Assembly: GCA_965198795.1 (NCBI GenBank)
Contig: OZ240674.1
Span: 1,540,522 to 1,604,521 of the forward strand
Direction: 5' to 3'
Length of the DNA stretch: 64,000 nucleotides
Origin: Rhodospirillales bacterium
GTDB lineage: Bacteria > Pseudomonadota > Alphaproteobacteria > Rhodospirillales > Casp-alpha2
Shown: positions 1 to 64,000 of the stretch, one piece after another
Layout of the letters: each line of letters begins with the position of its first letter
Position numbering within the stretch: the stretch's first letter is position 1
Notes under the pieces: model-generated
Seen by the model: the letters and a program-made list of their open reading frames with translations, nothing else
Database searches by the model: none
Told to the model about the DNA's origin: nothing
Translations under genes and position numbers: made by a program

Positions 1-1611
1 GCGGCGGGTCAGCATGCGGATTTGTTCCAGCTTGCCGTCGCCCCAGAACGGGGTCATCTGTATCCGCCAGTCGTTCGGGTCTTGTGCGGCGGCAATGCGG
101 CTGAGTTGGGTGAAATCATCCCGCAAACGCGCCAGTAACTGCGGATTGGTTTGAGTGAGGGTTCGGATTGGCGCGTCACCCAGCCAGCTCCGCATATCGC
201 CGCCCCGCAAGGCCGTAACGAACAGAAACAGGTTTGACGCCAAATTATGTGAGGGCGAGGGCAGTATTGTCTGGATCAGCTGCCTGGACACGGCGGGTGC
301 GCCATCCGCCAACTGTCTGATTGCTTGCTCTAGCGCGGGCCATTTGTGATCGGTGATGAAGGCTTGGCGAATTTCGAATGCGGCGCGTCCAGCGTTGGTC
401 GGGTCGGCTGCGGGCGTGACTTGCCCGGTTAACTGCAACAACAGGCGGGTGCCGGGTTCCAGGTTCCGCGCGCTCAACGCCAACGGTCCGCTCGGCGTGT
501 CCACAAGGGGAAGTCCCTGGGGCGTCGTTTGCGTGCTGACGACAGCCGGAATTCGGGCCTTATCGCTAATTGGTTGCGGCGTCACGCCAGGCTGCGGCGC
601 GCTGAAGGTCGTGGCGCCGCCGGGCGGCGGGGGTTGGATTTCCACGACGCGGAAACTAGCCAGACTTCCAGCGGGCAGGGGCAAGATATTCCGCGTCGCC
701 GTGGTTGTCCCGCCGCCATAAGCCGACGCCGGAAAAGTGCTGGCCCCTGTCGGCGGGACAGGTGCTCCAGATGGCTGGGTCGCCGGGGCGGCCGTCGTGT
801 TCGTGATTAAGGGCGCGCCCGGCGTTGCTGGTGTTACCGGCGCGCCCGGTGTTGCCAGTGCGCCCGGTGTTGCCAGCGCGCCCGGTGTTGCCGGTGTTGC
901 CAGTGCGCCCGGTGTTGTCAATGCGCCCGGCGTTGCCGATGTTGCCGGCGCGCCCGGTGTTGTCAGTGCGCCTGGCGTTGCCGATGTTGCCGGCGCGCCC
1001 GGTGTTGTCAGTGCGCCTGGCGTTGCAGGGAAACCGGGGAGAGCGGGCGGGTTTGAAACGGGGCTTGCCTGTTGGGACGAAGCGTCCGCAGGAACTGGCG
1101 TTGGGCGCAGCAGTGTCGCCGTCACGACAACGCCTTGAGTCAGCACTGGAAGAACCGGGGCCGGGGCCGGGATGGCCCCGCCCGAGCTCGGCGGCGGGGC
1201 GGCGCCCTGGGCGGGCGCCGGGGGCGCGGGTTGGCCGTTGATGGTCAACAGGCTGAACCGCAGCGGCTGATTGTCGCCGAGGACCTGCAAGACGAGTTGA
1301 GCGCCGTTGTTCAAGGTCAACGGTGGTTGCGTCGGTAGTTGCAGGGTCAGCGGACCTCGACTGGTTTGAAGCGTCAAAAGCCCGGCCGCCGCCTGGCTCA
1401 ACACCTGAGCAAGCAGACGGTCGCCCGTGCTTAAGTTCGCCAGATCGGGGGGCGGGGCCGTGTTCTGGGGAACCATCAGGACAGGCGGAGGCTGTGCCGG
1501 CGGCGATGACGGAGGTGATGACGGCGGCGAAGATGGCGGCGATGACGGAGGCGGCGACGATGGCGGCGATGACGGAGGTGATGACGGCGGCGGAGGCGGG
1601 ATTTCCGACAT
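1..1611 (-). CDS. Pro/Thr/Ala-rich repeat protein, C-terminus cut by window edge (hypothetical; directly downstream of flhF)
   Basis: Absent from the supplied ORF track because it runs off the window. Splitting the + strand into triplets from position 1 gives no tta/cta/tca up to 1611. ATG at 1611..1609, in-frame stop just upstream at 1617..1615, 13 nt after the flhF stop. Third codon positions are G/C-rich. Translation begins MSEIPPPPPSSPPSSPPSS, contains LAQVLSQAAAGLLTLQTSRGPLTLQLPTQPPLTLNNGAQLVLQVLGDNQPLRFSLLTINGQP and tandem ATPGALTTPGAPATS units, and ends in a non-repetitive part (..FEIRQAFITDHKWPALEQAIRQLADG..DWRIQMTPFWGDGKLEQIRML..). Confidence 0.6.
   Translation of the reverse strand, partial: MSEIPPPPPSSPPSSPPSSPPPSSPPSSPPSSPPSSPPAQPPPVLMVPQNTAPPPDLANLSTGDRLLAQVLSQAAAGLLTLQTSRGPLTLQLPTQPPLTLNNGAQLVLQVLGDNQPLRFSLLTINGQPAPPAPAQGAAPPPSSGGAIPAPAPVLPVLTQGVVVTATLLRPTPVPADASSQQASPVSNPPALPGFPATPGALTTPGAPATSATPGALTTPGAPATSATPGALTTPGALATPATPGALATPGALATPGAPVTPATPGAPLITNTTAAPATQPSGAPVPPTGASTFPASAYGGGTTTATRNILPLPAGSLASFRVVEIQPPPPGGATTFSAPQPGVTPQPISDKARIPAVVSTQTTPQGLPLVDTPSGPLALSARNLEPGTRLLLQLTGQVTPAADPTNAGRAAFEIRQAFITDHKWPALEQAIRQLADGAPAVSRQLIQTILPSPSHNLASNLFLFVTALRGGDMRSWLGDAPIRTLTQTNPQLLARLRDDFTQLSRIAAAQDPNDWRIQMTPFWGDGKLEQIRMLTRR
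896..1030 (-). repeat. In-frame 45-bp tandem repeat (3 units; degenerate 15-nt subunits extend back to about 826)
   Basis: gttgccggcgcgcccggtgttgtcagtgcgcctggcgttgccgat at 941..985 recurs at 986..1030 (diverging only at the last bases), with a close variant at 896..940. It encodes the TPGA-type units of the minus-strand ORF. Confidence 0.85.
1501..1598 (-). repeat. In-frame short tandem repeat encoding the (PPSS)n N-terminus
   Basis: Repeated ggcgatgacggaggtgatgacggcggcg-type units on the + strand, read as PPSSPPSS on the minus strand. Confidence 0.7.
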
Positions 1612-1624
1612 CGGTCAAGCCAAT

Positions 1625-2713
1625 TCAGCCCAACTGGGCGCGTTTGCTGATATCCAGTTCGCTGGGCGGCGGCAGAGCGGCGTCAAGACCCGCGTCACCT
1701 TCGTCCGGGACTACCTTGAGTTCCGCCGGCGCGCCGGCGCGTCCAGCGCGGGTCTTCAGCGTCGAGTCGAGAGCGGCGCCCCCGGCGAACAGGAATTCCG
1801 TTAGTTCACCGGCGGCGGCGGCTTGAACGGGTTTCGAGGCGTCAATGCCGTGTGTGACGCCGGCCAGCGATAACGCGCTCGCTTCCATGGCGCTCAAGAT
1901 ACCGCCAAATCGCCGGGCCGCGTCCATGCGGGTGACGATCATCCGGCGGGCTCCGACGGAGCCGAACGCAAGCGCCGTATCCGCCGACTCCAGAGCATCC
2001 AGACCTGCGGGCAGAACCAAGATCGGTTCCATGGGGCAGGCCTTGGCGAAACCGGCCAGGCTTTCCAGGTCTTCATCATTACCCGGCGTCACGGCCGGGC
2101 TGTCGATGAGCAGGAGGTTCCGGGCCGGAATGCGCGAGGCGGCTTCTGCGAGTTCCCCAGGTGTTTCGGTGATCAGGACTTCCAGATCGAGAACGCGGGC
2201 AAAGGCGGAGAGTTCCTCGACGCCTCCGGCGCGCCGCAGATCAGCCGTTAGAATTTGAACTTTGCGCCCAGCCAGAATGGATTGGGCGGCGAGCTTTACA
2301 AGGGTGAGCGTTTTGCCAGCCCCCGGAGGACCCATCAGCATGATGCGCTGGCCCACGAGATCAAGGTCCAGCGGCTCAAATCCGAAGTCCATGGTCAGCG
2401 CCCCGGCCAGGGCGTGGAGCGGTTCCGGCGCATCCATCAAGCCCGCCGCCTTCGCCAGACGGTCCGCCAGAACCAGGGGCGTTCCGTGCGCCGCCAACCG
2501 CGCGAGGACGGCGTTTTGCCGGGCTTCCGCATCCAGGGGCGCGGTGCCAAAGGCGGGCTCGGCCTCGCTCAGGGGGCAAGTCGCGATTACCTGGCGCAGA
2601 CCGCTGTCTTTGAGCGTGCCGGCGGAAACGATGGCCGCGTCGCCGCCCAATTCGCGGCGCACCTGGGTCATGGCTTCCATCAAGGTCGGTGCGGTGAAGG
2701 TCCACAGTCTCAT
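1625..2713 (-). CDS. flhF: Flagellar biosynthesis SRP-type GTPase FlhF
   Basis: P-loop MLMGPPGAGKTLTLVKLA, followed by ILTADLRRAGGVEEL and LLIDSPAV (SRP-GTPase G motifs). Sits directly downstream of flhA. Confidence 0.85.
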   Translation of the reverse strand: MRLWTFTAPTLMEAMTQVRRELGGDAAIVSAGTLKDSGLRQVIATCPLSEAEPAFGTAPLDAEARQNAVLARLAAHGTPLVLADRLAKAAGLMDAPEPLHALAGALTMDFGFEPLDLDLVGQRIMLMGPPGAGKTLTLVKLAAQSILAGRKVQILTADLRRAGGVEELSAFARVLDLEVLITETPGELAEAASRIPARNLLLIDSPAVTPGNDEDLESLAGFAKACPMEPILVLPAGLDALESADTALAFGSVGARRMIVTRMDAARRFGGILSAMEASALSLAGVTHGIDASKPVQAAAAGELTEFLFAGGAALDSTLKTRAGRAGAPAELKVVPDEGDAGLDAALPPPSELDISKRAQLG

Positions 2714-2746
2714 TGTCTTTCGCCTAATGCTTATTACCCGAATGTC

Positions 2747-4960
2747 CTAGACCTGACCGACGGTTTTGATCTTGGCCTTGGGATGAATTTCGTTCTGCGA
2801 CATGACCACTGTCATGGGGCGGAACCGTTCGATGATGGAACGCACATAAGGCCGGATGGCCGGACTGGTCAGCAGCACGGGCGTTTCGCCTATCATGGCC
2901 TGGCGCTCGAAGGTGTTGCGCAGGTTGCCGATGAACTCCTGGAGGCGCGAAGGCGCCATGGACAGTTGTTTTTCCTCGTCGCGCCCGACCAGACTCTCCG
3001 CAAAAGCCTGCTCCCATTGCGGGGATAGCGTCACCAGAGGAATGAAGCCCTGGTCGTTGACGTTCATGTCGGAAATCTGGCGGGACAACCGGCCGCGGAC
3101 ATGTTCCGTGATCATCATGATGTTGCGCGTGGTGGCCGAAGCCTCCTGGACGCCCTCCAGAATTGTCGGCATGTCGCGGATCGAGACGCGTTCAGTCAAC
3201 AGGTTTTGCAGAACGCGCTGAACGCCGCCGAGTGTAATCGCGTTCGGGATCAAGTCGGCGATCAGTTTTTGTTGCTCTTTGTCCAATTCGTCCAGCAACT
3301 TTTGAGTCTCGGTGTAGGACAGAAGTTCCGGCATATTGTCTTTAATCAATTCGGTCAAATGCGTGGTCACGACGGTCGCCGGATCAACAACCGTATAACC
3401 TCGAAACAGCGCTTCCTCCCGGTTTGACTCTTCGATCCACATGGCCGGCAAGCCAAAAGTGGGTTCGGACGTTTTCTCGCCTGGCAAGGTGATCTCCTCA
3501 CCGCGCGGATCCATCACCATCAGCATGTTGGGGCGCAGGTCGCCGCGTCCCGCTTCGATTTCCTTAACCCGGATAATGTAGGTGTTGGCGGGTAACTGCA
3601 TGTTGTCTTGAATGCGCACGGCGGGCATGACGAAGCCAACTTCCGTCGCCAATTGACGTCGAAGGGCCTTGATTTGATCGGTCAGGCGCTGACCCGATTC
3701 AACCGGCGCATTGACCAGAGAGAGCAGGCCATAACCCAGTTCCAAGCGCAGATAATCGATCTTAAGCGCTGTCGATATCGGCTCTTCCGCCTGCTTCGCG
3801 GACTCCTTCGGCGCTTCTTCCCGTTGCCTGAGCGCCATTTCCTCCGCCTGTCGGTGTTTCCAGGTCGTGTAGTAGGAGATACCTCCGGTGGCCGCGGCCA
3901 GCAGCAGGAACGGGATCATCGGGACGCCCGGCAAGACCGCCAGGGAAACCAGCAGGAAAGAGGTAACGGCAAGCGACTTCGGCTGGCCGCCGATCTGTTT
4001 GAACAGCGTGGCTTCCGTCGGTCCGGAAATGCCCGCCTTGGTGACCATCATACCGGCGGCCGTCGAAACGATCAGGGCGGGAATCTGGCTGACCAGACCA
4101 TCGCCGACTGTCAGGCGGGTGTAGGTGTCGGCGGCCTGGGCGAAGGACAGATCATTCTGCGCCACACCGATGATCATGCCGCCGATGACGTTGATCAGCG
4201 TAATCAACAAGCCGGCGATGGCGTCGCCGCGAACGAACTTCGACGCGCCGTCCATGGCGCCGAAGAAGCTGGACTCGTCTTCCAGTTCCTTCCGGCGCGT
4301 CTTGGCGGTTTCCTCGTCGATCAGACCGGCGGAAAGGTCCGCGTCGATGGCCATTTGTTTGCCGGGCATGGCGTCCAGCGTGAAGCGTGCGGCGACTTCC
4401 GCGATTCGGCCCGAACCCTTGGTGATGACGATGAAGTTGACGATCACCAGAATCGCGAAAACGATCACCCCGATCACATAGTTGCCGCCCATGACGAAGC
4501 CGCCGAACGCCTCGATCACTTGACCGGCCGCGTTCGTGCCCGTGTGCCCGTCGGCGAGAATCAAGCGCGTCGAAGCGAGGTTTAACGATAACCGGATCAT
4601 GGTCGCCAGCAGCAGGACGGTCGGAAAGGAGTTAAACTGCAATGGCTTTTCAATGAAGATTGCCGTCATCAGGATCATGACCGAGAAGGTGATGGAGAAC
4701 GCCAAGCTGACGTCGAGCAGCCACGTCGGCAGCGGCAAGATAAGGACGACCAGGATGGCGACAACGCCGAGGGCGAAGAAGATATCGCCCCGTTTCATCA
4801 TATTGCCGACGCGCTTGCCCATGCCGTCGGCGCTTTCTCCGCCATGTTCCAATGGCGGCGCCATGGAAGCCGGCGCGGCGGTCTGCTCAGCTTCTTGGGT
4901 TGTTTCCGCCATGGATGTCCCGTTCCTTATCCCGCGTCTGGGATTAAGGTAGGGAGGCAT
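2747..4960 (-). CDS. flhA: Flagellar type III export gate protein FlhA (likely true start MAETTQ at 4912)
   Basis: Hallmark FHIPEP sequence ..GGFVMGGNYVIGVIVFAILVIVNFIVITKGSGRIAEVAARFTLDAMPGKQMAIDADL.. and a conserved cytoplasmic C-domain. An ATG at 4912 has aggaa upstream. Confidence 0.95.
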   Translation of the reverse strand: MPPYLNPRRGIRNGTSMAETTQEAEQTAAPASMAPPLEHGGESADGMGKRVGNMMKRGDIFFALGVVAILVVLILPLPTWLLDVSLAFSITFSVMILMTAIFIEKPLQFNSFPTVLLLATMIRLSLNLASTRLILADGHTGTNAAGQVIEAFGGFVMGGNYVIGVIVFAILVIVNFIVITKGSGRIAEVAARFTLDAMPGKQMAIDADLSAGLIDEETAKTRRKELEDESSFFGAMDGASKFVRGDAIAGLLITLINVIGGMIIGVAQNDLSFAQAADTYTRLTVGDGLVSQIPALIVSTAAGMMVTKAGISGPTEATLFKQIGGQPKSLAVTSFLLVSLAVLPGVPMIPFLLLAAATGGISYYTTWKHRQAEEMALRQREEAPKESAKQAEEPISTALKIDYLRLELGYGLLSLVNAPVESGQRLTDQIKALRRQLATEVGFVMPAVRIQDNMQLPANTYIIRVKEIEAGRGDLRPNMLMVMDPRGEEITLPGEKTSEPTFGLPAMWIEESNREEALFRGYTVVDPATVVTTHLTELIKDNMPELLSYTETQKLLDELDKEQQKLIADLIPNAITLGGVQRVLQNLLTERVSIRDMPTILEGVQEASATTRNIMMITEHVRGRLSRQISDMNVNDQGFIPLVTLSPQWEQAFAESLVGRDEEKQLSMAPSRLQEFIGNLRNTFERQAMIGETPVLLTSPAIRPYVRSIIERFRPMTVVMSQNEIHPKAKIKTVGQV

Positions 4961-5037
4961 GGTTGCTTAATGGTTAAGGTGGGTAAATTTTGCCCACTGT
5001 TTTTTGGCTTGGACGCAGCCCGGGCCTTGGATGCGAT

Positions 5038-6375
5038 TTAACCGCCGCCCGGTTGCGGAACGGTGACGCCCTCTTCCGTGTACTGACGCAGCTTATTCCG
5101 CAGTGTGCGGATGGAGATGCCGAGGATATTAGCCGCGTGGGTGCGGTTACCAAGAAAATGATGGAGCGTGTCGATGATCAGGTCGCGCTCGACGTCCGCG
5201 ACCGTGCGCCCAACCAGGGCCTGTCCGCCGCTGGTTTCTTCCGCACCGGCGCCGGCCGCGCCGCTCGGGGCGCCGGGCGTGCCGGTAAGCACGATGGCGT
5301 CCGGCGAGATTTCCTCACCCGCCGCCAAGATCACCGCGCGGTGCATGGTGTTTTCAAGCTCGCGCACGTTGCCGGGCCAGGCGTGGCTTTTAAGTTTCGC
5401 GAGGCCCGCGCCGGACAGCGGGCGTTCCTCAACGCTGTTGGCCTCGGAATATTTCTTGATGAAATGTGTGGCGAGCGGCGCGATGTCCGCGGGCCGTGCG
5501 TTCAAGGGCGGCAGTGGTAGATTCACGACGTTGAGACGGAAATAGAGGTCTTCGCGAAAATTACCCGCCTGGACTTCCCGCTCCATGGCGCGGTTGGACG
5601 TGGCGAGGATGCGGACGTCCACTTTCACCGGCTTGTTGCCACCGACCCGGTCAATTTCACGTTCCTGGATGGCGCGTAGCAACTTGGCCTGCAAACGGAC
5701 GTCCATTTCAGAAATCTCGTCCAGCAGAAGCGTGCCGCCGCTGGCTTCCTCGAACTTCCCGACGCGGCGGGCGACAGCGCCTGTGAAGGCGCCTTTTTCA
5801 TGACCGAAAAGCTCTGACTCCAAGAGATTATCCGGAATGGCGGCGCAGTTGACGGCAACGAACTGGCCGTTCTTGCGCTTGGAATTATCGTGCAGGAATC
5901 GCGCGATCATTTCCTTGCCCGTGCCGCTTGCGCCGGTGATCAGCACACTGGCTTCCGACGGCGCCACTTGCTTGGCGAGACCGATGACCTCGGTCATGGC
6001 CGGGTCTTGGTGGATGATCGCGCTGGGCTCTTCTGATACGGCGGCAAAGACCGCGGCGATTAATTCCGCGTTCGGGGGCAGGGGGACGTATTCCTTGGCG
6101 CCCGCCTTGATGGCGCGAACGGCCGCTTGGGAGTCTGAACCAACACCGCAGGCAATGACTGGAACCGAGAAACGCTCCGCGCTCAGGGCGGTGACGAGAC
6201 GGGCGACGTCCATCCCGACGTCAATCATGATCAATTCGGAACCCGCGCCGCCGCGTAACTGGTCCATCGCGCCGTCGATATTGTCCGCCTGCGTGACTTT
6301 CGCGCCGCGCCCGATGGCGATTTGGCTGGCCGCCCCGATTTGTCCTCCCAAGTTGCCGATGATCAATAAACGCAT
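5038..6375 (-). CDS. flbD: Sigma54-dependent flagellar transcriptional activator (FlbD/FleQ type): receiver-like domain, AAA+ domain, Fis-type HTH
   Basis: AAA+ motifs VLITGASGTGKE, GAFTGA, the ESELFGHEKGAFTGA loop, LLLDEI, and C-terminal HTH ..GNRTHAANILGISIRTLRNKL. N-terminal CheY-like fold. Flagellar context. Confidence 0.8.
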   Translation of the reverse strand: MRLLIIGNLGGQIGAASQIAIGRGAKVTQADNIDGAMDQLRGGAGSELIMIDVGMDVARLVTALSAERFSVPVIACGVGSDSQAAVRAIKAGAKEYVPLPPNAELIAAVFAAVSEEPSAIIHQDPAMTEVIGLAKQVAPSEASVLITGASGTGKEMIARFLHDNSKRKNGQFVAVNCAAIPDNLLESELFGHEKGAFTGAVARRVGKFEEASGGTLLLDEISEMDVRLQAKLLRAIQEREIDRVGGNKPVKVDVRILATSNRAMEREVQAGNFREDLYFRLNVVNLPLPPLNARPADIAPLATHFIKKYSEANSVEERPLSGAGLAKLKSHAWPGNVRELENTMHRAVILAAGEEISPDAIVLTGTPGAPSGAAGAGAEETSGGQALVGRTVADVERDLIIDTLHHFLGNRTHAANILGISIRTLRNKLRQYTEEGVTVPQPGGG

Positions 6376-6463
6376 GGTGCCGGTCTCCCGCCGTCGAGGT
6401 TTATGATTATAAAAACTAGTCTTCCATGATCAATAGATGATCAAAAACGCATGGCGCCGGTCT
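6358..6463 (-). repeat. Direct duplication (about 28 nt) of the flbD translation-initiation region
   Basis: gatgatcaataaacgcatggtgccggtct (6358..6386, covers the flbD ATG and first 6 codons on the minus strand) recurs as gatgatcaaaaacgcatggcgccggtct (6436..6463). The upstream copy reads ATG CGT TTT TGA on the minus strand. Confidence 0.8.
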
Positions 6464-6470
6464 TCGGGTC

Positions 6471-7271
6471 CTAGTCGAAATAATTGACACGCTGCGCCGG
6501 CGGCAGGACGCTGTTCAGCAGTATCTCCAAACGGCGCGGGTTTTCCTGCCGGCCTATGGACGAGGCGGCCAGAACGAACACTTGATTGACCATGGCCTCT
6601 TCCTGGCTGTTTTGTTCCAACTTGGCGGCCAGCGGCGCGAACACCATGTTGGCCAGGACGGCTCCATAGAACGTGGTCAGCAGGGCGACCGCCATGCTGG
6701 GGCCGATGCTTGAAGGATCGTCCAGATTGGCGAGCATCTGCACCAGACCGATCAATGTCCCGATCAGGCCCATAGCCGGTGACAGTTCCGCCATCCGCCG
6801 CAGGACCCCGCTGGCCCGGTTGTGGCGCTGGGTGGTCGCCACCATGTCGCGGCGCATGATCAACTCGACCTCCTCGCCGGGAGTCCCGTCCACGACCATA
6901 CCGACGCCTTTGTGAAACATGGGCTCATGCCGGGTCGACTCAAGCGTGTTTTGCAACGTCAGAATCCCTTGTTTGCGGGCCATCTCGGCGATTTGCAGCA
7001 CCATCATCGCCGCGTCGTTGGGGGAGCGTTTCTGCTTTGAGAACGTTTTGCCGATGACCCTCAGAGTGCGGATCATTTCCCCCAGGGAATAGCTTACGGT
7101 GGTGATGGCGATGGTTCCGCCGACCACGATCAGGATCGAGGGAATGTTGATGAAGCTAGAGGGAGACCCGCCGAGAATGATCGCGGTCGCCACCAACGCA
7201 AAGCCAATCGCCAGCCCGGCGACGGTCGCCAGATCAACGCCGGCTTTTTGCCGCCCGGCCGAATCAGCCAT
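6471..7271 (-). CDS. motA: Flagellar stator protein MotA (MotA/TolQ/ExbB channel family)
   Basis: Four-TM layout. C-terminal MotA/ExbB signature ..SPAMGLIGTLIGLVQMLANLDDPSSIGPSMAVALLTTFYGAVLANMVFAPLA.. Confidence 0.85.
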   Translation of the reverse strand: MADSAGRQKAGVDLATVAGLAIGFALVATAIILGGSPSSFINIPSILIVVGGTIAITTVSYSLGEMIRTLRVIGKTFSKQKRSPNDAAMMVLQIAEMARKQGILTLQNTLESTRHEPMFHKGVGMVVDGTPGEEVELIMRRDMVATTQRHNRASGVLRRMAELSPAMGLIGTLIGLVQMLANLDDPSSIGPSMAVALLTTFYGAVLANMVFAPLAAKLEQNSQEEAMVNQVFVLAASSIGRQENPRRLEILLNSVLPPAQRVNYFD

Positions 7272-7335
7272 TTGTGCTTACCCTGCTCACACCGTTAACG
7301 GACGCGGCCGCTGTTCCTCCAAACCCCGTGGAGTA

Positions 7336-7743
7336 TCAGTTTCTCTCGGTCTTGATAATTTCCGTCATGGTCACGCCGAGGCGGTCCTCCACGACGACGA
7401 CCTCGCCACGCGCCACCAGGCGGTTGTTGACGTAAATATCGATGGCCTCGCCGACTTTCCGGTCCAGTTCGATGACGGCGCCCCGGCCCAGCCGAAGCAA
7501 TTGACTGACCTGCATGGATGTCTTGCCCAGGACGGCGGAAACCGTCACCGGGATATCATAGACCGCTTCCAGATCCCGGGCGGATTTCGGAAGATCGGTG
7601 ATTTCCGGCAACCCCGAGGGCTCGCCGCCGCCCGGCGTCAGGTCCTCGCCGCCGGCGTCCAGCGCCTCGCCGCCGCCCGGCGCTTCGGCGGCGTCGCCGC
7701 CGCCTTCGAAATCATCGAGATTCAGATCGGACTCTTCGGACAT
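7336..7743 (-). CDS. fliN: Flagellar C-ring/switch protein FliN
   Basis: C-terminal SpoA domain YDIPVTVSAVLGKTSMQVSQLLRLGRGAVIELDRKVGEAIDIYVNNRLVARGEVVVVEDRLGVTMTEII, with an acidic N-terminus. Confidence 0.9.
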   Translation of the reverse strand: MSEESDLNLDDFEGGGDAAEAPGGGEALDAGGEDLTPGGGEPSGLPEITDLPKSARDLEAVYDIPVTVSAVLGKTSMQVSQLLRLGRGAVIELDRKVGEAIDIYVNNRLVARGEVVVVEDRLGVTMTEIIKTERN

Positions 7744-7755
7744 GCGATCCTCCTG

Positions 7756-8601
7756 TTATCCTTCGCTTGGGGGCGTTTCTCCGCCAGGCGCGCCTGCGGA
7801 CCCGGCCGCCGTTGGTCGCCCGTCTTCCAGTATAGCCGGGTCTGCGGCCGCCAGCGCGGGCCCGGCGTTTTCCGCGGATCGATCACCGTTCATTCGCTCG
7901 GCCTCGGCCTTTACGTCCCGGCCCAGATAGTCGGCCAGAACAGCGTCGATGCGGGTCCAAATTTCCCCGGTTTTCCGCTCAACTCCTCCGGATCCCCACT
8001 CAATCGAACAATCACCTTCCGGCGCCGTGTTGTCGGCGACAATGCTGATCTTGCCCAAATACCCGCGTTCCTGGGCAATGGCGTTCAACCGGTCTCCGAT
8101 GACGGACTTGGCTTCCGGATTCAAGCGAATCAGTAAGCGCGGCTCGTTCAACAGGTGCGGGACGGTCGTCTCGATCATCGCCTCGATCTCATGGACTTTC
8201 TGAACGTCATTCAAGGACGGAAACAGTTTGCGGACGATGGTGGTGGCTAGGGTCAGGGCGTCGGCCAGGATTTCGGCGTTGACCGCTTCCTGCCCCTGGA
8301 TGAGTTCGGCGGCCTGCTCGGCGAGCCTATCCGCCGTGTCCGCCATACGGGTCTCGCTGGACGTCAGCGCTTCCTTCGACGCCTCCGCCTTGCCCGCTTC
8401 GAACGCCTCCGCTTTGGCGGCCTCCAATTCATCTTCCGAAAATACCGGAGCCTCGGGCTCGGGAACCGGCTCGGCCATCATTTGCTCATCGAGCGGCGCG
8501 CCTTGCCCGTCGCCGGTCTCTTCTCCCGCGAACGCCTCGGCGGTGATGGAGAAGTCCGTATCGAACGTGAATTTTCGATATTCCCGCGTCGCTGTCGCCA
8601 T
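7756..8601 (-). CDS. fliH: Flagellar assembly protein FliH-like
   Basis: Position between fliF and fliN. Acidic/Ala-rich coiled-coil centre (EAAKAEAFEAGKAEASKEA) and a C-terminal ..LLIRLNPEAKSVIGDRL..GDCSIEWGSGGVERK block typical of FliH. Confidence 0.65.
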   Translation of the reverse strand: MATATREYRKFTFDTDFSITAEAFAGEETGDGQGAPLDEQMMAEPVPEPEAPVFSEDELEAAKAEAFEAGKAEASKEALTSSETRMADTADRLAEQAAELIQGQEAVNAEILADALTLATTIVRKLFPSLNDVQKVHEIEAMIETTVPHLLNEPRLLIRLNPEAKSVIGDRLNAIAQERGYLGKISIVADNTAPEGDCSIEWGSGGVERKTGEIWTRIDAVLADYLGRDVKAEAERMNGDRSAENAGPALAAADPAILEDGRPTAAGSAGAPGGETPPSEG

Positions 8602-8733
8602 GGGCGCCGTTTTTCTTTCTGATCCGTTGGTTGACTATCTAACTACTTCGGGCGAATGGTAAAGTCCAATCGGCAGCGGTCGGGCCATGTGGTTCAAGAG
8701 TCCGCGGCCCAGCCACTCAGATTGATTGCGGGG

Positions 8734-10446
8734 TCAGCCTTCCTGATACATCCAGGCCCGGATAATCGAGAGGGCTTCTTCCGGGTGTTTTTCGACGATC
8801 TCGCCGACTTTCTTCACGCTGGACGCCTTCACCCGGCCTTCCACGCGGTCGATGTCGATGAGTTCCTCGAACTGTTCTTCTTCCAACTCGGCCGGAGCGG
8901 GCGCGCCCGGTCCGCCCAGGAGGCCGGCGGCGCCCTGATCGGCCAGCAGGCGGCCGGCGGCGTCTTGAGCGGCCGGAATATTTTCGAACGCGCGGCTGAC
9001 CAGAGGGCGAACGACCAGCAGGATGACCAGAATACCCAGGATCGACAGCACCATGATTTCCGCCAGCCGTAGCAGATCGTTCTTGCCCAGCCCGAAGATC
9101 AGCTCCACCGGCTCCTCGAATTCCGGCGCGTCGGCGAATCGCAGATTGATGATATCGATCTGGTCGCCGCGGTTTTCGTCATAACCCACGGCGGTGCTGA
9201 CCAGACTCTCAAGCAGGGCCATTTCTTCCGGAGGGCGCGGCTCATAGGTCGGATTACCCTCCTCGTCGAACCCGGTGACGCCATTGACCAGGACGGCGAC
9301 GTTCAATCGGCGAATTTCACCGCCCGACTTCACTTCGTTGATGATCTTCTGGGAGACCACGAAGTTGGTGGTTTCTTCCGTCCGGTTCTCGTTCGACTGG
9401 GCCGTCGCGCGCTCGCCGCCGACCGGCGCTCCATCGGGCAACGCCTGGCCAATAGTGACGGCGTCAAAGTCGGTTTCGTTTTCACTGGACTGCTGTTCGA
9501 TCGTTTGCGTTGAGCGGACGACCTGGCCTTCCGGGTCGAACTGCGTCTCTTTCGAACTGACGCGGTTAAAATCCATTTCGGCTTGTACCGTGGCGCGGAC
9601 ATTGCCGAAACCGACGGTTTTCTCAAGCAGTTCCTCGATGGTGCGGGCCATGCGAACCTCGAGTTTCCGCTGTTGGGCTTCGTTTTTGGCGGCGATGGCG
9701 CCGAAGTTGGCCTCGTCCTCGAAACCGGGCGACAGGAGCTTGCCCTTGTCATCGATAATGGTGATCCGGCCAGGCGTTAATCCTGGAACGGCGGCGGCGA
9801 CCAAATGTTGGATGGAGGCCGTCTGCTCGCTGTTCAAACGCTTCGAACCCTTCATCTTCAGGACGACGGACGCGCTGGGGGTTTGCTTTTCGCGGCTGAA
9901 AAGTTCGCGTTTCGGCAGCACCAGATGAACACGGGCGCGATGAACGCTCTCAATGGCCTGGATTGTGCGGCTAAGCTCGCCTTCCAGGGCGCGCTGGCGG
10001 TTGACGTTTTGCAAGAAGTTCGTGGTCCCCAGGCTGTCCGCTTCATCGAAAATTTCGAAACCCACATGACCGCCTGCGGGGATACCCTTGTTGGCGAGGG
10101 CAATGCGCAGATCATGGACACGGTCCGAGGGGACGTAGACGGCGGTGCCGTTATTCCGGATTTCCGCGGTTGAGCCTTCCGCCTGGACAGCGGCGACAAT
10201 GGAGTTCGCGTCCGACGGAGCCAGCTCCGAAAACAACAGCGCCTGCGCCGGTTGGCCCAATTTAGTCAAAAGAAAAATAAAGAAGCCCAGCATGGCGAGC
10301 ATGACACCGCCCGTGAGCGCCAGTCTGACCGGCCCCATGGTGCGCATGATCTGTGCGATTGCGTCCACTTGTCTCTCGTTCCCGTTCTTGCGTTGCGGAC
10401 TCCGCTGAAACTGCGGCGGTCCGGGTTCATCCACTCGGCTCCTCAA
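8734..10446 (-). CDS. fliF: Flagellar MS-ring protein FliF (start uncertain; an internal M at 10347 is possible)
   Basis: N-terminal TM helix followed by ..LFSELAPSDANSIVAAVQAEG..VYVPSDRVHDLRIALANKGIP..GFEIFD..LGTTNFLQNVNRQRALEGELSRTI.., a YscJ/FliF ring-building motif. A second TM helix lies near the C-terminus. Confidence 0.9.
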   Translation of the reverse strand: MRSRVDEPGPPQFQRSPQRKNGNERQVDAIAQIMRTMGPVRLALTGGVMLAMLGFFIFLLTKLGQPAQALLFSELAPSDANSIVAAVQAEGSTAEIRNNGTAVYVPSDRVHDLRIALANKGIPAGGHVGFEIFDEADSLGTTNFLQNVNRQRALEGELSRTIQAIESVHRARVHLVLPKRELFSREKQTPSASVVLKMKGSKRLNSEQTASIQHLVAAAVPGLTPGRITIIDDKGKLLSPGFEDEANFGAIAAKNEAQQRKLEVRMARTIEELLEKTVGFGNVRATVQAEMDFNRVSSKETQFDPEGQVVRSTQTIEQQSSENETDFDAVTIGQALPDGAPVGGERATAQSNENRTEETTNFVVSQKIINEVKSGGEIRRLNVAVLVNGVTGFDEEGNPTYEPRPPEEMALLESLVSTAVGYDENRGDQIDIINLRFADAPEFEEPVELIFGLGKNDLLRLAEIMVLSILGILVILLVVRPLVSRAFENIPAAQDAAGRLLADQGAAGLLGGPGAPAPAELEEEQFEELIDIDRVEGRVKASSVKKVGEIVEKHPEEALSIIRAWMYQEG

Positions 10447-10670
10447 ACGGGCGTTTGAGGATGCGTCCCTTCCGGGCCGAGGGTCGAGTGTCGTCCAAAC
10501 CCTCTGAAAACGGGCTTCCGCCAGCCGGAACAGATTAGGAAGAGGCGGTGAACAAGGGGTTAACGGCGGGCAATTTTTGCCGGGTCACGCCGGATACGCT
10601 CTGGGCGGCGGAAAGGGCCGCGAACGATATTGCGCGGCCTTTGTTTGAAATGAAGCCGGGGCGCGGCCGC

Positions 10671-11012
10671 CTAAACGTGCCGGTCCCGGCCATTTCGACG
10701 GGCGTCCACCGCGCGATAAACCTGTGTGCGGGTTGTGTGCAGGCCCTTCATGCCGTGACTGTCGAACAGACGTTCCCAACTGCGGTATTCGTCTTCCGAC
10801 AGGGAATATCGACGGCAGGCGTCTCTCAGGGTCAGAAGATCGGCGCGCACGGCGGCGACGACTTCGGCCTTGCGGCGGGCGACCCAGCGCTTGGTGTCCG
10901 GCGGCGGCAGATCTTCCAGCCGCAAGGCCACGCCAAGCGGACTAATCGCCTCGCCCGATATCGAGCCGCTTCGGGTGTTTCGGTCCTGGTTCAGTCGTTT
11001 CAAGATCGTCAT
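10671..11012 (-). CDS. DUF1153-family small HTH-like protein
   Basis: ..RWVARRKAEVVAAVRADLLTLRDACRRYSLSEDEYRSWERLFDSHGMKGLHTTR.. matches my memory of the alphaproteobacterial DUF1153 pattern (W..RRKAEVV..I..G.L...EA..RY.LS.EEF..W....HG..GLR.TR). Confidence 0.7.
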   Translation of the reverse strand: MTILKRLNQDRNTRSGSISGEAISPLGVALRLEDLPPPDTKRWVARRKAEVVAAVRADLLTLRDACRRYSLSEDEYRSWERLFDSHGMKGLHTTRTQVYRAVDARRNGRDRHV

Positions 11013-11224
11013 CGTTCTACCGTCTCAAGTTCGGCCCGGCTCCTTCGGGGACATAACCGTTCAGTGGTTTCGTCCCGGGCCGAACCCCTCGTAAAATCAC
11101 TCTCCAAGCCTAGCGGCCCGGGTTTAATGAAAAGCTAATCAGCAGGGTTAAAACTCCCTAAATTCCGCCGTTACGGCCTGGTTCGCCGTGATGAAACCGT
11201 CCGCCCCGGTATGTGTGAAAATTC

Positions 11225-11256
11225 GGCTCTGTTGGGGGTGGAAACCCAACAGAGCC
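11225..11256 (-). terminator. Hairpin downstream of flgE (putative intrinsic terminator)
   Basis: Perfect 12-bp stem ggctctgttggg / cccaacagagcc (11225..11236 and 11245..11256) with an 8-nt loop. On the minus strand it is followed by GAATTTTC. Confidence 0.5.
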
Positions 11257-11366
11257 GCAAGTATGGAACGGTGGTTGTGGAACCTTGAATTCTCTATCGC
11301 GCGCGGACCGCGCGCTTGCGCGGACCGCCTGAAAAAGGAAACTCTCAACCGGATGGACCAGACGCA

Positions 11367-14045
11367 TTAACGGATATTGACCAGTTCCTCGAGCAGTTCG
11401 TCAGAGGCGGTAATAACCCGTGTGGCCGCCGAGAAGGCTCGCTGGACGACGATGATTTTGGTGAATTCCTGACCGATATCGACGGTGGACGCCTCGGTCG
11501 AGGACTGGATGATCCGGCCGGCGGGGCCGTTGTTGGCGAACCGCAGCGTCGGGTCGCCAGACGCCTGCGTTGACGTGAAGACGTTGCCGGTTAACGCGTT
11601 CAGTTCGTTCGTGTTGGTGAAGGTGGCGACCGGAATTTGAAAGATCGGCCTCGTTTCACCAGTCGCGAACCGGGCGGTGACAAGCCCGTCCACCCCGATG
11701 GTCACGCCGGAAAATGAGCTAAACTCAGAACCGTCGGCCTGTTGGGAAACCTGTGTAAAGGTGCCGCTGAACTGGACCAAGCCGTTTTGTCCTCCGATGG
11801 TGCCGAAGTCCAGGTCGATCACACGCGTGTTTTCAGGGTCGCCGTCGAAGTTGGCGGCGCCGTTGGTGAGCCCCTCAATCCGGACCTGGTCGACGTTGAA
11901 CGCCGTGGGTATTCCAACCGCGTTGAAGATAATCTCGTTGGTTATGTCCACCACGGTCGGATTGCCCGCGCCGACAGGGATGGTCGAAGAGGGAACATTG
12001 CTGGACACCGTTCGCGGCGCGCCGGCGAAGTTCGAACTGAAGGAGACCTCATAGGGGCCGCTGTCCAGCGCGGACAGGACGAGCGTGTCGTTTGTTATGC
12101 CGGTGTCGGCGTCCTGGTTGGCCGCTCTCAGGCGAACCGTGTTTGAGCCTGCGGCGAATCGCGGATCCTGACCTTCGATCGCGGCCTCCAAATCGGCCAG
12201 AGTTCCGGCAAGATCGCCATTGACAATCGACACTACCAGATCGGCGCCGCTGTCGTCGGCCGCTTCGCCGGTGCCGAAGGTATAGGTGATGTCGTTGATG
12301 GTGATCGTGTCGCCAGTCACCGGTTGCGCCGTAAATTCGAACTGTGTGGTCGGCGCGAAATCGGAGGACACCTGATTCACCGTGAACATCGACCTTTGTT
12401 TTGTCGCCGACACGCCGGCCTCGGTCAACAGGCCGGACGGATCGACGATGATTTCATCCGATCCGTCCTCAACGAACAGAATGGTCGTCGCCGAGGACGG
12501 GGCCTGCCGGATGCGCTGGTTGATCTGGTCATAATCGGAATCGTGCGCGATCACCCTGGCGATCAGGCTGGCCACATCCTGAGCGGCCGTGGTGTTGCCT
12601 GAGACATCGATGATCTGGTTCGTTGCGTTGTTGCGCGAGTCCGTGGTCAAGGCGATCGTTTGCCCCCCCGTCACGGGGGTGCCGGTGGCGAGCAGGTTAA
12701 AGGTGACCGTTTGACCGCCCGTCTGGGGAGTGCCGGTGGCGGTCAAGACGCCGCCGCTGGTCACTCGGACGTTAGCGGTCCCGCCATCTGCGGAGACGCT
12801 GACCACGCTCACGGTCCTGCCGTCGTTCGCATTGCCGAAGCCGGAGAGGGTCAGAACGTCATCGGCGTCCAGGCCCGTGAACGTGCCAGCCGGGGCGCGG
12901 ATCTCGTCGGGGGCGCCGCCAGTGCCCAACACCAGGTCCAGCGTGCTGCCCATCGCAGAGGTGAAGCCCAAGAACCCGCCGCTCCGTTCGACGTCAACGA
13001 ACAAGCCGTTCGGATCGACGTTGGTCACCCTCACGGTCCTGCCGTCGTTCGCATTGCCGAAGTTGGAGAGGGTCAGAATATCACCGACGTTCAGGTCCGA
13101 GAACGTGTCGGCCAGGGCGGTGATCCGGTCGTGGTCGGTGTTGGCGCCGGCGCCCAATTGCAGGTTCAGCGAGTTGGGTCCCGAAGCGGAGAATCTCGAG
13201 AACAAAGACCGGTCGAAGACGTAGGTGACGCCGTCGACGACGACCGATCCGCCATCCGCGGAACGGGTTTTGAATTCCAGCTGACCGGTCGAGGCCGTCG
13301 TGGACGTCACGCCGTTGGTGACGTCCTCGAAAGTCGTCACCGTGGTGCCTTGCCGCGGTTCAAAGCCGAGGCCGAACTGGTTGTCCCGGCCTGTCGCCTC
13401 AAAGAGGAAGCCAATGGAACCGGGGTTGCCCAGGCTGTCGATGATCTGAACGTCGGTCCGGAAAGTATCGCCCGCGTCCGCGTTGGTCGGCAGGTTGGCG
13501 CCGATGGCGATGTTCGTGGTGGCCGTCGCCGTGCCGCCGACCCGCGCCAGATTGATGGTCGTCAGGAAGTCGGTCGAGATGACGTTCACGTTCGGCGTAA
13601 GAATGTCCGTGTTGTTCGGGATGATGTTGCCGAGCGCGTCCGTCGGGAAGCCTTGCAGGTAGAATCCCGCCGTGTTGCGCAGGAAGCCCCGGTTATCCTG
13701 GAAGAACTGACCGGCGCGGGTGAACAGGAAGCTGTCATCCAGGCCCGGAACCGCGGCCTCGTTGACGACGAAGAAACCGCCGCCGGAGATCGCGATGTCG
13801 GTCTGGGACGTGGTGGCCTGCAACAGACCTTGAACGCCCGTGTCGATCCGCGTCGCGCCCTGAACGCCGCCCGCCGAAAACAGCGTCCTGGACGTCTGCT
13901 GGGTGACCAGCGTCTGGAAGTTCACGTCAACGTTTTTATACCCCACCGTGTTGACGTTGACGATATTGTCCGAGAGAGCGCCGAGCGCGCTGGATTGAGC
14001 GGTCAGGCCGGAAACGCCAGAACTCAATGCACCGAAGAGACCCAT
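11367..14045 (-). CDS. flgE: Flagellar hook protein FlgE, oversized (892 aa) with a large central insertion
   Basis: N-terminus MGLFGALSSGVSGLTAQSSALGALSDNIVNVNTVGYK and C-terminus ..STVDIGQEFTKIIVVQRAFSAATRVITASDELLEELVNIR are canonical rod/hook terminal segments. Position is after flgD. Confidence 0.9.
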   Translation of the reverse strand: MGLFGALSSGVSGLTAQSSALGALSDNIVNVNTVGYKNVDVNFQTLVTQQTSRTLFSAGGVQGATRIDTGVQGLLQATTSQTDIAISGGGFFVVNEAAVPGLDDSFLFTRAGQFFQDNRGFLRNTAGFYLQGFPTDALGNIIPNNTDILTPNVNVISTDFLTTINLARVGGTATATTNIAIGANLPTNADAGDTFRTDVQIIDSLGNPGSIGFLFEATGRDNQFGLGFEPRQGTTVTTFEDVTNGVTSTTASTGQLEFKTRSADGGSVVVDGVTYVFDRSLFSRFSASGPNSLNLQLGAGANTDHDRITALADTFSDLNVGDILTLSNFGNANDGRTVRVTNVDPNGLFVDVERSGGFLGFTSAMGSTLDLVLGTGGAPDEIRAPAGTFTGLDADDVLTLSGFGNANDGRTVSVVSVSADGGTANVRVTSGGVLTATGTPQTGGQTVTFNLLATGTPVTGGQTIALTTDSRNNATNQIIDVSGNTTAAQDVASLIARVIAHDSDYDQINQRIRQAPSSATTILFVEDGSDEIIVDPSGLLTEAGVSATKQRSMFTVNQVSSDFAPTTQFEFTAQPVTGDTITINDITYTFGTGEAADDSGADLVVSIVNGDLAGTLADLEAAIEGQDPRFAAGSNTVRLRAANQDADTGITNDTLVLSALDSGPYEVSFSSNFAGAPRTVSSNVPSSTIPVGAGNPTVVDITNEIIFNAVGIPTAFNVDQVRIEGLTNGAANFDGDPENTRVIDLDFGTIGGQNGLVQFSGTFTQVSQQADGSEFSSFSGVTIGVDGLVTARFATGETRPIFQIPVATFTNTNELNALTGNVFTSTQASGDPTLRFANNGPAGRIIQSSTEASTVDIGQEFTKIIVVQRAFSAATRVITASDELLEELVNIR
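12808..13082 (-). repeat. 222-bp (74-aa) tandem duplication inside the flgE insertion
   Basis: A 33-nt identical core ctcacggtcctgccgtcgttcgcattgccgaag at 12808..12840 and 13030..13062, followed after 2 mismatches by ggagagggtcagaa. It encodes LTLS[NG]FGNANDGRTV[RS]V. Confidence 0.9.
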
Positions 14046-14166
14046 CTTTCTATCTCCTTGTTTTGACCGGCGTATTCACCGGCAAATCCTTTAACCAAAG
14101 TTCCAAAACTCGACCGGTTGCAGCCGGCTTATTCGAATTCCGTTGGCTCATAGCCCGTTGGACCGT

Positions 14167-15129
14167 TTATGCCGGGCCGTCGCCGTCCGAAGCCGGCGTT
14201 TCCTCCGAAGCCGATGTTCCTTCCGAAGCGGATGTTCCTTTCGAAGCCGATGTTCCTTCCGAAGCGGATGTTCCTTTCGAAGCCGATGTTCCTTCCGAAG
14301 CGGATGTTCCTTTCGAAGCCGGCGTCCCTTCCGAAGCGGATGTTCCTTTCGAAGCCGGCGTTCCTTCCGAAGCGGATGTTCCTTTCGAAGCCGATGTTCC
14401 TTCCGAAGCGGATGTTCCTTCCGAAGCGGATGTTCCTTTCGAAGGCGTTGTTTCTTCCAAAGCGGGTGTTTTTTCGACCGACAGGAGGTTGGACTGCGGC
14501 GTGCGGACCGTGCCCATGAACAACGTGGTCTCGCCGTCCACAACGCCGGCGCCGGTGACCCGCCCGAAAGCGGATTGGAATACATCCAGCAGCTTGTCAT
14601 CGCGGTCCTTGGCGCTGACCTTGATCTTGTAGCGGCCGTCCGGCTGTTGAACGCCGTTTCTGTTCTGGCCGTCCCAGGTGAAGGCGTGAACGCCCGGTTC
14701 GGTTTCGCCCTCGGCGGTGAAGACCTCAACGCCCTCGCCGTTGGTCACCGAGATGGTGGTCGAAGCCGCGCCGTTCGGAATATTGTAGGTGATCCGGGCC
14801 GACGAGTTCTCCACGTTCACGTCCTGTCCGGCGTATTCGACCGTTGTGCCGATAAAGTCCACCAGGTTGGCGGTTTGCACGCCTTCTTGCAAAGTGATCA
14901 GCGTTTCCAGGTTGGAGTTCTGGAAGATGGCCTGTTCGACCTCGGCGAATTGCACCAATTGCGAGGTAAACTCGTTGGAGTCCATCGGATCCAGCGGGTC
15001 CTGGTTCTGCAACTGTGTCGTCAAAAGGGTCAGGAACCGGCTCAGGTCTTCCTCAAGGCGCTGTTTCGCCTGTGCGGACTGCGACGAACCATCCCCGGTG
15101 GGGGGGGTAATACCGCCTAAGAATGACAT
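14167..15129 (-). CDS. flgD: Hook-cap/assembly protein FlgD with a roughly 95-aa C-terminal Ser/Thr/Ala/Glu/Lys repeat tail
   Basis: ..FLTLLTTQLQNQDPLDPMDSNEFTSQLVQFAEVEQ.. is the FlgD N-domain signature, followed by an Ig-like region (..HAFTWDGQNRNGVQQPDGRYKIKV..). The tail is (GTSAS[EK])n. Confidence 0.8.
   Translation of the reverse strand: MSFLGGITPPTGDGSSQSAQAKQRLEEDLSRFLTLLTTQLQNQDPLDPMDSNEFTSQLVQFAEVEQAIFQNSNLETLITLQEGVQTANLVDFIGTTVEYAGQDVNVENSSARITYNIPNGAASTTISVTNGEGVEVFTAEGETEPGVHAFTWDGQNRNGVQQPDGRYKIKVSAKDRDDKLLDVFQSAFGRVTGAGVVDGETTLFMGTVRTPQSNLLSVEKTPALEETTPSKGTSASEGTSASEGTSASKGTSASEGTPASKGTSASEGTPASKGTSASEGTSASKGTSASEGTSASKGTSASEGTSASEETPASDGDGPA
14186..14483 (-). repeat. 18-bp (36-bp higher-order) in-frame tandem repeat, about 16 units
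   Basis: tccgaagc[cg]gatgttcc[tt] units are repeated head to tail. They encode GTSASE/GTSASK/GTPASK at the 3' end of flgD. Confidence 0.9.
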
Positions 15130-15163
15130 GACCTGTTCGCTCTCTCGTTTCCGTGGTTACCGT

Positions 15164-17074
15164 TTACGCGCGAACATCCACGCGTCCGTTGGTGATGACG
15201 CCCAGCTCATGGGCGGCGACGGCTTCGCCGGCGGAGTCCAGGAAGTCCTCATCGCCCTCATTGCCGCCGCCGGCGATTTCCTGATCTGGCTGGTTATTGT
15301 TTTCGCCTTTGAGGTTATAGTTCAGACCGTCCCTGGCCAAATCGAGGCCGGCGTCCGACAGCGCGCGCTGAAGTTCGGCCGAATCACGGCGCAGAATGTC
15401 CAGCGTTTCCTGACGCTCCGCCGTCACCGTGGCCACCGTGCGCCCTCCATCGACGGTTTGCAGTTTGATCTCCACGCGGCCCAATTCGGCTGGGTTGAGC
15501 TTGATGTTGATCTTGTCGGCGCCAAGCTTGACGGCCTTGGATATTTGCACTTGAACCTGGTCAACGACGGAGCCGCGAGCCGGCTGACGGGTCTGGCTGG
15601 CGAGCGTGGCGCGGAAATCCTGACTGGTCTGCTGCGTCTGGCTGGATGTTCCGGTTTGAGCCGTTTGGGCCTCGCCGCCGCCCGATTGCGCCTGGAAGCC
15701 GCTGGCGCCTGTGTTGTTGGCGCCGGTTTGTATGGTGGTTCTGGCAGCGTCGGCGGTCTGGCTGGCCGCTTGCGACGCCTGCGCGTTGGCCTGACCCTGA
15801 TTTGATTGGCCCTGCACGAACTGACCGCCGTTTTGAAGCACAGCGGCTGCGGCCGCTGCTTGGGCCTGCGGATTTTGCTGAGCGGTCTGCGCGTTGGTCT
15901 GCGCGTTGGTCTGGGCGGCGTCGGCGCCGTCGTCTGCCGCACCCTGGGAAGCCGCCATGACCGCGGCCTGAGCCGTCGCCGTGACCGTCGATGTGTTGGT
16001 CAGGGTGGCGGCTTCGCGGGTCACGGTCACATTGACCGCCAGCGGCCCATTGTTGCCCGCGGCGCTCGCCAGTTGGGCAACCTGCGGCTGAAGGCGTGAC
16101 TCGGCCTGACTCGCGCCGTCCGCAGCGCCTTGAGTAATTGCGTTCTGAACCGCCGCCCTGCTTTGAGCGGCGCGGGCGCTGTTTTCGCCGATGCCGAAGA
16201 CGCCCGCCCGAAGAACCTCGCTGGACGCTTCCTGGCCGCTGCGGGCGGCGGCTTGCGGATCAACGGCGCGAGAGGCGTCGCCAACCCGTCGCGCGGTCGC
16301 GACGCCCGTTGTTTGTTCCTGAAGCGCGGCTGGAATTTGGGCGGCTTGCCCAGCGTCGGCGGCGGGCGCGGTTTGCCCGGCGCCGTCGGCGGGCGCGGTT
16401 TGCTCAACGGCGCCGTCGGCGGGCGCGGTTTGCCCGGCGCCGTCGGCGGACGCGGTTTGCTCAACGCCGTCGGCGGGCGCGGTTTCCGCTACTAACTGGA
16501 GGGCCCTCCGTGGGGCGGTTTCCTGATCCGCGGCGCCTTGTCCCTCAGCCGCTGGGAATGACTCATCAGCGGCGCGGTCCGCGGCATCGTCCCGTTGCGT
16601 ATCGGACCCGCCGTCGCGATCCCGGGCGCCGGCGTTTTCGCCGCGACCGTCATCGCTTGAGCGGTCGCCGCGGTTCGATTCTCCGTCACGCTCGCCGCCG
16701 CCGGCATGGGCGCCGCCACGGTCACCACCGCTGCGGACATCTTCATCACGGCGCGAGGTCTCGCCGGCGCCGCTGGTGTTCCGTTCCCGGCTGTCTGCGC
16801 GGTTATCGTCCTGATTGGCGTCGCCGCCACGGTCGCGGGCCGCCGCGTCGCCGCGGTCATCGCGGAAGTCGTTGGAGGCGTTCGAGGTGACCTCGCCCAC
16901 GACGTCGGCCGCGTTCGGCGCGCTCAAGGAGTTCGCGCCGATGCGGTTGCCCAACTGATCGACGAGATCTTGGAAGGACGCGACCAGGACGGCCTGACTG
17001 GCGAAATCGCCGCGTTTGATAATGGGAGGGAGCTGCTGCGTGGAGCTGGTTTCGTTCACTGAAAGATCGGTCAT
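15164..17074 (-). CDS. fliK: Hook-length control protein FliK
   Basis: C-terminal Flg_hook-type block ..VQVQISKAVKLGADKINIKLNPAELGRVEIKLQTVDGGRTVATVTAERQETLDILRRDSAELQRALSDAGL... The centre is long, low-complexity and Ala/Gln/Asp-rich. Position is upstream of flgD. Confidence 0.8.
   Translation of the reverse strand: MTDLSVNETSSTQQLPPIIKRGDFASQAVLVASFQDLVDQLGNRIGANSLSAPNAADVVGEVTSNASNDFRDDRGDAAARDRGGDANQDDNRADSRERNTSGAGETSRRDEDVRSGGDRGGAHAGGGERDGESNRGDRSSDDGRGENAGARDRDGGSDTQRDDAADRAADESFPAAEGQGAADQETAPRRALQLVAETAPADGVEQTASADGAGQTAPADGAVEQTAPADGAGQTAPAADAGQAAQIPAALQEQTTGVATARRVGDASRAVDPQAAARSGQEASSEVLRAGVFGIGENSARAAQSRAAVQNAITQGAADGASQAESRLQPQVAQLASAAGNNGPLAVNVTVTREAATLTNTSTVTATAQAAVMAASQGAADDGADAAQTNAQTNAQTAQQNPQAQAAAAAAVLQNGGQFVQGQSNQGQANAQASQAASQTADAARTTIQTGANNTGASGFQAQSGGGEAQTAQTGTSSQTQQTSQDFRATLASQTRQPARGSVVDQVQVQISKAVKLGADKINIKLNPAELGRVEIKLQTVDGGRTVATVTAERQETLDILRRDSAELQRALSDAGLDLARDGLNYNLKGENNNQPDQEIAGGGNEGDEDFLDSAGEAVAAHELGVITNGRVDVRA
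16354..16486 (-). repeat. In-frame tandem repeat in fliK (TAPADGAGQ-type units)
   Basis: cgtcggcgggcgcggtttgc(ccgg/tcaacgg)cgc is repeated about 4-5 times. Confidence 0.75.
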
Positions 17075-17170
17075 CTTTCCTCAATCCTCAATCTCGTCAC
17101 GTCCGTTTGCCCCGCCGGCGCCGGGCCTTTGGGACGGTTTATGGGCGGCCTTCTGCTCCGCACTCATCCC

Positions 17171-17186
17171 AGCAAACGGCGCGCCA
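17171..17186 (-). promoter_or_regulatory. Sigma54 (-24/-12) promoter upstream of fliK-flgD-flgE
   Basis: The minus strand reads TGGCGC-GCCGT-TTGCT. GG and GC have the canonical 10-nt spacing, matching TGGCAC-N5-TTGCW at all but one fixed position. It lies about 97 nt upstream of the fliK start, and a sigma54 activator is encoded in the window. Confidence 0.6.
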
Positions 17187-17243
17187 GATCGAAAAATTGG
17201 GCTATCTATTTGATTTAATTAAAAAGGGTGTCGAGCCTGATTG

Positions 17244-17282
17244 TTGCCGGGCGGTGAATGAAATGCCCACCCGGCAATTTTT
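17244..17282 (+). terminator. Intrinsic-terminator-like hairpin plus T5, canonical only on the + strand
   Basis: ttgccggg (17244..17251) pairs with cccggcaa (17270..17277) and is followed by ttttt (17278..17282). It lies between the stop of the minus-strand TPR-GT gene and the fliK promoter. On the minus strand no U-tract follows. Confidence 0.3.
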
Positions 17283-17321
17283 GACCCCCTGGCTGGGTCA
17301 AATTTTCCGCTCAAAGCGGTT

Positions 17322-18860
17322 TCAGAGCCGCGTTTCCATCTCGATCAGGGCCTGATCAATGACGCCCGCCCAATCGCCCGGCGCCGCTTGCCGGACCAGG
17401 ACGGCGCCGCCATACCAGGGAGTGCCGCTGGACTCCATGCCCCATCTCCAATCGGAGCCGAAAGGCAATAGGACGACGACGGGTTTGCCCAAGGCCCCGG
17501 CGAGGTGGGCGACGGCGGTATCGACCGAAACGACGAGATCAAGCGTCTCGATCAAGGCGGCGGTTTCCGCGAAATCGGTCAAATTCGCCGAGACGTCCAG
17601 AAAGCCGCCGGGCGGGTTCGGGTCTTTCGCCGGCAAATCTTTTTGAAGACTGACGACAGACAGCCCCGCCCTGGCCAGTCTGGTGATTTGGCCGGAAGGG
17701 CAACTGCGCTCCGCGCTCAAGCGCTTTTCGCCAAGGGCTTTCCAGCTCACGCCGACGCGGGGCTTGTCCGTTTCCGGTAATCTGGCGCGCCATGCCGTGA
17801 CGATTTCCGGCAGGGCGGATAGATAAGCCGCGCCATCCAGCGTGGCCGGGTTGACTCCCAAAACCCGCGGCAAGGACATGGCCGGGATATGAAGGTCATA
17901 TTGGGGAAGAGGCCGGCCGAACGCTTGGACCGAAATGGCAGGCTCCAGACAAGCGAGCAAGCGTTCCAGGGAAGGTTGAACAACCAATGACACGGTTCCG
18001 CCCCTTTTCGCGGCCTGCCGCGCAAAGCGGCAAAACTGGATGGTGTCGCCCAGACCTTGTTCCGCGTGAATGAGCAGATGGCGTTCCCCGAGCGCGCCGC
18101 CGTCCCAGACCGGCGTTTCCCAATCCCGCCAGAGGCTGACGCGTTCGCGTTCGCGCCACCGCGCTTCATAAGCCAGCCACGCGGCCCGCCAATCATCGGC
18201 CGTGACGGCGCTCAGCATCATGGCCTGGGCGCGATGAACGGCGCTCGGCGCATGATTCGGGTCAAGGGCCAAAACGCGTTCAAAGACGGCGAGAGCTTCG
18301 AACGCCTTATGCTGGTCGAGCAGACAATTCCCGAGATTATAAAGCACCGTCGCGGGAGGATCGGATATCCTGCGAAAAAGGGCTTCCGCCTCTTCAAGGC
18401 GTTGCAGATCACTTAGAACCAGCCCCAGCCGGTTCAGAAGGTTCATGTCGTCCGGGTATTCGGGAACCAGCGGCTCTAGAAGCGGAAGCGCTTTTTCCGG
18501 TTGATCCAGGCTCGCGTGACAAAAGCCCAGGCGCTTGTTCACGTCGTCGGAGGGAGCGACGGATTTGAGGCGTTCCAGGACCGGGAGGGCTTCCAGGAAA
18601 TCGCCGCTTGTTTCAAGGCAGAGGGCATAGACGTTCAGGTAGCCTGGATCGCCGTCCTTCCGGGCCCGGATCGGCGCCAGGACGTCTTTCGCCGATGGCG
18701 TGTCGCCGGATTGAAACAAGATCATGCCCATAAGGGTGATTATGTCCGGGTTCCCCGGATGCCGCTTAAGACCGGCTTTCAGGCGGGACAGAGCGTCGGG
18801 GGCGCGCCGCGCTTGAAGCATCCGCGCCGCCTCCGCGATCACGGTGTAGGGGTCAGCCAT
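17322..18860 (-). CDS. TPR-repeat protein fused to a GT-B (family-9/heptosyltransferase-like) glycosyltransferase domain
   Basis: N-terminal half has TPR-like repeats. C-terminal ..GLGDTIQFCRFA.. and ..VVSVDTAVAHLAGALGKPVVVLLPFGSDWRWG..TPWY.. resembles the GT9 C-terminal signature. Paralog of 50361..51878. Confidence 0.6.
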   Translation of the reverse strand: MADPYTVIAEAARMLQARRAPDALSRLKAGLKRHPGNPDIITLMGMILFQSGDTPSAKDVLAPIRARKDGDPGYLNVYALCLETSGDFLEALPVLERLKSVAPSDDVNKRLGFCHASLDQPEKALPLLEPLVPEYPDDMNLLNRLGLVLSDLQRLEEAEALFRRISDPPATVLYNLGNCLLDQHKAFEALAVFERVLALDPNHAPSAVHRAQAMMLSAVTADDWRAAWLAYEARWRERERVSLWRDWETPVWDGGALGERHLLIHAEQGLGDTIQFCRFARQAAKRGGTVSLVVQPSLERLLACLEPAISVQAFGRPLPQYDLHIPAMSLPRVLGVNPATLDGAAYLSALPEIVTAWRARLPETDKPRVGVSWKALGEKRLSAERSCPSGQITRLARAGLSVVSLQKDLPAKDPNPPGGFLDVSANLTDFAETAALIETLDLVVSVDTAVAHLAGALGKPVVVLLPFGSDWRWGMESSGTPWYGGAVLVRQAAPGDWAGVIDQALIEMETRL

Positions 18861-19383
18861 TCCGAAACTTCGCGCTCATCACTAGATCGACCGGCCGTCC
18901 GTCGAGAATGAATTGGCCAGCCTTGCGGCCTTCTTCCGCCATGCCGCATTTTTCCATGATCCGCAACATGCCGGTATTCTCCGCCATCGTCCCGGCGGTA
19001 ATTTTCCGAAACCCCTCGGCGAACAGATAATCCATGACCGCTCGCCAGGCCTCGGCGCCCAATCCCGTTCCCCAACTGTGGCGGTCGCCGATCAGTATCT
19101 GGATATCGGCCACGCCGTTCGGTTCGTCGACCGCGGTCGTAATGTTACCGATATGGCGGTTGCGCGCGGTTTTTTCCTCAATGGCCCACAGGTGGTCCGG
19201 ACCGTCCCTGAATCCGTCGATGAACGTTCGGCAGCTTTCGAGGCTGTGTCCGCGATGGCGCTGTTCGGAGTACCTCACCACTTCCGGATCGTTCAGCCAC
19301 GACACATAGGCCGCCGTCAGGTGGCGCTGTTGAAAGGGCGAGAGGACGAGGCGTTCGGTTTCCAGCCGGGGCGCGGTCAACAT
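18853..19383 (-). CDS. GNAT N-acetyltransferase (RimJ/RimL-like)
   Basis: ERLVLSPFQQRHLTAAYVSWLNDPEVVRYSEQR.. and ..IGDRHSWGTGLGAEAWRAVMDYLF.. are Acetyltransf_3-type motifs. Confidence 0.65.
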   Translation of the reverse strand: MLTAPRLETERLVLSPFQQRHLTAAYVSWLNDPEVVRYSEQRHRGHSLESCRTFIDGFRDGPDHLWAIEEKTARNRHIGNITTAVDEPNGVADIQILIGDRHSWGTGLGAEAWRAVMDYLFAEGFRKITAGTMAENTGMLRIMEKCGMAEEGRKAGQFILDGRPVDLVMSAKFRNG

Positions 19384-20459
19384 TGCGGCTCGCTCCGCTC
19401 CATGATGGCGTGAAGCGCCCGATTGATGCGCTCCGGAGCGCCGAAGGTCAGCACCTGTTCGACGCCGGGTGCAGGCTGTCGATTGCTCAGCATCACGCCC
19501 AGTTCGCGTTCGATATCTTCCGGGCTATGGGCGACCGGGGTTAACCCGAGGCTGACAGTGGACAACCAGGTCCGCTCAACCTCGCGGGGCAGTATCGACA
19601 ACGTCGGGCGGCCCAGCACGGTTGCTTCCGCCAGCAGGATGGTCGAGAGACCGACGACATGGTCTGCGGCCCAAACGGCTTCCAAGGGCGCGCCGGGAAC
19701 GCCCATTTGATCGATTTCAGAGCGATAGGCGCCGTACTCGGAAAGCCGCTCCTTGGGATGCGGGCGGAGCGCGACATAGGGTTTTCCATCCAGGCGCGTC
19801 AGCGCGTCCAGCAGTTCTTCCAAAACAATCCTGGTGCGCGCGTCCGCGCCGCCCCTGCCTGATAACCGGTAATCCCGGGAACGTCTAAAGGAAGCCGGAT
19901 CAAGGCCGTCGGAAAGCTCGCTCAGGAAGAGCAGAACGGGCTGGTCCGTGCCCGCGCCCGGGAAGAGTTTACGTTTCAGGGCGCGCCGGCCGGGCGCATG
20001 GTCACGCCAACCCCGGACACGATCCAGGGCGGGGTGGCCCACGCAATGAATGCGGGCCGGGTCGAAGCCCAGGTCTTCGTAGCTCCTCGCGATGGCCTGG
20101 TCGGGAACCAGCAGCCAGTCCGGGGCGTGAGCGAGGGAATTATCCGTCCGTCCCCGAAAGCGGCGCACGCTGTTGGCCGGTCCGTCCACCAGTCCGGCGC
20201 TTGGAATACTCCGGGTTCGCGCGGCCTCGATAAGCGAAAAGGCTTGCGTGTCCGGATTTTCCGACGTGCCGACAACGAACATATCCACGTCGGGTTGGCT
20301 ATTTTCGGGGGGAGCAGCCTTAAATCCCAGTTCCCTCGCCCCATTCAGCGCTTGAGGCCCGGCCCATACAATCATCTCAAGGTCCTGAAGCGCGTCAGGC
20401 AGGCCCGCCAGCATATTCGCGGCGCCGGGGTCCTCGACGAAGAAAAGAACGCGGTTCAT
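19377..20459 (-). CDS. Uncharacterised protein, possibly a two-Rossmann (GT-B-like) nucleotide-sugar enzyme
   Basis: A coding frame supported by the operon overlap pattern. I recognise no diagnostic motif. The alternating beta-alpha character in both halves only hints at a GT-B/epimerase-like fold. Confidence 0.3.
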   Translation of the reverse strand: MNRVLFFVEDPGAANMLAGLPDALQDLEMIVWAGPQALNGARELGFKAAPPENSQPDVDMFVVGTSENPDTQAFSLIEAARTRSIPSAGLVDGPANSVRRFRGRTDNSLAHAPDWLLVPDQAIARSYEDLGFDPARIHCVGHPALDRVRGWRDHAPGRRALKRKLFPGAGTDQPVLLFLSELSDGLDPASFRRSRDYRLSGRGGADARTRIVLEELLDALTRLDGKPYVALRPHPKERLSEYGAYRSEIDQMGVPGAPLEAVWAADHVVGLSTILLAEATVLGRPTLSILPREVERTWLSTVSLGLTPVAHSPEDIERELGVMLSNRQPAPGVEQVLTFGAPERINRALHAIMERSEPQC

Positions 20460-20462
20460 CGC

Positions 20463-21479
20463 TCAGAGCGCGATGCGCGCGCCATCCGACTCGGCGGACG
20501 TGACGGCGGCTTGAAGGATGGCGTCATTCCGGGCCGCGGACGTCCCGCTCGATATGGCTGACTTCTGACCACGGGCGATGGCGGCAAGGTTGTCATAAAG
20601 CCGGTAAAGCGCTCTTCCGGCGGTTGCGGGAAGCGGGGCTGGTTTGTCTGACGCGATTTCCCGTTCATCCATCAGCCCGCGGTTGTCTGTCAGAGAGAAA
20701 TGCCTGGCGCTCAATCCTTCTTGCAGAATGGCGAGGCGGCCCGTCGTGCCCCAGATGTCCAGACCGACTTCCCTGTATACGGAAAAATCGAGAGGCTGAA
20801 GGGTGGCGATTGCGCCGCCCGCGAGGTCCAGCGCGACCGGGATGTTCGGATCTCCCGGGATCGGCGCATTTTTCAGACGTTTCAAGGGAGCGAGGGCGCG
20901 AACGGCGGTGATCTCGCCGGTCAACATGCGGATAAGATCGATCATATGACCGCCGTTGTTGAACAATCCGTCGCCATAGAGCCCGGTTAGCGCCTGGACG
21001 CCGCCGATCTTCCCGGTGAGGTCGCCACCCGCCAACGCCTGCATGGTTTCATCACCCCGGCGCCAGTAATTCACCAGGACTTCGACGCCCCGCCGGGCGC
21101 AGGTTTCCAGAAACCGGGCGCCGTCGGCGCCGCCGGGCGCATCCAGGGGCTTCTCGATCAAGACGGCTTTCAGGCCGGGGAGAGCTTCGAGCATATCCGC
21201 GCGCCGGCCGGGCGGAGCCGTAATAATCGCGACTTCCGGCAGGACGGCTGAGGCCACGGCGGAGAGGTCATCGCTCACATGGGGCACCCGCCAATCCCTG
21301 GCGGCGCGCACTCGGGGACCCTCCGCGAGTTCGACGACTCCCCGCCAGTCGAAGGCTGGATGATCACGCAGCACCTGGGCGTGGGTCGCGTATTCGAAAT
21401 GCTCGGCCATTTTTTCATCCATGGCGAGGCCATGCGCGATCTGGCCGAAGCCGATCACAATGGTCCGAAGGCCGGTCAT
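20463..21479 (-). CDS. Gfo/Idh/MocA-family NAD(P)-dependent oxidoreductase (start MTGLRTIVIGFG at 21479)
   Basis: N-terminal Rossmann motif IVIGFGQIAHG, then ..AVLIEKPL... ATGA start/stop overlap with the upstream gene (cat at 21477..21479, tca at 21476..21478). Confidence 0.7.
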   Translation of the reverse strand: MTGLRTIVIGFGQIAHGLAMDEKMAEHFEYATHAQVLRDHPAFDWRGVVELAEGPRVRAARDWRVPHVSDDLSAVASAVLPEVAIITAPPGRRADMLEALPGLKAVLIEKPLDAPGGADGARFLETCARRGVEVLVNYWRRGDETMQALAGGDLTGKIGGVQALTGLYGDGLFNNGGHMIDLIRMLTGEITAVRALAPLKRLKNAPIPGDPNIPVALDLAGGAIATLQPLDFSVYREVGLDIWGTTGRLAILQEGLSARHFSLTDNRGLMDEREIASDKPAPLPATAGRALYRLYDNLAAIARGQKSAISSGTSAARNDAILQAAVTSAESDGARIAL

Positions 21480-22216
21480 CGGATGGGTTTCTCTTCGCAA
21501 TGGGCGTTGAGAGCCGCCAAATCGGGGCTTTCGTCCAGCAGCGCGAGGATAGGCCCGACGCCAAAAACAGGGCCTAAATCCGGTTCCAGCCGCTCATAAA
21601 CGGAACGGATCAATTCCAGGTCTTCCGGATAATCCATTTGCAGACGGATATCAGGGGCCCTCTGGTCGGCGGGCGCGGTCATGTGATGAATGCGGTAACG
21701 ATCAGGGTTCTCGTAGAAATAAAGCGAGACATGCTCGCGGACAGCCGGATCGGTGATCGTTCGCGAGACCTCGGCCAGGGTCTCATAACCGAACACTTGC
21801 GCGTCGACGCCCTGGGGCCAGGAGAGTTTGCGGACGTTGCAGACAACATCCACGCCGCCTTTCTGAAATCGCGCGACGGCTTGATCGACGACGGCGGGAT
21901 CAAGGAGCGGCGTATCGCCGCATATCTCGACGACGACCTCGCTCCCCGCAGCGCGGTGCGCCTGGACCACACGGTCCAGAACATCGTGTTCGGAACCCCG
22001 GTGGCAAGGCGTTCCGCTCCGCGCCGCCCATTCGGCGATGGCGTCATCGGCGGCGTTGGTTGTGGTCGCCACGATGACGCCGTCAACTCGGGTACAGGCG
22101 TGAAGCCGGTCAACGAGGCGTTCCAGGGCGGGTTTCCCGCAGATATCCATCAACACCTTGCCCGGCAGGCGGGATGCGGACATGCGCGCTTCGATGCTGG
22201 CGACGACGTTCGGCAT
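21476..22216 (-). CDS. SpsF/NeuA-like cytidylyltransferase (copy 1 of 3)
   Basis: VVASIEARMSASRLPGKVLMDICGKPALERLVDRL, a CTP_transf_3-type N-terminus shared by all three copies (AR..S.RLPGK). Confidence 0.7.
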   Translation of the reverse strand: MPNVVASIEARMSASRLPGKVLMDICGKPALERLVDRLHACTRVDGVIVATTTNAADDAIAEWAARSGTPCHRGSEHDVLDRVVQAHRAAGSEVVVEICGDTPLLDPAVVDQAVARFQKGGVDVVCNVRKLSWPQGVDAQVFGYETLAEVSRTITDPAVREHVSLYFYENPDRYRIHHMTAPADQRAPDIRLQMDYPEDLELIRSVYERLEPDLGPVFGVGPILALLDESPDLAALNAHCEEKPIR

Positions 22217-22226
22217 CGGGTTGATC

Positions 22227-23507
22227 CTACTCCGCAGCCGCCCGGCCGCTTAAGTCCGCCCGATGCTTGTGTACTTTGCGGATGGCTTTTAAGAGTAACT
22301 CGACATCATCTTCCGCGAGGTCATGGGCGCAGGGTTCAAACAACAGCGCCTCGTGTTCGTGCAGCCGTTCGGTGACGGGACACAGGCCGTCCTGATAGGT
22401 GCGGTCCGTCAGCGTGAAGGGCCAGCCGTCCCGGCCGATCGCCTTGCGTTCACGGAAAACAGGCAGCCGGTAAAGAGGCGCCAAATAGGCTTGAGCATGA
22501 GGGAACCCCTCAGCCGCGAGGGCCTTTGAGAAGGCGTCGCGAGAGAGACCGGTTATTTTCTCGTCATATCGCAACAGCCAGACGTAATAGTTGTGTCTGC
22601 ATCCAGCACGGACGACCGGCGCCGTCAGTCCATCCAGTTCGCGAACGCCTTCGGAAAGCGCCCGGGCGATGGTCTCGCGCTTTGTCACATGGGTTTCGAT
22701 GTCACCCAGCTGCGCCAGCCCGACAGCGGCCTGCAACTCGGTGAGACGAAGGTTCAAACCGATCAGATTGGTAATGTCGCCGTCCGCCGCCAAGTTGGTG
22801 CAATTCTCGCCGTGATTTCGGATCAACGCCAGGCGCGTCGCCAAACCGTCATCGTTGGTGACGCACATGCCGCCCTCGCCCGTGTGGATGTGCTTATGGA
22901 AATTCAGGCTGGCGACGCCGATGTGCCCGACCGTTCCGGTTGCCTGGCCGTTCTCGTGGGCAAGCGGGGCTTGGGCGTTGTCTTCGATCAGGTAAAGACC
23001 GTGTTCGTCGGCCAGCGCGCGGAGTTCCGCCAGCCGCGCCGGGTGACCGAACAAATTGACGGCGAGGACCGCCTTGGTTTTGCCCGTGATCAACTCCGCC
23101 ACCTTGGCCGGGTCCAAGCCAAAGGTCTCGTCTTCGATGTCGGCGAAAACAGGAATAGCGCCATAATAGAGAGGGACCATGGCCGTCGCCGTCATGGTCC
23201 AAGGCGGCAGAATCACCTCGTCGCCGGGGGACAGCTTGATCGCCCCCATGGCCGCCAGCAGACCCGACGTGTTCGAGTTCATTGAAATCGCGTGCTTGAC
23301 GCCGAACTTGGCCGCCCAGGCCGCCTCGAACTCCCGCACCTTCGGCCCGCCCATGAATTCAGGGCCGGGTGATCCATAAAACCCGGAGAGACAGCCGCTC
23401 GCCACAACATCGGCCACGGCGCGCCGTTCCGCCTCGCCCATGGACGGGTATGGCGCGAACTCGCCTGATATAACAGGTTTTCCGCCAAGACACGCCAAGT
23501 CGCTCAC
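22227..23507 (-). CDS. DegT/DnrJ/EryC1/StrS-family PLP-dependent sugar aminotransferase
   Basis: ..VKHAISMNSNTSGLLAAMGA..GDEVILPPWTMTATA.. and the Lys-containing ..ASLNFHKHIHTGEGGM.. motif. Confidence 0.85.
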   Translation of the reverse strand: MSDLACLGGKPVISGEFAPYPSMGEAERRAVADVVASGCLSGFYGSPGPEFMGGPKVREFEAAWAAKFGVKHAISMNSNTSGLLAAMGAIKLSPGDEVILPPWTMTATAMVPLYYGAIPVFADIEDETFGLDPAKVAELITGKTKAVLAVNLFGHPARLAELRALADEHGLYLIEDNAQAPLAHENGQATGTVGHIGVASLNFHKHIHTGEGGMCVTNDDGLATRLALIRNHGENCTNLAADGDITNLIGLNLRLTELQAAVGLAQLGDIETHVTKRETIARALSEGVRELDGLTAPVVRAGCRHNYYVWLLRYDEKITGLSRDAFSKALAAEGFPHAQAYLAPLYRLPVFRERKAIGRDGWPFTLTDRTYQDGLCPVTERLHEHEALLFEPCAHDLAEDDVELLLKAIRKVHKHRADLSGRAAAE

Positions 23508-24232
23508 GACACCTGTTCCTTGTCCTTGATCTTTTGTTCATCCCACGCGCGGGCCAGGCGCGTGACGATATCCAAAGGCGCTGTCCGATCCTTGAGCCGG
23601 TCCGAGATCCAGGTCGCGCGTTCGAAATCTTCCCGAGTATCCACCGCCAGGCGGCGGCCCGTAAACAGGCGTTCATCGTACCCCGTATCATGGGCTGTGA
23701 CATTCACAATACGGAACACGCCGGGATGTCCGTAGCAATAGCGGGTCACGTGCTCCCGGTCCGCAGGGTTTTGGGCCGCCTGGGCCACCTTCGCCAGCGT
23801 TTCCGACGGGATGACCTCGACACTGACGCCGGCCGGGAAACCACGGGGAAATACATTCGTCGTCAGGTCGCCCTTCTCGGCGTCATGACGTTCCAGAGCG
23901 CCCCGAATCACATCCGGCGCGATGAAGGGACTGTCGCCTGAAACGCGAACCAGGGCGTCCAGACCTTGAGCCTTGGCGCACGCCAGGGCGCGCCCGAGAA
24001 CGTCATCCGCCGGGCCTCGGAACACCGGTAAACCCAGTCCCTTGGCGTGCGCCTCAATGGGATCGTCCAATGATCGCGATGAAGTCGCCACAATAACGGG
24101 AAGCCTGGGTCCAACCATCTCGCAGCGCTCAATGGTCCACGTCAGCATGGGAACGCCCGCCAATGACATCAGGGTTTTTCCCGGTAAGCGGCTTGAGTCC
24201 ATCCGGGCGAAGATAACAATCGCCGTTGTCAT
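23504..24232 (-). CDS. SpsF/NeuA-like cytidylyltransferase (copy 2 of 3; start MTTAIVIF at 24232)
   Basis: AIVIFARMDSSRLPGKTLMSLAGVPMLTWTIERC. ATGA overlap with the upstream GNAT stop (24229..24232). Confidence 0.7.
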   Translation of the reverse strand: MTTAIVIFARMDSSRLPGKTLMSLAGVPMLTWTIERCEMVGPRLPVIVATSSRSLDDPIEAHAKGLGLPVFRGPADDVLGRALACAKAQGLDALVRVSGDSPFIAPDVIRGALERHDAEKGDLTTNVFPRGFPAGVSVEVIPSETLAKVAQAAQNPADREHVTRYCYGHPGVFRIVNVTAHDTGYDERLFTGRRLAVDTREDFERATWISDRLKDRTAPLDIVTRLARAWDEQKIKDKEQVS

Positions 24233-24993
24233 GCCGCATCCCCTTCCGGCGTCATCTCCGGATTGGTCCAATGCAACGTGATTTGGCCAGACTCCTTGCT
24301 AAATCCAGCTTGTTCGTAGAGCCGCAAAGACGCCAGATTGTCGGCCTGGGTGCCGACCCGCATCTCATCTATTTCGCTTCCGAAAACCCGGAAGGCGGCG
24401 TCGATCAGTTGAGCGGCGACGCCTTTGCGCCGGTGTTTCGGCGCCGTCGCGATCAGGTCGATGGCCGCTGTCCGGTCACGCAGCACACACAAGTTGAAGC
24501 CGGCAATCTCGCCGTCGATAGAGGCGATAAGCGGAGCCGCCGCCCGGCCGTTGATGTCATTGGCGATCCAGGCGGCGCGAACTTGATCCGCGAAACCATC
24601 GGGCACTTCCGGGTCGCGGTGCAAACGATCAAGGATGAAGGAGGCTTTGGCGACGGAAACGCATGCGCCGATATCTTCCGCCCCGGCCATTCGGATGTCG
24701 AGCGTCGTCGCGTTTGCCGGGCGGGCGGGTTGAGAGAGAGTGACCAGGGTTTCGATCCGGCGGAACCCGGCGTTCTCCAGGACGTCCGCCGTTTCCTGGT
24801 CGGCTTCGTTGACGCGGCACGAGACCAGCCAAACATCTTCTCGGCGCCACTCGTCAATCAGTCCGGCGGCTTCCGGCCGGCCAGGCGTGCCGGACACCCG
24901 CAGTTTCCCGACTGGGACGCCCGCCATGTCCGTCTCGAACGCCTGTTCGCTCCAGGACAGGGACGGCGGCTTTTCCGCCTTATGGACCATCAT
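24229..24993 (-). CDS. GNAT-family acetyltransferase
   Basis: ..IDLIATAPKHRRKGVAAQLIDAAF..LRLYEQAGF.. (acetyl-CoA binding motif A region). Confidence 0.65.
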   Translation of the reverse strand: MMVHKAEKPPSLSWSEQAFETDMAGVPVGKLRVSGTPGRPEAAGLIDEWRREDVWLVSCRVNEADQETADVLENAGFRRIETLVTLSQPARPANATTLDIRMAGAEDIGACVSVAKASFILDRLHRDPEVPDGFADQVRAAWIANDINGRAAAPLIASIDGEIAGFNLCVLRDRTAAIDLIATAPKHRRKGVAAQLIDAAFRVFGSEIDEMRVGTQADNLASLRLYEQAGFSKESGQITLHWTNPEMTPEGDAA

Positions 24994-25005
24994 ATCAGAC
25001 GCGCT

Positions 25006-26115
25006 CTATTCGACAGGGTGGCGCAGCGCCCACTGGTTGCCGCGGTTCTCCCAAATTTTCGGGTCGCGATGCTTGTCGATCACGTCTGTGAACTCCGCAT
25101 CCGTCATGGCGAGATAATCGAGATGTTCGGCGTGATAGGCGTTAGGGAACTCATCATCATATTTGCGTGCGAGTTCCAACCCCTCTTCCCGGGTCATCTG
25201 ACCGTTCTGAATCATCCGGCAGGCGTCGCGGACAGCCCGGCCAAAGCCGAATTTGACGAACTGCATGTGGTAATAGAGATTGTCGATCTTGTCGTCCAGG
25301 CTGTCGAAGTCCGTGAAGGTGCCGTCCGTCCGGCCATTAGCGGCCAGGCGGAAATCGATCTTGTCCTTGATGTAATCGTAATTCTCCTTCATGGACCAGC
25401 GGAAAAAATAGGCGAAATAAAGCGCCTTGACGCCGACCGCCTCAACCGCGTCCAGGTCTGGATAAAGATAGGGCGCGAGATGACGATCCTCGATCTCGTC
25501 ATCCATCCAGTTATAGGGATCGTCGCCGATCTGGTGTTCCAGCACTTCCGTGAAGTCACGAATCTTTCGGTGTTCCTCGGACAGAACACGTCCGCCGTAT
25601 TCGCTCTCGCCATGTTCGGCGTAAAACAGCAGCGGGATTTTGTAACGAACCGCCATCTGCACGGGGACCGAGTTGACGCCCGCGTTCCAATGAATCTTCG
25701 GATCCCCCCGTTCGATGAAGAAGCGGCGCGACAGTCGGCGCGAGACCGCTTGGTTGGGCCGGACCATCACGTGGTCGAAACCCAGCTTGATCATCTCCTC
25801 ACGGTTATGTTGGGCCGTGTCGTCGGGGATTAACGGCGCCATGGTGACCAGCAGCGGATTCAATCCGAATTCGAACTTCAGCTTGTGTGCGATGGCGCTG
25901 GAGTCCTTGCCGCCCGACCAGGGCACGACGCAGTCGTAGGGACCGTCCTTGGGGCGGAAGCGCCCGACATAGTCCAGAAACTCCTCACGCCGCGCGTCCC
26001 AGTCGATTTCGTTCTTCGCCCGCGCCGTATGGCAGGCGTTACAAACGCCGTTCTCGTCGAACACGATGCGCGGCCTAGTGTCCGGCATCAGGCATTTTCC
26101 GCAGTATGTCACCAT
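25006..26115 (-). CDS. N-acetyl sugar amidotransferase (PP-loop; WbpG/PseA-like)
   Basis: N-terminal Cys cluster CGKCLMPDTRPRIVFDENGVCNACH followed by the PP-loop VVPWSGGKDSS. Immediately followed by HisF/HisH paralogs, as in known acetamidino-sugar loci. Confidence 0.8.
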   Translation of the reverse strand: MVTYCGKCLMPDTRPRIVFDENGVCNACHTARAKNEIDWDARREEFLDYVGRFRPKDGPYDCVVPWSGGKDSSAIAHKLKFEFGLNPLLVTMAPLIPDDTAQHNREEMIKLGFDHVMVRPNQAVSRRLSRRFFIERGDPKIHWNAGVNSVPVQMAVRYKIPLLFYAEHGESEYGGRVLSEEHRKIRDFTEVLEHQIGDDPYNWMDDEIEDRHLAPYLYPDLDAVEAVGVKALYFAYFFRWSMKENYDYIKDKIDFRLAANGRTDGTFTDFDSLDDKIDNLYYHMQFVKFGFGRAVRDACRMIQNGQMTREEGLELARKYDDEFPNAYHAEHLDYLAMTDAEFTDVIDKHRDPKIWENRGNQWALRHPVE

Positions 26116-26140
26116 GGAAACGATCCACTTAAGTCAGGAC

Positions 26141-26887
26141 CTACATCCTTACGGGAATTCCTTGCTTTTCCATGAACTTCTTCGCGCTCGTAATGCTGGT
26201 TTCCGTGAAATGGTAGATATTCTGAGTGCAAACGGCGGATAAGCCGCCTTTCTTCACTCCGTCCGCGAAGTGCCTCCAGTTACCGGCGCCGCCGAGCCCA
26301 AGGACCGGAACTGTGACTCCGCCCGCGACCTCCGCGCAGAGGTCCAAGTCATAACCCTGAAGCGAGCCGTCCCGCTCAACGGACGTGACCATGATTTCGC
26401 CCGCCCCCAATTCCTCTCCTCGGACGGCCCAGTCAACGGGCGGCCAACCGGTTGGATCGGTGGCGAAATTGCTGAAAACGGAATAGCTTCCGTTTTCTCC
26501 CTTGCGGGCGTCGATCGAAAGCACGACGCACTGGCTGCCGTAGGTCTTGGCGATTTCCGTGATCAATTCAGGCCGCTTCACGGCGCCTGTATTGACGACA
26601 ACCTTGTCGCCGCCCGCGGCCATCATTCGTTTCGCGTCATCTATCGTCCGAATGCCGCCGCCGACGGCCAAGGGCACGAAGCATGTCTCCGCAAACTCTC
26701 GAACCACATCGAAGAACGCTTGCTGATCGCCTTTCCCGCCCCGCGTGACGTCCAGCATGACGATCTCGTCAATGGCCCAGGCGTCAACGAAATTGTGGGT
26801 ATAGCGGTAGTCCGGCTCAAACAATTTGGTGCGGAACAGGGTTCCGTCCGAGAATGTGAGAACGGTTACCAGCCGTGTTCTGAGCAT
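26141..26887 (-). CDS. Imidazole-glycerol-phosphate-synthase cyclase subunit paralog (HisF-like)
   Basis: ..RLVTVLTFSDGTLFRTKLF..DEIVMLDVTRGG..PLAVGGGIRTIDDAKRMMAAGGDKVVVNTGAV.. is HisF-like (beta/alpha)8 sequence. Confidence 0.85.
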   Translation of the reverse strand: MLRTRLVTVLTFSDGTLFRTKLFEPDYRYTHNFVDAWAIDEIVMLDVTRGGKGDQQAFFDVVREFAETCFVPLAVGGGIRTIDDAKRMMAAGGDKVVVNTGAVKRPELITEIAKTYGSQCVVLSIDARKGENGSYSVFSNFATDPTGWPPVDWAVRGEELGAGEIMVTSVERDGSLQGYDLDLCAEVAGGVTVPVLGLGGAGNWRHFADGVKKGGLSAVCTQNIYHFTETSITSAKKFMEKQGIPVRM

Positions 26888-27498
26888 CAGGCCTTTTCCA
26901 GGAAGTTCTTCAGCATGGCGAGGCCGTGCCGTTGGCTTTTCTCGGGGTGGAATTGGGTGCCGAAGATATTGCCTTGCTGTACAGCGGCGATGAATGCTCC
27001 GCCATAATCCCCGACACCGATCAGGGCGCCGTTCAATTCACCCACCATGCGGTACTTGTGCACATAGTAGACGAGGCTCTCGTCCGGCACGCCGTCGAAC
27101 AAGACGCTGTCGCCCTTTTGGTAAATTTCATTCCATCCTACGTGGGGCACGCGGAGGTCTTTTGCCGCTTCAAAGGGGCGGATATCCGCATTGATCCAGC
27201 CTAGGCCCTCATGGTCTCCGAACTCCGTGGAATGACGCCCCAAGAGCTGAAATCCCAAACAGATTCCGAGGATCGGTTTCCGGCGTTTGAGGACCATCTC
27301 GGTCAACGGCTCGATCAGGCCGCGTGAGCGGATATTCGCCATTCCATCGCCGAACGCGCCCACGCCCGGCAGGACCAGTTTATCCGCTTCACGGAGTTGG
27401 CCGGCGTCGGCGGTGATAACAGGCTCGAAGCCGACTTTGCGGACAGCGCCGGCGACGGAGGCAAGGTTGCCCAGGCCATAGTCGATGATGCCGATCAC
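26887..27498 (-). CDS. Glutamine amidotransferase subunit paralog (HisH-like); start GTG at 27498
   Basis: VIGIIDYGLGNLASV..LVLPGVGAFGDGM..ILGICLGFQLL..QFHPEKS (class-I GATase Cys/His motifs). aggag lies 8 nt upstream of the GTG. The track ORF start at 27591 overlaps the preceding gene. Confidence 0.85.
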   Translation of the reverse strand: MIGIIDYGLGNLASVAGAVRKVGFEPVITADAGQLREADKLVLPGVGAFGDGMANIRSRGLIEPLTEMVLKRRKPILGICLGFQLLGRHSTEFGDHEGLGWINADIRPFEAAKDLRVPHVGWNEIYQKGDSVLFDGVPDESLVYYVHKYRMVGELNGALIGVGDYGGAFIAAVQQGNIFGTQFHPEKSQRHGLAMLKNFLEKA

Positions 27499-27533
27499 CG
27501 GCGCGCTCCTCTGAGTTGCTTGAGGCGGTCTAT

Positions 27534-28631
27534 CTACAGAATGTTCGCGCTCCGGCGGGCCTGGGTGCGCTCCCACTGCTCGACGTACCACTCACAATAC
27601 CGCTTATAGCCGGTTTCAAGCGGCCACCGGGCATTGAAGTTCAGATCCTTGCTGGCCCGTTCCGTCGATAGCGTGCCGCGGACCGGCTTGATCTTATCAC
27701 GCGGCACTTCGCAAAGCTCCACGGACGGCACGACCGATTTCACCACTTCGGCCAATTCCAAAATGGTGCGGGACCGTCCAAAGGTAATGTTGAACGTGTT
27801 GGAGTAGCCGTTACAGACATCAACCGCCATCGAGCGGATGACGCCATCGACCAAATCTTCAATATAAGTGAAATCCAGCCGGCCGTCACCGCCGCCCTCG
27901 AGCATCAAGGGTTTGCCCAAAAGCGCGTTCTCGATGAACAGTTGACTAACCCGGCGGCTGATACAGCGCTCGCCGTAAAGGGCCGAGGGCCGAATGATGG
28001 TCGTCGCCAGACCGTATTGATCGTTGTAGGTACGGATCAGGCGCTCGCTCATGAACTTGGCGTTGGCGTAGATGCCATAGGGACGGGGACGCACGTTTTC
28101 GTCGACCGTCGGCGTTGAGAAGTCTCCGTAAACGGTGGACGAACTCATGAACACGATTTGGTTTACTTGGTTGGAGAATACGCGGGCGTATTCCAGCACG
28201 TTGCGCAGCGTCACCAATTGCAGGTCGAAGCAGTGACCAGGAACCCGTTTGGCGTCCACTGCACTGGAAATCGCGGCAAGATGCACGATCTTGGTTGGGC
28301 CGAACTCGGCCAGCGCGCTCTGCAAGTCGATCATGGAGCGGGCGTCGGCGCTTTCCAGCACAACGCCCTGATCACGCAACATGTGGAACCGTTGCTGAAG
28401 GAAATTCAGATTGAGATCACGGCGGAACGGATCAATGTCAGGGTCCGTCATGTTGGCCAATAGGTTGTTTTGCATCAGATTATCGGCGATCATCACCTCG
28501 ACGCCCAGTTGGCGCAAACCTAGAGCCAGATTGTGTCCGATAAAGCCGGCTCCGCCAACCAACGCGACGCGCTCGCCGGACAGGTTCGATTCGATGGAGT
28601 CGGGATTAAGAAGCTTAGTCATGGCGTCCAT
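27534..28631 (-). CDS. NAD-dependent sugar epimerase/dehydratase (extended SDR)
   Basis: VALVGGAGFIGHNL Rossmann motif and YANAKFMSE (YxxxK). Confidence 0.8.
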   Translation of the reverse strand: MDAMTKLLNPDSIESNLSGERVALVGGAGFIGHNLALGLRQLGVEVMIADNLMQNNLLANMTDPDIDPFRRDLNLNFLQQRFHMLRDQGVVLESADARSMIDLQSALAEFGPTKIVHLAAISSAVDAKRVPGHCFDLQLVTLRNVLEYARVFSNQVNQIVFMSSSTVYGDFSTPTVDENVRPRPYGIYANAKFMSERLIRTYNDQYGLATTIIRPSALYGERCISRRVSQLFIENALLGKPLMLEGGGDGRLDFTYIEDLVDGVIRSMAVDVCNGYSNTFNITFGRSRTILELAEVVKSVVPSVELCEVPRDKIKPVRGTLSTERASKDLNFNARWPLETGYKRYCEWYVEQWERTQARRSANIL

Positions 28632-28760
28632 CCTCTTTCCGGGCCTCTTTCCGGGTTGAGCCAGGCGCTCTCTTCGTCACAAGCGGGCTCGCCAGAAATC
28701 CTGTTTCTTCGGGTTGGCGGAACCGCCAACCACCAGGGTGTAATAATTAACCCTGAAAGT

Positions 28761-29921
28761 TTAATAGGCCCTTAAGTTTCGAACCAGACCCGCGACCGAC
28801 TCCGTAATATTTCGCATGTCTTCCAGCCCTAAATGCGGGCCGCAGGGAAGGGCGACGGCATGGTCGGCGAGTTGTTCCGCGACTTGGAACCGGGAGGCGT
28901 CATAACCGAATTTTTCCCGGTAATACGACAATCTTCCGATGGGGTGAGGATAATAAATGCTGGTTCCCACACCCATGGCGTTGAGCGAGAGAGCGAGGCT
29001 GTCGCGTTTTTCCGCGAGTTCGCCTTCCAGAACGGCAATGACGCAATAATGACTGCTTTCGAGGCGTTTTTCCGTCGAATCCAGCACACGAACGCCGTCG
29101 ATGTCGTTTAACCCCGCTTTCAGGGCGGCGAAATTGTCACGCCGAATACGTAAGATTTCAGGGATCTTGCCCAGCTGCACGCGGCCAAGGGCGGCCTGCA
29201 TTTCACTCATTCGGTAATTCATGCCGAGCCCGTCCACGTCATAGAGCCCGGGGGGTTTCGGCTGAGGTTGCGACTTGTCGTAATGAAAGCCCCTGAAGTT
29301 GGCGATTTCCTTGATCAGCCCGGCGTCTTTCGAGACCAGCATGCCGCCCTCGCCGCAGGTGATGTGTTTGACGGGATAAAACGAATAGCTTCCCGTGTGG
29401 CCAAACAGACCTACATGCTTGCCGTCCACGCGCGCTCCCACACCGAGCGCGCAATCCTCAACAACGCAAAGGCCATGCCCATCGGCGATTTTCATAACTT
29501 CGGCCATGTCCATGGGGATGCCGATGTAATGGACCAACCCGATCGCTTTGGTGTTGGGGGTGATCTTCGCTTCGATATCGTCTAGGCGCATGTTGCCCGT
29601 CGCCGGGTCGCTATCGACGAACACCGGCGTCGCGCCGCAAAGGGCCACCGCATGGGCGGTCGCCACGTGAGTGGTGGACGGCAGAATAACCTCGTCGCCC
29701 CGGCCGACGCCCAAATTGATCCAAGATAGATGCAGCGACGCCATGCAGGACGACGTGGTGACGGCGCCGCCGCCGCCCATCATCTCGACAAAGCCCTCTT
29801 CAAAGGCTTTGCAATTGGGACCATGAGTCAGGATATGGCCGCGGAGCACGTCCATGACCGCGCAGCGTTCCTCGTCCGTGATCCACGGACGGCCGAAGGG
29901 AATGTCGAGTTTCTCGCTCAT
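28761..29921 (-). CDS. DegT-family PLP-dependent sugar aminotransferase (start MSEKLDIPFGRPW at 29921)
   Basis: ..IPFGRPWITDEE..GDEVILPSTTHVATAHA..SFYPVKHITCGEGGM... ATGA overlap with the upstream oxidoreductase stop (29918..29921). Confidence 0.85.
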   Translation of the reverse strand: MSEKLDIPFGRPWITDEERCAVMDVLRGHILTHGPNCKAFEEGFVEMMGGGGAVTTSSCMASLHLSWINLGVGRGDEVILPSTTHVATAHAVALCGATPVFVDSDPATGNMRLDDIEAKITPNTKAIGLVHYIGIPMDMAEVMKIADGHGLCVVEDCALGVGARVDGKHVGLFGHTGSYSFYPVKHITCGEGGMLVSKDAGLIKEIANFRGFHYDKSQPQPKPPGLYDVDGLGMNYRMSEMQAALGRVQLGKIPEILRIRRDNFAALKAGLNDIDGVRVLDSTEKRLESSHYCVIAVLEGELAEKRDSLALSLNAMGVGTSIYYPHPIGRLSYYREKFGYDASRFQVAEQLADHAVALPCGPHLGLEDMRNITESVAGLVRNLRAY

Positions 29922-30925
29922 GTCAGATACCTGATGTCTTGTGCGGATTGCCGGGCGTGTGCGGCGGCGGCGCAAACCGATATCAAATCAAACTCCCGAT
30001 ACGCGGCGGCGGCGGAGTCGGCGTTCGAGAGGATGGCTTTGACAAAATCAGGGATCAGCACACCTTTGCCGTCGGGTAAGGTTTTCAAGTCCAGCCGCTC
30101 GGCGGGCCTTCCTTCCTCCCGGCCGCGGAAGACACGGGGCCCCTGGTCATCATAAAGGAATGTCGCTTTCGTGCCGAACACCCGCAGCGCGTGGTGGTGC
30201 GGATGCACACAGCCAAAGTTCGCTGTAACGCGTCCGATGACGCCGGAGGCGAAATGAAAGGTCGAGGTCATGAAGTCGTCATAGCGGAACGGCGTCCTGC
30301 GGGTGGCGACGCCGGCGCCGGCCGTCTCAACGCGTGATGGACGTTCGCCCAGCACCATCATCATGATATCGATCATATGCACGCCGCCGCCTTCCATAAC
30401 CGAATAATCAGGTACGTCTTTACGCCATCCCTCGGTGATTTTAGGCAGGCGGCCATAGAGATAATCGCCGTCAACGGCGTAAATATCGCCGAACTCTCCG
30501 GCCTTAACGGCGTCCTCCAGCCACTTGTAAACCGCGGCCTCGCGCAGCACGAGATTAGAGCGGAGATGCGGCCGGCCGGCCTTCTCCCAAGCGGCGTGAA
30601 TGGACTCCAGCTCCTTCACGGTGCGGCAAAGGGGCTTTTCGACGAATACATGCTTGCCCGCCTCAAAACACCGGGGCACCTCGGTTGCATGATGATGATC
30701 GAGGGTGGCGAGGGAAACCAGCGCCGTTTCAGGGTCGTTCAAGATTTTTGTCAACGACCGGGTCCGGCGTTCCGCCTTGACACGGCCCGAGACCCGCGTC
30801 AACTGGGCTGCGTTGTGATCACAGAGCCATTTGATCCGGCAATCAGGATGACGCTGATAGGCCAAAGCGTGTTGTTCTCCGACACCGAGGCCGACAACGC
30901 CGACGTTCAAGCGGGTCTTGGTCAT
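29918..30925 (-). CDS. Gfo/Idh/MocA-family oxidoreductase
   Basis: LNVGVVGLGVGEQHA Rossmann N-terminus and ..HVFVEKPL... Confidence 0.75.
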   Translation of the reverse strand: MTKTRLNVGVVGLGVGEQHALAYQRHPDCRIKWLCDHNAAQLTRVSGRVKAERRTRSLTKILNDPETALVSLATLDHHHATEVPRCFEAGKHVFVEKPLCRTVKELESIHAAWEKAGRPHLRSNLVLREAAVYKWLEDAVKAGEFGDIYAVDGDYLYGRLPKITEGWRKDVPDYSVMEGGGVHMIDIMMMVLGERPSRVETAGAGVATRRTPFRYDDFMTSTFHFASGVIGRVTANFGCVHPHHHALRVFGTKATFLYDDQGPRVFRGREEGRPAERLDLKTLPDGKGVLIPDFVKAILSNADSAAAAYREFDLISVCAAAAHARQSAQDIRYLT

Positions 30926-30938
30926 CGACGTTTCCGCT

Positions 30939-31697
30939 TCACGAAACCAGTTGGCGAGAAGGCCTCGGGAAGCGGGTCTGGATGAGATCCGGATTGTCCG
31001 AGACGAAAAGATCCGGCTCCCGCTCGCTCAGGGCGGCCAGTTCAACAGCGCCGAATATCGGATTTGCCTCGTAAAGCCGGTCAAATATCTTAACCATTCG
31101 GTCATAGTCGGCGGGTGTGTCGATCAAGACTTTCAGATGCGTCAAGGCAGGTTTATAACCCAGTTCGATCCGCGGAAAACGGTTGGGCTGGCGCTCTAGG
31201 AATACGTTGAAGGCCTCGCGCTCCGCCGTGTCCGCCGCTTCCTCGTCAATCACCAGCATGGCGGTTGCCGGCATGACGTGACACTCGGATCCTTCATAAA
31301 GCGCGCTCTCGGCGTTCGGCGCCGCCCAAGCGGCGTCCGACGCGTGATAGGCGTTGATCAGCGCGGCGGCGAAGCCCACATCGACCGCCGGCGCGTCCCC
31401 CCAAAGGCGGACGACCGTTTTCGCGTTCGTGGCCTCGATCGCTAATCGGAAGCGGCGGATCAGGTCCTTGTCCGGACCGGCGACGAGAGAGACGTCCGGG
31501 CGTTTGGCGACAGCCTCAATGAGACCGTCCTGACCCGGAATGTCCGGCACGGCGACGCAGACTTTGTCGACGCCTTCGGTCGCAATGGCGCGATCAATGA
31601 CGTGATCGATCACGGGTTTGCCGGCCAGAGGCATGCTTGATTTGCCCGGCAGCCGGACCGACGTGTCCCGCGCCTGGATGACGGCCACCGTCGCCAT
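30939..31697 (-). CDS. SpsF/NeuA-like cytidylyltransferase (copy 3 of 3)
   Basis: VAVIQARDTSVRLPGKSSMPLAGKPVIDHVIDRA. Confidence 0.7.
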   Translation of the reverse strand: MATVAVIQARDTSVRLPGKSSMPLAGKPVIDHVIDRAIATEGVDKVCVAVPDIPGQDGLIEAVAKRPDVSLVAGPDKDLIRRFRLAIEATNAKTVVRLWGDAPAVDVGFAAALINAYHASDAAWAAPNAESALYEGSECHVMPATAMLVIDEEAADTAEREAFNVFLERQPNRFPRIELGYKPALTHLKVLIDTPADYDRMVKIFDRLYEANPIFGAVELAALSEREPDLFVSDNPDLIQTRFPRPSRQLVS

Positions 31698-31700
31698 CGC

Positions 31701-33566
31701 TTAAACTCCCCCGGGCTCGAAAGCCTCATGGCGCTCCATGAATGTGCGGGCGGAAATGAACGAGAAGAGAAATTTCGACAGGCTGTTCGTTTTCATGTCG
31801 TCATCCAGCAATGCTTCAAGGCGGGACCGGTCCACCACGTCAAAAATTGGATTGTCGCTCAGAAGACGCTCGCGAGTCTCATTATTCCGATGATCGACCA
31901 GTGATGTTATGGACGCGTTGAACCCTCGCTTTCGGCTATCCAATCTAACTTCATCGGGCACCAGCCCCTCGCCGGCGGCCCGCAGCAGCGCCTTCGCCCG
32001 GCCGCCTTGCATCAGATGCTCGCCTGGAACGGTAAACATAAACTCAACAAGATCGCGGTCAAGAAACGGCGAGCGGTTTTCAATGGAAGCGCGCATGGAA
32101 TTTGCGTCGTCTTCTTCCAGAAGAACCGGGACGGTCTCGAAGAACAATTCGTTCATCAACCGATTGCGAAGGAGGTCGTCCGTGAAGCGCGCGTCTTCAA
32201 ACGCCTCATTCAAGGGCTCGCGCGTGACCGTGTTGAAGACGTCGGAATTCAGCAAGATATGATCCCGGTTTCCTGGATTTTTGACAAACGCCATCGGGTC
32301 TCGCAGGACCGGATTGGCGACATGGCCGCCCGCCCCCCGCCGCCAATCCGCAAGCAAGGTCTCGAAATCGACGCCCGGATCGATCTGCGCGCGCCGCCAC
32401 ATCTGGGCCAGCCAGAAATTATGGTGGTCATAATAACCGGTGAAGATTTCATCGGCCGCCGTTCCCGAGATCGCCACCTTGAAACCGTTGGCCGCGATGC
32501 TCTCTGACAGGAATGCGTGAAGATAATAGCTGATGGTGGCGACCGGCCTCATCCGATAGCCGCAAAGCGCCGCCATACGATCAAAAAAGCCGTCGCGCGA
32601 GGTTTTGACGACCGTGTGTTCGCAGCCCAAATCCCGGACCATGACGCCAAGGTTCCGGGTTTCGTCGTAGCGCTCGTCCGAATCGACGATGGAGAAGCAA
32701 TGCAATTGGGCGCCGTGCGTCTTTTTGGCGATCGCCGCCAAAGTCGTTGAGTCCACACCGCCAGAGAGACAAAACGCCAGCGGCACGTCCGCCCGAAGAC
32801 GCAGTTCCATAGACCGGGCGAGCCGCGCGCGAACGCCGTCCAACGCCTCCTTCCGTGACAGGGGCCGCGGTTTGAAGTCCAGGCGCCAATAAAATTCCGG
32901 CGGCGCCAGATGACCGTCCCTTAGGGTCATGGATGTCCCGGGCGGCAGTTCCAGGACACCGTTCAAGAAAGTGTCGCCGTGCTTGTGAAGCGCTTTATAC
33001 CCGTGAACCAGATATCGGAGGATTTGGCGTTCGTTGACGGACGGTTTCGCGCCCGCAAGCGTCATTAGCCCCGGAATGTCCGAGGCGAAATAGATTGTGT
33101 CCTCAACGGCCCAAACATAAAGCGGTTTCTCGCCGAACCGGTCGCGGCTGAGCGTCAGCGAGCCCGTCCGCCCGTCCACGACGGCGAGCGCCCACATACC
33201 CTCGAACTGGCCGAGGGCCGCCTCGCCCCATTGTTCCCAGGCGGCGGCCAGGACCTCGGTGTCCGAATTCGTCCGAAATTGGTGGCCGAGCCGCTCAAGA
33301 TCGCGCCGGACCTCTAGGTAATTATAGATTTCTCCGTTGAAACAAACGGTCACCGCGTTCCGTGTGAATGGCTGGTTGGAGCGGGGATCGAGATCGATGA
33401 TCGCCAGGCGCCGGTGCAAAAGCGTGACCGTCTGGCCGCCCAACTCAAACGCTTGAGCGGCTTTGGCGTCCGGGCCCCGTTCCCTCATGATCTCAAGACA
33501 AGCGGCGATCCGGTCCGGTGAGGGCGCCTGATTTCTTGGGCCGATGCCGCCGGCGATTCCGCACAT
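31701..33566 (-). CDS. Asparagine synthase (glutamine-hydrolysing)-like amidotransferase
   Basis: N-terminal Ntn nucleophile MCGIAGG, ..FNGEIYNY.., and the PP-loop ..AFCLSGGVDSTTLAA... Confidence 0.85.
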   Translation of the reverse strand: MCGIAGGIGPRNQAPSPDRIAACLEIMRERGPDAKAAQAFELGGQTVTLLHRRLAIIDLDPRSNQPFTRNAVTVCFNGEIYNYLEVRRDLERLGHQFRTNSDTEVLAAAWEQWGEAALGQFEGMWALAVVDGRTGSLTLSRDRFGEKPLYVWAVEDTIYFASDIPGLMTLAGAKPSVNERQILRYLVHGYKALHKHGDTFLNGVLELPPGTSMTLRDGHLAPPEFYWRLDFKPRPLSRKEALDGVRARLARSMELRLRADVPLAFCLSGGVDSTTLAAIAKKTHGAQLHCFSIVDSDERYDETRNLGVMVRDLGCEHTVVKTSRDGFFDRMAALCGYRMRPVATISYYLHAFLSESIAANGFKVAISGTAADEIFTGYYDHHNFWLAQMWRRAQIDPGVDFETLLADWRRGAGGHVANPVLRDPMAFVKNPGNRDHILLNSDVFNTVTREPLNEAFEDARFTDDLLRNRLMNELFFETVPVLLEEDDANSMRASIENRSPFLDRDLVEFMFTVPGEHLMQGGRAKALLRAAGEGLVPDEVRLDSRKRGFNASITSLVDHRNNETRERLLSDNPIFDVVDRSRLEALLDDDMKTNSLSKFLFSFISARTFMERHEAFEPGGV

Positions 33567-33578
33567 GGTCCGCCGCCC

Positions 33579-34496
33579 CTACGTTACAAAGATACGGCGG
33601 AGATGAAACAGGTCGTCCCCGGGCATGTTCACGCCGTCGATGGCGGTCGGACAGCAAAGCACGCGGCGCGTCTTGAGGGCGTCGATCACGGCGTCGGAAT
33701 AGCAATGCCTCAACCCCTCAGGATAGCAGTAGTGCGTCGGTCCGACGCCGGCTTTTTCCCGCAGAAGGCCAAGACTGGTGTCAATCTCCCAGGCCAAGCC
33801 ATCGGGCGACAGGAAAGACATCACGGCATGGGTATGGGTGTGGCCGCCGACGCTGAAGAGCGGATCGGCGTTCAACTCCGCCACCTGGGCCCAGGTCAGT
33901 TTTTGATCCAGGGGATCTGGCGAGGACCAGGTCTCGTCGAAATGCATCTGGCGCTGTAAATCCGTCGCGAGGACGTCCGGATTGATTTCGGGCGTGGTTT
34001 TAACGTGTCGCCGAATATCGTCCAGGACCAATCGCATGGCGGCGGGGCTTTTGGGTGTTTTCGGCGTATCCGACCAGGGCAGTTCAATCACAATGTCCCG
34101 GTGGGCCTCGAAGGCCCACTCGATGCGGTCGATCCAGGACATGCGGTTGTTCTCGATAAAATCCGTGGTGACGTAAAAAGTGGCGGGGACGCCATGCTTA
34201 CGCAGGATGGGGGCTGCGACCGACGAATTATTTTCGAACCCGTCATCGAAGGTGACGGCGAAAGCGTTTTCCGGGAACGGTTCGCCCGACTGGGTCAATT
34301 CGATGACGTCGTTCAGAGAGAGAGGGGCGCCGCGCGCCTTCAAGCCGGCGATGACGGCGTCAAACTCCGCCGCTTCAAGATGTTTCCGATTGTAGTTTCT
34401 GATCCGGTAACGGTCTTCCTTGATGACGCCATGAAACAGATAGACGGCCAGGGTGTCCCGGCCGAGCCTGCCGCGCCATGTGTCCGGGCTGGTCAC
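33579..34496 (-). CDS. Polysaccharide deacetylase (NodB-homology) family protein
   Basis: ..AVTFDDGFENN.. and ..GGHTHTHAVM.. (NodB metal-binding motifs). Confidence 0.7.
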   Translation of the reverse strand: MTSPDTWRGRLGRDTLAVYLFHGVIKEDRYRIRNYNRKHLEAAEFDAVIAGLKARGAPLSLNDVIELTQSGEPFPENAFAVTFDDGFENNSSVAAPILRKHGVPATFYVTTDFIENNRMSWIDRIEWAFEAHRDIVIELPWSDTPKTPKSPAAMRLVLDDIRRHVKTTPEINPDVLATDLQRQMHFDETWSSPDPLDQKLTWAQVAELNADPLFSVGGHTHTHAVMSFLSPDGLAWEIDTSLGLLREKAGVGPTHYCYPEGLRHCYSDAVIDALKTRRVLCCPTAIDGVNMPGDDLFHLRRIFVT

Positions 34497-35206
34497 CGGG
34501 GGGTCTCCGTCATGGTTTCAAACTTCGCCACGCAAACCGATTTTAGCTCGGCGGGCATAAAGGAAAAATAGGCGCCGCGGCTGAGTTGGGCGCGCGGCTG
34601 GGGCTGATCGCCCCGGCGGACCCGGTCCAGCAAGTCCCTGGTTAGTTCTATGCAAACGTCCGTGTTCGCCGCGCGCAACTGATGAAGCTTCATGCCGCGC
34701 GGCAGGGGAATGGCCTTCATGCCGTGAATAGCGCCCGCGTCCAGTTCGGGCGCCACGTCATGCAGGCAGGCGGCCAGCCCCTCCGGCGTGTCGTGATAAA
34801 TCGACCAAAGATGCGTATCAAGGCCGCGATGGGTTTCCGGATTGCCGCCGTGAAGGTTGACCAGCAGGCCGTCTCCGGCGGTCAGGACCCGGCCCTTCAG
34901 TTTGCCTGTTCCGAAAACCACGGCGACGTCGGCCCGAAGGCGTTCGAGATCGTTCGCCGCCGCGTCCGTGTTGAGACTGGAGTGACGGAAGCAGGGAGCA
35001 AAATCGGCGATGCCGGCCCGCTTCCCGCCGAACCACAAATCCCGTTCATACCGGTCCCGTTCCGTCTCGAAGGGGTGAGCGGTTGGAAAGGGGGCCTTCA
35101 AGCCGGTCGTCTCATCCAGGACGCCAACCAAGTCGAAGTCCCGGGCCAGCGCGCGGACGAAGTGAGCATGGTGGCTGGTTTGCGTGGTGAGAACAGCGAG
35201 GCGCAT
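34493..35206 (-). CDS. Formyltransferase-like protein
   Basis: ..LLVNLHGGNPETHRGLDTHLWSIY.. resembles the Formyl_trans_N catalytic N.H..LP..RG segment. Rossmann-like N-terminus MRLAVLTTQ. Confidence 0.5.
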   Translation of the reverse strand: MRLAVLTTQTSHHAHFVRALARDFDLVGVLDETTGLKAPFPTAHPFETERDRYERDLWFGGKRAGIADFAPCFRHSSLNTDAAANDLERLRADVAVVFGTGKLKGRVLTAGDGLLVNLHGGNPETHRGLDTHLWSIYHDTPEGLAACLHDVAPELDAGAIHGMKAIPLPRGMKLHQLRAANTDVCIELTRDLLDRVRRGDQPQPRAQLSRGAYFSFMPAELKSVCVAKFETMTETPR

Positions 35207-35209
35207 GGG

Positions 35210-36262
35210 TTATTGGGGTTCCAGGTGATCGTTTAAGATCATGGCCCCGTTCTCCAACGCCTTGTTGAGCCGCCTGCCGATCACCGCCGCTTCCCCGCCG
35301 GGCGGAATACCGCCGCCGGGGCGCACCCAGGTGATGTCGGACAAGGCGATTTCGGTTCCGGCTGGCAAATCCCGGGCCGCGCAGATGGAACGGCGAACAG
35401 GTTCGATATTGCCCTTTTCGCAAGGCATGGCGCCGATCTCGCCCGCGCCCAATATCCGGTCCGCCCGGCGCAGGGTCTCGACAAAGCGCTTCATGGCCGG
35501 CGGGTCGGCGGAGACCTGGTGGTCCCGGAAGCCGGAATAGTTGTTGTCGATGGTGAAGTGTTTTTCGACAATGCGCGCTCCCTGGGCGGCGGCGAGCAAG
35601 GCGGCCTCCGGCCCCAGAGTATGGTCCGAATAGCCGATGATCCGATCGGGGAAGGCGGCCGTCAAGGAGGATACGGCGGCCAAGTTGGCCTCTTCCGGCG
35701 GGACCGGATAGCTGACCACGCAATGGAGCAGGGCGAGCTCTCGTGTGACGCCAAGGGACTCCCACGTCGTCTCGACGCGGGAAACGGCGGCGGCGATTTC
35801 CGGTTCCGACGCGATGCCCGTTGAGATAAGCAGGGGGCGTTTCGATCGAGCGGCGGTCTCGATCAACGGATAAAACGTGTTGTCGCCCGACGCGATCTTC
35901 ATGGCGTCGACGACGCCGCCCAGGAAGCGCGCGCTCTCCAGGTCGAACGGAGTGGAGAGAAACTTGAGACCTTTGGCGCGGGCATGTTCCGCCAGGGCGG
36001 CGAAGTCGTCGAAGCTGAGTTGAAAGTCTCTCAGACGATCTTGGCGGTTGGTGTCCAAAACTGTCGAGTAATGCTCCGGCAGGAAGGTCTGGAACTTGAC
36101 CGCATCGACGCCGGTCCCAGCCGCCAGATCAATCATCTCGCGGGCCAGACCCGCGTCGCCCTCGTGGTTGTTGCCGATCTCGGCGATGATGAAGCACCGG
36201 CCGTGATCAGAGGCGAAGGCGTTCGTTTCGGAAGAGCCGCTCATTAGTGTATTCTTCATCAA
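35210..36262 (-). CDS. Nonulosonic acid synthase (NeuB/PseI/LegI family) with C-terminal SAF domain
   Basis: CFIIAEIGNNHEGDAGLAREMIDLAAGTGVDAVKFQTF.. is the hallmark NeuB N-terminus. C-terminal ..ARDLPAGTEIALSDITWVRPGGGIPP is SAF-like. First gene of the minus-strand block. Confidence 0.85.
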   Translation of the reverse strand: MMKNTLMSGSSETNAFASDHGRCFIIAEIGNNHEGDAGLAREMIDLAAGTGVDAVKFQTFLPEHYSTVLDTNRQDRLRDFQLSFDDFAALAEHARAKGLKFLSTPFDLESARFLGGVVDAMKIASGDNTFYPLIETAARSKRPLLISTGIASEPEIAAAVSRVETTWESLGVTRELALLHCVVSYPVPPEEANLAAVSSLTAAFPDRIIGYSDHTLGPEAALLAAAQGARIVEKHFTIDNNYSGFRDHQVSADPPAMKRFVETLRRADRILGAGEIGAMPCEKGNIEPVRRSICAARDLPAGTEIALSDITWVRPGGGIPPGGEAAVIGRRLNKALENGAMILNDHLEPQ

Positions 36263-36349
36263 ATTTTAAGCCCGCCAACCAAACAATAACGCCGCGTATT
36301 CAGCCGCGAACCCGGAAGGGGGAGGCCGCCGAGGTTTGGAGCCAGAGAT

Positions 36350-37114
36350 ATGTCCCAGGCGAAGACTACCTATCAAACCTATACAAGCGATGAATCGGTT
36401 GCGAAAGAGTATGCGCGCCGTCAAGCCCGCTTTAGCGAGACCCCGATGGAGTCGGAAAAAATCCTAATCGAGATTGCCAAAAAGGCGGTTCGGGATTTGG
36501 GCGGAGACGCCTTGAGGCTGTCGTTGATCGATCTGGGTTGTTCGACGGGTAATTTCCTTTATCATTTGAAGAACGCCGTGCCGGGGCTGACTCTGACGGG
36601 GCTGGACCTGATGGAAAGCATCGTCGCCGCCGCGCAGCGCGACCCGCGCTTGGAAGGCGTTAACATCACCCGCCAGGATATGCTGGCCGTGGATGACGAC
36701 CAGCAATACGACATCACGGTTTTCAACAAATCGCTTTGTTTCTTCACCGAAGAGCAACATCAGTTGGCCATGCGCAACGCGGCCAAGATCACCAAGCCCG
36801 GCGGCGTGCTGATTATCTTTGACTGGATGACGCCCTGGTTCCAAGATCTGGAAATCCTGGAAAAGACCAAGTGGCATAAGGACGGCTTGCGTATTTTTTA
36901 TCGCAGTTACGACACCATGACCCGTTCGGCCGGGCAGGCCGGCTTTGGTGATCCCACCTTTCAGCCGTTCGATATTCCGATCGATCTGGCGGCGTCCAGC
37001 GATTTGACGGACCACGCGACCTTTACCGTTCAGTCCCAGTCGGGCGAGCGGCTTCAGTTCCGCGGCTGCCTGTCGCAGCCCTGGTGCTTCATGACGGCGC
37101 GCCTCGGCGAGTGA
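36350..37114 (+). CDS. Class I SAM-dependent methyltransferase
   Basis: Motif I LIDLGCSTGNF, post-I LTGLDL, and ..KPGGVLIIFD... Confidence 0.7.
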   Translation: MSQAKTTYQTYTSDESVAKEYARRQARFSETPMESEKILIEIAKKAVRDLGGDALRLSLIDLGCSTGNFLYHLKNAVPGLTLTGLDLMESIVAAAQRDPRLEGVNITRQDMLAVDDDQQYDITVFNKSLCFFTEEQHQLAMRNAAKITKPGGVLIIFDWMTPWFQDLEILEKTKWHKDGLRIFYRSYDTMTRSAGQAGFGDPTFQPFDIPIDLAASSDLTDHATFTVQSQSGERLQFRGCLSQPWCFMTARLGE

Positions 37115-37121
37115 GGGCCGA

Positions 37122-38498
37122 ATGTCCGGGGATCTTGCATGGCTGGAGGGTCATAGCCGTCTGGTGACAGCCAAACAGGATAGCGCCGATGGCATGTGGG
37201 CGTTGATGGAAACGCTGTTTCCTATTTACCGCTCGCTCTGCGGACCCGGTTTCAAGGCCTCGCTGGACGCCATCTCGGGCGTCGTTCCCTTGACCACGAC
37301 CGAAATTCCGTCCGGCCGGAACGTGCACGGCTGGACCGTGCCCAAGGAATTCTCGGTCAAGGAAGCCTGGGTCGAAGCGCCTGGCGGCGCGCGGATCATG
37401 GACTTCGACCGGGACAGTTACGGCCTTTGGCTCTACAGTCAACCGTTCAGCGGAACGGTAACGAGGGATGAGTTGCTGACCCATGTCGGCGTCAACGACG
37501 CCGTGCCGGAAGCGTTGCCGCTGCGTCACACCTATTACCAGGAGAATTGGGGTGTGACGTTACCCAAGGCGACGGCGGAGCAATTGCCGGACGGTGATTA
37601 CAAGGTGCACATCGACACAAAGCTTGAGCCCGGCTGTCTTCGGATCGGCGAGGCCTATCTGCCGGGTGAGTCGGAAGACGAGGTGCTGATCTGCAGTTAC
37701 CTTTGCCACCCGAAGGGCGCCAATGACAACTTAAGCGGCGTGGTCGTCGCGACGGAACTGTTCCGGCTTTTGTCGGAACTCCCGTCGCGCCGCTATTCCT
37801 ATCGGCTGGCTCTCTGGCCGGAAACCATTGGGGCCATCAGCTACATCGCGACTTATCCGGAACGCCTGAGGAAAATGGCGGCCGGATTCTCGATCTCCAT
37901 TTGCGGCGACGCCTCGCCCGTCGGCTACGAACAGACGATCCACGGCGATCAAGCCATCGACCGGGCGATGACCCATGCGCTGGAACTCTGTTCGTTCGAG
38001 AGCGAGGTGCGGGCGTTCAGTCAGATGAGCGGATCGGACATCCAGCATTTCAACGCCGTCGGCGTTCGGGCGCCGTTCGGAACCATCACGCGGAGCGGGC
38101 CCGGCTATGACAATCAGAACACCGGCGTCTATCCGCCCGGCTATTCACGGTATCACTCCAGCGCCGACGACTTGAGTTTCGTCAAGCCGGAAAACTTGCT
38201 TGAGACCCTGCAAGCGGCTTTCCTGGGTCTTCAGACCCTTGAGCGCACGGCGCGCTACAAGGGGACGTTCACGGTCAGCCCGTTCCTTACCAAATACGGC
38301 ATTTATCCTCATCACCACGGCGTCGGGAGCGGCGGCATGGGGAATGTGGTCGCGGACGCCTACTATCAGTTGATGCCCTTCGTCGATGGCGACACGGACC
38401 TTTTACAGATTGCCGAACGCGCCCGGATGCCGATCTTCGCATTCGACGAAGCGGTCGAGGCTTTCAGCCGGGTGGGGCTGATTGAGAAGGTCGGCTGA
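37122..38498 (+). CDS. Aminopeptidase-like (M28-related, DUF4910-type) protein with C-terminal winged-helix
   Basis: ..EVLICSYLCHPKGANDNLSGVVVATELF.. and ..YHSSADDLSFV.. resemble the aminopeptidase-like domain proteins found in polysaccharide loci. The tail ..LLQIAERARMPIFAFDEAVEAFSRVGLIEKV is wHTH-like. Confidence 0.5.
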   Translation: MSGDLAWLEGHSRLVTAKQDSADGMWALMETLFPIYRSLCGPGFKASLDAISGVVPLTTTEIPSGRNVHGWTVPKEFSVKEAWVEAPGGARIMDFDRDSYGLWLYSQPFSGTVTRDELLTHVGVNDAVPEALPLRHTYYQENWGVTLPKATAEQLPDGDYKVHIDTKLEPGCLRIGEAYLPGESEDEVLICSYLCHPKGANDNLSGVVVATELFRLLSELPSRRYSYRLALWPETIGAISYIATYPERLRKMAAGFSISICGDASPVGYEQTIHGDQAIDRAMTHALELCSFESEVRAFSQMSGSDIQHFNAVGVRAPFGTITRSGPGYDNQNTGVYPPGYSRYHSSADDLSFVKPENLLETLQAAFLGLQTLERTARYKGTFTVSPFLTKYGIYPHHHGVGSGGMGNVVADAYYQLMPFVDGDTDLLQIAERARMPIFAFDEAVEAFSRVGLIEKVG

Positions 38499-38505
38499 AC
38501 TCTCT

Positions 38506-39756
38506 TTAGCCCATCGTCACGCCGCCGGACACATGGATTGTCTCGCCTGTTATGTGGCCGGCCTGATCGCTCATCAGAAACGCGATGACGCCGGCGATGT
38601 CTTCCGGTTCGGCCAGCCGTCTCAGGGGCGTGTTCATTTTCGCCAGCATCCTCGCCTTGTCGGGCACGGTTGCGATCATGGCCGTATTTGTCATGCCCGG
38701 AGACACCACGTTCACGCGGACGCCCTTCGGTCCCAGTTCGGACGCGAGGGAGCGCGCCAAGCCGCCGACGGCCGCCTTGACCGAGACATAAGCGGACTGT
38801 TGGGGCGGCGGGGCGCTGTCGCCGAAAATCGAACCCAGCAAAACGACAGATCCCCGGCCTTGCTCGAGCATTACCGGCAACAAACGCTGAATACAGTGAT
38901 ACGCCCCGCCGATTTGGGTTTGGAACTGGCGCATGAAATCGTCCCAGCCAGTGTCCTTGAAGGTCTGCGGCGTCGGTTCCGGAGCGGCGCAATGGACCAG
39001 ACCAGTAACGGCGCCGAAGGCTTGAGAAGCCGAAATCATGGCGTCAACGGCGGCCGGGTCCGCAATATCGCCCCCCACGGCCAGCGCTGTCCCGCCGGCG
39101 TTGACGATCTCTGAAACCACCGCGTCCGCGGCCCGGCTGTTTCGGTGATAATTGACCAGCACGGTGGAGCCCCGCGCGGCCAGGGCGAGAGCCGCGGCCG
39201 CCCCTATGCCGCCGCTGGCGCCGGTCACCAGGACGGCCGAACCATTACGCGGCGCCGGAGCGGTTTCGGCGGAGGCGGCCGCTGGTTCGCCGTCCTTGAC
39301 CGGGGCCGGTTCCGCGCCCAGAAGACGAACGGTGGACTCGCCCGAGACAACCTCATGGCCGTGCTGATTGGTGATCGAGACGCCGCAGACGATGGATTGG
39401 GTGGACGGGGAGAGCTGTTTCACCGCGGATGTGACGGTAATCTTGTCGCCGATGAACACAGGGCGCGCGAACATAAGCGTCTGGGACGTCCAAAGCGCGC
39501 CCTTACCCGGCAGTAACATACCAACCAGCGTCGAGATGAAGGACGACGTCAACATGCCGTGCACGACGCGCCTGCCGAAATTGGCCGAGCGGGCGAATTC
39601 GTCATCCATATGGACCGGATTGAAATCACCGGTCAGCGTGGCGAAGGTCTCCACGTCCTCTTCCGTCACCCGGTGCGTGAGGGAGGCCTGATAGCCGACA
39701 TGAAGGTCGGACCATTTGAATTCCGCGGGCGTGCGGCCGGATGGCGAATAGCTCAT
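38506..39756 (-). CDS. Fusion protein: MaoC-like (R)-hydratase/dehydratase hot-dog domain plus SDR ketoreductase
   Basis: N-terminal ..FATLTGDFNPVHMDDEFAR..FGRRVVHGML.. (MaoC). C-terminal VLVTGASGGIGAA.., ..YVSVKAAV.. (YxxxK), ..SPGMTNT... An ATG at 39756 overlaps the KSIII stop (ATGA). An alternative GTG lies at 39765. Confidence 0.7.
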   Translation of the reverse strand: MSYSPSGRTPAEFKWSDLHVGYQASLTHRVTEEDVETFATLTGDFNPVHMDDEFARSANFGRRVVHGMLTSSFISTLVGMLLPGKGALWTSQTLMFARPVFIGDKITVTSAVKQLSPSTQSIVCGVSITNQHGHEVVSGESTVRLLGAEPAPVKDGEPAAASAETAPAPRNGSAVLVTGASGGIGAAAALALAARGSTVLVNYHRNSRAADAVVSEIVNAGGTALAVGGDIADPAAVDAMISASQAFGAVTGLVHCAAPEPTPQTFKDTGWDDFMRQFQTQIGGAYHCIQRLLPVMLEQGRGSVVLLGSIFGDSAPPPQQSAYVSVKAAVGGLARSLASELGPKGVRVNVVSPGMTNTAMIATVPDKARMLAKMNTPLRRLAEPEDIAGVIAFLMSDQAGHITGETIHVSGGVTMG

Positions 39757-40742
39757 CCCTGCCACCTCATGACGCTGGAGCCGAAAATGAAACCAGCGCC
39801 AACGCCGGAGATCATCACGATATCGTCTTTCTTCAGGCGGCCGCGCGTCACCGCGTCGCAGAGCGTGATGGCCTGCGAGGCGTCGGCCGTGTTGCCGTAC
39901 TCTTCCACGTTGGTGAGGGTCCTGTTCATGGGTAGACGCATTTTGCCCATCAGGAACTCGATCAAGCGCAGGTTCGCCTGGTGGAAAACGAAGAAATCCA
40001 CGTCCTCGACGCTGAACCCCGCTTTCTCAAGCGCGCGTTTCATGGATTTCGGCTGATTCTGGACCACCTGCTTCCAAACTTCCAGGCCGTTGATCTCATA
40101 ATACTGAAGATTGTCGCCGATATTATCGGGGCGCAGCGGATGGCTTGACCCCCCGCCCCGCAATCTGACGGCCTCGAACGCCTTCGGATTGGAAAAGACG
40201 TCGTGGGACAAAAGACCATAGCCGTCGGGGACCCGCCCCAGGACGGCCGCGCCGGCGCCGTCGCCAAAGAAAACGCAGGACGACGGATCAGAATAATCGA
40301 TGAACCGGTTCTGCAGCGCCGCGCCGATCACGAGGACATAATCGCAGGCCGGGTCTTGGGCGATCCGGTCGGCCGCCACGCCAAGGCCAACTTGAAAGCC
40401 GGTGCAGTTCGCCATCAGATCAAACGCGCCCGCGTTGCTCGCTCCGATAAGCTCCTGAATTTTGCACGAAACCGCCGGATAGACGTAATCGCCGGTGAAA
40501 GTGCAGGTCATAACCAGGTCCACCTGCTCCGCGCCGACCCCCGCCATGGCGAGGGCGCTGCGGGCGGCGGCGGCGGACATTGCGGACGCCGTTTCGCCGC
40601 CGCCCGCGCGCCGCCGGGTCCGGATGCCGGTTTTAGCCTCAATGTCGGCCGCGGCCATGCCGCAGGACTTTTCCAGACTCTCGTTGGTGATCAGACCGTC
40701 CGGCAAATATTTGCCGACGCCGATGACGCCGACGCCGCTCAC
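39753..40742 (-). CDS. 3-oxoacyl-ACP synthase III (FabH-like KSIII); start GTG at 40742
   Basis: ..VGVIGVGKYLPD..TASAMSAAAARSAL..FDLMANCTGFQ..FVFHQANLRLIE..EEYGNTADAS.. (Cys-His-Asn triad context). GTGA overlap with the MBL stop at 40739..40742. Confidence 0.8.
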   Translation of the reverse strand: MSGVGVIGVGKYLPDGLITNESLEKSCGMAAADIEAKTGIRTRRRAGGGETASAMSAAAARSALAMAGVGAEQVDLVMTCTFTGDYVYPAVSCKIQELIGASNAGAFDLMANCTGFQVGLGVAADRIAQDPACDYVLVIGAALQNRFIDYSDPSSCVFFGDGAGAAVLGRVPDGYGLLSHDVFSNPKAFEAVRLRGGGSSHPLRPDNIGDNLQYYEINGLEVWKQVVQNQPKSMKRALEKAGFSVEDVDFFVFHQANLRLIEFLMGKMRLPMNRTLTNVEEYGNTADASQAITLCDAVTRGRLKKDDIVMISGVGAGFIFGSSVMRWQG

Positions 40743-41437
40743 CGGAGCATCCCTTCCATGGCGTATTCCGGCGGCGCGTCCTTGTGGCCGGCCCACCAGT
40801 CACAGGCTTCCGCGACCGTCCAGGGGCCGCCATGACCCGGAAACATCAAGGTGTCGGGCGGGAGGGTTTCAAGCAGACGGCTAATCGATTGGGCCAGCCC
40901 CTCACCGCTGGAGCCGGGCAGATCGGTCCGACCGACCAGCCGCTTCATCAGGGTGTCTCCCGTAAAACATACTCCATCCCAGTGATAGCAAACGCCGCCA
41001 TCCGTATGGCCCGGCGTGTGAATAAAGCCGATTTGACCCATGCCGCCAGAGAGCTTCGCCTCATCCAGGAACACATGGGTTTCCGGCACTGTGACCACGG
41101 TGCGATCAAAGCTCATGGCGTAGAGCGTCGCGCGCCGCAAAAGGCGGAAATCACCGCGATGCAGGTGGAACGGCAAGCCGTAAGCCCTGCACATGGCGTC
41201 GAGCGCGCCCACGTGATCGAAGTGCGCATGGGTCAAAAGGATGAATTTCGGCTCGCCGCCCAACTCATTGATCAAGCCGGTCAAACGATTCGCGTCTCCG
41301 CCCGGATCAATCAGCACAGCCTCGCGGCTGGGCTTGTGAAAAACAACATAGGCGTTCTCGCGCCATCGACCGTTCTTAACGGCCGTGATCAGCAAATCGC
41401 CCACTTCGAAACCCGGATCCCGTCTCGCCACGTTCAA
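40739..41437 (-). CDS. MBL-fold metallo-hydrolase (glyoxalase-II-like, possible thioesterase)
   Basis: ..AVLIDPGGD..ILLTHAHFDHVGALD..HTPGHTDGG... The track ORF (to 41965) is an alternate-frame read-through of the upstream SDR gene. The real start is TTG 41437 or GTG 41431, overlapping or abutting the SDR stop (tca 41434..41436). Confidence 0.75.
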   Translation of the reverse strand: MNVARRDPGFEVGDLLITAVKNGRWRENAYVVFHKPSREAVLIDPGGDANRLTGLINELGGEPKFILLTHAHFDHVGALDAMCRAYGLPFHLHRGDFRLLRRATLYAMSFDRTVVTVPETHVFLDEAKLSGGMGQIGFIHTPGHTDGGVCYHWDGVCFTGDTLMKRLVGRTDLPGSSGEGLAQSISRLLETLPPDTLMFPGHGGPWTVAEACDWWAGHKDAPPEYAMEGMLR

Positions 41438-42159
41438 TCGACCAGCCCCACGTACAAAACCTGTCCCGTGACGGCGCTGGCCTTCTCGGAAACGAAAAAG
41501 TCCACCGCGTGACAAATTTCCTCCATGCCGATCATGCGGGGAATTGTCTGAAGGGCGAGCGTGCGCTCTTTCCAGTCCCCATCCTTCGCCAGCTCGCGGG
41601 ATGCGTCGGTGTCCATCATCGCCGGCGCGACCGTGTTGCAGGTGATGCCCTGCGGCGCCAGTTCCCTGGCCAGGACCTTGGTCATTTCCGTAACGCCCGC
41701 CTTGGTCGCGGAATAGATCGCCGTTCCCTCCTGATGTAGCGCGGCCATGGCCGAAGAGATGGTAATGATGCGGCCTTGATGGCTTCGCAGCATTAATTTG
41801 CCCATCTCGCGCAGGGTCAGGAACACGCCAGTCAGATTGACATTGATGAAGTCGTTGTAGACTGGCGCGGTGGTCAGGGATAGATAGAGCGCGGACCGGG
41901 CGAGCCCGGCGTTGCAGATCAGAACGTCCACGGCGCGGAAGGTTTTTCCGACGCTCCGCGCCCAAGCCCGCACGGCCGCCTCGGACGCCAAATCAAGCGC
42001 TGTGTGGTGATAGTTCTCGTGATCAATGGTGGCCTCGCCCCGGCTGCAGCCCGCGACCCGATAGCCCGCAGTCAAATAGTGCTCTGCAAGCGCCCGGCCC
42101 AGGCCGCGGCTGGCGCCGGTGATTACGGCGACGGGGAAAGGGGGCGGGGCGTCAACCAT
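41434..42159 (-). CDS. Short-chain dehydrogenase/reductase (FabG-like ketoreductase)
   Basis: VAVITGASRGLGRAL, NAG, and YSATKAGV (YxxxK). Confidence 0.8.
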   Translation of the reverse strand: MVDAPPPFPVAVITGASRGLGRALAEHYLTAGYRVAGCSRGEATIDHENYHHTALDLASEAAVRAWARSVGKTFRAVDVLICNAGLARSALYLSLTTAPVYNDFINVNLTGVFLTLREMGKLMLRSHQGRIITISSAMAALHQEGTAIYSATKAGVTEMTKVLARELAPQGITCNTVAPAMMDTDASRELAKDGDWKERTLALQTIPRMIGMEEICHAVDFFVSEKASAVTGQVLYVGLVD

Positions 42160-42176
42160 GATGGGGGCTCGAATTC

Positions 42177-42479
42177 TTAAGCTTTAAGCGTGGCGATGTG
42201 GTCCGCGAGAATGCCGGCGGTCAACGTCGGGCTGTTGATGTCGAAGCCCTGGATGTCAGTCAGAACAATCGCCAGATCTTCGCCGGTTTCCTGGGATAGC
42301 CGGTCTTCCACGTCCATGATGAAGGTTACGAACCCCAGCGAGTCCAGGCCGCTGTCCGCGCCGCCTCCCATCAGGACGGTGTCGTCGGTGGCGCTGATCT
42401 CAACCTTGATGGTTCCGGACCGTCTCAGGCTGTCCAGGCTGGCTTGGATGAGACCCAGGGCTTTCCGCTTTTCCATCAT
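42177..42479 (-). CDS. Acyl carrier protein (ACP1)
   Basis: About 100 aa and acidic, with the phosphopantetheine attachment motif GLDSLGFV. Confidence 0.7.
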   Translation of the reverse strand: MMEKRKALGLIQASLDSLRRSGTIKVEISATDDTVLMGGGADSGLDSLGFVTFIMDVEDRLSQETGEDLAIVLTDIQGFDINSPTLTAGILADHIATLKA

Positions 42480-42696
42480 TCGTCACGCTCCTCGACGTTT
42501 GGCTTTCCCGGTGATCAACAGATCGGTCCCGGATAGCGCGGCGGGTAATCTTTTATCAACCAAAGTTTGGTTTTCTTTCGCTCGTATTAGAAAGCAAAAC
42601 GGTGAATATTCCGTTATTTTCTTGCAATCCCCGGACCGGGGTTCGGCGGCAGACGCCGTTCCGCCGGCCGTTCCTGACCCGGAAGGAGTTCAAGCC

Positions 42697-43656
42697 TTGG
42701 CGATGATCTCGAATCCGTCCGCCGTTGTCCCCGGAAACCGGCGGGACTGTCCAGAACTCAGCCGTATCGTCGAGTTGATCGCGGGCGGGAACCCTTTGCA
42801 GAAAAAGCGCATCGAAGGATTTCTGGAAACCCGGGATCTGGAGTACTGGAGTTTCGCCGAGGGTCTAAGCCGCATTCTCAATCACGGCTTTCTGACCGAC
42901 GAGGCGGCGAGGGACGAGGCGGCGAGGGCCTATAACAAGATGTGCATGGACTTCCTGTCCGAGCAGATACGTTTCAAAAAGACCGGCAAATACAGAATTG
43001 ACGACGCCGCGAAAGCCGTCGCCGAGGTTTATGACGACCTGGAAGTCATGCGCTATTACATGGTCGGCCTGTTGGTGTCCTATATGTTCTGGCCGAATCA
43101 TTATGCGCTGTTCCGGTTCTTCGACAAGCACTTGCCCAAGACGCCGCCTGGGAACTATCTTGAGGTCGGCGTCGGCCATGGTCTGTTCACCTCCACGATG
43201 CTCAGCCGGTTCCCCGGCGTTACCGGCGCCGCCATCGATATCAGCGAGACTTCGATCAAGACAGCGCGCGAGACCCTGACGGCTTTCCAGGTCGATCAGT
43301 CCCGGCTGAGATTTATCCATGGCGATTATTTGACGACCGAGCCCGACGGCGGTCCCTTCGATTTCATCATCATGGGCGAGGTTCTGGAGCACGTGAACGA
43401 CGCGCCCGCGTTCATGCGCCGCACCAGGAACCTGCTGGCGCCCGGCGGCGCGGTCTACATGACGACGTGCGCCAATTGCCCGGCGCTCGACCACGTTTAT
43501 CATTTTCACTCTGCGGGCGAGATCAGGGACCTCATGGTTGAAAGCGGATTTCGCATCGTGGACGACCTGGCGCTGGCCGCCGAGGATATTCCCGAGGACA
43601 AGTGGGAGGAGGAATTGGTGACCGTGAATTATTGCGCCCTGCTGGAGCACGCTTGA
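42697..43656 (+). CDS. Class I SAM-dependent methyltransferase (start TTG 42697 or ATG 42703)
   Basis: YLEVGVGHGLF motif I, ..GAAIDIS.., ..LAPGGAVYMTT... ggaaggag at 42681..42688. The long N-terminal extension in the track ORF (from 42190) is antisense to ACP1. Confidence 0.7.
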   Translation: MAMISNPSAVVPGNRRDCPELSRIVELIAGGNPLQKKRIEGFLETRDLEYWSFAEGLSRILNHGFLTDEAARDEAARAYNKMCMDFLSEQIRFKKTGKYRIDDAAKAVAEVYDDLEVMRYYMVGLLVSYMFWPNHYALFRFFDKHLPKTPPGNYLEVGVGHGLFTSTMLSRFPGVTGAAIDISETSIKTARETLTAFQVDQSRLRFIHGDYLTTEPDGGPFDFIIMGEVLEHVNDAPAFMRRTRNLLAPGGAVYMTTCANCPALDHVYHFHSAGEIRDLMVESGFRIVDDLALAAEDIPEDKWEEELVTVNYCALLEHA

Positions 43657-45482
43657 TGGCGTCCGGCGCGGCCGTGTTCGGGACCAGCTTCTCCGAGGCC
43701 CTGCCGCGCGCCAGGAAAGAAGGGTCCTACGCGGCTCTCGCGGCCTTGGCGAACGCGAAGGACGCGGATGACGCGCAGGAAGGCCTCAAGCCATACAAGA
43801 TCGCGGTGCTTCGAAACATGACGGTGGAGCCGGTCCTGCCTGTGCTGGAGGCCGAACTGCTGATGGCCGGTCTATACCCGGACGTTCATGTGGCGGATTT
43901 CGACACCATCGCGTCCGACGCCATGAACCCGGACTCGGACCTTTACGCCCTCGCGCCCGACTGCGTCGTCATCGCCCAGTGGCCGGAAACGCTGACGCCG
44001 GCCCTGTGGTCGCGGTTTCCGACCCTTTCCCGGGAAATGGTCGATGAAGAAATTCAGCGGGTCGCGGACGATCTTAAAATGGTCATGAGCGCCCTTCGCG
44101 AAAAAACCGGCGTTCCTGTCCTGGCGACCAACATCCCCTGCCCAGGTCACGGCGCCATGGGTATGATGGAAGCGCAATCGGGGGAACATCAGCGGGCCGC
44201 CATCGACCGGTTGAACAGGGCGTTGATCAAGGCGGCCGGGCCGTTCGGAGACGTCTACTGGATCGACCTGGCCGGACTGATCAATCGGTTGGGATACGAA
44301 CAGGCCTTTGACCGCCGCTATTGGCAGATCGCGCGCGCCCCCCTGGGCAAATCGGCCCTGGTTCCGCTTGGCCGGCATATGGCGGCGCTGATAAGGGCGC
44401 TGACCGGCGGCGTTCGGAAATGCCTGGTGCTGGACTGCGACAACACGCTTTGGGGCGGGATCGTCGGCGAGGACGGCATGGCGGGCGTCAAGGTGGGCGC
44501 CGACTATCCGGGTTCGGCCTACCGGGCGTTTCAACAGGCCGTGTTGAACCTGAAGGCCCGCGGCGTCATGCTGGCCATCAACTCCAAGAACAATGAAGCG
44601 GACGTGCTGGAGGTGTTTCGGGACCATCCCGGCATGTTGCTCCGCGAGGATGATTTTGTCGCCATGCGCGTCAACTGGCGGGACAAGGCCTCCAATTTGC
44701 GCGAACTGGCGGAAGAATTGAACATCGGACTAGACGCGCTGGTGTTCGCGGATGACAGCGCCTTTGAATGTGATTTCGTCCGCGCCGCCCTGCCGGAAGT
44801 CGCGGTGCTGCATTTACAGGGCGGCGCGAGCGGTTACGCGGACAAGCTCGCCGAAGGGGCCTACTTCGACCGCTTGAGCTTGTCGGCGGAGGACGCCAAG
44901 CGGAGCGAGATGTATCTGGCGGACCGCAAGCGCAAAAATATGGCGGCTGGCGCGGCGTCCATTGAGGATTATCTGCGGGGCCTTGAGATCGAGGCTGAAA
45001 TCGCCGAACCGGCGCCGGCGGATATTCCCCGCGTCGCGCAGCTCACGCAAAAAACCAATCAGTTCAACCTAACCACCAGGCGCTACACGGAAGGCGACGT
45101 GAGCCGGTTCATCAAGGATCCGGCGAAAAAGGTCTACGCCATGAAGCTCCGCGACAAGATCGCCGACATCGGCCTCGTCGGCGTGGCGATTGCGTCGGAA
45201 GAGAGCGGCGCCTGCGTCATAGACACTTTCTTGATGTCATGCCGGGCGCTGGGGCGCGGCGCGGAAGACGCCATGCTGAGCCGGGTGTTGCGGGACGCGG
45301 GCGGCGCGCCGGTCATTGGACGCTTTCTGCCCACCGGGAAGAACGCCCAGGTGGCGCGGTTTTTTCCGAAGCGCGGGTTCGAGGAAACCGCGCGGACCAA
45401 AGAGGCGGTTGAATGGAGGCTTCAGCCCGGCGATAAGCTGGTCGAGGCGCCCGATTGGATCAACGTGCGCTCGCCCGGCTAG
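43656..45482 (+). CDS. FkbH-like HAD-superfamily IIIC protein with C-terminal GNAT-like domain
   Basis: DxDxT core CLVLDCDNTLWGGIVGEDG, ..LAINSKNNE.., ..FADDSAFE.., and C-terminal ..DTFLMSCRALGRGAE... The ATG at 43656 overlaps the preceding stop (TGATG). Confidence 0.75.
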   Translation: MASGAAVFGTSFSEALPRARKEGSYAALAALANAKDADDAQEGLKPYKIAVLRNMTVEPVLPVLEAELLMAGLYPDVHVADFDTIASDAMNPDSDLYALAPDCVVIAQWPETLTPALWSRFPTLSREMVDEEIQRVADDLKMVMSALREKTGVPVLATNIPCPGHGAMGMMEAQSGEHQRAAIDRLNRALIKAAGPFGDVYWIDLAGLINRLGYEQAFDRRYWQIARAPLGKSALVPLGRHMAALIRALTGGVRKCLVLDCDNTLWGGIVGEDGMAGVKVGADYPGSAYRAFQQAVLNLKARGVMLAINSKNNEADVLEVFRDHPGMLLREDDFVAMRVNWRDKASNLRELAEELNIGLDALVFADDSAFECDFVRAALPEVAVLHLQGGASGYADKLAEGAYFDRLSLSAEDAKRSEMYLADRKRKNMAAGAASIEDYLRGLEIEAEIAEPAPADIPRVAQLTQKTNQFNLTTRRYTEGDVSRFIKDPAKKVYAMKLRDKIADIGLVGVAIASEESGACVIDTFLMSCRALGRGAEDAMLSRVLRDAGGAPVIGRFLPTGKNAQVARFFPKRGFEETARTKEAVEWRLQPGDKLVEAPDWINVRSPG

Positions 45483-45502
45483 GGCTTTTTGAGGACATCA
45501 CC

Positions 45503-45748
45503 ATGAGCGATAACGAAAACCGTCTGAAATCAGTGATCGGGGACATTCTGAAGATTGACGCCGGTTCAATCGGCGATGAGACGTCCGTTGACAGTGTAGA
45601 GGCGTGGGATTCGCTCCGTCATCTCAATCTGGTGCTGGCCATTGAGGGTGAATTCGGCATTTCGTTGACCGAGGAGCAGACGGTGGAAATTCTGAATTAT
45701 CCGCTGATCAAGCTTGTGATGGCGGAACACGGGATCGACTTCGGATGA
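45503..45748 (+). CDS. Acyl carrier protein-like (ACP2)
   Basis: 81 aa. ..VDSVEAWDSLRHLNLVLAIEGEF.. has a carrier-protein serine motif (DSL) in helix-II context. Confidence 0.65.
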   Translation: MSDNENRLKSVIGDILKIDAGSIGDETSVDSVEAWDSLRHLNLVLAIEGEFGISLTEEQTVEILNYPLIKLVMAEHGIDFG

Positions 45749-47124
45749 CCGAGGCCGCCGCCGTTAAACGAGCCGACGAGGTTTTGCTGGAGCGTGTCGC
45801 TTCGGGCGGCGGCCTTCCGGCGCTCTATTGGCGCGGCGCTGAAATTACCTATGACCAGCTTTGGGAAAATGTGTCCGCGTGGCGCAAGCGCCTGCGGCGG
45901 GACGGCGTTGAAGCGGGCGACGTCCTGGCGTTTCATGGGGATTTCAGCCCCGGCACGTCCGCGCTCATGCTGGCGGGGGTCGCCGAGGGGGCCATCCTGG
46001 CGCCGTTGACCTGGGATGTGGACTCCGAGCTTGAAAATCTGCTGGCCATCGCCGGCGCCGGGACCTTGTACCGATTCGACGCGGATGACCGGGCGGCAAG
46101 GGAAACATACGCGTACGGCCCCGCGCCGCTCTTGATCGAGGAGTTCCGCGAGCGGGGTCATCCGGGCCTTGTGGTCTTTACTTCCGGCTCCACGGGTAAG
46201 CCCAAGGGAATTTTGCAGGACGTGGCGCTTGTTTCGAGAAAGTTCGTCGCCGAGCGTCCCGGCTGGCGGACGGTGTTGTTCCTGATGATGGATCACTTCG
46301 GTGGATTCAACACGTTCCTCTCCACGTTCGCTTATCGAGGCATGGGGGTGTGCCTGGGCGGCGCGCGCGATCCGGAAACCGTCGCGAAAGCCATTGCCGG
46401 GAGCCGGGCGACCTTGTTGCCGACAACGCCGACGTTCCTGAATTTCCTGATCGCCAGCCGGGCTTACGCGGCTCACGACCTGTCGTCGGTGGAGCTGATA
46501 ACATACGGCACGGAACTGATGCCCGAAACGACCTTGAACGAGATCGCGGCCATTTTTCCGAACGCCAGGTTGAAGCAGACTTATGGGCTGTCGGAACTGG
46601 GCGTTTTACGATCCGAGTCTGAAGACTCCGGCTCGCTCTGGCTGAAAGTGGGGGGCCGGGGTTTCGAGACCAAGGTCGTCAACGGCGTTCTCTGGATTCG
46701 TTCGGAGGCGAACATGGTGGGCTATCTGAACGCGCCTAGCCCCTTTGACGACGCGGGCTGGATGTGCACCGGCGACGAGGTCGAGGTCCGCGGCGATTAC
46801 ATGCGTTTCATGGGCCGGAAAACCGAGGTCATCAACACGGGCGGCAAGAAAGTCTACCCGATCGAGGTCGAAAATTTCCTGATGAGCCTGCCAAACGTGG
46901 GGAACGCGACGGTGGAAGCGCGACCGCATCCGATCATGGGGCAAGTCGTCCAGGCGAGAATTTCCGTGCTGGAACCGGAGGACTCCATGGCCATGACCGA
47001 GCGTCTGCGCGGCCTTTGTAACGAAAAGCTCGCGAAATACAAAGTGCCGGTGAGGTTCGTTCAGATTGATGCGGACGGCCATCACAACATGCGGTTCAAG
47101 AAGGTTCGGACGAATATTTCCTGA
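45745..47124 (+). CDS. AMP-dependent synthetase/ligase (acyl-CoA or acyl-ACP ligase, ANL superfamily)
   Basis: A3 motif VVFTSGSTGKPKGI, ..YGLSE.., ..TGD.., ..GRKTEVINTGGKKVYP... Its start overlaps the ACP2 stop. Confidence 0.85.
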   Translation: MTEAAAVKRADEVLLERVASGGGLPALYWRGAEITYDQLWENVSAWRKRLRRDGVEAGDVLAFHGDFSPGTSALMLAGVAEGAILAPLTWDVDSELENLLAIAGAGTLYRFDADDRAARETYAYGPAPLLIEEFRERGHPGLVVFTSGSTGKPKGILQDVALVSRKFVAERPGWRTVLFLMMDHFGGFNTFLSTFAYRGMGVCLGGARDPETVAKAIAGSRATLLPTTPTFLNFLIASRAYAAHDLSSVELITYGTELMPETTLNEIAAIFPNARLKQTYGLSELGVLRSESEDSGSLWLKVGGRGFETKVVNGVLWIRSEANMVGYLNAPSPFDDAGWMCTGDEVEVRGDYMRFMGRKTEVINTGGKKVYPIEVENFLMSLPNVGNATVEARPHPIMGQVVQARISVLEPEDSMAMTERLRGLCNEKLAKYKVPVRFVQIDADGHHNMRFKKVRTNIS

Positions 47125-47134
47125 AGTCCGGCGC

Positions 47135-47980
47135 TCAAGCCGGCCGCCAGCGCTCTTCCCGTTTCAGACCAGCCATCTCGTCATCCTTGCCGTTCCTGAT
47201 CCAGGCGTCCAACTCGTCGCCATTGGTGATGTAGCAATACATGTCCTCCCGGAAGAGGTCTTCGTTGACTCGGTGAATGTCGCGCGCGAGGCCGCTTTCC
47301 ATCGGGATTCGTCTGTTGTCGCCGACTTTTACCGCGCCATCGGCCCGAAGCGCGCGTCCGAATCCGGTAATGTCCCATTCGGGTACGGCGTGAAGCGAGC
47401 GGGAATACATCACCTCCGCGCAGGGACCGATCTCCTCGCCGTCCTCGAACATGCGCCCGGCGAAGCGTTTGAAGTACCGGTACGGGACCATCAGGATTTC
47501 CTCGGCGTGATGCATGAGACTGCACGACACCCAGGGGACGCCCAGGACGCAGACGCGGGCGTTCACGCCGCACAACCAGCCGAGCACGCCGTCCAGCCCC
47601 CAGGCGGTCGTGCAGGGAAGGGTCAGAAGTTCCTCCGCCCGGGGACCCTTGACCAGGTAACTGTTCATGGGCGAGCGGCTGCGCCGGAAGGCGCCCCCGG
47701 CAAGCGCCGTTTCCGGCAGGCTGCCCGTGTCCGGCGCGGTTCGGACGAGATCGAACGTCCGGTTCCTCGCGAAATCGAGATAGCTGTAGGCGGGCAGCAC
47801 AAGCGTTCTGCCCTCGCCGGCGACATCCTCCAGAATCTCCAGAACCCGCGCCGCCGCCTGGTCCGGCGGCCAACCGAAGGCGTGGACGAAAGTCCAAAGA
47901 CCCGAATAGACTGCGATGACGTCGTTATCCGGGGGCAGGAGCGCTCGAAAGACGTCTTCCAGGTCCCGTTCGGTCGGCAC
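47135..47980 (-). CDS. AAC(3)-family (aminoglycoside 3-N-acetyltransferase-like) N-acyltransferase
   Basis: ..GRTLVLPAYS..RSRSPMNSYLVKGPRAEELL..ARVCVLGVPWVSCSLMHHAEEILMVPY.. follows the AAC(3)/Antibiotic_NAT pattern as I remember it. Confidence 0.5.
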   Translation of the reverse strand: MPTERDLEDVFRALLPPDNDVIAVYSGLWTFVHAFGWPPDQAAARVLEILEDVAGEGRTLVLPAYSYLDFARNRTFDLVRTAPDTGSLPETALAGGAFRRSRSPMNSYLVKGPRAEELLTLPCTTAWGLDGVLGWLCGVNARVCVLGVPWVSCSLMHHAEEILMVPYRYFKRFAGRMFEDGEEIGPCAEVMYSRSLHAVPEWDITGFGRALRADGAVKVGDNRRIPMESGLARDIHRVNEDLFREDMYCYITNGDELDAWIRNGKDDEMAGLKREERWRPA

Positions 47981-47982
47981 GG

Positions 47983-48429
47983 TCAGCCGCCTTCTTGAAC
48001 ACCGGGCTCGCTCTCGGCCTCAAGCAGTTTCCGTACGCCTTCATGAAACGCCCCCAAAACCTCGGCCTCGTGAACAACAAGCTTCTGGGTCAGCTTCATG
48101 CCTTTGTATATTTTACCCTGGTCAACGGCTTGGAAGACTTGATCGGCGATCTCCCGCGTATTGGGCGCCGCCGCGACGAAATCGTCGAGGTAGGTTTTAA
48201 AGACCGCCAGGTACGTGGCTTCTTTTTTCGGGAACATGTAAGCGCACTGCAGCGCGAAATAGACTCGGGCCGCCGGCGTGGCGGCCTCGTCCTCGGTCAA
48301 GACTTCCTTCTCGCGCAAAATCGCCGACTCGTTATGCACCAGCAACTTCGCGTTTCCGCCGATATTCTCGACGACGGCGCCGTTGATGACCACTTTGTCG
48401 CCAGTCTTGACGTCAAGTTTCAAAGGCAT
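47983..48429 (-). CDS. flbT: Flagellin synthesis regulator FlbT (148 aa; start MPLKLDV at 48429)
   Basis: MPLKLDVKTGDKVVINGAVVENIGGNAKLLVHNESAILREKEVLTEDEAATPAARVYFALQ.. matches the FlbT N-terminal pattern. The track ORF start (48696) adds 89 non-FlbT residues. Confidence 0.8.
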   Translation of the reverse strand: MPLKLDVKTGDKVVINGAVVENIGGNAKLLVHNESAILREKEVLTEDEAATPAARVYFALQCAYMFPKKEATYLAVFKTYLDDFVAAAPNTREIADQVFQAVDQGKIYKGMKLTQKLVVHEAEVLGAFHEGVRKLLEAESEPGVQEGG

Positions 48430-48620
48430 TTCAATCCGACTCCCGAGTCCCGGCGTTACGCGGCCATGGTCAGGCCGGTTCGGCGGAATGGTAACGCCAA
48501 ACCCTCCGCTTTTGAATAACGGGTTTCCATGCCATTGGTTTTGCGGGGATTTCTTCCGCAGCGCCCGCGAAATCATGGACCGGACCATTAGGACCGATTC
48601 CGCCGCAGGCCGTTTCGCCG

Positions 48621-48714
48621 TCCCCCGCGCGGGCGGGAATCCAGCGCGGGGGCTCGCGCTGCAAGCAATCATGAGTGACCGTAGAGCGGTCTGCATTCCC
48701 GCCCGCGCGGGGGA
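48621..48714. repeat. Perfect 20-bp inverted repeat (54-nt spacer) in the flbT-flagellin intergenic region
   Basis: tcccccgcgcgggcgggaat (48621..48640) versus attcccgcccgcgcggggga (48695..48714). A partial third copy gcgcgggaat lies at 48725..48734. The spacer contains its own 7-bp hairpin cagcgcg/cgcgctg. Confidence 0.9.
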
Positions 48715-48800
48715 TGGAGCGAGGGCGCGGGAATGGCTTCCTTAAGCCGCCCGAACCAATACAGGAACCGCCCGGACCATCACAGAGGATGGAGACCCTG

Positions 48801-48829
48801 TTGACATCATGACCGGGCGCCGGTAAGTT
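48801..48829 (+). promoter_or_regulatory. Sigma70-like promoter candidate for the flagellin gene
   Basis: TTGACA (48801..48806), 17-nt spacer, TAAGTT (48824..48829), about 80 nt upstream of the flagellin ATG. I saw no convincing sigma28 or sigma54 motif here. Confidence 0.35.
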
Positions 48830-48907
48830 CCCGATTGGGTGCCGTCAGAAGGATTGCGCCTACGGGGCAAGAACGCCCTCTCAAATACTCTAGAAAGGAG
48901 TAGACTT

Positions 48908-50269
48908 ATGTCAGACGTTGCTCTTTCATTCGCTGTACGCGATTCACTTCTCTCCCTCCAAAACACGACCGACCTGATCAACAGAACCAACAGCCGCTTG
49001 GCCTCGGGTCTAGAGGTCGCGTCCGCCGTTGACGATCCGGTCGCGTTCTTCACCGCTGTGGGCCTCGCCGACCGCGCGTCCGACTTCGAGGACCGTTTAT
49101 CCGGTATCGAACAAGGCATTCAGGCGGTTACGGCCGCTCTGGACGGTGTTGAAGGCATCGACGGCATCGTTCGTCAGCTCAGAGGTCTCGCCAACAACCT
49201 TCGGTCCGCCAGGGGCACGGCGTTCAATGACTTGGTGACGCAGTTCAATGGGGTCCGTACTCAGATCGGCGAACTGGCCAACGACACCGAGTACCTGGGT
49301 CAGAGCCTGGTCGACAGCACGAGGGAGGAGCTTACGATCCGCTTCTCGACCACGACCAGCGCCCTGCTGCTCCTGCAATCGGAGAACCTCCGCGAAAGCG
49401 GCATTGGCGTTAACCAGCTGATTAGCGGGGGTACCGTCGATGTCGCCTCCGCCGCGGCCCAGGGCGTCTTGACCGGCACCGACTCGGCCGTCACCTACTC
49501 CGGTCAAACCGTCAACCTGGTTGGCGGCGACACCACCGCGGGCGTCACAACGCAGAGTTTGAGCCGCGTGGTCGTCACCTTCAACGGCACGGGCTCCCTC
49601 AGCTTCGATACTCAAGGGGCGACCACGCTTCAGTTCGACCTGGGCACCGTCAGCATCACGATCTCGAATAACCAAGGCGGCAACACGGCCGCGACGGTCA
49701 GGAACGGCGACACGCTGACGCTGGTCCTTTCGTCCAGTACGGATACGCAAGCGTTCACCGGCGGTACCGCCACTTTCAACGTGGCGGCGGACGAGTTTAT
49801 CGGCGTCGTCGACAACGTTCGGGTCAACGTGGGTTCCACCGACAACCGTGCGGGGCTGATCGGCTTCGGCTCCACGCAAACGTCGGTCGCCGAAACGGCT
49901 GATAATTTAACCGCTGCTGAGTTGACGGCGCTGCTGAACACCGCGTCTTTGGGAGTCGATTACACGGCCGTTGAGGAAGCCGACACCGCCGGGTTTGACA
50001 TACTCGTCGGGCAACTCGACTCCGCCATACAGACGCTGCGGACCGAATCCCAGTCTCTGGGTTCGAACGTCGCCTTGCTGCAAACCCGTTTGGACTTCTC
50101 AGAGTCCTACATCAACACCCTTGAGGTGGGTGATGGTCTGCTGACGCTGGCCGACCTGAACACGGAAGGCGCCAACCTGCTCGCTCTGCAAACCAGACAG
50201 CAGCTTGGTATTTCGGCCCTGGCCTTCGCCGGTCAGTCCGAACAGGGCATCCTGAGCCTGTTCAACTAG
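48908..50269 (+). CDS. fliC: Flagellin (453 aa) with a Ser/Thr-rich central domain
   Basis: gaaaggag lies 7 nt upstream of the ATG at 48908. N-terminal ..NSRLASGLEVASAVDDPVAFF.. and C-terminal ..ANLLALQTRQQLGISALAFAGQSEQGILSLFN are flagellin D0/D1 segments. Confidence 0.85.
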   Translation: MSDVALSFAVRDSLLSLQNTTDLINRTNSRLASGLEVASAVDDPVAFFTAVGLADRASDFEDRLSGIEQGIQAVTAALDGVEGIDGIVRQLRGLANNLRSARGTAFNDLVTQFNGVRTQIGELANDTEYLGQSLVDSTREELTIRFSTTTSALLLLQSENLRESGIGVNQLISGGTVDVASAAAQGVLTGTDSAVTYSGQTVNLVGGDTTAGVTTQSLSRVVVTFNGTGSLSFDTQGATTLQFDLGTVSITISNNQGGNTAATVRNGDTLTLVLSSSTDTQAFTGGTATFNVAADEFIGVVDNVRVNVGSTDNRAGLIGFGSTQTSVAETADNLTAAELTALLNTASLGVDYTAVEEADTAGFDILVGQLDSAIQTLRTESQSLGSNVALLQTRLDFSESYINTLEVGDGLLTLADLNTEGANLLALQTRQQLGISALAFAGQSEQGILSLFN

Positions 50270-50323
50270 GTTTGAACGAATACCGGGAAGGCGCTTTCGC
50301 CTTCTTCATACCGGACGAATGAA

Positions 50324-50361
50324 CTCCGTCGGCGGAAAGACCGCCGGCGGAGTTTCGTTTT
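50324..50361 (+). terminator. Intrinsic terminator after flagellin (possibly bidirectional)
   Basis: Stem ctccgtcggcgg / ccgccggcggag (one G-U pair), loop aaaga, then tttcgtttt. A second hairpin gaaggcg-cttt-cgccttc lies at 50287..50304. Confidence 0.7.
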
Positions 50362-51878
50362 CAAGCCGGGCCGTAAAGAGCGTCAACCATTTGTTTGACG
50401 GCTGACTCCCAATCCGATGGCGCTTCTTGACGGAAGAGCCGCGTCGCCGGATACCAAGGTGTTGTCCCGCCCGTTTGACCCCAGCGCCAATCGGCGACGA
50501 ACGGCAGCACGATCCAGGTCGTCAGGCCCATAGCGCCGGACAGGTGGGCGGCCGACGTGTCGACGGAGATGGTCAGGTCCAGCTTCGCCATCAACTTCGC
50601 CGTATCCGCGTAGTCCCTCAGCCCTTCAGACCAGTCGTCGAGTTTTCCGGCGAGGCCCTCAACGGAAATCTCTCCGGCGCCCCCCATTTGCAGGCTGACC
50701 CACCGCGCGCTGGTTCCATTGATCAGTGGCTTCAGAAAAGAGAGAGGCATGGATCTCTCCGCATCGGCCCGATGTTCGGGATTTCCGCGCCAAACCAGGC
50801 CGATTTTTTCGGGAGGCCAAGCCGGCGTTTTGATGTCCGGGCGCTCAAGATAGGGGGCGGGCGGCGAGTCGGAGGGAGACGGTTTTCCTAAAAGAAGCGG
50901 GAGGCTCATCAAAGGAACATGAAAGTCGGTTCGCGTCCGGATACGGGGAACATCCGAGGAATGGACGCCGTCGGCGCCGGACACGCCGGCCAAAAGGCGC
51001 GCGAGGGACGGCGGGCACACAAACTCGACGCGCCGGCAGCGTTCCCGAAGCGCCGCGAGATAGCGGACGAATTGAATGGTGTCGCCTTGACCCTGCTCGG
51101 CGTACACGCAAACGGATTTGCCTTCGACCGGCTGGCCGGTCCAAGGCTCCGCCTTCTCGACGCCCAATGGCGGAACAAGCAACCGCCGCCGCGCCTCAAA
51201 GGCTCTGTATCCGTCCTCCCACCGTTCAAGGCAAAGCAACGTCTGGGCTTTGTTCCATTGTGCGAGAAACGAGCCAGGATCCATTCGGGCCGCCTTTTCA
51301 AGCGTCTCGCACGCGGCCTCGAATTGGCCCAGGCGCTGTTGGCATAAACCCAGATTTATCAATAAGCTGGCGTCGTCCCGAATCCGCGCTGAAGCGTTCT
51401 CGAAATCGGTCAGGGCGTCGTGAAGCCGGTTCATGCGGTAGAACGCGTTTCCCCGATTGAATAACGCGCGTCCATGACGGGGGTCTTGCCGGATAATTTG
51501 GCTGAAGCCATTGATCGCGGCGGTGAAATCTCCGGCGTCATACGAGAGTCTGGCCAGATTAAACAAGGCGTCGCGATGGCCGGGATTGAATTCAACGGCT
51601 TTCTTCCATTGAGCCCGGGCGTCATGAGTCCGGTTCTGTGATTTCAGACAGACCCCGTAATTGTAGTGAATGTCTGATCTGCCGGGCAGGCGGACGAGAG
51701 CGTCTTCGTATAGCCCGGCGGCTTTCTCATGCTCGCCTTCCCGGTCCGCCAACACGGCCGACAGGTAAAAGGCTTCCGAAACGTCAGCGCCGCAAAGAGC
51801 GTCCGCGAGCTTTCGGGCTTCCCGCCTTTCTCCCGAGATTATGAGCCGCCTCAAATCGCCGACCCGGGGGGATGTCAT
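50361..51878 (-). CDS. TPR-repeat protein fused to a GT9-like GT-B glycosyltransferase domain (paralog of 17322..18860)
   Basis: TPR repeats in the N-terminal half. ..GQGDTIQFVRYL.. and ..TISVDTSAAHLSGAMGLTTWIVLPFVADWRWGQTGGTTPWY... Its start overlaps the maf stop. Confidence 0.6.
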   Translation of the reverse strand: MTSPRVGDLRRLIISGERREARKLADALCGADVSEAFYLSAVLADREGEHEKAAGLYEDALVRLPGRSDIHYNYGVCLKSQNRTHDARAQWKKAVEFNPGHRDALFNLARLSYDAGDFTAAINGFSQIIRQDPRHGRALFNRGNAFYRMNRLHDALTDFENASARIRDDASLLINLGLCQQRLGQFEAACETLEKAARMDPGSFLAQWNKAQTLLCLERWEDGYRAFEARRRLLVPPLGVEKAEPWTGQPVEGKSVCVYAEQGQGDTIQFVRYLAALRERCRRVEFVCPPSLARLLAGVSGADGVHSSDVPRIRTRTDFHVPLMSLPLLLGKPSPSDSPPAPYLERPDIKTPAWPPEKIGLVWRGNPEHRADAERSMPLSFLKPLINGTSARWVSLQMGGAGEISVEGLAGKLDDWSEGLRDYADTAKLMAKLDLTISVDTSAAHLSGAMGLTTWIVLPFVADWRWGQTGGTTPWYPATRLFRQEAPSDWESAVKQMVDALYGPA

Positions 51879-53869
51879 GAGGTGAAGGCCCCCTCGAAGA
51901 TGTCCTCTCCGTTATAAGCGGAAAGGTCCAGAATCTCTCCCCGGTCAAGAGCCTCGAAATTGATCCTGGCTTTTTCGGTCATCAGATCGATCACTGCGCA
52001 AGCTTCGTTGACGAACAGTTCCCGGAGCCGCTCCCGCTGGCTGTCTTCCACGCGGCTCATGTAGTAGTCGGCGCCGATGTTCATCATGTGGTAAGTGCCC
52101 CGCGTCATCATCGCGGCGAACAACTCCAGTCCCTCTTTCGGCTCCAAAAGGAGCGCCGAGGATTTGACTTGAAAATCCGGTCCATCAAGATGTCCCGCGT
52201 TCCGGAACGCGTCCTTGTAGGCGCCGGCCAGTGTTTCCAGAGACGCGAGCGTTTCTTGAACATTCCAGCAAGCGGCGAACATTTCCTCGGTGAATTCGCC
52301 GAAACTCTCGACAATATCGTTCGTCACTTCCGATTTATCCTTATCCAATGGAGCGAGATCCAGACCGCCGCCCAGCTTCGCGGTGGCGCCGTTCACGTAA
52401 ACGCCGTCGCTGCAATTGAACACCTTGCATCGTTTGTAGCGGTTTATCGCGCGTTGGAGCGAGTCCCGCGCCCAAAATAAGCCGTGAAAAGTATACGCCC
52501 TGCCCCCGAAATTGCCCGGAAGCTCGATACTGAAATCAGGATCCCAGTGGGGAGCGTCCTTTGAGTAATGGTAAACGTCGCCGTGGTGATGACGCTGGCC
52601 TTTCTTGCCCATATCAACGCCGAACATATAGATTTTCCTGAAATCCGCCGACTGAAGGAAAGAAAGCGCCGCGTTGGCCACGGTTGGGTCGGGATCCTCC
52701 AGGGTATGATTGACGTCGTTGCTGAACAGAGCGAACGGGGACAATCCCTGCCTGAAGAAGTAAACGCACCGCTTAAATATTCCCTTGATTTTCAAATCCA
52801 CCGTGACGGGACCGAGAAAAACGATGTCCGACAGGTCAAATTCGCCCGCCGCGTAATTAATGGTTTTATCGACGTCGAGGTTTTCAAGTTCGATATGGAT
52901 GTCGGGTCTGACGCCGGCGCGCAGCAGCGGCATCAGGGCGGTTCCGCAAGAGACAATCAGCGCGTTATTTTGCTGTTCCTTGATCGTCTCGAGATCATTT
53001 GATAGAGACGGACCCGAACCGATTAAAAAAACCGGAATGTTATCTTTATTTTTGTATCTCCGTGTAAATATTCGTGGCCGCCCACTCTTCAGGTTTGTGC
53101 AAGTATTGCTGATCATAAGGTTTTCATCATAGAAAAACCCAAGACCGGAAAGGTAAAGTCTCATGTTTTCCCTGAAATGATATGCCGATTTTTCCAAGAA
53201 AGGAGATTTATAGAGTTGAAATATGGAAACCCCATCCAGGGCGCAGGGATTATGAACTCTGGTCCGGTATCGAAAAATTTCAGCAAAATCGTTATCATTA
53301 TTTGATGGTAATAAAAACAAGTCCACATTATTATCTTGTAATTTTTGCAACAGGGAAAACCAATCCAGGACCGTCACGGAGTGAAAAACAAGTTCAAGGT
53401 TCGGCTCCTGGATCAATATATTGCGGGCGCGAAGCGTGTCGGCCAACTCTTCGATGTGAAGCCCGAGACCCAGGCCAAATAAGCATACATAGTATGAGTC
53501 GGTTGATTTTCTGTTTGGAGAAAACTGAATATTTTCCTCCTCTGCGGCGTCCAACACATTCTTCATGACGCGGCCCGCGTAACTGTCGAACGACGTCGGT
53601 TCTATTTTGTCTAGAGCTATTCTTGTGGGAGTCTCGAAAAAAGCGCTGAGCTTTTCGGCGGCGTAAGCTGCAGCGTCGCCGCCGAAAAAGGCCTTGTCCT
53701 GAAAGTAGATATCAAACGAGCCGTCGTCATGGACGCGGAGTTCCGTCTGGGGGGAGAGAGCGTCCAGTTTTTGCGTGACTTCGGGAAATTTTTGGCGGAA
53801 CGCGAAAAGGTTCCGTTCGCGGCGTTCTTCCAAATCTACGCCCCTCAAATTGATCGTCGGTCCACTCAC
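51875..53869 (-). CDS. maf: Motility accessory factor (Maf, DUF115/MptE-like), a putative flagellin nonulosonic-acid transferase
   Basis: ..IPVFLIGSGPSLSNDLETIKEQQNNALIVSCGTALMPLLRAGVRPDIHIELE.. matches the Maf/DUF115 core as I remember it. The roughly 660-aa size is typical of Maf. Confidence 0.75.
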   Translation of the reverse strand: MSGPTINLRGVDLEERRERNLFAFRQKFPEVTQKLDALSPQTELRVHDDGSFDIYFQDKAFFGGDAAAYAAEKLSAFFETPTRIALDKIEPTSFDSYAGRVMKNVLDAAEEENIQFSPNRKSTDSYYVCLFGLGLGLHIEELADTLRARNILIQEPNLELVFHSVTVLDWFSLLQKLQDNNVDLFLLPSNNDNDFAEIFRYRTRVHNPCALDGVSIFQLYKSPFLEKSAYHFRENMRLYLSGLGFFYDENLMISNTCTNLKSGRPRIFTRRYKNKDNIPVFLIGSGPSLSNDLETIKEQQNNALIVSCGTALMPLLRAGVRPDIHIELENLDVDKTINYAAGEFDLSDIVFLGPVTVDLKIKGIFKRCVYFFRQGLSPFALFSNDVNHTLEDPDPTVANAALSFLQSADFRKIYMFGVDMGKKGQRHHHGDVYHYSKDAPHWDPDFSIELPGNFGGRAYTFHGLFWARDSLQRAINRYKRCKVFNCSDGVYVNGATAKLGGGLDLAPLDKDKSEVTNDIVESFGEFTEEMFAACWNVQETLASLETLAGAYKDAFRNAGHLDGPDFQVKSSALLLEPKEGLELFAAMMTRGTYHMMNIGADYYMSRVEDSQRERLRELFVNEACAVIDLMTEKARINFEALDRGEILDLSAYNGEDIFEGAFTS

Positions 53870-54083
53870 GGTCTTAAATCCTTATCAACCATAACAATAC
53901 GACGCCCGCGCCCATGACCGGACGGGTCGATGAAACATTATGACGACCGAGTTAAAAAATGACAAAGAACGGGATATTAAAAAATCATCGATGCTGAAGA
54001 TAAATTCTAAAAAAATAGATTTTTCGTGACTTTTAGGCCGTATCGAATTAAAATCAATCCATTGTTTTATTAGGAGCGTCCTT

Positions 54084-54914
54084 ATGACCGACGGCCCTTC
54101 CATCGCATCCGTTTTCGCCGCCGTTGGGCAGGCCAATCAACGCGCCCAATTTAATATTCAGTTCAACAATCTTCAGAACACCTTGATTCGGCGGTTCAAC
54201 GAAGACGCCGAGGAGGCTGCGGAGACTCCGTTTTCGGTCGAGCGGGAAATCAACATTCTCGAAGACAACCTCGAAGACCTTACAAACGGCGCCTCGGTGC
54301 TGAGGGAGTTCGGCCAAGGGAACGTGAACAACGCTTCACAGTTGCGGTGGCTGTTGGGCCAAGTAGGAGAGCTTTTTGGGACATTCAACAGCGATGACGC
54401 GGTGACGGCGGAAGAAGTAAGCGCGTTCACGGCCCGGCGTGACGCGATCATTCAACAGGTCAACAATCTGACGATTTTCAGCCACCCCGAGATCGTGACG
54501 CCAAATGTCATTCAGGATTTGAGGGACAGCGCCAACCAACTGGCGTCCGTCGAGCCTCAAGCGGGCGCGCTTTCGGATCCGGCCAACGCCGCCGTGTCCG
54601 AACGATTGACGGCGTTTCGAGACCGAATCACCAACGGCGTCCTTATTTTGCGGAATACGGTCGATGTCGTGAATAACCTGGAAAAAGGCATCACGCGGCA
54701 GGTGACTTCAGTGCGAACGCGGCTTACCTCAATCACGCGCGATGAACGACAGCGGCAGGAAACGGAAATCGAGAATCTCAGGGCCCGGCTGGGTAACCAG
54801 TTGCGCGCCATTTCCCTGACCTTCGAAGCCAACAGCGCCCTGGCGGATCAATTGAATGTTCGATTGAATCCGGCCATTCCCGATCCTGGCTCGGTTGTCA
54901 GCATCCTGACGTAA
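54084..54914 (+). CDS. Hypothetical, apparently helix-rich/possibly coiled-coil protein (276 aa), no recognisable family
   Basis: aggag lies 8 nt upstream of the ATG. Coherent composition rich in helix formers. I saw no signal peptide or TM segment. Divergent from maf across an AT-rich spacer. Confidence 0.5.
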   Translation: MTDGPSIASVFAAVGQANQRAQFNIQFNNLQNTLIRRFNEDAEEAAETPFSVEREINILEDNLEDLTNGASVLREFGQGNVNNASQLRWLLGQVGELFGTFNSDDAVTAEEVSAFTARRDAIIQQVNNLTIFSHPEIVTPNVIQDLRDSANQLASVEPQAGALSDPANAAVSERLTAFRDRITNGVLILRNTVDVVNNLEKGITRQVTSVRTRLTSITRDERQRQETEIENLRARLGNQLRAISLTFEANSALADQLNVRLNPAIPDPGSVVSILT

Positions 54915-54984
54915 GGCTTCCTTTCCGTGGGGGCCGTCCGGGCGCGCCGCATGTTCCGCGGGCAAGACTTCCCGTACCGTTCAT

Positions 54985-57018
54985 TCAGTCGCCGGTTGAA
55001 CCGGCCAACTCCTCGTGACGGTTAATCAGGAATGTGTCCAGCGTCTGGGCCGTGATCAAGGGCTGGGTCAGGGGGGTGCTGTGCAATTCGCCGCGCAGGT
55101 TTTTTCGCAAGGCGGCCAGAGAATCGGGATCACTGACCAGTTGTTCGATTATGCCGGTCATCTCGCGGCGCGTTTCCCCCGAAAGCTGGCCGTTGGCGGC
55201 GGACATCAACACCCCGGAAGCGATCAATCCGGATAAACATGTTTCGCGATGAGAAACCACCGGCACACCCATAATCAAGGCTTCCGCCGTCCGGTAGCCA
55301 TCCGTGCGTCTTCCAAATTCCAGGAAAATATCGACGCTGGCGAAGAATCCCGGGTTTTTGCCATCGGGTAACGGTTCAACGAAATCCCAATCAAAACAGT
55401 CTTCGACGCCGTGATCGGCGGCGATCCGCCGGATGCGCGCGAATATTTCCTCGTCCCGTTTCGGCCCCCAAAGCACGCGCATTCCGGAACCTTCGAATGT
55501 CCGAAGAATATTTGCGACTTCCTCGAAATCCTGCGGCGTGTAATTGAAGAGATCGGCGCGCATACCGAAGGTCGGCGCCCCCTTCGCCACGATTGGGGCG
55601 TCGCCGGCCAGCGGGGACAACGCCTGCGATCCGGTCGTCCAAACGCCCAAAGGCGCGGCGACCAAATGGATGGAATCACGCGCGACCGCCGGCAGAGCGG
55701 CGACGTCGTGTTCGTACGCCAAAAATGAGTTGATGCCGGGCAGGGGGAAGCCATGCTTGAATGGCGGCCAGCACACTCGCATGGGTGCGTCGCTCCGCAG
55801 AAAAAGCTGAGGTCTGGATGGTTCCGTCGATATGGTCGCATCGATCAGAACATCGAGACCATCATTCTTCATTATGAGAGCGACAACTTCATCGTCGAGA
55901 TCTTGGATCTTGCGTGACTGGCTGGCCAATTCGCGCAACTTTTTTGTCATCTCGTCCGAAGACACGCTGTCTTCGTACAAGTGGACCTCGCAGCGGGTTT
56001 TGTTGTGTCCACCCAGAAAATCAGACAAAAACCGGGTCTCTTCGCAATGGTGGGTGGCGTTGGTGAGGTAACCGATGACCAAACGGCGTCCATTGAGAGG
56101 GGCCGGAGCCGGAGGCTCCTTTTCCACACTCAAGGGCGCTCTCTCGTGCATGGCGTCAAGGAAGAGTCGCGCCTCATCCGGATGCGTCGCCGTGAGGCAG
56201 GAACCGCGGACCGCTATCCGGCAAGACAACTCAAAAGAGTCGGGATCAAGTTTCAATGCCTCGCGATGCTGGAGAACGCCTTCCTCGATCTCTCCAATTT
56301 CATAACAGGCTTCGCCCAGCCAATAGCGGAACTCGGCGTTGTTCATGTCCTTTTTCACGCCATGGCTCAGCACGCCGAGCGCTTCCTTGTACAGACCATT
56401 GGTTTGATAGAGCTTTCCAACCGCCAGCAGACAGTCCAAATGGTCGGGATTCAGCCTGAGTTCACGAAGAAACCTGATTTCCGCCTCTTTGAAATCGCGT
56501 TTATCCGCGAACCTGACGCCCCGCGCGTAATCAAGAGACGGTCTTACTTCGGCGGCGGCGTTATAAAATCCCGTCAAATAGTCAGGCAGAAGCCCCTCAA
56601 TCTCGGGATGCGGTTCAAGCACGGTGGACAATTTGGCGAAATAAACGCCATCCGATAGATTTCCGACTTTAGTGTTAAGATTGGCCAGGGCCTCCGCGTA
56701 CTCGTACCTTTCAGGGTCCAGTTCATGAGCCTGCTTAAGAAAAGCTAGAGCACGGCCTTCCTCGCCGAGTTTTACGCTGGCCAGTCCCATAATGAAATAA
56801 AGTTCGGGAGCATCTGGATAGTTCCGAATTTCGACAGCGACTCTGTTTACGACTGTCTCCGTCTCGTCATTTTGGAGTCCTTCCAGAAGCTCGCGGATCA
56901 ATTCCAGGTAAGACAGCTCGGGAGCGATTGTTTCCGACATTTCCGACCCGCCCCCGTCAGACGCGATTCGTCCGGATGATGCGGATTTTTGTCTCGCGCC
57001 ACATGATTTTATGCTCAA
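54985..57018 (-). CDS. TPR-repeat protein fused to a GT41 (SPINDLY/O-GlcNAc-transferase-like) domain
   Basis: TPR repeats (..YFIMGLASVKLGEEGRALAFLKQAHELDP..). C-terminal ..TAEALIMGVPVVSHRETCLSGLIASGVL..LVSDPDSLAALRKNLRGEL..PL.. resembles the COG3914-type OGT C-terminus. Confidence 0.6.
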   Translation of the reverse strand: MSIKSCGARQKSASSGRIASDGGGSEMSETIAPELSYLELIRELLEGLQNDETETVVNRVAVEIRNYPDAPELYFIMGLASVKLGEEGRALAFLKQAHELDPERYEYAEALANLNTKVGNLSDGVYFAKLSTVLEPHPEIEGLLPDYLTGFYNAAAEVRPSLDYARGVRFADKRDFKEAEIRFLRELRLNPDHLDCLLAVGKLYQTNGLYKEALGVLSHGVKKDMNNAEFRYWLGEACYEIGEIEEGVLQHREALKLDPDSFELSCRIAVRGSCLTATHPDEARLFLDAMHERAPLSVEKEPPAPAPLNGRRLVIGYLTNATHHCEETRFLSDFLGGHNKTRCEVHLYEDSVSSDEMTKKLRELASQSRKIQDLDDEVVALIMKNDGLDVLIDATISTEPSRPQLFLRSDAPMRVCWPPFKHGFPLPGINSFLAYEHDVAALPAVARDSIHLVAAPLGVWTTGSQALSPLAGDAPIVAKGAPTFGMRADLFNYTPQDFEEVANILRTFEGSGMRVLWGPKRDEEIFARIRRIAADHGVEDCFDWDFVEPLPDGKNPGFFASVDIFLEFGRRTDGYRTAEALIMGVPVVSHRETCLSGLIASGVLMSAANGQLSGETRREMTGIIEQLVSDPDSLAALRKNLRGELHSTPLTQPLITAQTLDTFLINRHEELAGSTGD

Positions 57019-57020
57019 TT

Positions 57021-57575
57021 CTAAATTTCAGCGTCAATGTGAAGGCGGGAAGGGGCTGAATTTTGGGATTGTTCCGCCTCGACCGGTTCTTCAACCGGAG
57101 CCGCCAACTGTTTTTGTTGAACCTCAACGCTTGAGGCGGAGGCGTTTGAGAGAGACGCAACGAGACCGGCCGCGATGTTTCGGTTGATGTCGATCAGAAC
57201 ATTCATCATCTCCGCCGTGGGTTTGACCATCGCGGCGACCATGTGTTTGTCGATGAATTTGCAAAGCGTCAACATGTTGATCCGCAATTCGGGCGGCACT
57301 TCGGAGCGGTCAGTCGTCAATTCCGCCTGAAAGATTGTCCAAAGACGCCAATTCAGCCGCAAGGCCTGCCGTCTTTCTTGTTTCGATTTTTTTTCGTCGT
57401 TGGGATGCGAGGTTAATGAGAGGGTCATTCGCTTTGCGGCCTCGACGAGGGCCCACGCCTCTGTGCGGGTTGGGTTCCCGGCGATAGGCCGTTGATCGTA
57501 TTTTTTAACCTGCTTGTGATGAGGAGGCATTTCTTGTCTCGTGTCGTCGTCTTCTTGGCTAGCGTTGGTGAACAT
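57021..57575 (-). CDS. flaF: Flagellar biosynthesis regulator FlaF (start may be the internal MPPHH at 57530)
   Basis: ..RTEAWALVEAAKRMT..RRQALRLNWRLWTIFQAELTTDRSEVPPELRINMLTLCKFIDKHM.. fits the FlaF pattern. Position is right after flgL. Confidence 0.7.
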   Translation of the reverse strand: MFTNASQEDDDTRQEMPPHHKQVKKYDQRPIAGNPTRTEAWALVEAAKRMTLSLTSHPNDEKKSKQERRQALRLNWRLWTIFQAELTTDRSEVPPELRINMLTLCKFIDKHMVAAMVKPTAEMMNVLIDINRNIAAGLVASLSNASASSVEVQQKQLAAPVEEPVEAEQSQNSAPSRLHIDAEI

Positions 57576-57647
57576 ATCACGCCATCTTTGAGCAAAGATG
57601 TTGTGATATGGTTAAGAAAAGCGGAGCAAATCGCGAGGAACGCCGTT

Positions 57648-60600
57648 TTACAGGAATTGGAGGAGTGACAATTGCCGGACACGGGAGAAGGTTTGATATG
57701 ACGTTTCCAGTAAACGCTGTTCATTCAAAAGGTTAGTAATGGACTCCAGACGGTCCGCGTTTTCGACTCCCGCGATGCTGGTCTCGAAGAAATCAACAAG
57801 GTCTTCCGAGCGCTTGTTGGTGTCTTTGATGAGCACTCGATTGAACGCAAGCTCCATACGAAGCGTATCTACGTTGTCATTCAATTCCTCGCCGAACGGC
57901 GGCGGTTCGGTGTTCGTCGAGTCAAGCGCGTCGTTCAATAAGTAGAGCGCCTGCGTGACGCGCTCCGGATTCTGGTCCAGGCCGCCCTCGGAGCCATATT
58001 CTCCTTGCAGGATCAGGCGAGCCGCCCGAATGGCTTTTTCGAAGGCGGGGTTCGACGCATTGACGTCGAACTCGATCAATCTGTCGTTGCTTATCCTTTG
58101 ATTAATTGAGAGGTTGTCGCCGTTATAATAGGAATTGGCGGTGATGGCGCCGGATGTTAGCGGCGACGAGAGAAAGCCCGTGGTCGCGGAGCCCGTCGCC
58201 ATCACATCGTCACTCGACATTAAGGTGGCGGTGCTTCCGTCCGTCGAAACCGATTGAATGGTAAAGGTCAAACCGTCATTCGTGGTGCCCGTCCCGAGCA
58301 CTGTGAATTGCGTCCCGGCGGCCAAAAGATTGCCATCGGAGTCCCGGAAATCGCCATTCGACAAAGTGATCGAGTCCGCCGAGCCGCCGCCTTCCGTAAA
58401 GGTTATCGCTTGCTGAACGGTGGCCGCGCCGGTGCTTCGAAGGTTCTCGTTCGTCAGTGTGTCTCCGGTGACCAGCGTCGCGACATTACCCGCCGCATTC
58501 AAGCTCGCGATGGTGAAGGTGCCGTTGTTGTTGGCGGAGCCGGTAATGGTTATCCGGGTGTTCGCCCGCAGAGGATTTCCGTTCGAGTCCGTGAATGTTC
58601 CGTTGGACAGTGTGATCGTATCGGCGCTTGGGTTATTGTCGCTAAATGTGAATGACGGCACAGTAGTGACCGAACCTGCGGCTGTGGCGTCCGTTATGGT
58701 CAGAGCCGGCGAGCCGGCCAGGTCCGCTGTCCTGTTGTTGTTGCTAAGCGACGTGATGGTGAATATCCGGCCATCATTGGCGGTGCCCGTGCCGGCGACC
58801 TGGATCTGAGTTCCCGGCGGCAACGGCGCGCCGGATGAGTCCACGAATGATCCTCCGTTTGACAGGGTGATCCTGTTTGAGCCCAAGTTGGTAAAGGCGA
58901 TATCCGCCGCCGCCGGCGCGTTAAACATGAAGTTCGACGCGGCGGCGGCGTTGAACGTAAAGATCGGCGGGGCTGACGTATCAAATTGCGTCGCCGTATC
59001 CGCGTTGGACAGCGTGCCGGCGACACCCGCGACAGCAGTCACGGAGTCACCGCTTGATAGAGTGATCGTCGCGCCATTGGCCGAAATACCGGCGATGGTG
59101 AACACCTGGTTTCGGTTTGCGCCGGTCGCGGCGCCGCCGACACGGATTCGCTGTCCGATTTCGAAATTACTGAAGACATTGAGAGCGGGACTTGCGGTGA
59201 TCGTGTCCGCATCGGGAGCGTTGTCGTTGAACGTAATGGTCACGTCGGCCTGAAGGTTGGCGGTGTTCGTTGTTTCATTGGTGAGTGTATTCGCCGGTAT
59301 CAATGTCGCTGTCGTTCCATCCGCCGAGACCGAGGCAATGGTGTGCGTAGCGTTGTTCGACATGGTCGTCGTGGTGACGATCTGCGTGCCGCTGGGCAGT
59401 AGATTGCCCAACGAGTCGGTGAAGCGGGCGCCGCCGGTTAATCGAATGGTGTCCGGCGCCGCGCCGTTATCGGTAAAGATCGCCATCTCAGTGCTGGGAG
59501 AGGTGATGGCGAAGGTGAAGACATTGGTGTCGAAGTCAAACGCGTTGGCGCCTTGGATTGTCCCGTTTTGAACAGCGGAGGCCGCGACGACGCTGTCATT
59601 GGCCGAAAGGGTAAGCGTATTGTTGTTGGCGGAGATCGACGCCACGGTGAAGGTGCGCCCGTCGTTGTTCGTCCCGGTGCCTTGAATTTTGATCCTTTGA
59701 CCGACTTCCACCGCGGCGAACGCGTTGGACGCGAGAGGGGCGGTAATACTATCCGGTCCGGCGCCTCCATCGACGAAGTTGATCTGCTGATTGCCGCTAC
59801 CGGCCTTCAGTATCTGGCGTTCGCCCCCTAATGAGGTCAGCCGTTTACTTTGAACTGTCAGATTGGTTCCGTCGTTGGCGGCGACCGTGAAGGTGTTGTT
59901 GTTGCTGGTTGTGCCCGAGATGGCGATCACGCTGCCGACTGGAATGTCGGAAAGAGCGCCAGTTTCCGCCGCTGTGATCGTATTGGTTTGCCGGTCGAAG
60001 GAAACCTCCGCCGTCACGGTTTTATCGACCAGAGGCTCCAAACTTATTGGATAGGTGAATGTGGCGTTCAAGGGGTCGTCCACGGCGCCCGTCTCGTCAG
60101 TCAGTTGTTTGGTGACGACGTCGATGTAAAAGCCGTTCGGATCGACAGCCGCAATTGTGTAAGTCCCGTCATTGACGCCGTTCAAGGTTCCGGAAATGTT
60201 GATCGTGCCGCCGACGTCGGCGTTTTGAAATTGAGCGACGGACGAACTGATCCGGCTGTCGCCGCCACTGGTCGTGCCGGTGAAGGTGAGAAAGTTCGGG
60301 TCAAGAGTGTCAGGGTTGTTATTGATGGTGAAGTCCGCCAGCGCCGCATTGCGGGTCGTTGGAACCGTTACGGTCGAACCATTGAATACGGATTGGAACG
60401 CCGCTTTGGTTGTGAGGCCTAGATCTATGGGTTCGGTTGTCGCTCTGCCGCCTCCGAATATGAAACCGCGGTCGTCCTCGGTGTTCAGCAATCCCTCAAG
60501 ATTCAAGAGCATCCGGAAAGCGTTGTCCTGAATTTTATTTGTCTTGGTTTCGCTGGAAACGCCGAAATTCTGATGATATGTGTTCAGTAGCTTACGAAAA

Positions 60601-60872
60601 TTCCCGATGTCGTCATTGATCCCTTTCAGTGTGGTTTCCTGCACCTTAAGGCGGAGATCGGCAATCTCGTTGTTGGTTTGAAATCTCTCAAGACTGTCGC
60701 GGGTAGTTTCCATATCCAGCAGACGCTGGCTGACGCCGGTCTCCAGACCGCTGTAGACCTGGGCTTTCTTTTGAGATGAGGTCTGTTGATTCAGAGAAAA
60801 TAGATTCGTCTGCGTCAACAACAGCCGGTTAATGATCGCCTGACTGGATGCGAGTGTGCCGAGACGGGTCAT
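57648..60872 (-). CDS. flgL: Hook-filament junction protein FlgL (HAP3), giant 1074-aa form
   Basis: N-terminus MTRLGTLASSQAIINRLLLTQTNLFSLNQQTSSQKKAQVYSGL and C-terminus ..LLNEQRLLETSYQTFSRVRQLSLLQFL are FlgL/flagellin-type termini. Immediately follows flgK. Confidence 0.85.
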   Translation of the reverse strand: MTRLGTLASSQAIINRLLLTQTNLFSLNQQTSSQKKAQVYSGLETGVSQRLLDMETTRDSLERFQTNNEIADLRLKVQETTLKGINDDIGNFRKLLNTYHQNFGVSSETKTNKIQDNAFRMLLNLEGLLNTEDDRGFIFGGGRATTEPIDLGLTTKAAFQSVFNGSTVTVPTTRNAALADFTINNNPDTLDPNFLTFTGTTSGGDSRISSSVAQFQNADVGGTINISGTLNGVNDGTYTIAAVDPNGFYIDVVTKQLTDETGAVDDPLNATFTYPISLEPLVDKTVTAEVSFDRQTNTITAAETGALSDIPVGSVIAISGTTSNNNTFTVAANDGTNLTVQSKRLTSLGGERQILKAGSGNQQINFVDGGAGPDSITAPLASNAFAAVEVGQRIKIQGTGTNNDGRTFTVASISANNNTLTLSANDSVVAASAVQNGTIQGANAFDFDTNVFTFAITSPSTEMAIFTDNGAAPDTIRLTGGARFTDSLGNLLPSGTQIVTTTTMSNNATHTIASVSADGTTATLIPANTLTNETTNTANLQADVTITFNDNAPDADTITASPALNVFSNFEIGQRIRVGGAATGANRNQVFTIAGISANGATITLSSGDSVTAVAGVAGTLSNADTATQFDTSAPPIFTFNAAAASNFMFNAPAAADIAFTNLGSNRITLSNGGSFVDSSGAPLPPGTQIQVAGTGTANDGRIFTITSLSNNNRTADLAGSPALTITDATAAGSVTTVPSFTFSDNNPSADTITLSNGTFTDSNGNPLRANTRITITGSANNNGTFTIASLNAAGNVATLVTGDTLTNENLRSTGAATVQQAITFTEGGGSADSITLSNGDFRDSDGNLLAAGTQFTVLGTGTTNDGLTFTIQSVSTDGSTATLMSSDDVMATGSATTGFLSSPLTSGAITANSYYNGDNLSINQRISNDRLIEFDVNASNPAFEKAIRAARLILQGEYGSEGGLDQNPERVTQALYLLNDALDSTNTEPPPFGEELNDNVDTLRMELAFNRVLIKDTNKRSEDLVDFFETSIAGVENADRLESITNLLNEQRLLETSYQTFSRVRQLSLLQFL
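58217..60280 (-). repeat. Array of at least 8 divergent protein-level repeats (NDG module) forming the FlgL insertion
   Basis: Recurrent pattern [hydrophobic]xxGxxIx[VI]xGTGxxNDGx[FY]T[IV]xSxSxxGxTATL. Examples: GQRIKIQGTGTNNDGRTFTVASISANNNTLTL, GTQIQVAGTGTANDGRIFTITSLSNNNRTADL, GTQFTVLGTGTTNDGLTFTIQSVSTDGSTATL. Coordinates are approximate. Confidence 0.8.
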
Positions 60873-60887
60873 GACATGATCTCCTTC

Positions 60888-63155
60888 CTACAGCACCGAC
60901 CGGGTTAGCTCGTCGATCAAGTCCTGAATGACGCTCAGAACTCTGGCGGCGGCCGAGTAGGCCTGCTCAAGGACGATCAGGTTTGCGAGTTCCTCATCCA
61001 CGTTGACGCCGCGAATGTTGTCGGATTGGAATTGCAGCGCGTTGGTCAGTGTTTTTTGACTGGTTTCAGCCGTCTCGTTGGCTTGCGCGAGCGACGAGCT
61101 TCTGCCGACGACGGCTGCGCCAAAATCAGCGAAATTAAGATTCAAGTTCGGTAATCCGCCCGCGGCTTCAAAGCTGTTCGCCGATTCCAACGTGTCGGCG
61201 AGCGCTTCGATGTTGGCGTTGTCCGCGGACGAAACCCGATATTGCCCCGCCGCCCCGATGGCGGAGTCAAACCGCACTTGCCCACGGGCCACCTTGCCCG
61301 GGTTGGCGACAATATCATTACGGATGGAAAGGGCGGATGCGCGGCCCGAACGGGCGGGCTCCAAGGCTAAATTGCCGAGAAAGGTCTGCCCCGCCGCCTG
61401 CGTAATGGTGAGGGCTGAGCCCTCATCGTGTTTGACGCGCAGCCGAACGCCGCTTGCCTCATGAATAATCGCGGCCGTGACTTGAGGAATGTTATCGGTG
61501 ATCAAACTCGCCAGTTCCGTCAGGGACGTCCCCGCCGGAACCGTCAAAGGCGTCGCGGACGCGTCAAAAGCCGTCGATGGAGCCGGAGTGTCGGCGCCCA
61601 GGAAACCATCATTGGTGAAGAATGTTAAGGTGCCCGCTGTTGTCGTAAATCCTGGGGATAGCAGCTGGCTGTCAAACGAGTTGGGGGCGAGGTTGTCAAC
61701 CACCAGATCGTTCAGCCCGAGGAAGCTGGAGAACCCGTTAATTGTTTCGTCGATGAAGGTATCCCCGTTCGGATCAAAGGAAATGACCGCATCCTCATGT
61801 GCGCCGCCGGGCGTTCGGCCGGCTTCATCCCGGATTGCGAGATTCAGATTCGGTTGTGAAAGGTTGATGTTGAAACGTCCGTCGTCTGTGAGCCGCGCCG
61901 CCGCTTGGGGCGCGCCGCTGGCTTGAAGGTAGTCTTCCAGCCGGGCCCCGAACTCAACGATGGTGATCGGGCCGTTCCCGGCGTTTGTGCCGTCCCCCAA
62001 TGTTGTCGTGCCCGACCTGCCCGTGAGAATCTCGGAAAGCCTGATCTCGCTCTGTTGATTGCCCGCGCCGTCGAGCAATACAAAAACGGTGTCGTCGTTC
62101 GCGTCGATGGAAAATTGCGGCGTGATGTTGGCCGTGCTGTTGAGGTTAAAGACCCGTGTGCCTTCGAACGATTGATAACCAGGGAACGCAACGCCGCGAT
62201 TGTGAACCTGGTTGATCGTGGTCTGGAGTTCCGCCGCGAGTTCGTCCAACTGACTTTGCAGATTTGGTAAAACATTATCGCGAATGTCCACCAAGCCGCC
62301 CAGGATGCCGCCGCGATTCAGGTCGGCGGTAATGTCGTTGGACAAGTTCGCCCGAGGCCCGACGAATATCCCATCAATCTCGCCGCCGGACACGGTGGCG
62401 GTCGGGGTGATCACCGCAGCGGCCGTGTGGGTAATTGCCGGCGGGATGGTGTCGACGAGTGTTTTACCGGATTTCGTGAAGACGACGACATCACCATCGT
62501 TTCGCGAAAAAGTCTGGATTTCCAGAATTTCGGCGATGCGGTCCAGTGAATTGTCACGGGCGTCTTCCAACTCGCTTGTATCAGAGCCGATGGAACGAAT
62601 GGAAATAATGTCGTCATTGGATTGATCCACGTCCTGCACAAGCCGGTTCAATTCAGTCACGAGATTGGTGATGTCCTGGTCCGCCCTAAGGCGCAGATCC
62701 TGCGCCAAATTGGATAGATCCCTTAGGTTCTTGAAAACGTTTTCGGCTTGGCGCACGAAATTGCCCTGCTCCACGGACCGGTTCGGCGTGGCGGACAGCA
62801 GTTCGGCGGAGTTCTGAAATTTCTCAAGAATATGGCTGAGCGAGGTGTTGTTCCCGGGTGACCCAAAGGCTTCCTGAAGCCGGTCGAAGAATGGGCTTTT
62901 AGAGGTCAGAAAGTTCAGCTCCGACATTTCATCCCGCACGCGCTTGAGCAGGTTATTGTCGATGGCGCGGTTGATTTCGCCGAGCCGCACACCGGCGGGA
63001 ACGCCGTTAAGGGTCACGGATTTTTGCGTTATGATGCGGCGTGAATAGCCTTCCGTGTTCGCGTTCGCGATATTTTGCGACAGGAACCCAAGGGCTTTCT
63101 GGTTGACCAGCAGGCCGCTGGATGCCGATTGAAGGGCGCTTGTAATACCACCCAT
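60888..63155 (-). CDS. flgK: Hook-associated protein 1 FlgK (755 aa)
   Basis: N-terminus ..ALQSASSGLLVNQKALGFLSQNIANANTEGYSRR.. and C-terminus ..SDNIRGVNVDEELANLIVLEQAYSAAARVLSVIQDLIDEL... Confidence 0.9.
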   Translation of the reverse strand: MGGITSALQSASSGLLVNQKALGFLSQNIANANTEGYSRRIITQKSVTLNGVPAGVRLGEINRAIDNNLLKRVRDEMSELNFLTSKSPFFDRLQEAFGSPGNNTSLSHILEKFQNSAELLSATPNRSVEQGNFVRQAENVFKNLRDLSNLAQDLRLRADQDITNLVTELNRLVQDVDQSNDDIISIRSIGSDTSELEDARDNSLDRIAEILEIQTFSRNDGDVVVFTKSGKTLVDTIPPAITHTAAAVITPTATVSGGEIDGIFVGPRANLSNDITADLNRGGILGGLVDIRDNVLPNLQSQLDELAAELQTTINQVHNRGVAFPGYQSFEGTRVFNLNSTANITPQFSIDANDDTVFVLLDGAGNQQSEIRLSEILTGRSGTTTLGDGTNAGNGPITIVEFGARLEDYLQASGAPQAAARLTDDGRFNINLSQPNLNLAIRDEAGRTPGGAHEDAVISFDPNGDTFIDETINGFSSFLGLNDLVVDNLAPNSFDSQLLSPGFTTTAGTLTFFTNDGFLGADTPAPSTAFDASATPLTVPAGTSLTELASLITDNIPQVTAAIIHEASGVRLRVKHDEGSALTITQAAGQTFLGNLALEPARSGRASALSIRNDIVANPGKVARGQVRFDSAIGAAGQYRVSSADNANIEALADTLESANSFEAAGGLPNLNLNFADFGAAVVGRSSSLAQANETAETSQKTLTNALQFQSDNIRGVNVDEELANLIVLEQAYSAAARVLSVIQDLIDELTRSVL

Positions 63156-63215
63156 GACGCGTTCTCCCGCTTTCTTTTGACTGTCGATCCCGGCTCTATG
63201 GCCGAGGCCGCGGGT

Positions 63216-63659
63216 TTACAGAGATTGATCCAGCGAAACCGACATACTGTTGGCGGCCGCGCGCATTCCCTCTTGGCCCTGCTTGCCGTTCTTCGCATAG
63301 GTGCCGGCGTGCGGCGTATTCGCGCGCACGGCGTCGGCGACCGCTTCCAGAACGGCTTGATTGGCGTGCGCGGCGACTTTAAGGCGCATGACGTTCTCGT
63401 CCGTCAGGGTTTTCAGGCGTTCCGCCGTGTTCGCCATTTCCTGGCGTTTTTCCTCGCCAAGCTGCCCCCAATTGACGTTTAGCTCCTCAAGCGCCTTGAA
63501 CCGGTTTTCGTAGAGCCGCGACAGCGTCGCTTTCTCCTCGAGCATGTTCTCGACATCGGCGTTCCGGCGCTCGACCAGCGCCAAGTTTTCCGTTTCGACC
63601 AAATCCGCGAGGCGATGGGTCAGTTCCATCATGCTTTCCAGGCGTTCTTCATGTTCCAT
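63216..63659 (-). CDS. flgN: FlgN-like flagellar export chaperone
   Basis: 147-aa helical protein between the rod-binding gene and flgK. ..LTHRLADLVETENLALVERRNADVENMLEEKATLSRLYE.. resembles the FlgN N-terminal region. Assignment rests largely on position. Confidence 0.5.
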   Translation of the reverse strand: MEHEERLESMMELTHRLADLVETENLALVERRNADVENMLEEKATLSRLYENRFKALEELNVNWGQLGEEKRQEMANTAERLKTLTDENVMRLKVAAHANQAVLEAVADAVRANTPHAGTYAKNGKQGQEGMRAAANSMSVSLDQSL

Positions 63660-63663
63660 GACG

Positions 63664-63987
63664 TTACGCTGCCTCCTGCATTCGAATGAGTTGATCCAGC
63701 ACTTGATCCGCGATGCCGACGCCGCCGCGCTTGGACAGCGCTTTGGCGTATTCGTCGACCTGCATGCTGCTGAAGATGTCTTCCGCCTGGCCGCCGCCGA
63801 ACGGGCTATCGAGCTTCACGCTCTCAAACAGCGGGCGGATCATCTCGGCCAGAAAAACGCTCTCGAAATCCTGAGCGACTTCCCGCATCTTTGCCAGGTT
63901 CAAGTCCTTGACATTGGCTGGTTCGCCATAGGCCCTCAGTTTTTCGGGAGCGGCTTCGCCCTGTTCATGACGCTGAAGTTCGCGCAA
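63664..63987 (-). CDS. flgJ: Rod-binding protein (FlgJ N-terminal domain type, no muramidase domain)
   Basis: ..AQDFESVFLAEMIRPLFESV..FGGGQAEDIFSSMQVDEYAKALSKRGGVGIADQV.. is the Rod_binding motif. TTG start as given by the track; the true start could lie off-window. Confidence 0.7.
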   Translation of the reverse strand: MRELQRHEQGEAAPEKLRAYGEPANVKDLNLAKMREVAQDFESVFLAEMIRPLFESVKLDSPFGGGQAEDIFSSMQVDEYAKALSKRGGVGIADQVLDQLIRMQEAA

Positions 63988-64000
63988 GACCGGCGCCGTG

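Follow-up and report, generated by a model that had tools for sequence, protein, structure and literature searches.

A FlgL of 1074 residues built around eight copies of an undescribed module that recurs in the hook protein FlgE of a Rhodospirillales bacterium

The hook-filament junction of the flagellum has 11 FlgL subunits, a stoichiometry known from Salmonella (PMC12221982), and the D2 domain of FlgL is exposed outside the ring made by D1 (PMC6155364). In Xanthomonas campestris (PDB 5zj0/5ziz) and Campylobacter jejuni (750 aa, PDB 9gsx), FlgL combines helical termini and a gene position after flgK with a mid-protein insert that faces outward on the 11-subunit ring (PMC6155364; PMC12221982). 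The outer part is a single beta-sandwich of about 100 aa in the former and one 'bulky D2 domain' in the latter (PMC12221982). A related organization is found in flagellins with large outer domains, such as those of EHEC H7 and Geovibrio thiophilus (PDB 9au6), which are filament subunits with a conserved core and variable, beta-rich surface domains of Ig-like, beta-sandwich or hook-associated-protein fold; their outer-domain diversity has been surveyed, with the junction and hook proteins FlgL and FlgE outside that survey (PMC11532411). Hook proteins can likewise carry outer domains, including D3/D4 of Campylobacter FlgE, and a proposal cited in PMC6155364 holds that the outer domains of junction proteins contact the variable D3/D4 of FlgE. 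Our literature searches turned up neither an account of a FlgL with iterated modules nor one of a domain that FlgE and FlgL have in common.

Here, we describe an open reading frame within a window of 64,000 nucleotides from a Rhodospirillales bacterium (contig OZ240674.1). This frame (57648..60872, minus strand) starts with ATG and encodes a 1074-aa product, which is a real, intact FlgL (hook-associated protein 3) with an oversized, repeat-built middle. It shares with the Xanthomonas and C. jejuni proteins the helical termini, the position after flgK and the insertion in mid-protein, but the outer part amounts to 718 aa (aa 191-908) and consists of eight tandem modules with linkers of low model confidence, and comparison with the PDB detects no resemblance in sequence to the outer domains of solved FlgLs. 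Like the flagellins mentioned above, it joins a conserved core to beta-rich surface domains; unlike them, it iterates one module, which is absent from the flagellin of the window itself. The gene and its surroundings are organized as follows.

60888..63155, minus strand: flgK, encoding 755 aa, directly next to flgL on its upstream side, without the module (family matches, module search)
60881..60885, minus strand: Shine-Dalgarno sequence AGGAG, 8 nt 5' of the flgL ATG, directly past the flgK stop
60303..60872, minus strand: N-terminal helical region of FlgL (aa 1-190), read as D0/D1 (NCBIfam FlgL-type matches at aa 2-183, termini profile, AlphaFold2 helices at aa 2-129)
57648..58148, minus strand: C-terminal region of FlgL (aa 909-1074) with stop codon, read as D1/D0 (Pfam Flagellin_C, termini profile, AlphaFold2 helices at aa 942-1066)
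57021..57575, minus strand: flaF, immediately downstream of flgL (family match)

The stop of flgK and the start of flgL are 15 nt apart. The frame can be taken as full length since the residues at its start and end (MTR... and ...LSLLQFL) agree with the family consensus. The top NCBIfam matches are all FlgL-type (PRK08913, 3.3e-21; PRK06008, 8.7e-14; TIGR02550, 2.7e-12) and lie far below the equivalog cut-offs, with a single-sequence TIGR02550 score of 46.7 bits against a curated cut-off of 127.2, because the alignment is confined to the N-terminal 180 or so residues. At the other end, Pfam Flagellin_C matches aa 996-1074 at E 0.0028 (18.4 bits, below the threshold of 23 bits). A single-sequence phmmer search of the PDB returned no match for FlgL, and a profile of the termini, made from 16 family members and run against PDB chains, retrieved Legionella pneumophila FlgL (5yti, 1.8e-15), the Salmonella junction protein (9go6_L, 3.6e-11), Campylobacter FlgL (9gsx_A, 2e-8) and the further FlgL chains 7c7z, 3pwx, 2d4x and 5ziz. 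These family matches, the termini profile and the locus order uphold the initial annotation, which had seen a long insertion of repeats flanked by canonical FlgL ends.

Flagellin has the D0/D1 fold in common with FlgL, and one may ask whether the protein is instead a flagellin of giant size that serves as filament subunit and carries outer domains. The best NCBIfam match, PRK08913, bears the title 'flagellin', giant flagellins occur among the related loci, and a Foldseek search with the full-length model, in addition to the FlgL structures 9gsx, 7c7z, 5yti, 5zj0 and 9go6, places flagellins with outer domains on top, for example that of Geovibrio (9au6). Against this, every PDB chain that the termini profile matches is a FlgL, FliC flagellins being absent at E<=1, and a distinct flagellin gene with proper Flagellin_N and Flagellin_C matches is present at 48839-50269. 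Furthermore, no second FlgL candidate adjoins flgK, and the order flgJ-like/flgN-like/flgK/flgL/flaF, with flgL directly after flgK and before flaF, is kept here and in 15 of 15 related loci inspected. We therefore regard a flagellin identity as very unlikely and retain the assignment to FlgL.

The array within FlgL comprises eight divergent copies of a unit of 70-85 aa that share about 35-55% identity, each recovered by a profile HMM at i-E values of 4e-18 to 3e-28, within overall bounds of 1e-15 to 1e-28.

60066..60290, minus strand: module A, aa 195-269 (HMM; positional counterpart of module 1 in 5-copy relatives)
59790..60065, minus strand: module B, aa 270-361, with the core of the domain at about aa 291-355 (HMM, module comparison)
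59487..59789, minus strand: module C, aa 362-462, with long tail and linker (HMM, module comparison)
59244..59486, minus strand: module D, aa 463-543 (HMM, module comparison)
58905..59243, minus strand: module E, aa 544-656, extra relative to 5-copy relatives, nearest to C at 47% identity (HMM, module comparison)
58653..58904, minus strand: module F, aa 657-740, extra relative to 5-copy relatives (HMM, module comparison)
58407..58652, minus strand: module G, aa 741-822, extra copy, modelled with AlphaFold2 (HMM, module comparison)
58149..58406, minus strand: module H, aa 823-908, corresponding to the final module in 5-copy relatives (HMM, module comparison)

The estimate of at least eight copies made on first inspection of the sequence is borne out by exactly eight in the HMM search, and repeat detection supports them statistically; the long insertion likewise stands, although at its measured length and not at the roughly 690 aa first given. 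The stretch 'ITLSNGxFxDSxGNxL', which had been described as often preceding the core motif, is present, but it belongs to the domain itself, as its initial strands, and is not a separate element. An alignment of 36 module copies shows near-invariance at only two positions, one Gly and one Thr, which fits a scaffold and gives no clue to function.

The middle of FlgL is rich in Gly, Ala and Asn as well as in Ser and Thr (25.8% Ser+Thr, compared with 25.5% in the centre of the flagellin), and the repeats might thus reflect composition-driven, low-complexity similarity in place of homologous folded domains. Consistent with such a view, a self-comparison of the whole protein by BLASTP with composition correction gave no off-diagonal matches at 1e-3, and for this reason BLASTP of chunks against the whole protein and HMMs were used. 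The chunked comparison detected repeats at E values down to 2e-17, with 40-50% identity over about 75 aa. Low complexity appears a highly improbable explanation in light of the 36 copies, which align in register with conserved hydrophobic positions, the confident predicted fold of the module, the shuffle control on FlgE presented below and the 307 protein clusters that match at E<=1e-10 among 1.84 billion proteins.

Mis-assembly is also a classic hazard of tandem repeats, and the frame could in principle result from the expansion or collapse of a repeat in the assembly, or be a pseudogene produced by fusion, in which case the actual FlgL would be of ordinary size. This is scarcely credible, given that the copies have diverged to the protein identities stated above and that the longest DNA repeat in the frame spans 48 nt at 73% identity; Tandem Repeats Finder reports just two short 8-nt arrays (16-19 nt) and none at module scale. 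The frame is open from its conserved start to its conserved end, with a GC3 uniform with that of flgK, and the identical protein is encoded on a 3.12-Mb contig in NCBI/ENA. In addition, independent genomes encode FlgLs of 5-11 copies, including one related locus (L014) with an 8-copy FlgL of about 1070 aa.

A single module (G) is predicted by AlphaFold2 as an all-beta fold of six strands (pLDDT 89.2, pTM 0.79), which may be read as a small beta-barrel. This confident prediction, one of the checks suggested in the initial annotation, supports the module as an independent domain. In the model of full-length FlgL, helices at aa 2-129 and 942-1066 enclose eight beta units, parted by segments with pLDDT below 50; with a pTM of 0.50 the relative arrangement of the modules is unreliable, and the model therefore does not decide between a 'collar' and 'floppy tentacles'. 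The module could not be assigned to a named domain at the outset, and the same outcome was obtained with Pfam (no family at E<=5), NCBIfam (nothing relevant, Ig-like families included), a module profile against PDB sequences (no significant match, best E 0.022) and Foldseek against PDB and BFVD (none at E<=0.001). The module family is thus one without a Pfam, NCBIfam or PDB representative. In some of the proteins that carry it, sub-threshold Pfam matches to Phage_attach and NifZ are found.

The nearest folds are weak neighbors. They comprise the beta-barrel domain seen in phage endosialidases (PDB 4hiz, 1v0e, 3gvk) and tail-fibre or baseplate proteins of phages, with E 0.13 and TM 0.45-0.51 in the PDB and E 0.02 and TM 0.55-0.6 in BFVD. 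The endosialidase barrel, the best of the PDB neighbors, resembles the module in being small, all-beta and of extracellular or tail-fibre context, but the match (E 0.13-0.3, TM 0.45-0.51, 18-20% identity) is not significant and does not establish homology. Similar to the Ig-like (BIg) repeats of RTX-type adhesins, the module is a small beta domain that is iterated in variable copy number; unlike them, it has no sequence match to Ig-like families, and its weak fold neighbors are of the barrel type.

The module is not unique to this protein. In a search of 1.84 billion proteins, it was found in 1392 protein clusters, and FlgLs are prominent among the best 150 of these, 95 of which have FlgL termini, with lengths of 375-1324 aa and up to 11 copies. 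Other carriers are giant surface proteins of the RTX and DUF4347 types (1300-7500 aa) and of the OmpA/BNR type. The size range of roughly 300-450 aa first assumed for FlgL proteins is hence too narrow, as seen from the 750 aa of the Campylobacter protein and from module-array FlgLs that extend to the upper end of these lengths. FlgL contains 1-8 copies, and the neighboring FlgE usually 1-3, in 76 related loci, which all stem from metagenome assemblies and for the most part bear the label Rhodospirillales. The relatives retrieved from a genome collection, again all metagenome-assembled, reach at most 46% identity, and most are labelled Rhodospirillales, Rhodospirillaceae, Thalassospiraceae or Magnetovibrio. 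Module-array FlgLs are common in marine Rhodospirillales, not unique to one genome, and the pairing of modules in FlgE and FlgL is clade-wide. By pairwise module scores, five copies of the FlgL studied here are positional counterparts of those in relatives of about 800 aa, and three (E, F and G) are extra. Recent duplication was rejected as the source of its size, as none of the extra copies exceeds 55% identity with another copy; copy number would instead have changed through old tandem duplications.

The second axial protein with this module is the hook protein, which is encoded in the same window.

11367..14045, minus strand: flgE, hook protein, 892 aa, in which conserved ends enclose an insertion of about 430 aa at the centre (family matches)
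12957..13142, minus strand: FlgE module 1, aa about 302-363 (HMM)
12720..12923, minus strand: FlgE module 2, aa about 375-442 (HMM)

The initial annotation had proposed that the module occurs twice in FlgE, and an HMM built from the FlgL copies alone indeed finds two copies there, with matches at about aa 302-353 and 374-444, at E 1.2e-9, the next-best of the 344 ORFs of the window scoring 0.18; neither FlgK, nor the flagellin, nor any other of these ORFs was found to contain the module with this HMM. The centre of FlgE scores 35.6 bits, as compared with a maximum of 10.3 bits in 2000 composition-matched shuffles. A flagellin-IN-like stretch had also been suggested in FlgE, but it was not confirmed: Flagellin_IN (PF07196) gives no Pfam match at E<=5, the only matches at this level being Flg_bbr_C, Flg_bb_rod and LlgE_F_G_D1. 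As in Campylobacter, FlgE has an extra insertion in its outer region, but unlike in known hook outer domains, part of this insertion belongs to the module family of FlgL.

Taken together, we consider it likely, with a probability of roughly 0.7, that the protein is a FlgL with an outward array of eight unnamed all-beta modules, whose copy number derives from old tandem duplications and which would form a coat around the junction. The N-terminal 190 and C-terminal 166 residues would constitute the conserved helical D0/D1 core, which would build the 11-subunit distal ring of the junction. The eight modules would occupy the place of the variable outer domain in other FlgLs and flagellins, separated by short linkers, and most likely represent an outward-facing domain array of this ring, from which about 88 modules (11 x 8) would project outward on the assembled flagellum. 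The family to which they belong is widespread among surface or secreted proteins and also supplies part of the FlgE outer region here and in related genomes. We infer that the modules serve as a coat or collar, which would be thick, acidic and rich in Ser and Thr, continuous with the module-decorated hook, and would mechanically buffer or shield the junction. The earlier suggestions, that the junction is unusual, that there is a sheath-like layer or that the protein offers a scaffold for the display of glycans, are plausible possibilities.

Glycosylation may contribute to such a coat. Near flgL lie a TPR-GT9 gene and a NeuB/DegT/cytidylyltransferase island, and two glycosyltransferase genes are located downstream of flaF.

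54985..57018, minus strand: glycosyltransferase containing TPR and GT41-like domains, with clade-wide synteny to flgL-flaF
51875..53869, minus strand: Maf-family flagellin glycosyltransferase (Pfam)

In Helicobacter pylori, FlgE is O-pseudaminylated (bioRxiv 10.1101/2025.07.13.664564), and in Caulobacter the loss of NeuB has no effect on export of the hook protein FlgE (PMC7591256); for FlgL, we found no report of glycosylation in the literature examined. Given the adjacent Maf/TPR glycosyltransferases and the sugar island, the module coat is probably glycosylated, and the modules would be O-glycosylated by these enzymes with nonulosonic acid from the neighboring island.

The same setting permits a reading in which the array is not a passive coat but an adhesin or ligand-binding device of lectin-like barrels, which binds surfaces or the nonulosonic-acid glycans of the cell's own flagellin. 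The occurrence of the module in giant surface proteins, the endosialidase and tail-fibre neighborhood of its fold and the sialic-acid-like sugar pathway encoded next to the flagellar genes are in line with this idea, but no fold match attains E<=0.001, a conserved polar pocket is not evident, near-invariance being confined to the Gly and the Thr, and just 11 FlgL subunits per flagellum, on a rotating joint, would make an odd site for an adhesin. We hold this device to be unlikely, and favor the coat. A yet more speculative and somewhat less probable extension is that the common module lets FlgE and FlgL form one continuous outer coat. Contacts between modules, lectin-like binding of the barrels to nonulosonic-acid glycans of the flagellum itself, or a combination of the two would hold it together, and the 88 FlgL modules would in this way strengthen the transition from hook to filament as a clamp or collar mediated by glycans. 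If true, this would amount to a structural element not previously known in flagella, derived from a domain family that is itself undescribed.

An oversized FlgL does not alter what is known of the logic by which flagella assemble. FlgLs with an outer domain were already known, and the tandem array of one undescribed module, together with its sharing with FlgE, is a new variation. The domain family, common to two axial proteins and to giant surface proteins and present in 1-11 copies in FlgL, has no Pfam, NCBIfam or PDB entry and is a candidate for curation. With a predicted mass of about 1.2 MDa (11 x 112 kDa), as compared with 11 copies of the 317-residue FlgL of Salmonella, the ring at the junction presents a target for cryo-EM/ET, and glycoproteomics may address whether junction and hook proteins, besides flagellins, are substrates of Maf/FlmG-type enzymes.

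The flgL frame runs for 1074 uninterrupted codons from its ATG (ORF 57648..60872, minus strand), with a Shine-Dalgarno sequence (AGGAG) located 8 nt ahead of the start and 15 nt separating the latter from the stop codon of the upstream flgK. Both ends of the protein (MTR... and ...LSLLQFL) agree with the consensus of 23 homologues, and the reading frame is thus complete at both ends. The initial annotation had named a mis-assembly as the alternative to a genuinely repetitive gene. However, no DNA repeat within the ORF exceeds 48 nt (73% identity), and Tandem Repeats Finder detects nothing of module scale, just two short 8-nt arrays (16-19 nt), so that nothing in the sequence could have driven an assembler to collapse or expand the copies. 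Furthermore, the GC3 of flgL resembles that of flgK, and an identical FlgL protein is on record in NCBI/ENA, encoded on a contig of 3.12 Mb. The eight-copy ORF is not an artefact.

The protein could also be taken for a flagellin. In family searches with the single sequence, the best matches were FlgL-type, yet they remained under the curated cut-offs because only about 180 N-terminal residues align. A profile of the termini (aa 1-190 and 909-1074, 16 family members) matched solved FlgL structures in the PDB, including Legionella 5yti (1.8e-15), the Salmonella junction chain 9go6_L (3.6e-11) and the Campylobacter junction chain 9gsx_A (2e-8), as well as 7c7z, 3pwx, 2d4x and 5ziz, while FliC flagellin was absent from these matches at E<=1. 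The gene order flgJ-like, flgN-like, flgK, flgL, flaF is found in the window and in every related locus inspected, and the window carries its own flagellin gene elsewhere (48839-50269). An AlphaFold2 model of the whole protein (mean pLDDT 73.6), with long terminal helices at aa 2-129 and 942-1066, is structurally similar to both flagellin and FlgL structures. The 1074-aa protein is best assigned to FlgL and not to flagellin.

The internal repeats were exposed by comparing 80-aa chunks of FlgL against the whole protein, which gave many off-diagonal matches (E down to 2e-17, 40-50% identity over about 75 residues). From an alignment and HMM, eight module copies emerge, each with an i-E of 4e-18 to 3e-28, in agreement with the previously proposed minimum of eight:

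FlgL aa 195-269, module A
FlgL aa 270-361, module B
FlgL aa 362-462, module C
FlgL aa 463-543, module D
FlgL aa 544-656, module E
FlgL aa 657-740, module F
FlgL aa 741-822, module G
FlgL aa 823-908, module H

Both of the sequence motifs first listed for this region are present; they are not separate elements, as one forms the N-terminal and the other the C-terminal half of a single domain. The array comprises 718 aa (72 kDa, pI 4.05, 26% Ser+Thr).

The same module occurs in the hook protein FlgE, encoded by ORF 11367..14045 (minus strand, 892 aa), the FlgE termini of which are clear. An HMM built from the eight FlgL copies alone matched FlgE twice (aa ~302-353 and ~374-444, whole-protein E 1.2e-9), the second-ranked of the 344 window ORFs reaching 0.18, and the FlgE centre scored 35.6 bits, where 2000 shuffled versions of it never exceeded 10.3. 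The proposed pair of FlgE copies is hence upheld, and a wider profile of 34 FlgL-derived copies, with FlgE rows excluded, recovered both (8e-7 and 1e-6) and matched neither FlgK, flagellin nor any other window ORF. FlgK (60888-63155, minus strand, 755 aa) has a centre without the module between its conserved ends. The remainder of the FlgE insertion (aa ~450-700) lies outside the two copies, and the 'flagellin-IN-like' stretch claimed for FlgE finds no Pfam support at E<=5.

The module returned no Pfam family at E<=5, no relevant NCBIfam match and a best E of 0.022 in a PDB sequence-profile search; Phage_attach and NifZ are sub-threshold Pfam matches in some module carriers. For module G, an AlphaFold2 run supplied with an alignment of 36 copies gave an all-beta model of six strands (pLDDT 89.2, pTM 0.79), for which Foldseek found no neighbour at E<=0.001 in either PDB or BFVD. 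The closest folds are all weak matches and comprise the phage endosialidase beta-barrel domain (E 0.13, TM 0.45-0.51), tail-fibre and baseplate proteins of phages, N-terminal domains of F1-ATPase and ribosomal proteins, and from these neighbours we read the module as a probable small beta-barrel. Only one Gly and one Thr are near-invariant across copies, a pattern that fits a scaffolding role better than an enzymatic one. In the full-length model, eight beta units are divided by segments of pLDDT <50 (aa 357-362, 440-463, 528-538, 626-653, 727-738 and 810-820), which suggests beads on a flexible string, whose predicted mutual arrangement is unreliable at pTM 0.50.

Five of the eight modules (A, B, C, D and H) correspond in position to the five found in relatives of about 800 aa, and A, B, D and H share 56-63% identity with their counterparts, whereas E, F and G are extra copies. 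The best match of module E is C (47%), and F and G most resemble the D/H type (50-55%). A recent duplication as the source of the extra copies is rejected at nearest-copy identities of only 47-55%, and the expansion is old or fast-diverging.

When 1.84 billion representative proteins were searched with a profile, the module turned up in 1392 clusters, 307 of them at E<=1e-10. Among the best 150 clusters, 95 have FlgL termini (375-1324 aa, 12 of them with 1000 aa or more), one has FlgE termini and four module copies, and 54 are unlike the axial-protein termini of the window, being fragments and giants of 1300-7547 aa. Two FlgLs that exceed the window FlgL in size lie directly downstream of flgK, namely P0057 (1324 aa, followed by flaF) and P0046 (1266 aa, 11 copies). 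In a genome scan using one genome per species, 76 related loci were found, all in metagenome-assembled genomes, mostly labelled Rhodospirillales, Rhodospirillaceae, Thalassospiraceae or Magnetovibrio, and in a few cases Hyphomicrobiales or just Alphaproteobacteria/Proteobacteria. The best identity to the window FlgL among them is 46%, and their FlgLs hold 1-8 copies, with eight in the FlgL of about 1070 aa at locus L014. More than 35 loci have 1-3 copies in a flgE some 4.5 kb upstream that is truncated by the edge of the locus; since the module is present in both FlgL and the nearby FlgE of relatives, the sharing is a clade trait.

In these relatives flgE thus lies near flgK-flgL, whereas in the window it is about 44 kb off with fliK-flgD (11367-17074), with a sugar island between. 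At the window end (63664-64000), 13 nt follow the flgJ-like ORF, and a second flgE just beyond is possible. The non-flagellar giants of 1300-7547 aa (P0052, P0068, P0079, P0084 and others) carry 5-16 module copies and look like secreted or surface proteins. Pfam searches on four giants gave RTX repeats, DUF4347 and OmpA/BNR domains in one protein each and no match in the fourth; some giants have such domains or an N-terminal 'LEPLEPRLLLSADL' motif. In the FlgL relatives P0037, P0043 and P0022, the module is mixed with other repeats, e.g. of the 'TVNGVAFNFTA...AAGLVSAINGG' type, and the outer regions of the axial proteins seem to be mosaics that combine several kinds of domain. Very large flagellin-like ORFs (about 1120-1350 aa) adjoin flaF at loci L055 (11343-15389), L061 (8633-11992) and L069 (12304-15837), and none matches the module profile. 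Enlargement in this clade affects several axial proteins and draws on different domains.

The flagellar locus also carries genes with predicted roles in glycosylation:

17322-18860, TPR-GT9 protein
19377-47998, sugar island within the flagellar cluster
50361-51878, fourth TPR protein, no glycosyltransferase match
51875-53869, Maf glycosyltransferase
54985-57018, TPR and GT41-like protein, directly after flaF, synteny with flgL-flaF kept across the clade

The sugar island includes a NeuB-family synthase (35210-36262), three cytidylyltransferases, two DegT aminotransferases, one epimerase/dehydratase, an asparagine-synthase-like amidotransferase, a HisF-like gene, a polysaccharide deacetylase, methyltransferases and an acyl-modification set (FkbH-like, AMP-binding, KAS III, SDR-MaoC), and its predicted product is a nonulosonic acid of the pseudaminic or legionaminic type. 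In its combination of TPR and GT domains, the TPR and GT41-like protein follows the layout described for Caulobacter FlmG (PMC7591256). Three putative protein glycosyltransferases (Maf, TPR with GT41-like, TPR with GT9) thus stand in one flagellar locus, and several such enzymes could mean several substrates, possibly FlgL or FlgE among them. The FlgE of H. pylori is O-pseudaminylated at three sites (bioRxiv 10.1101/2025.07.13.664564), a precedent for glycosylated non-flagellin axial proteins, and glycosylation of the FlgL and FlgE modules is plausible. An ORF of 276 aa (54084-54914, plus strand), without Pfam or NCBIfam match, is conserved beside the TPR glycosyltransferase in many related loci. 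GC dips to 0.50 around the Maf gene (window 52001-54000), compared with about 0.60 elsewhere, and may mark horizontal acquisition.

The protein is a member of FlgL whose outer architecture is an iterated small beta domain that FlgE shares. Literature searches and domain libraries yielded no iterated outer small beta domain common to FlgL and FlgE. The finding is not categorically new, as it is well established that axial proteins bear variable outer domains, and FlgLs of this kind number in the hundreds in public metagenomes, where JGI has already given some of them the FlgL label. The hook-filament junction contains 11 FlgL subunits, and a 'bulky D2 domain' is described for the FlgL of C. jejuni (PMC12221982). 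The 718-aa array would take the outward-facing position of FlgL, so that about 88 modules would ring the junction, beside a hook whose outer layer would include the same module. Read most economically, the array may serve as a coat or collar that gives protection or mechanical buffering.
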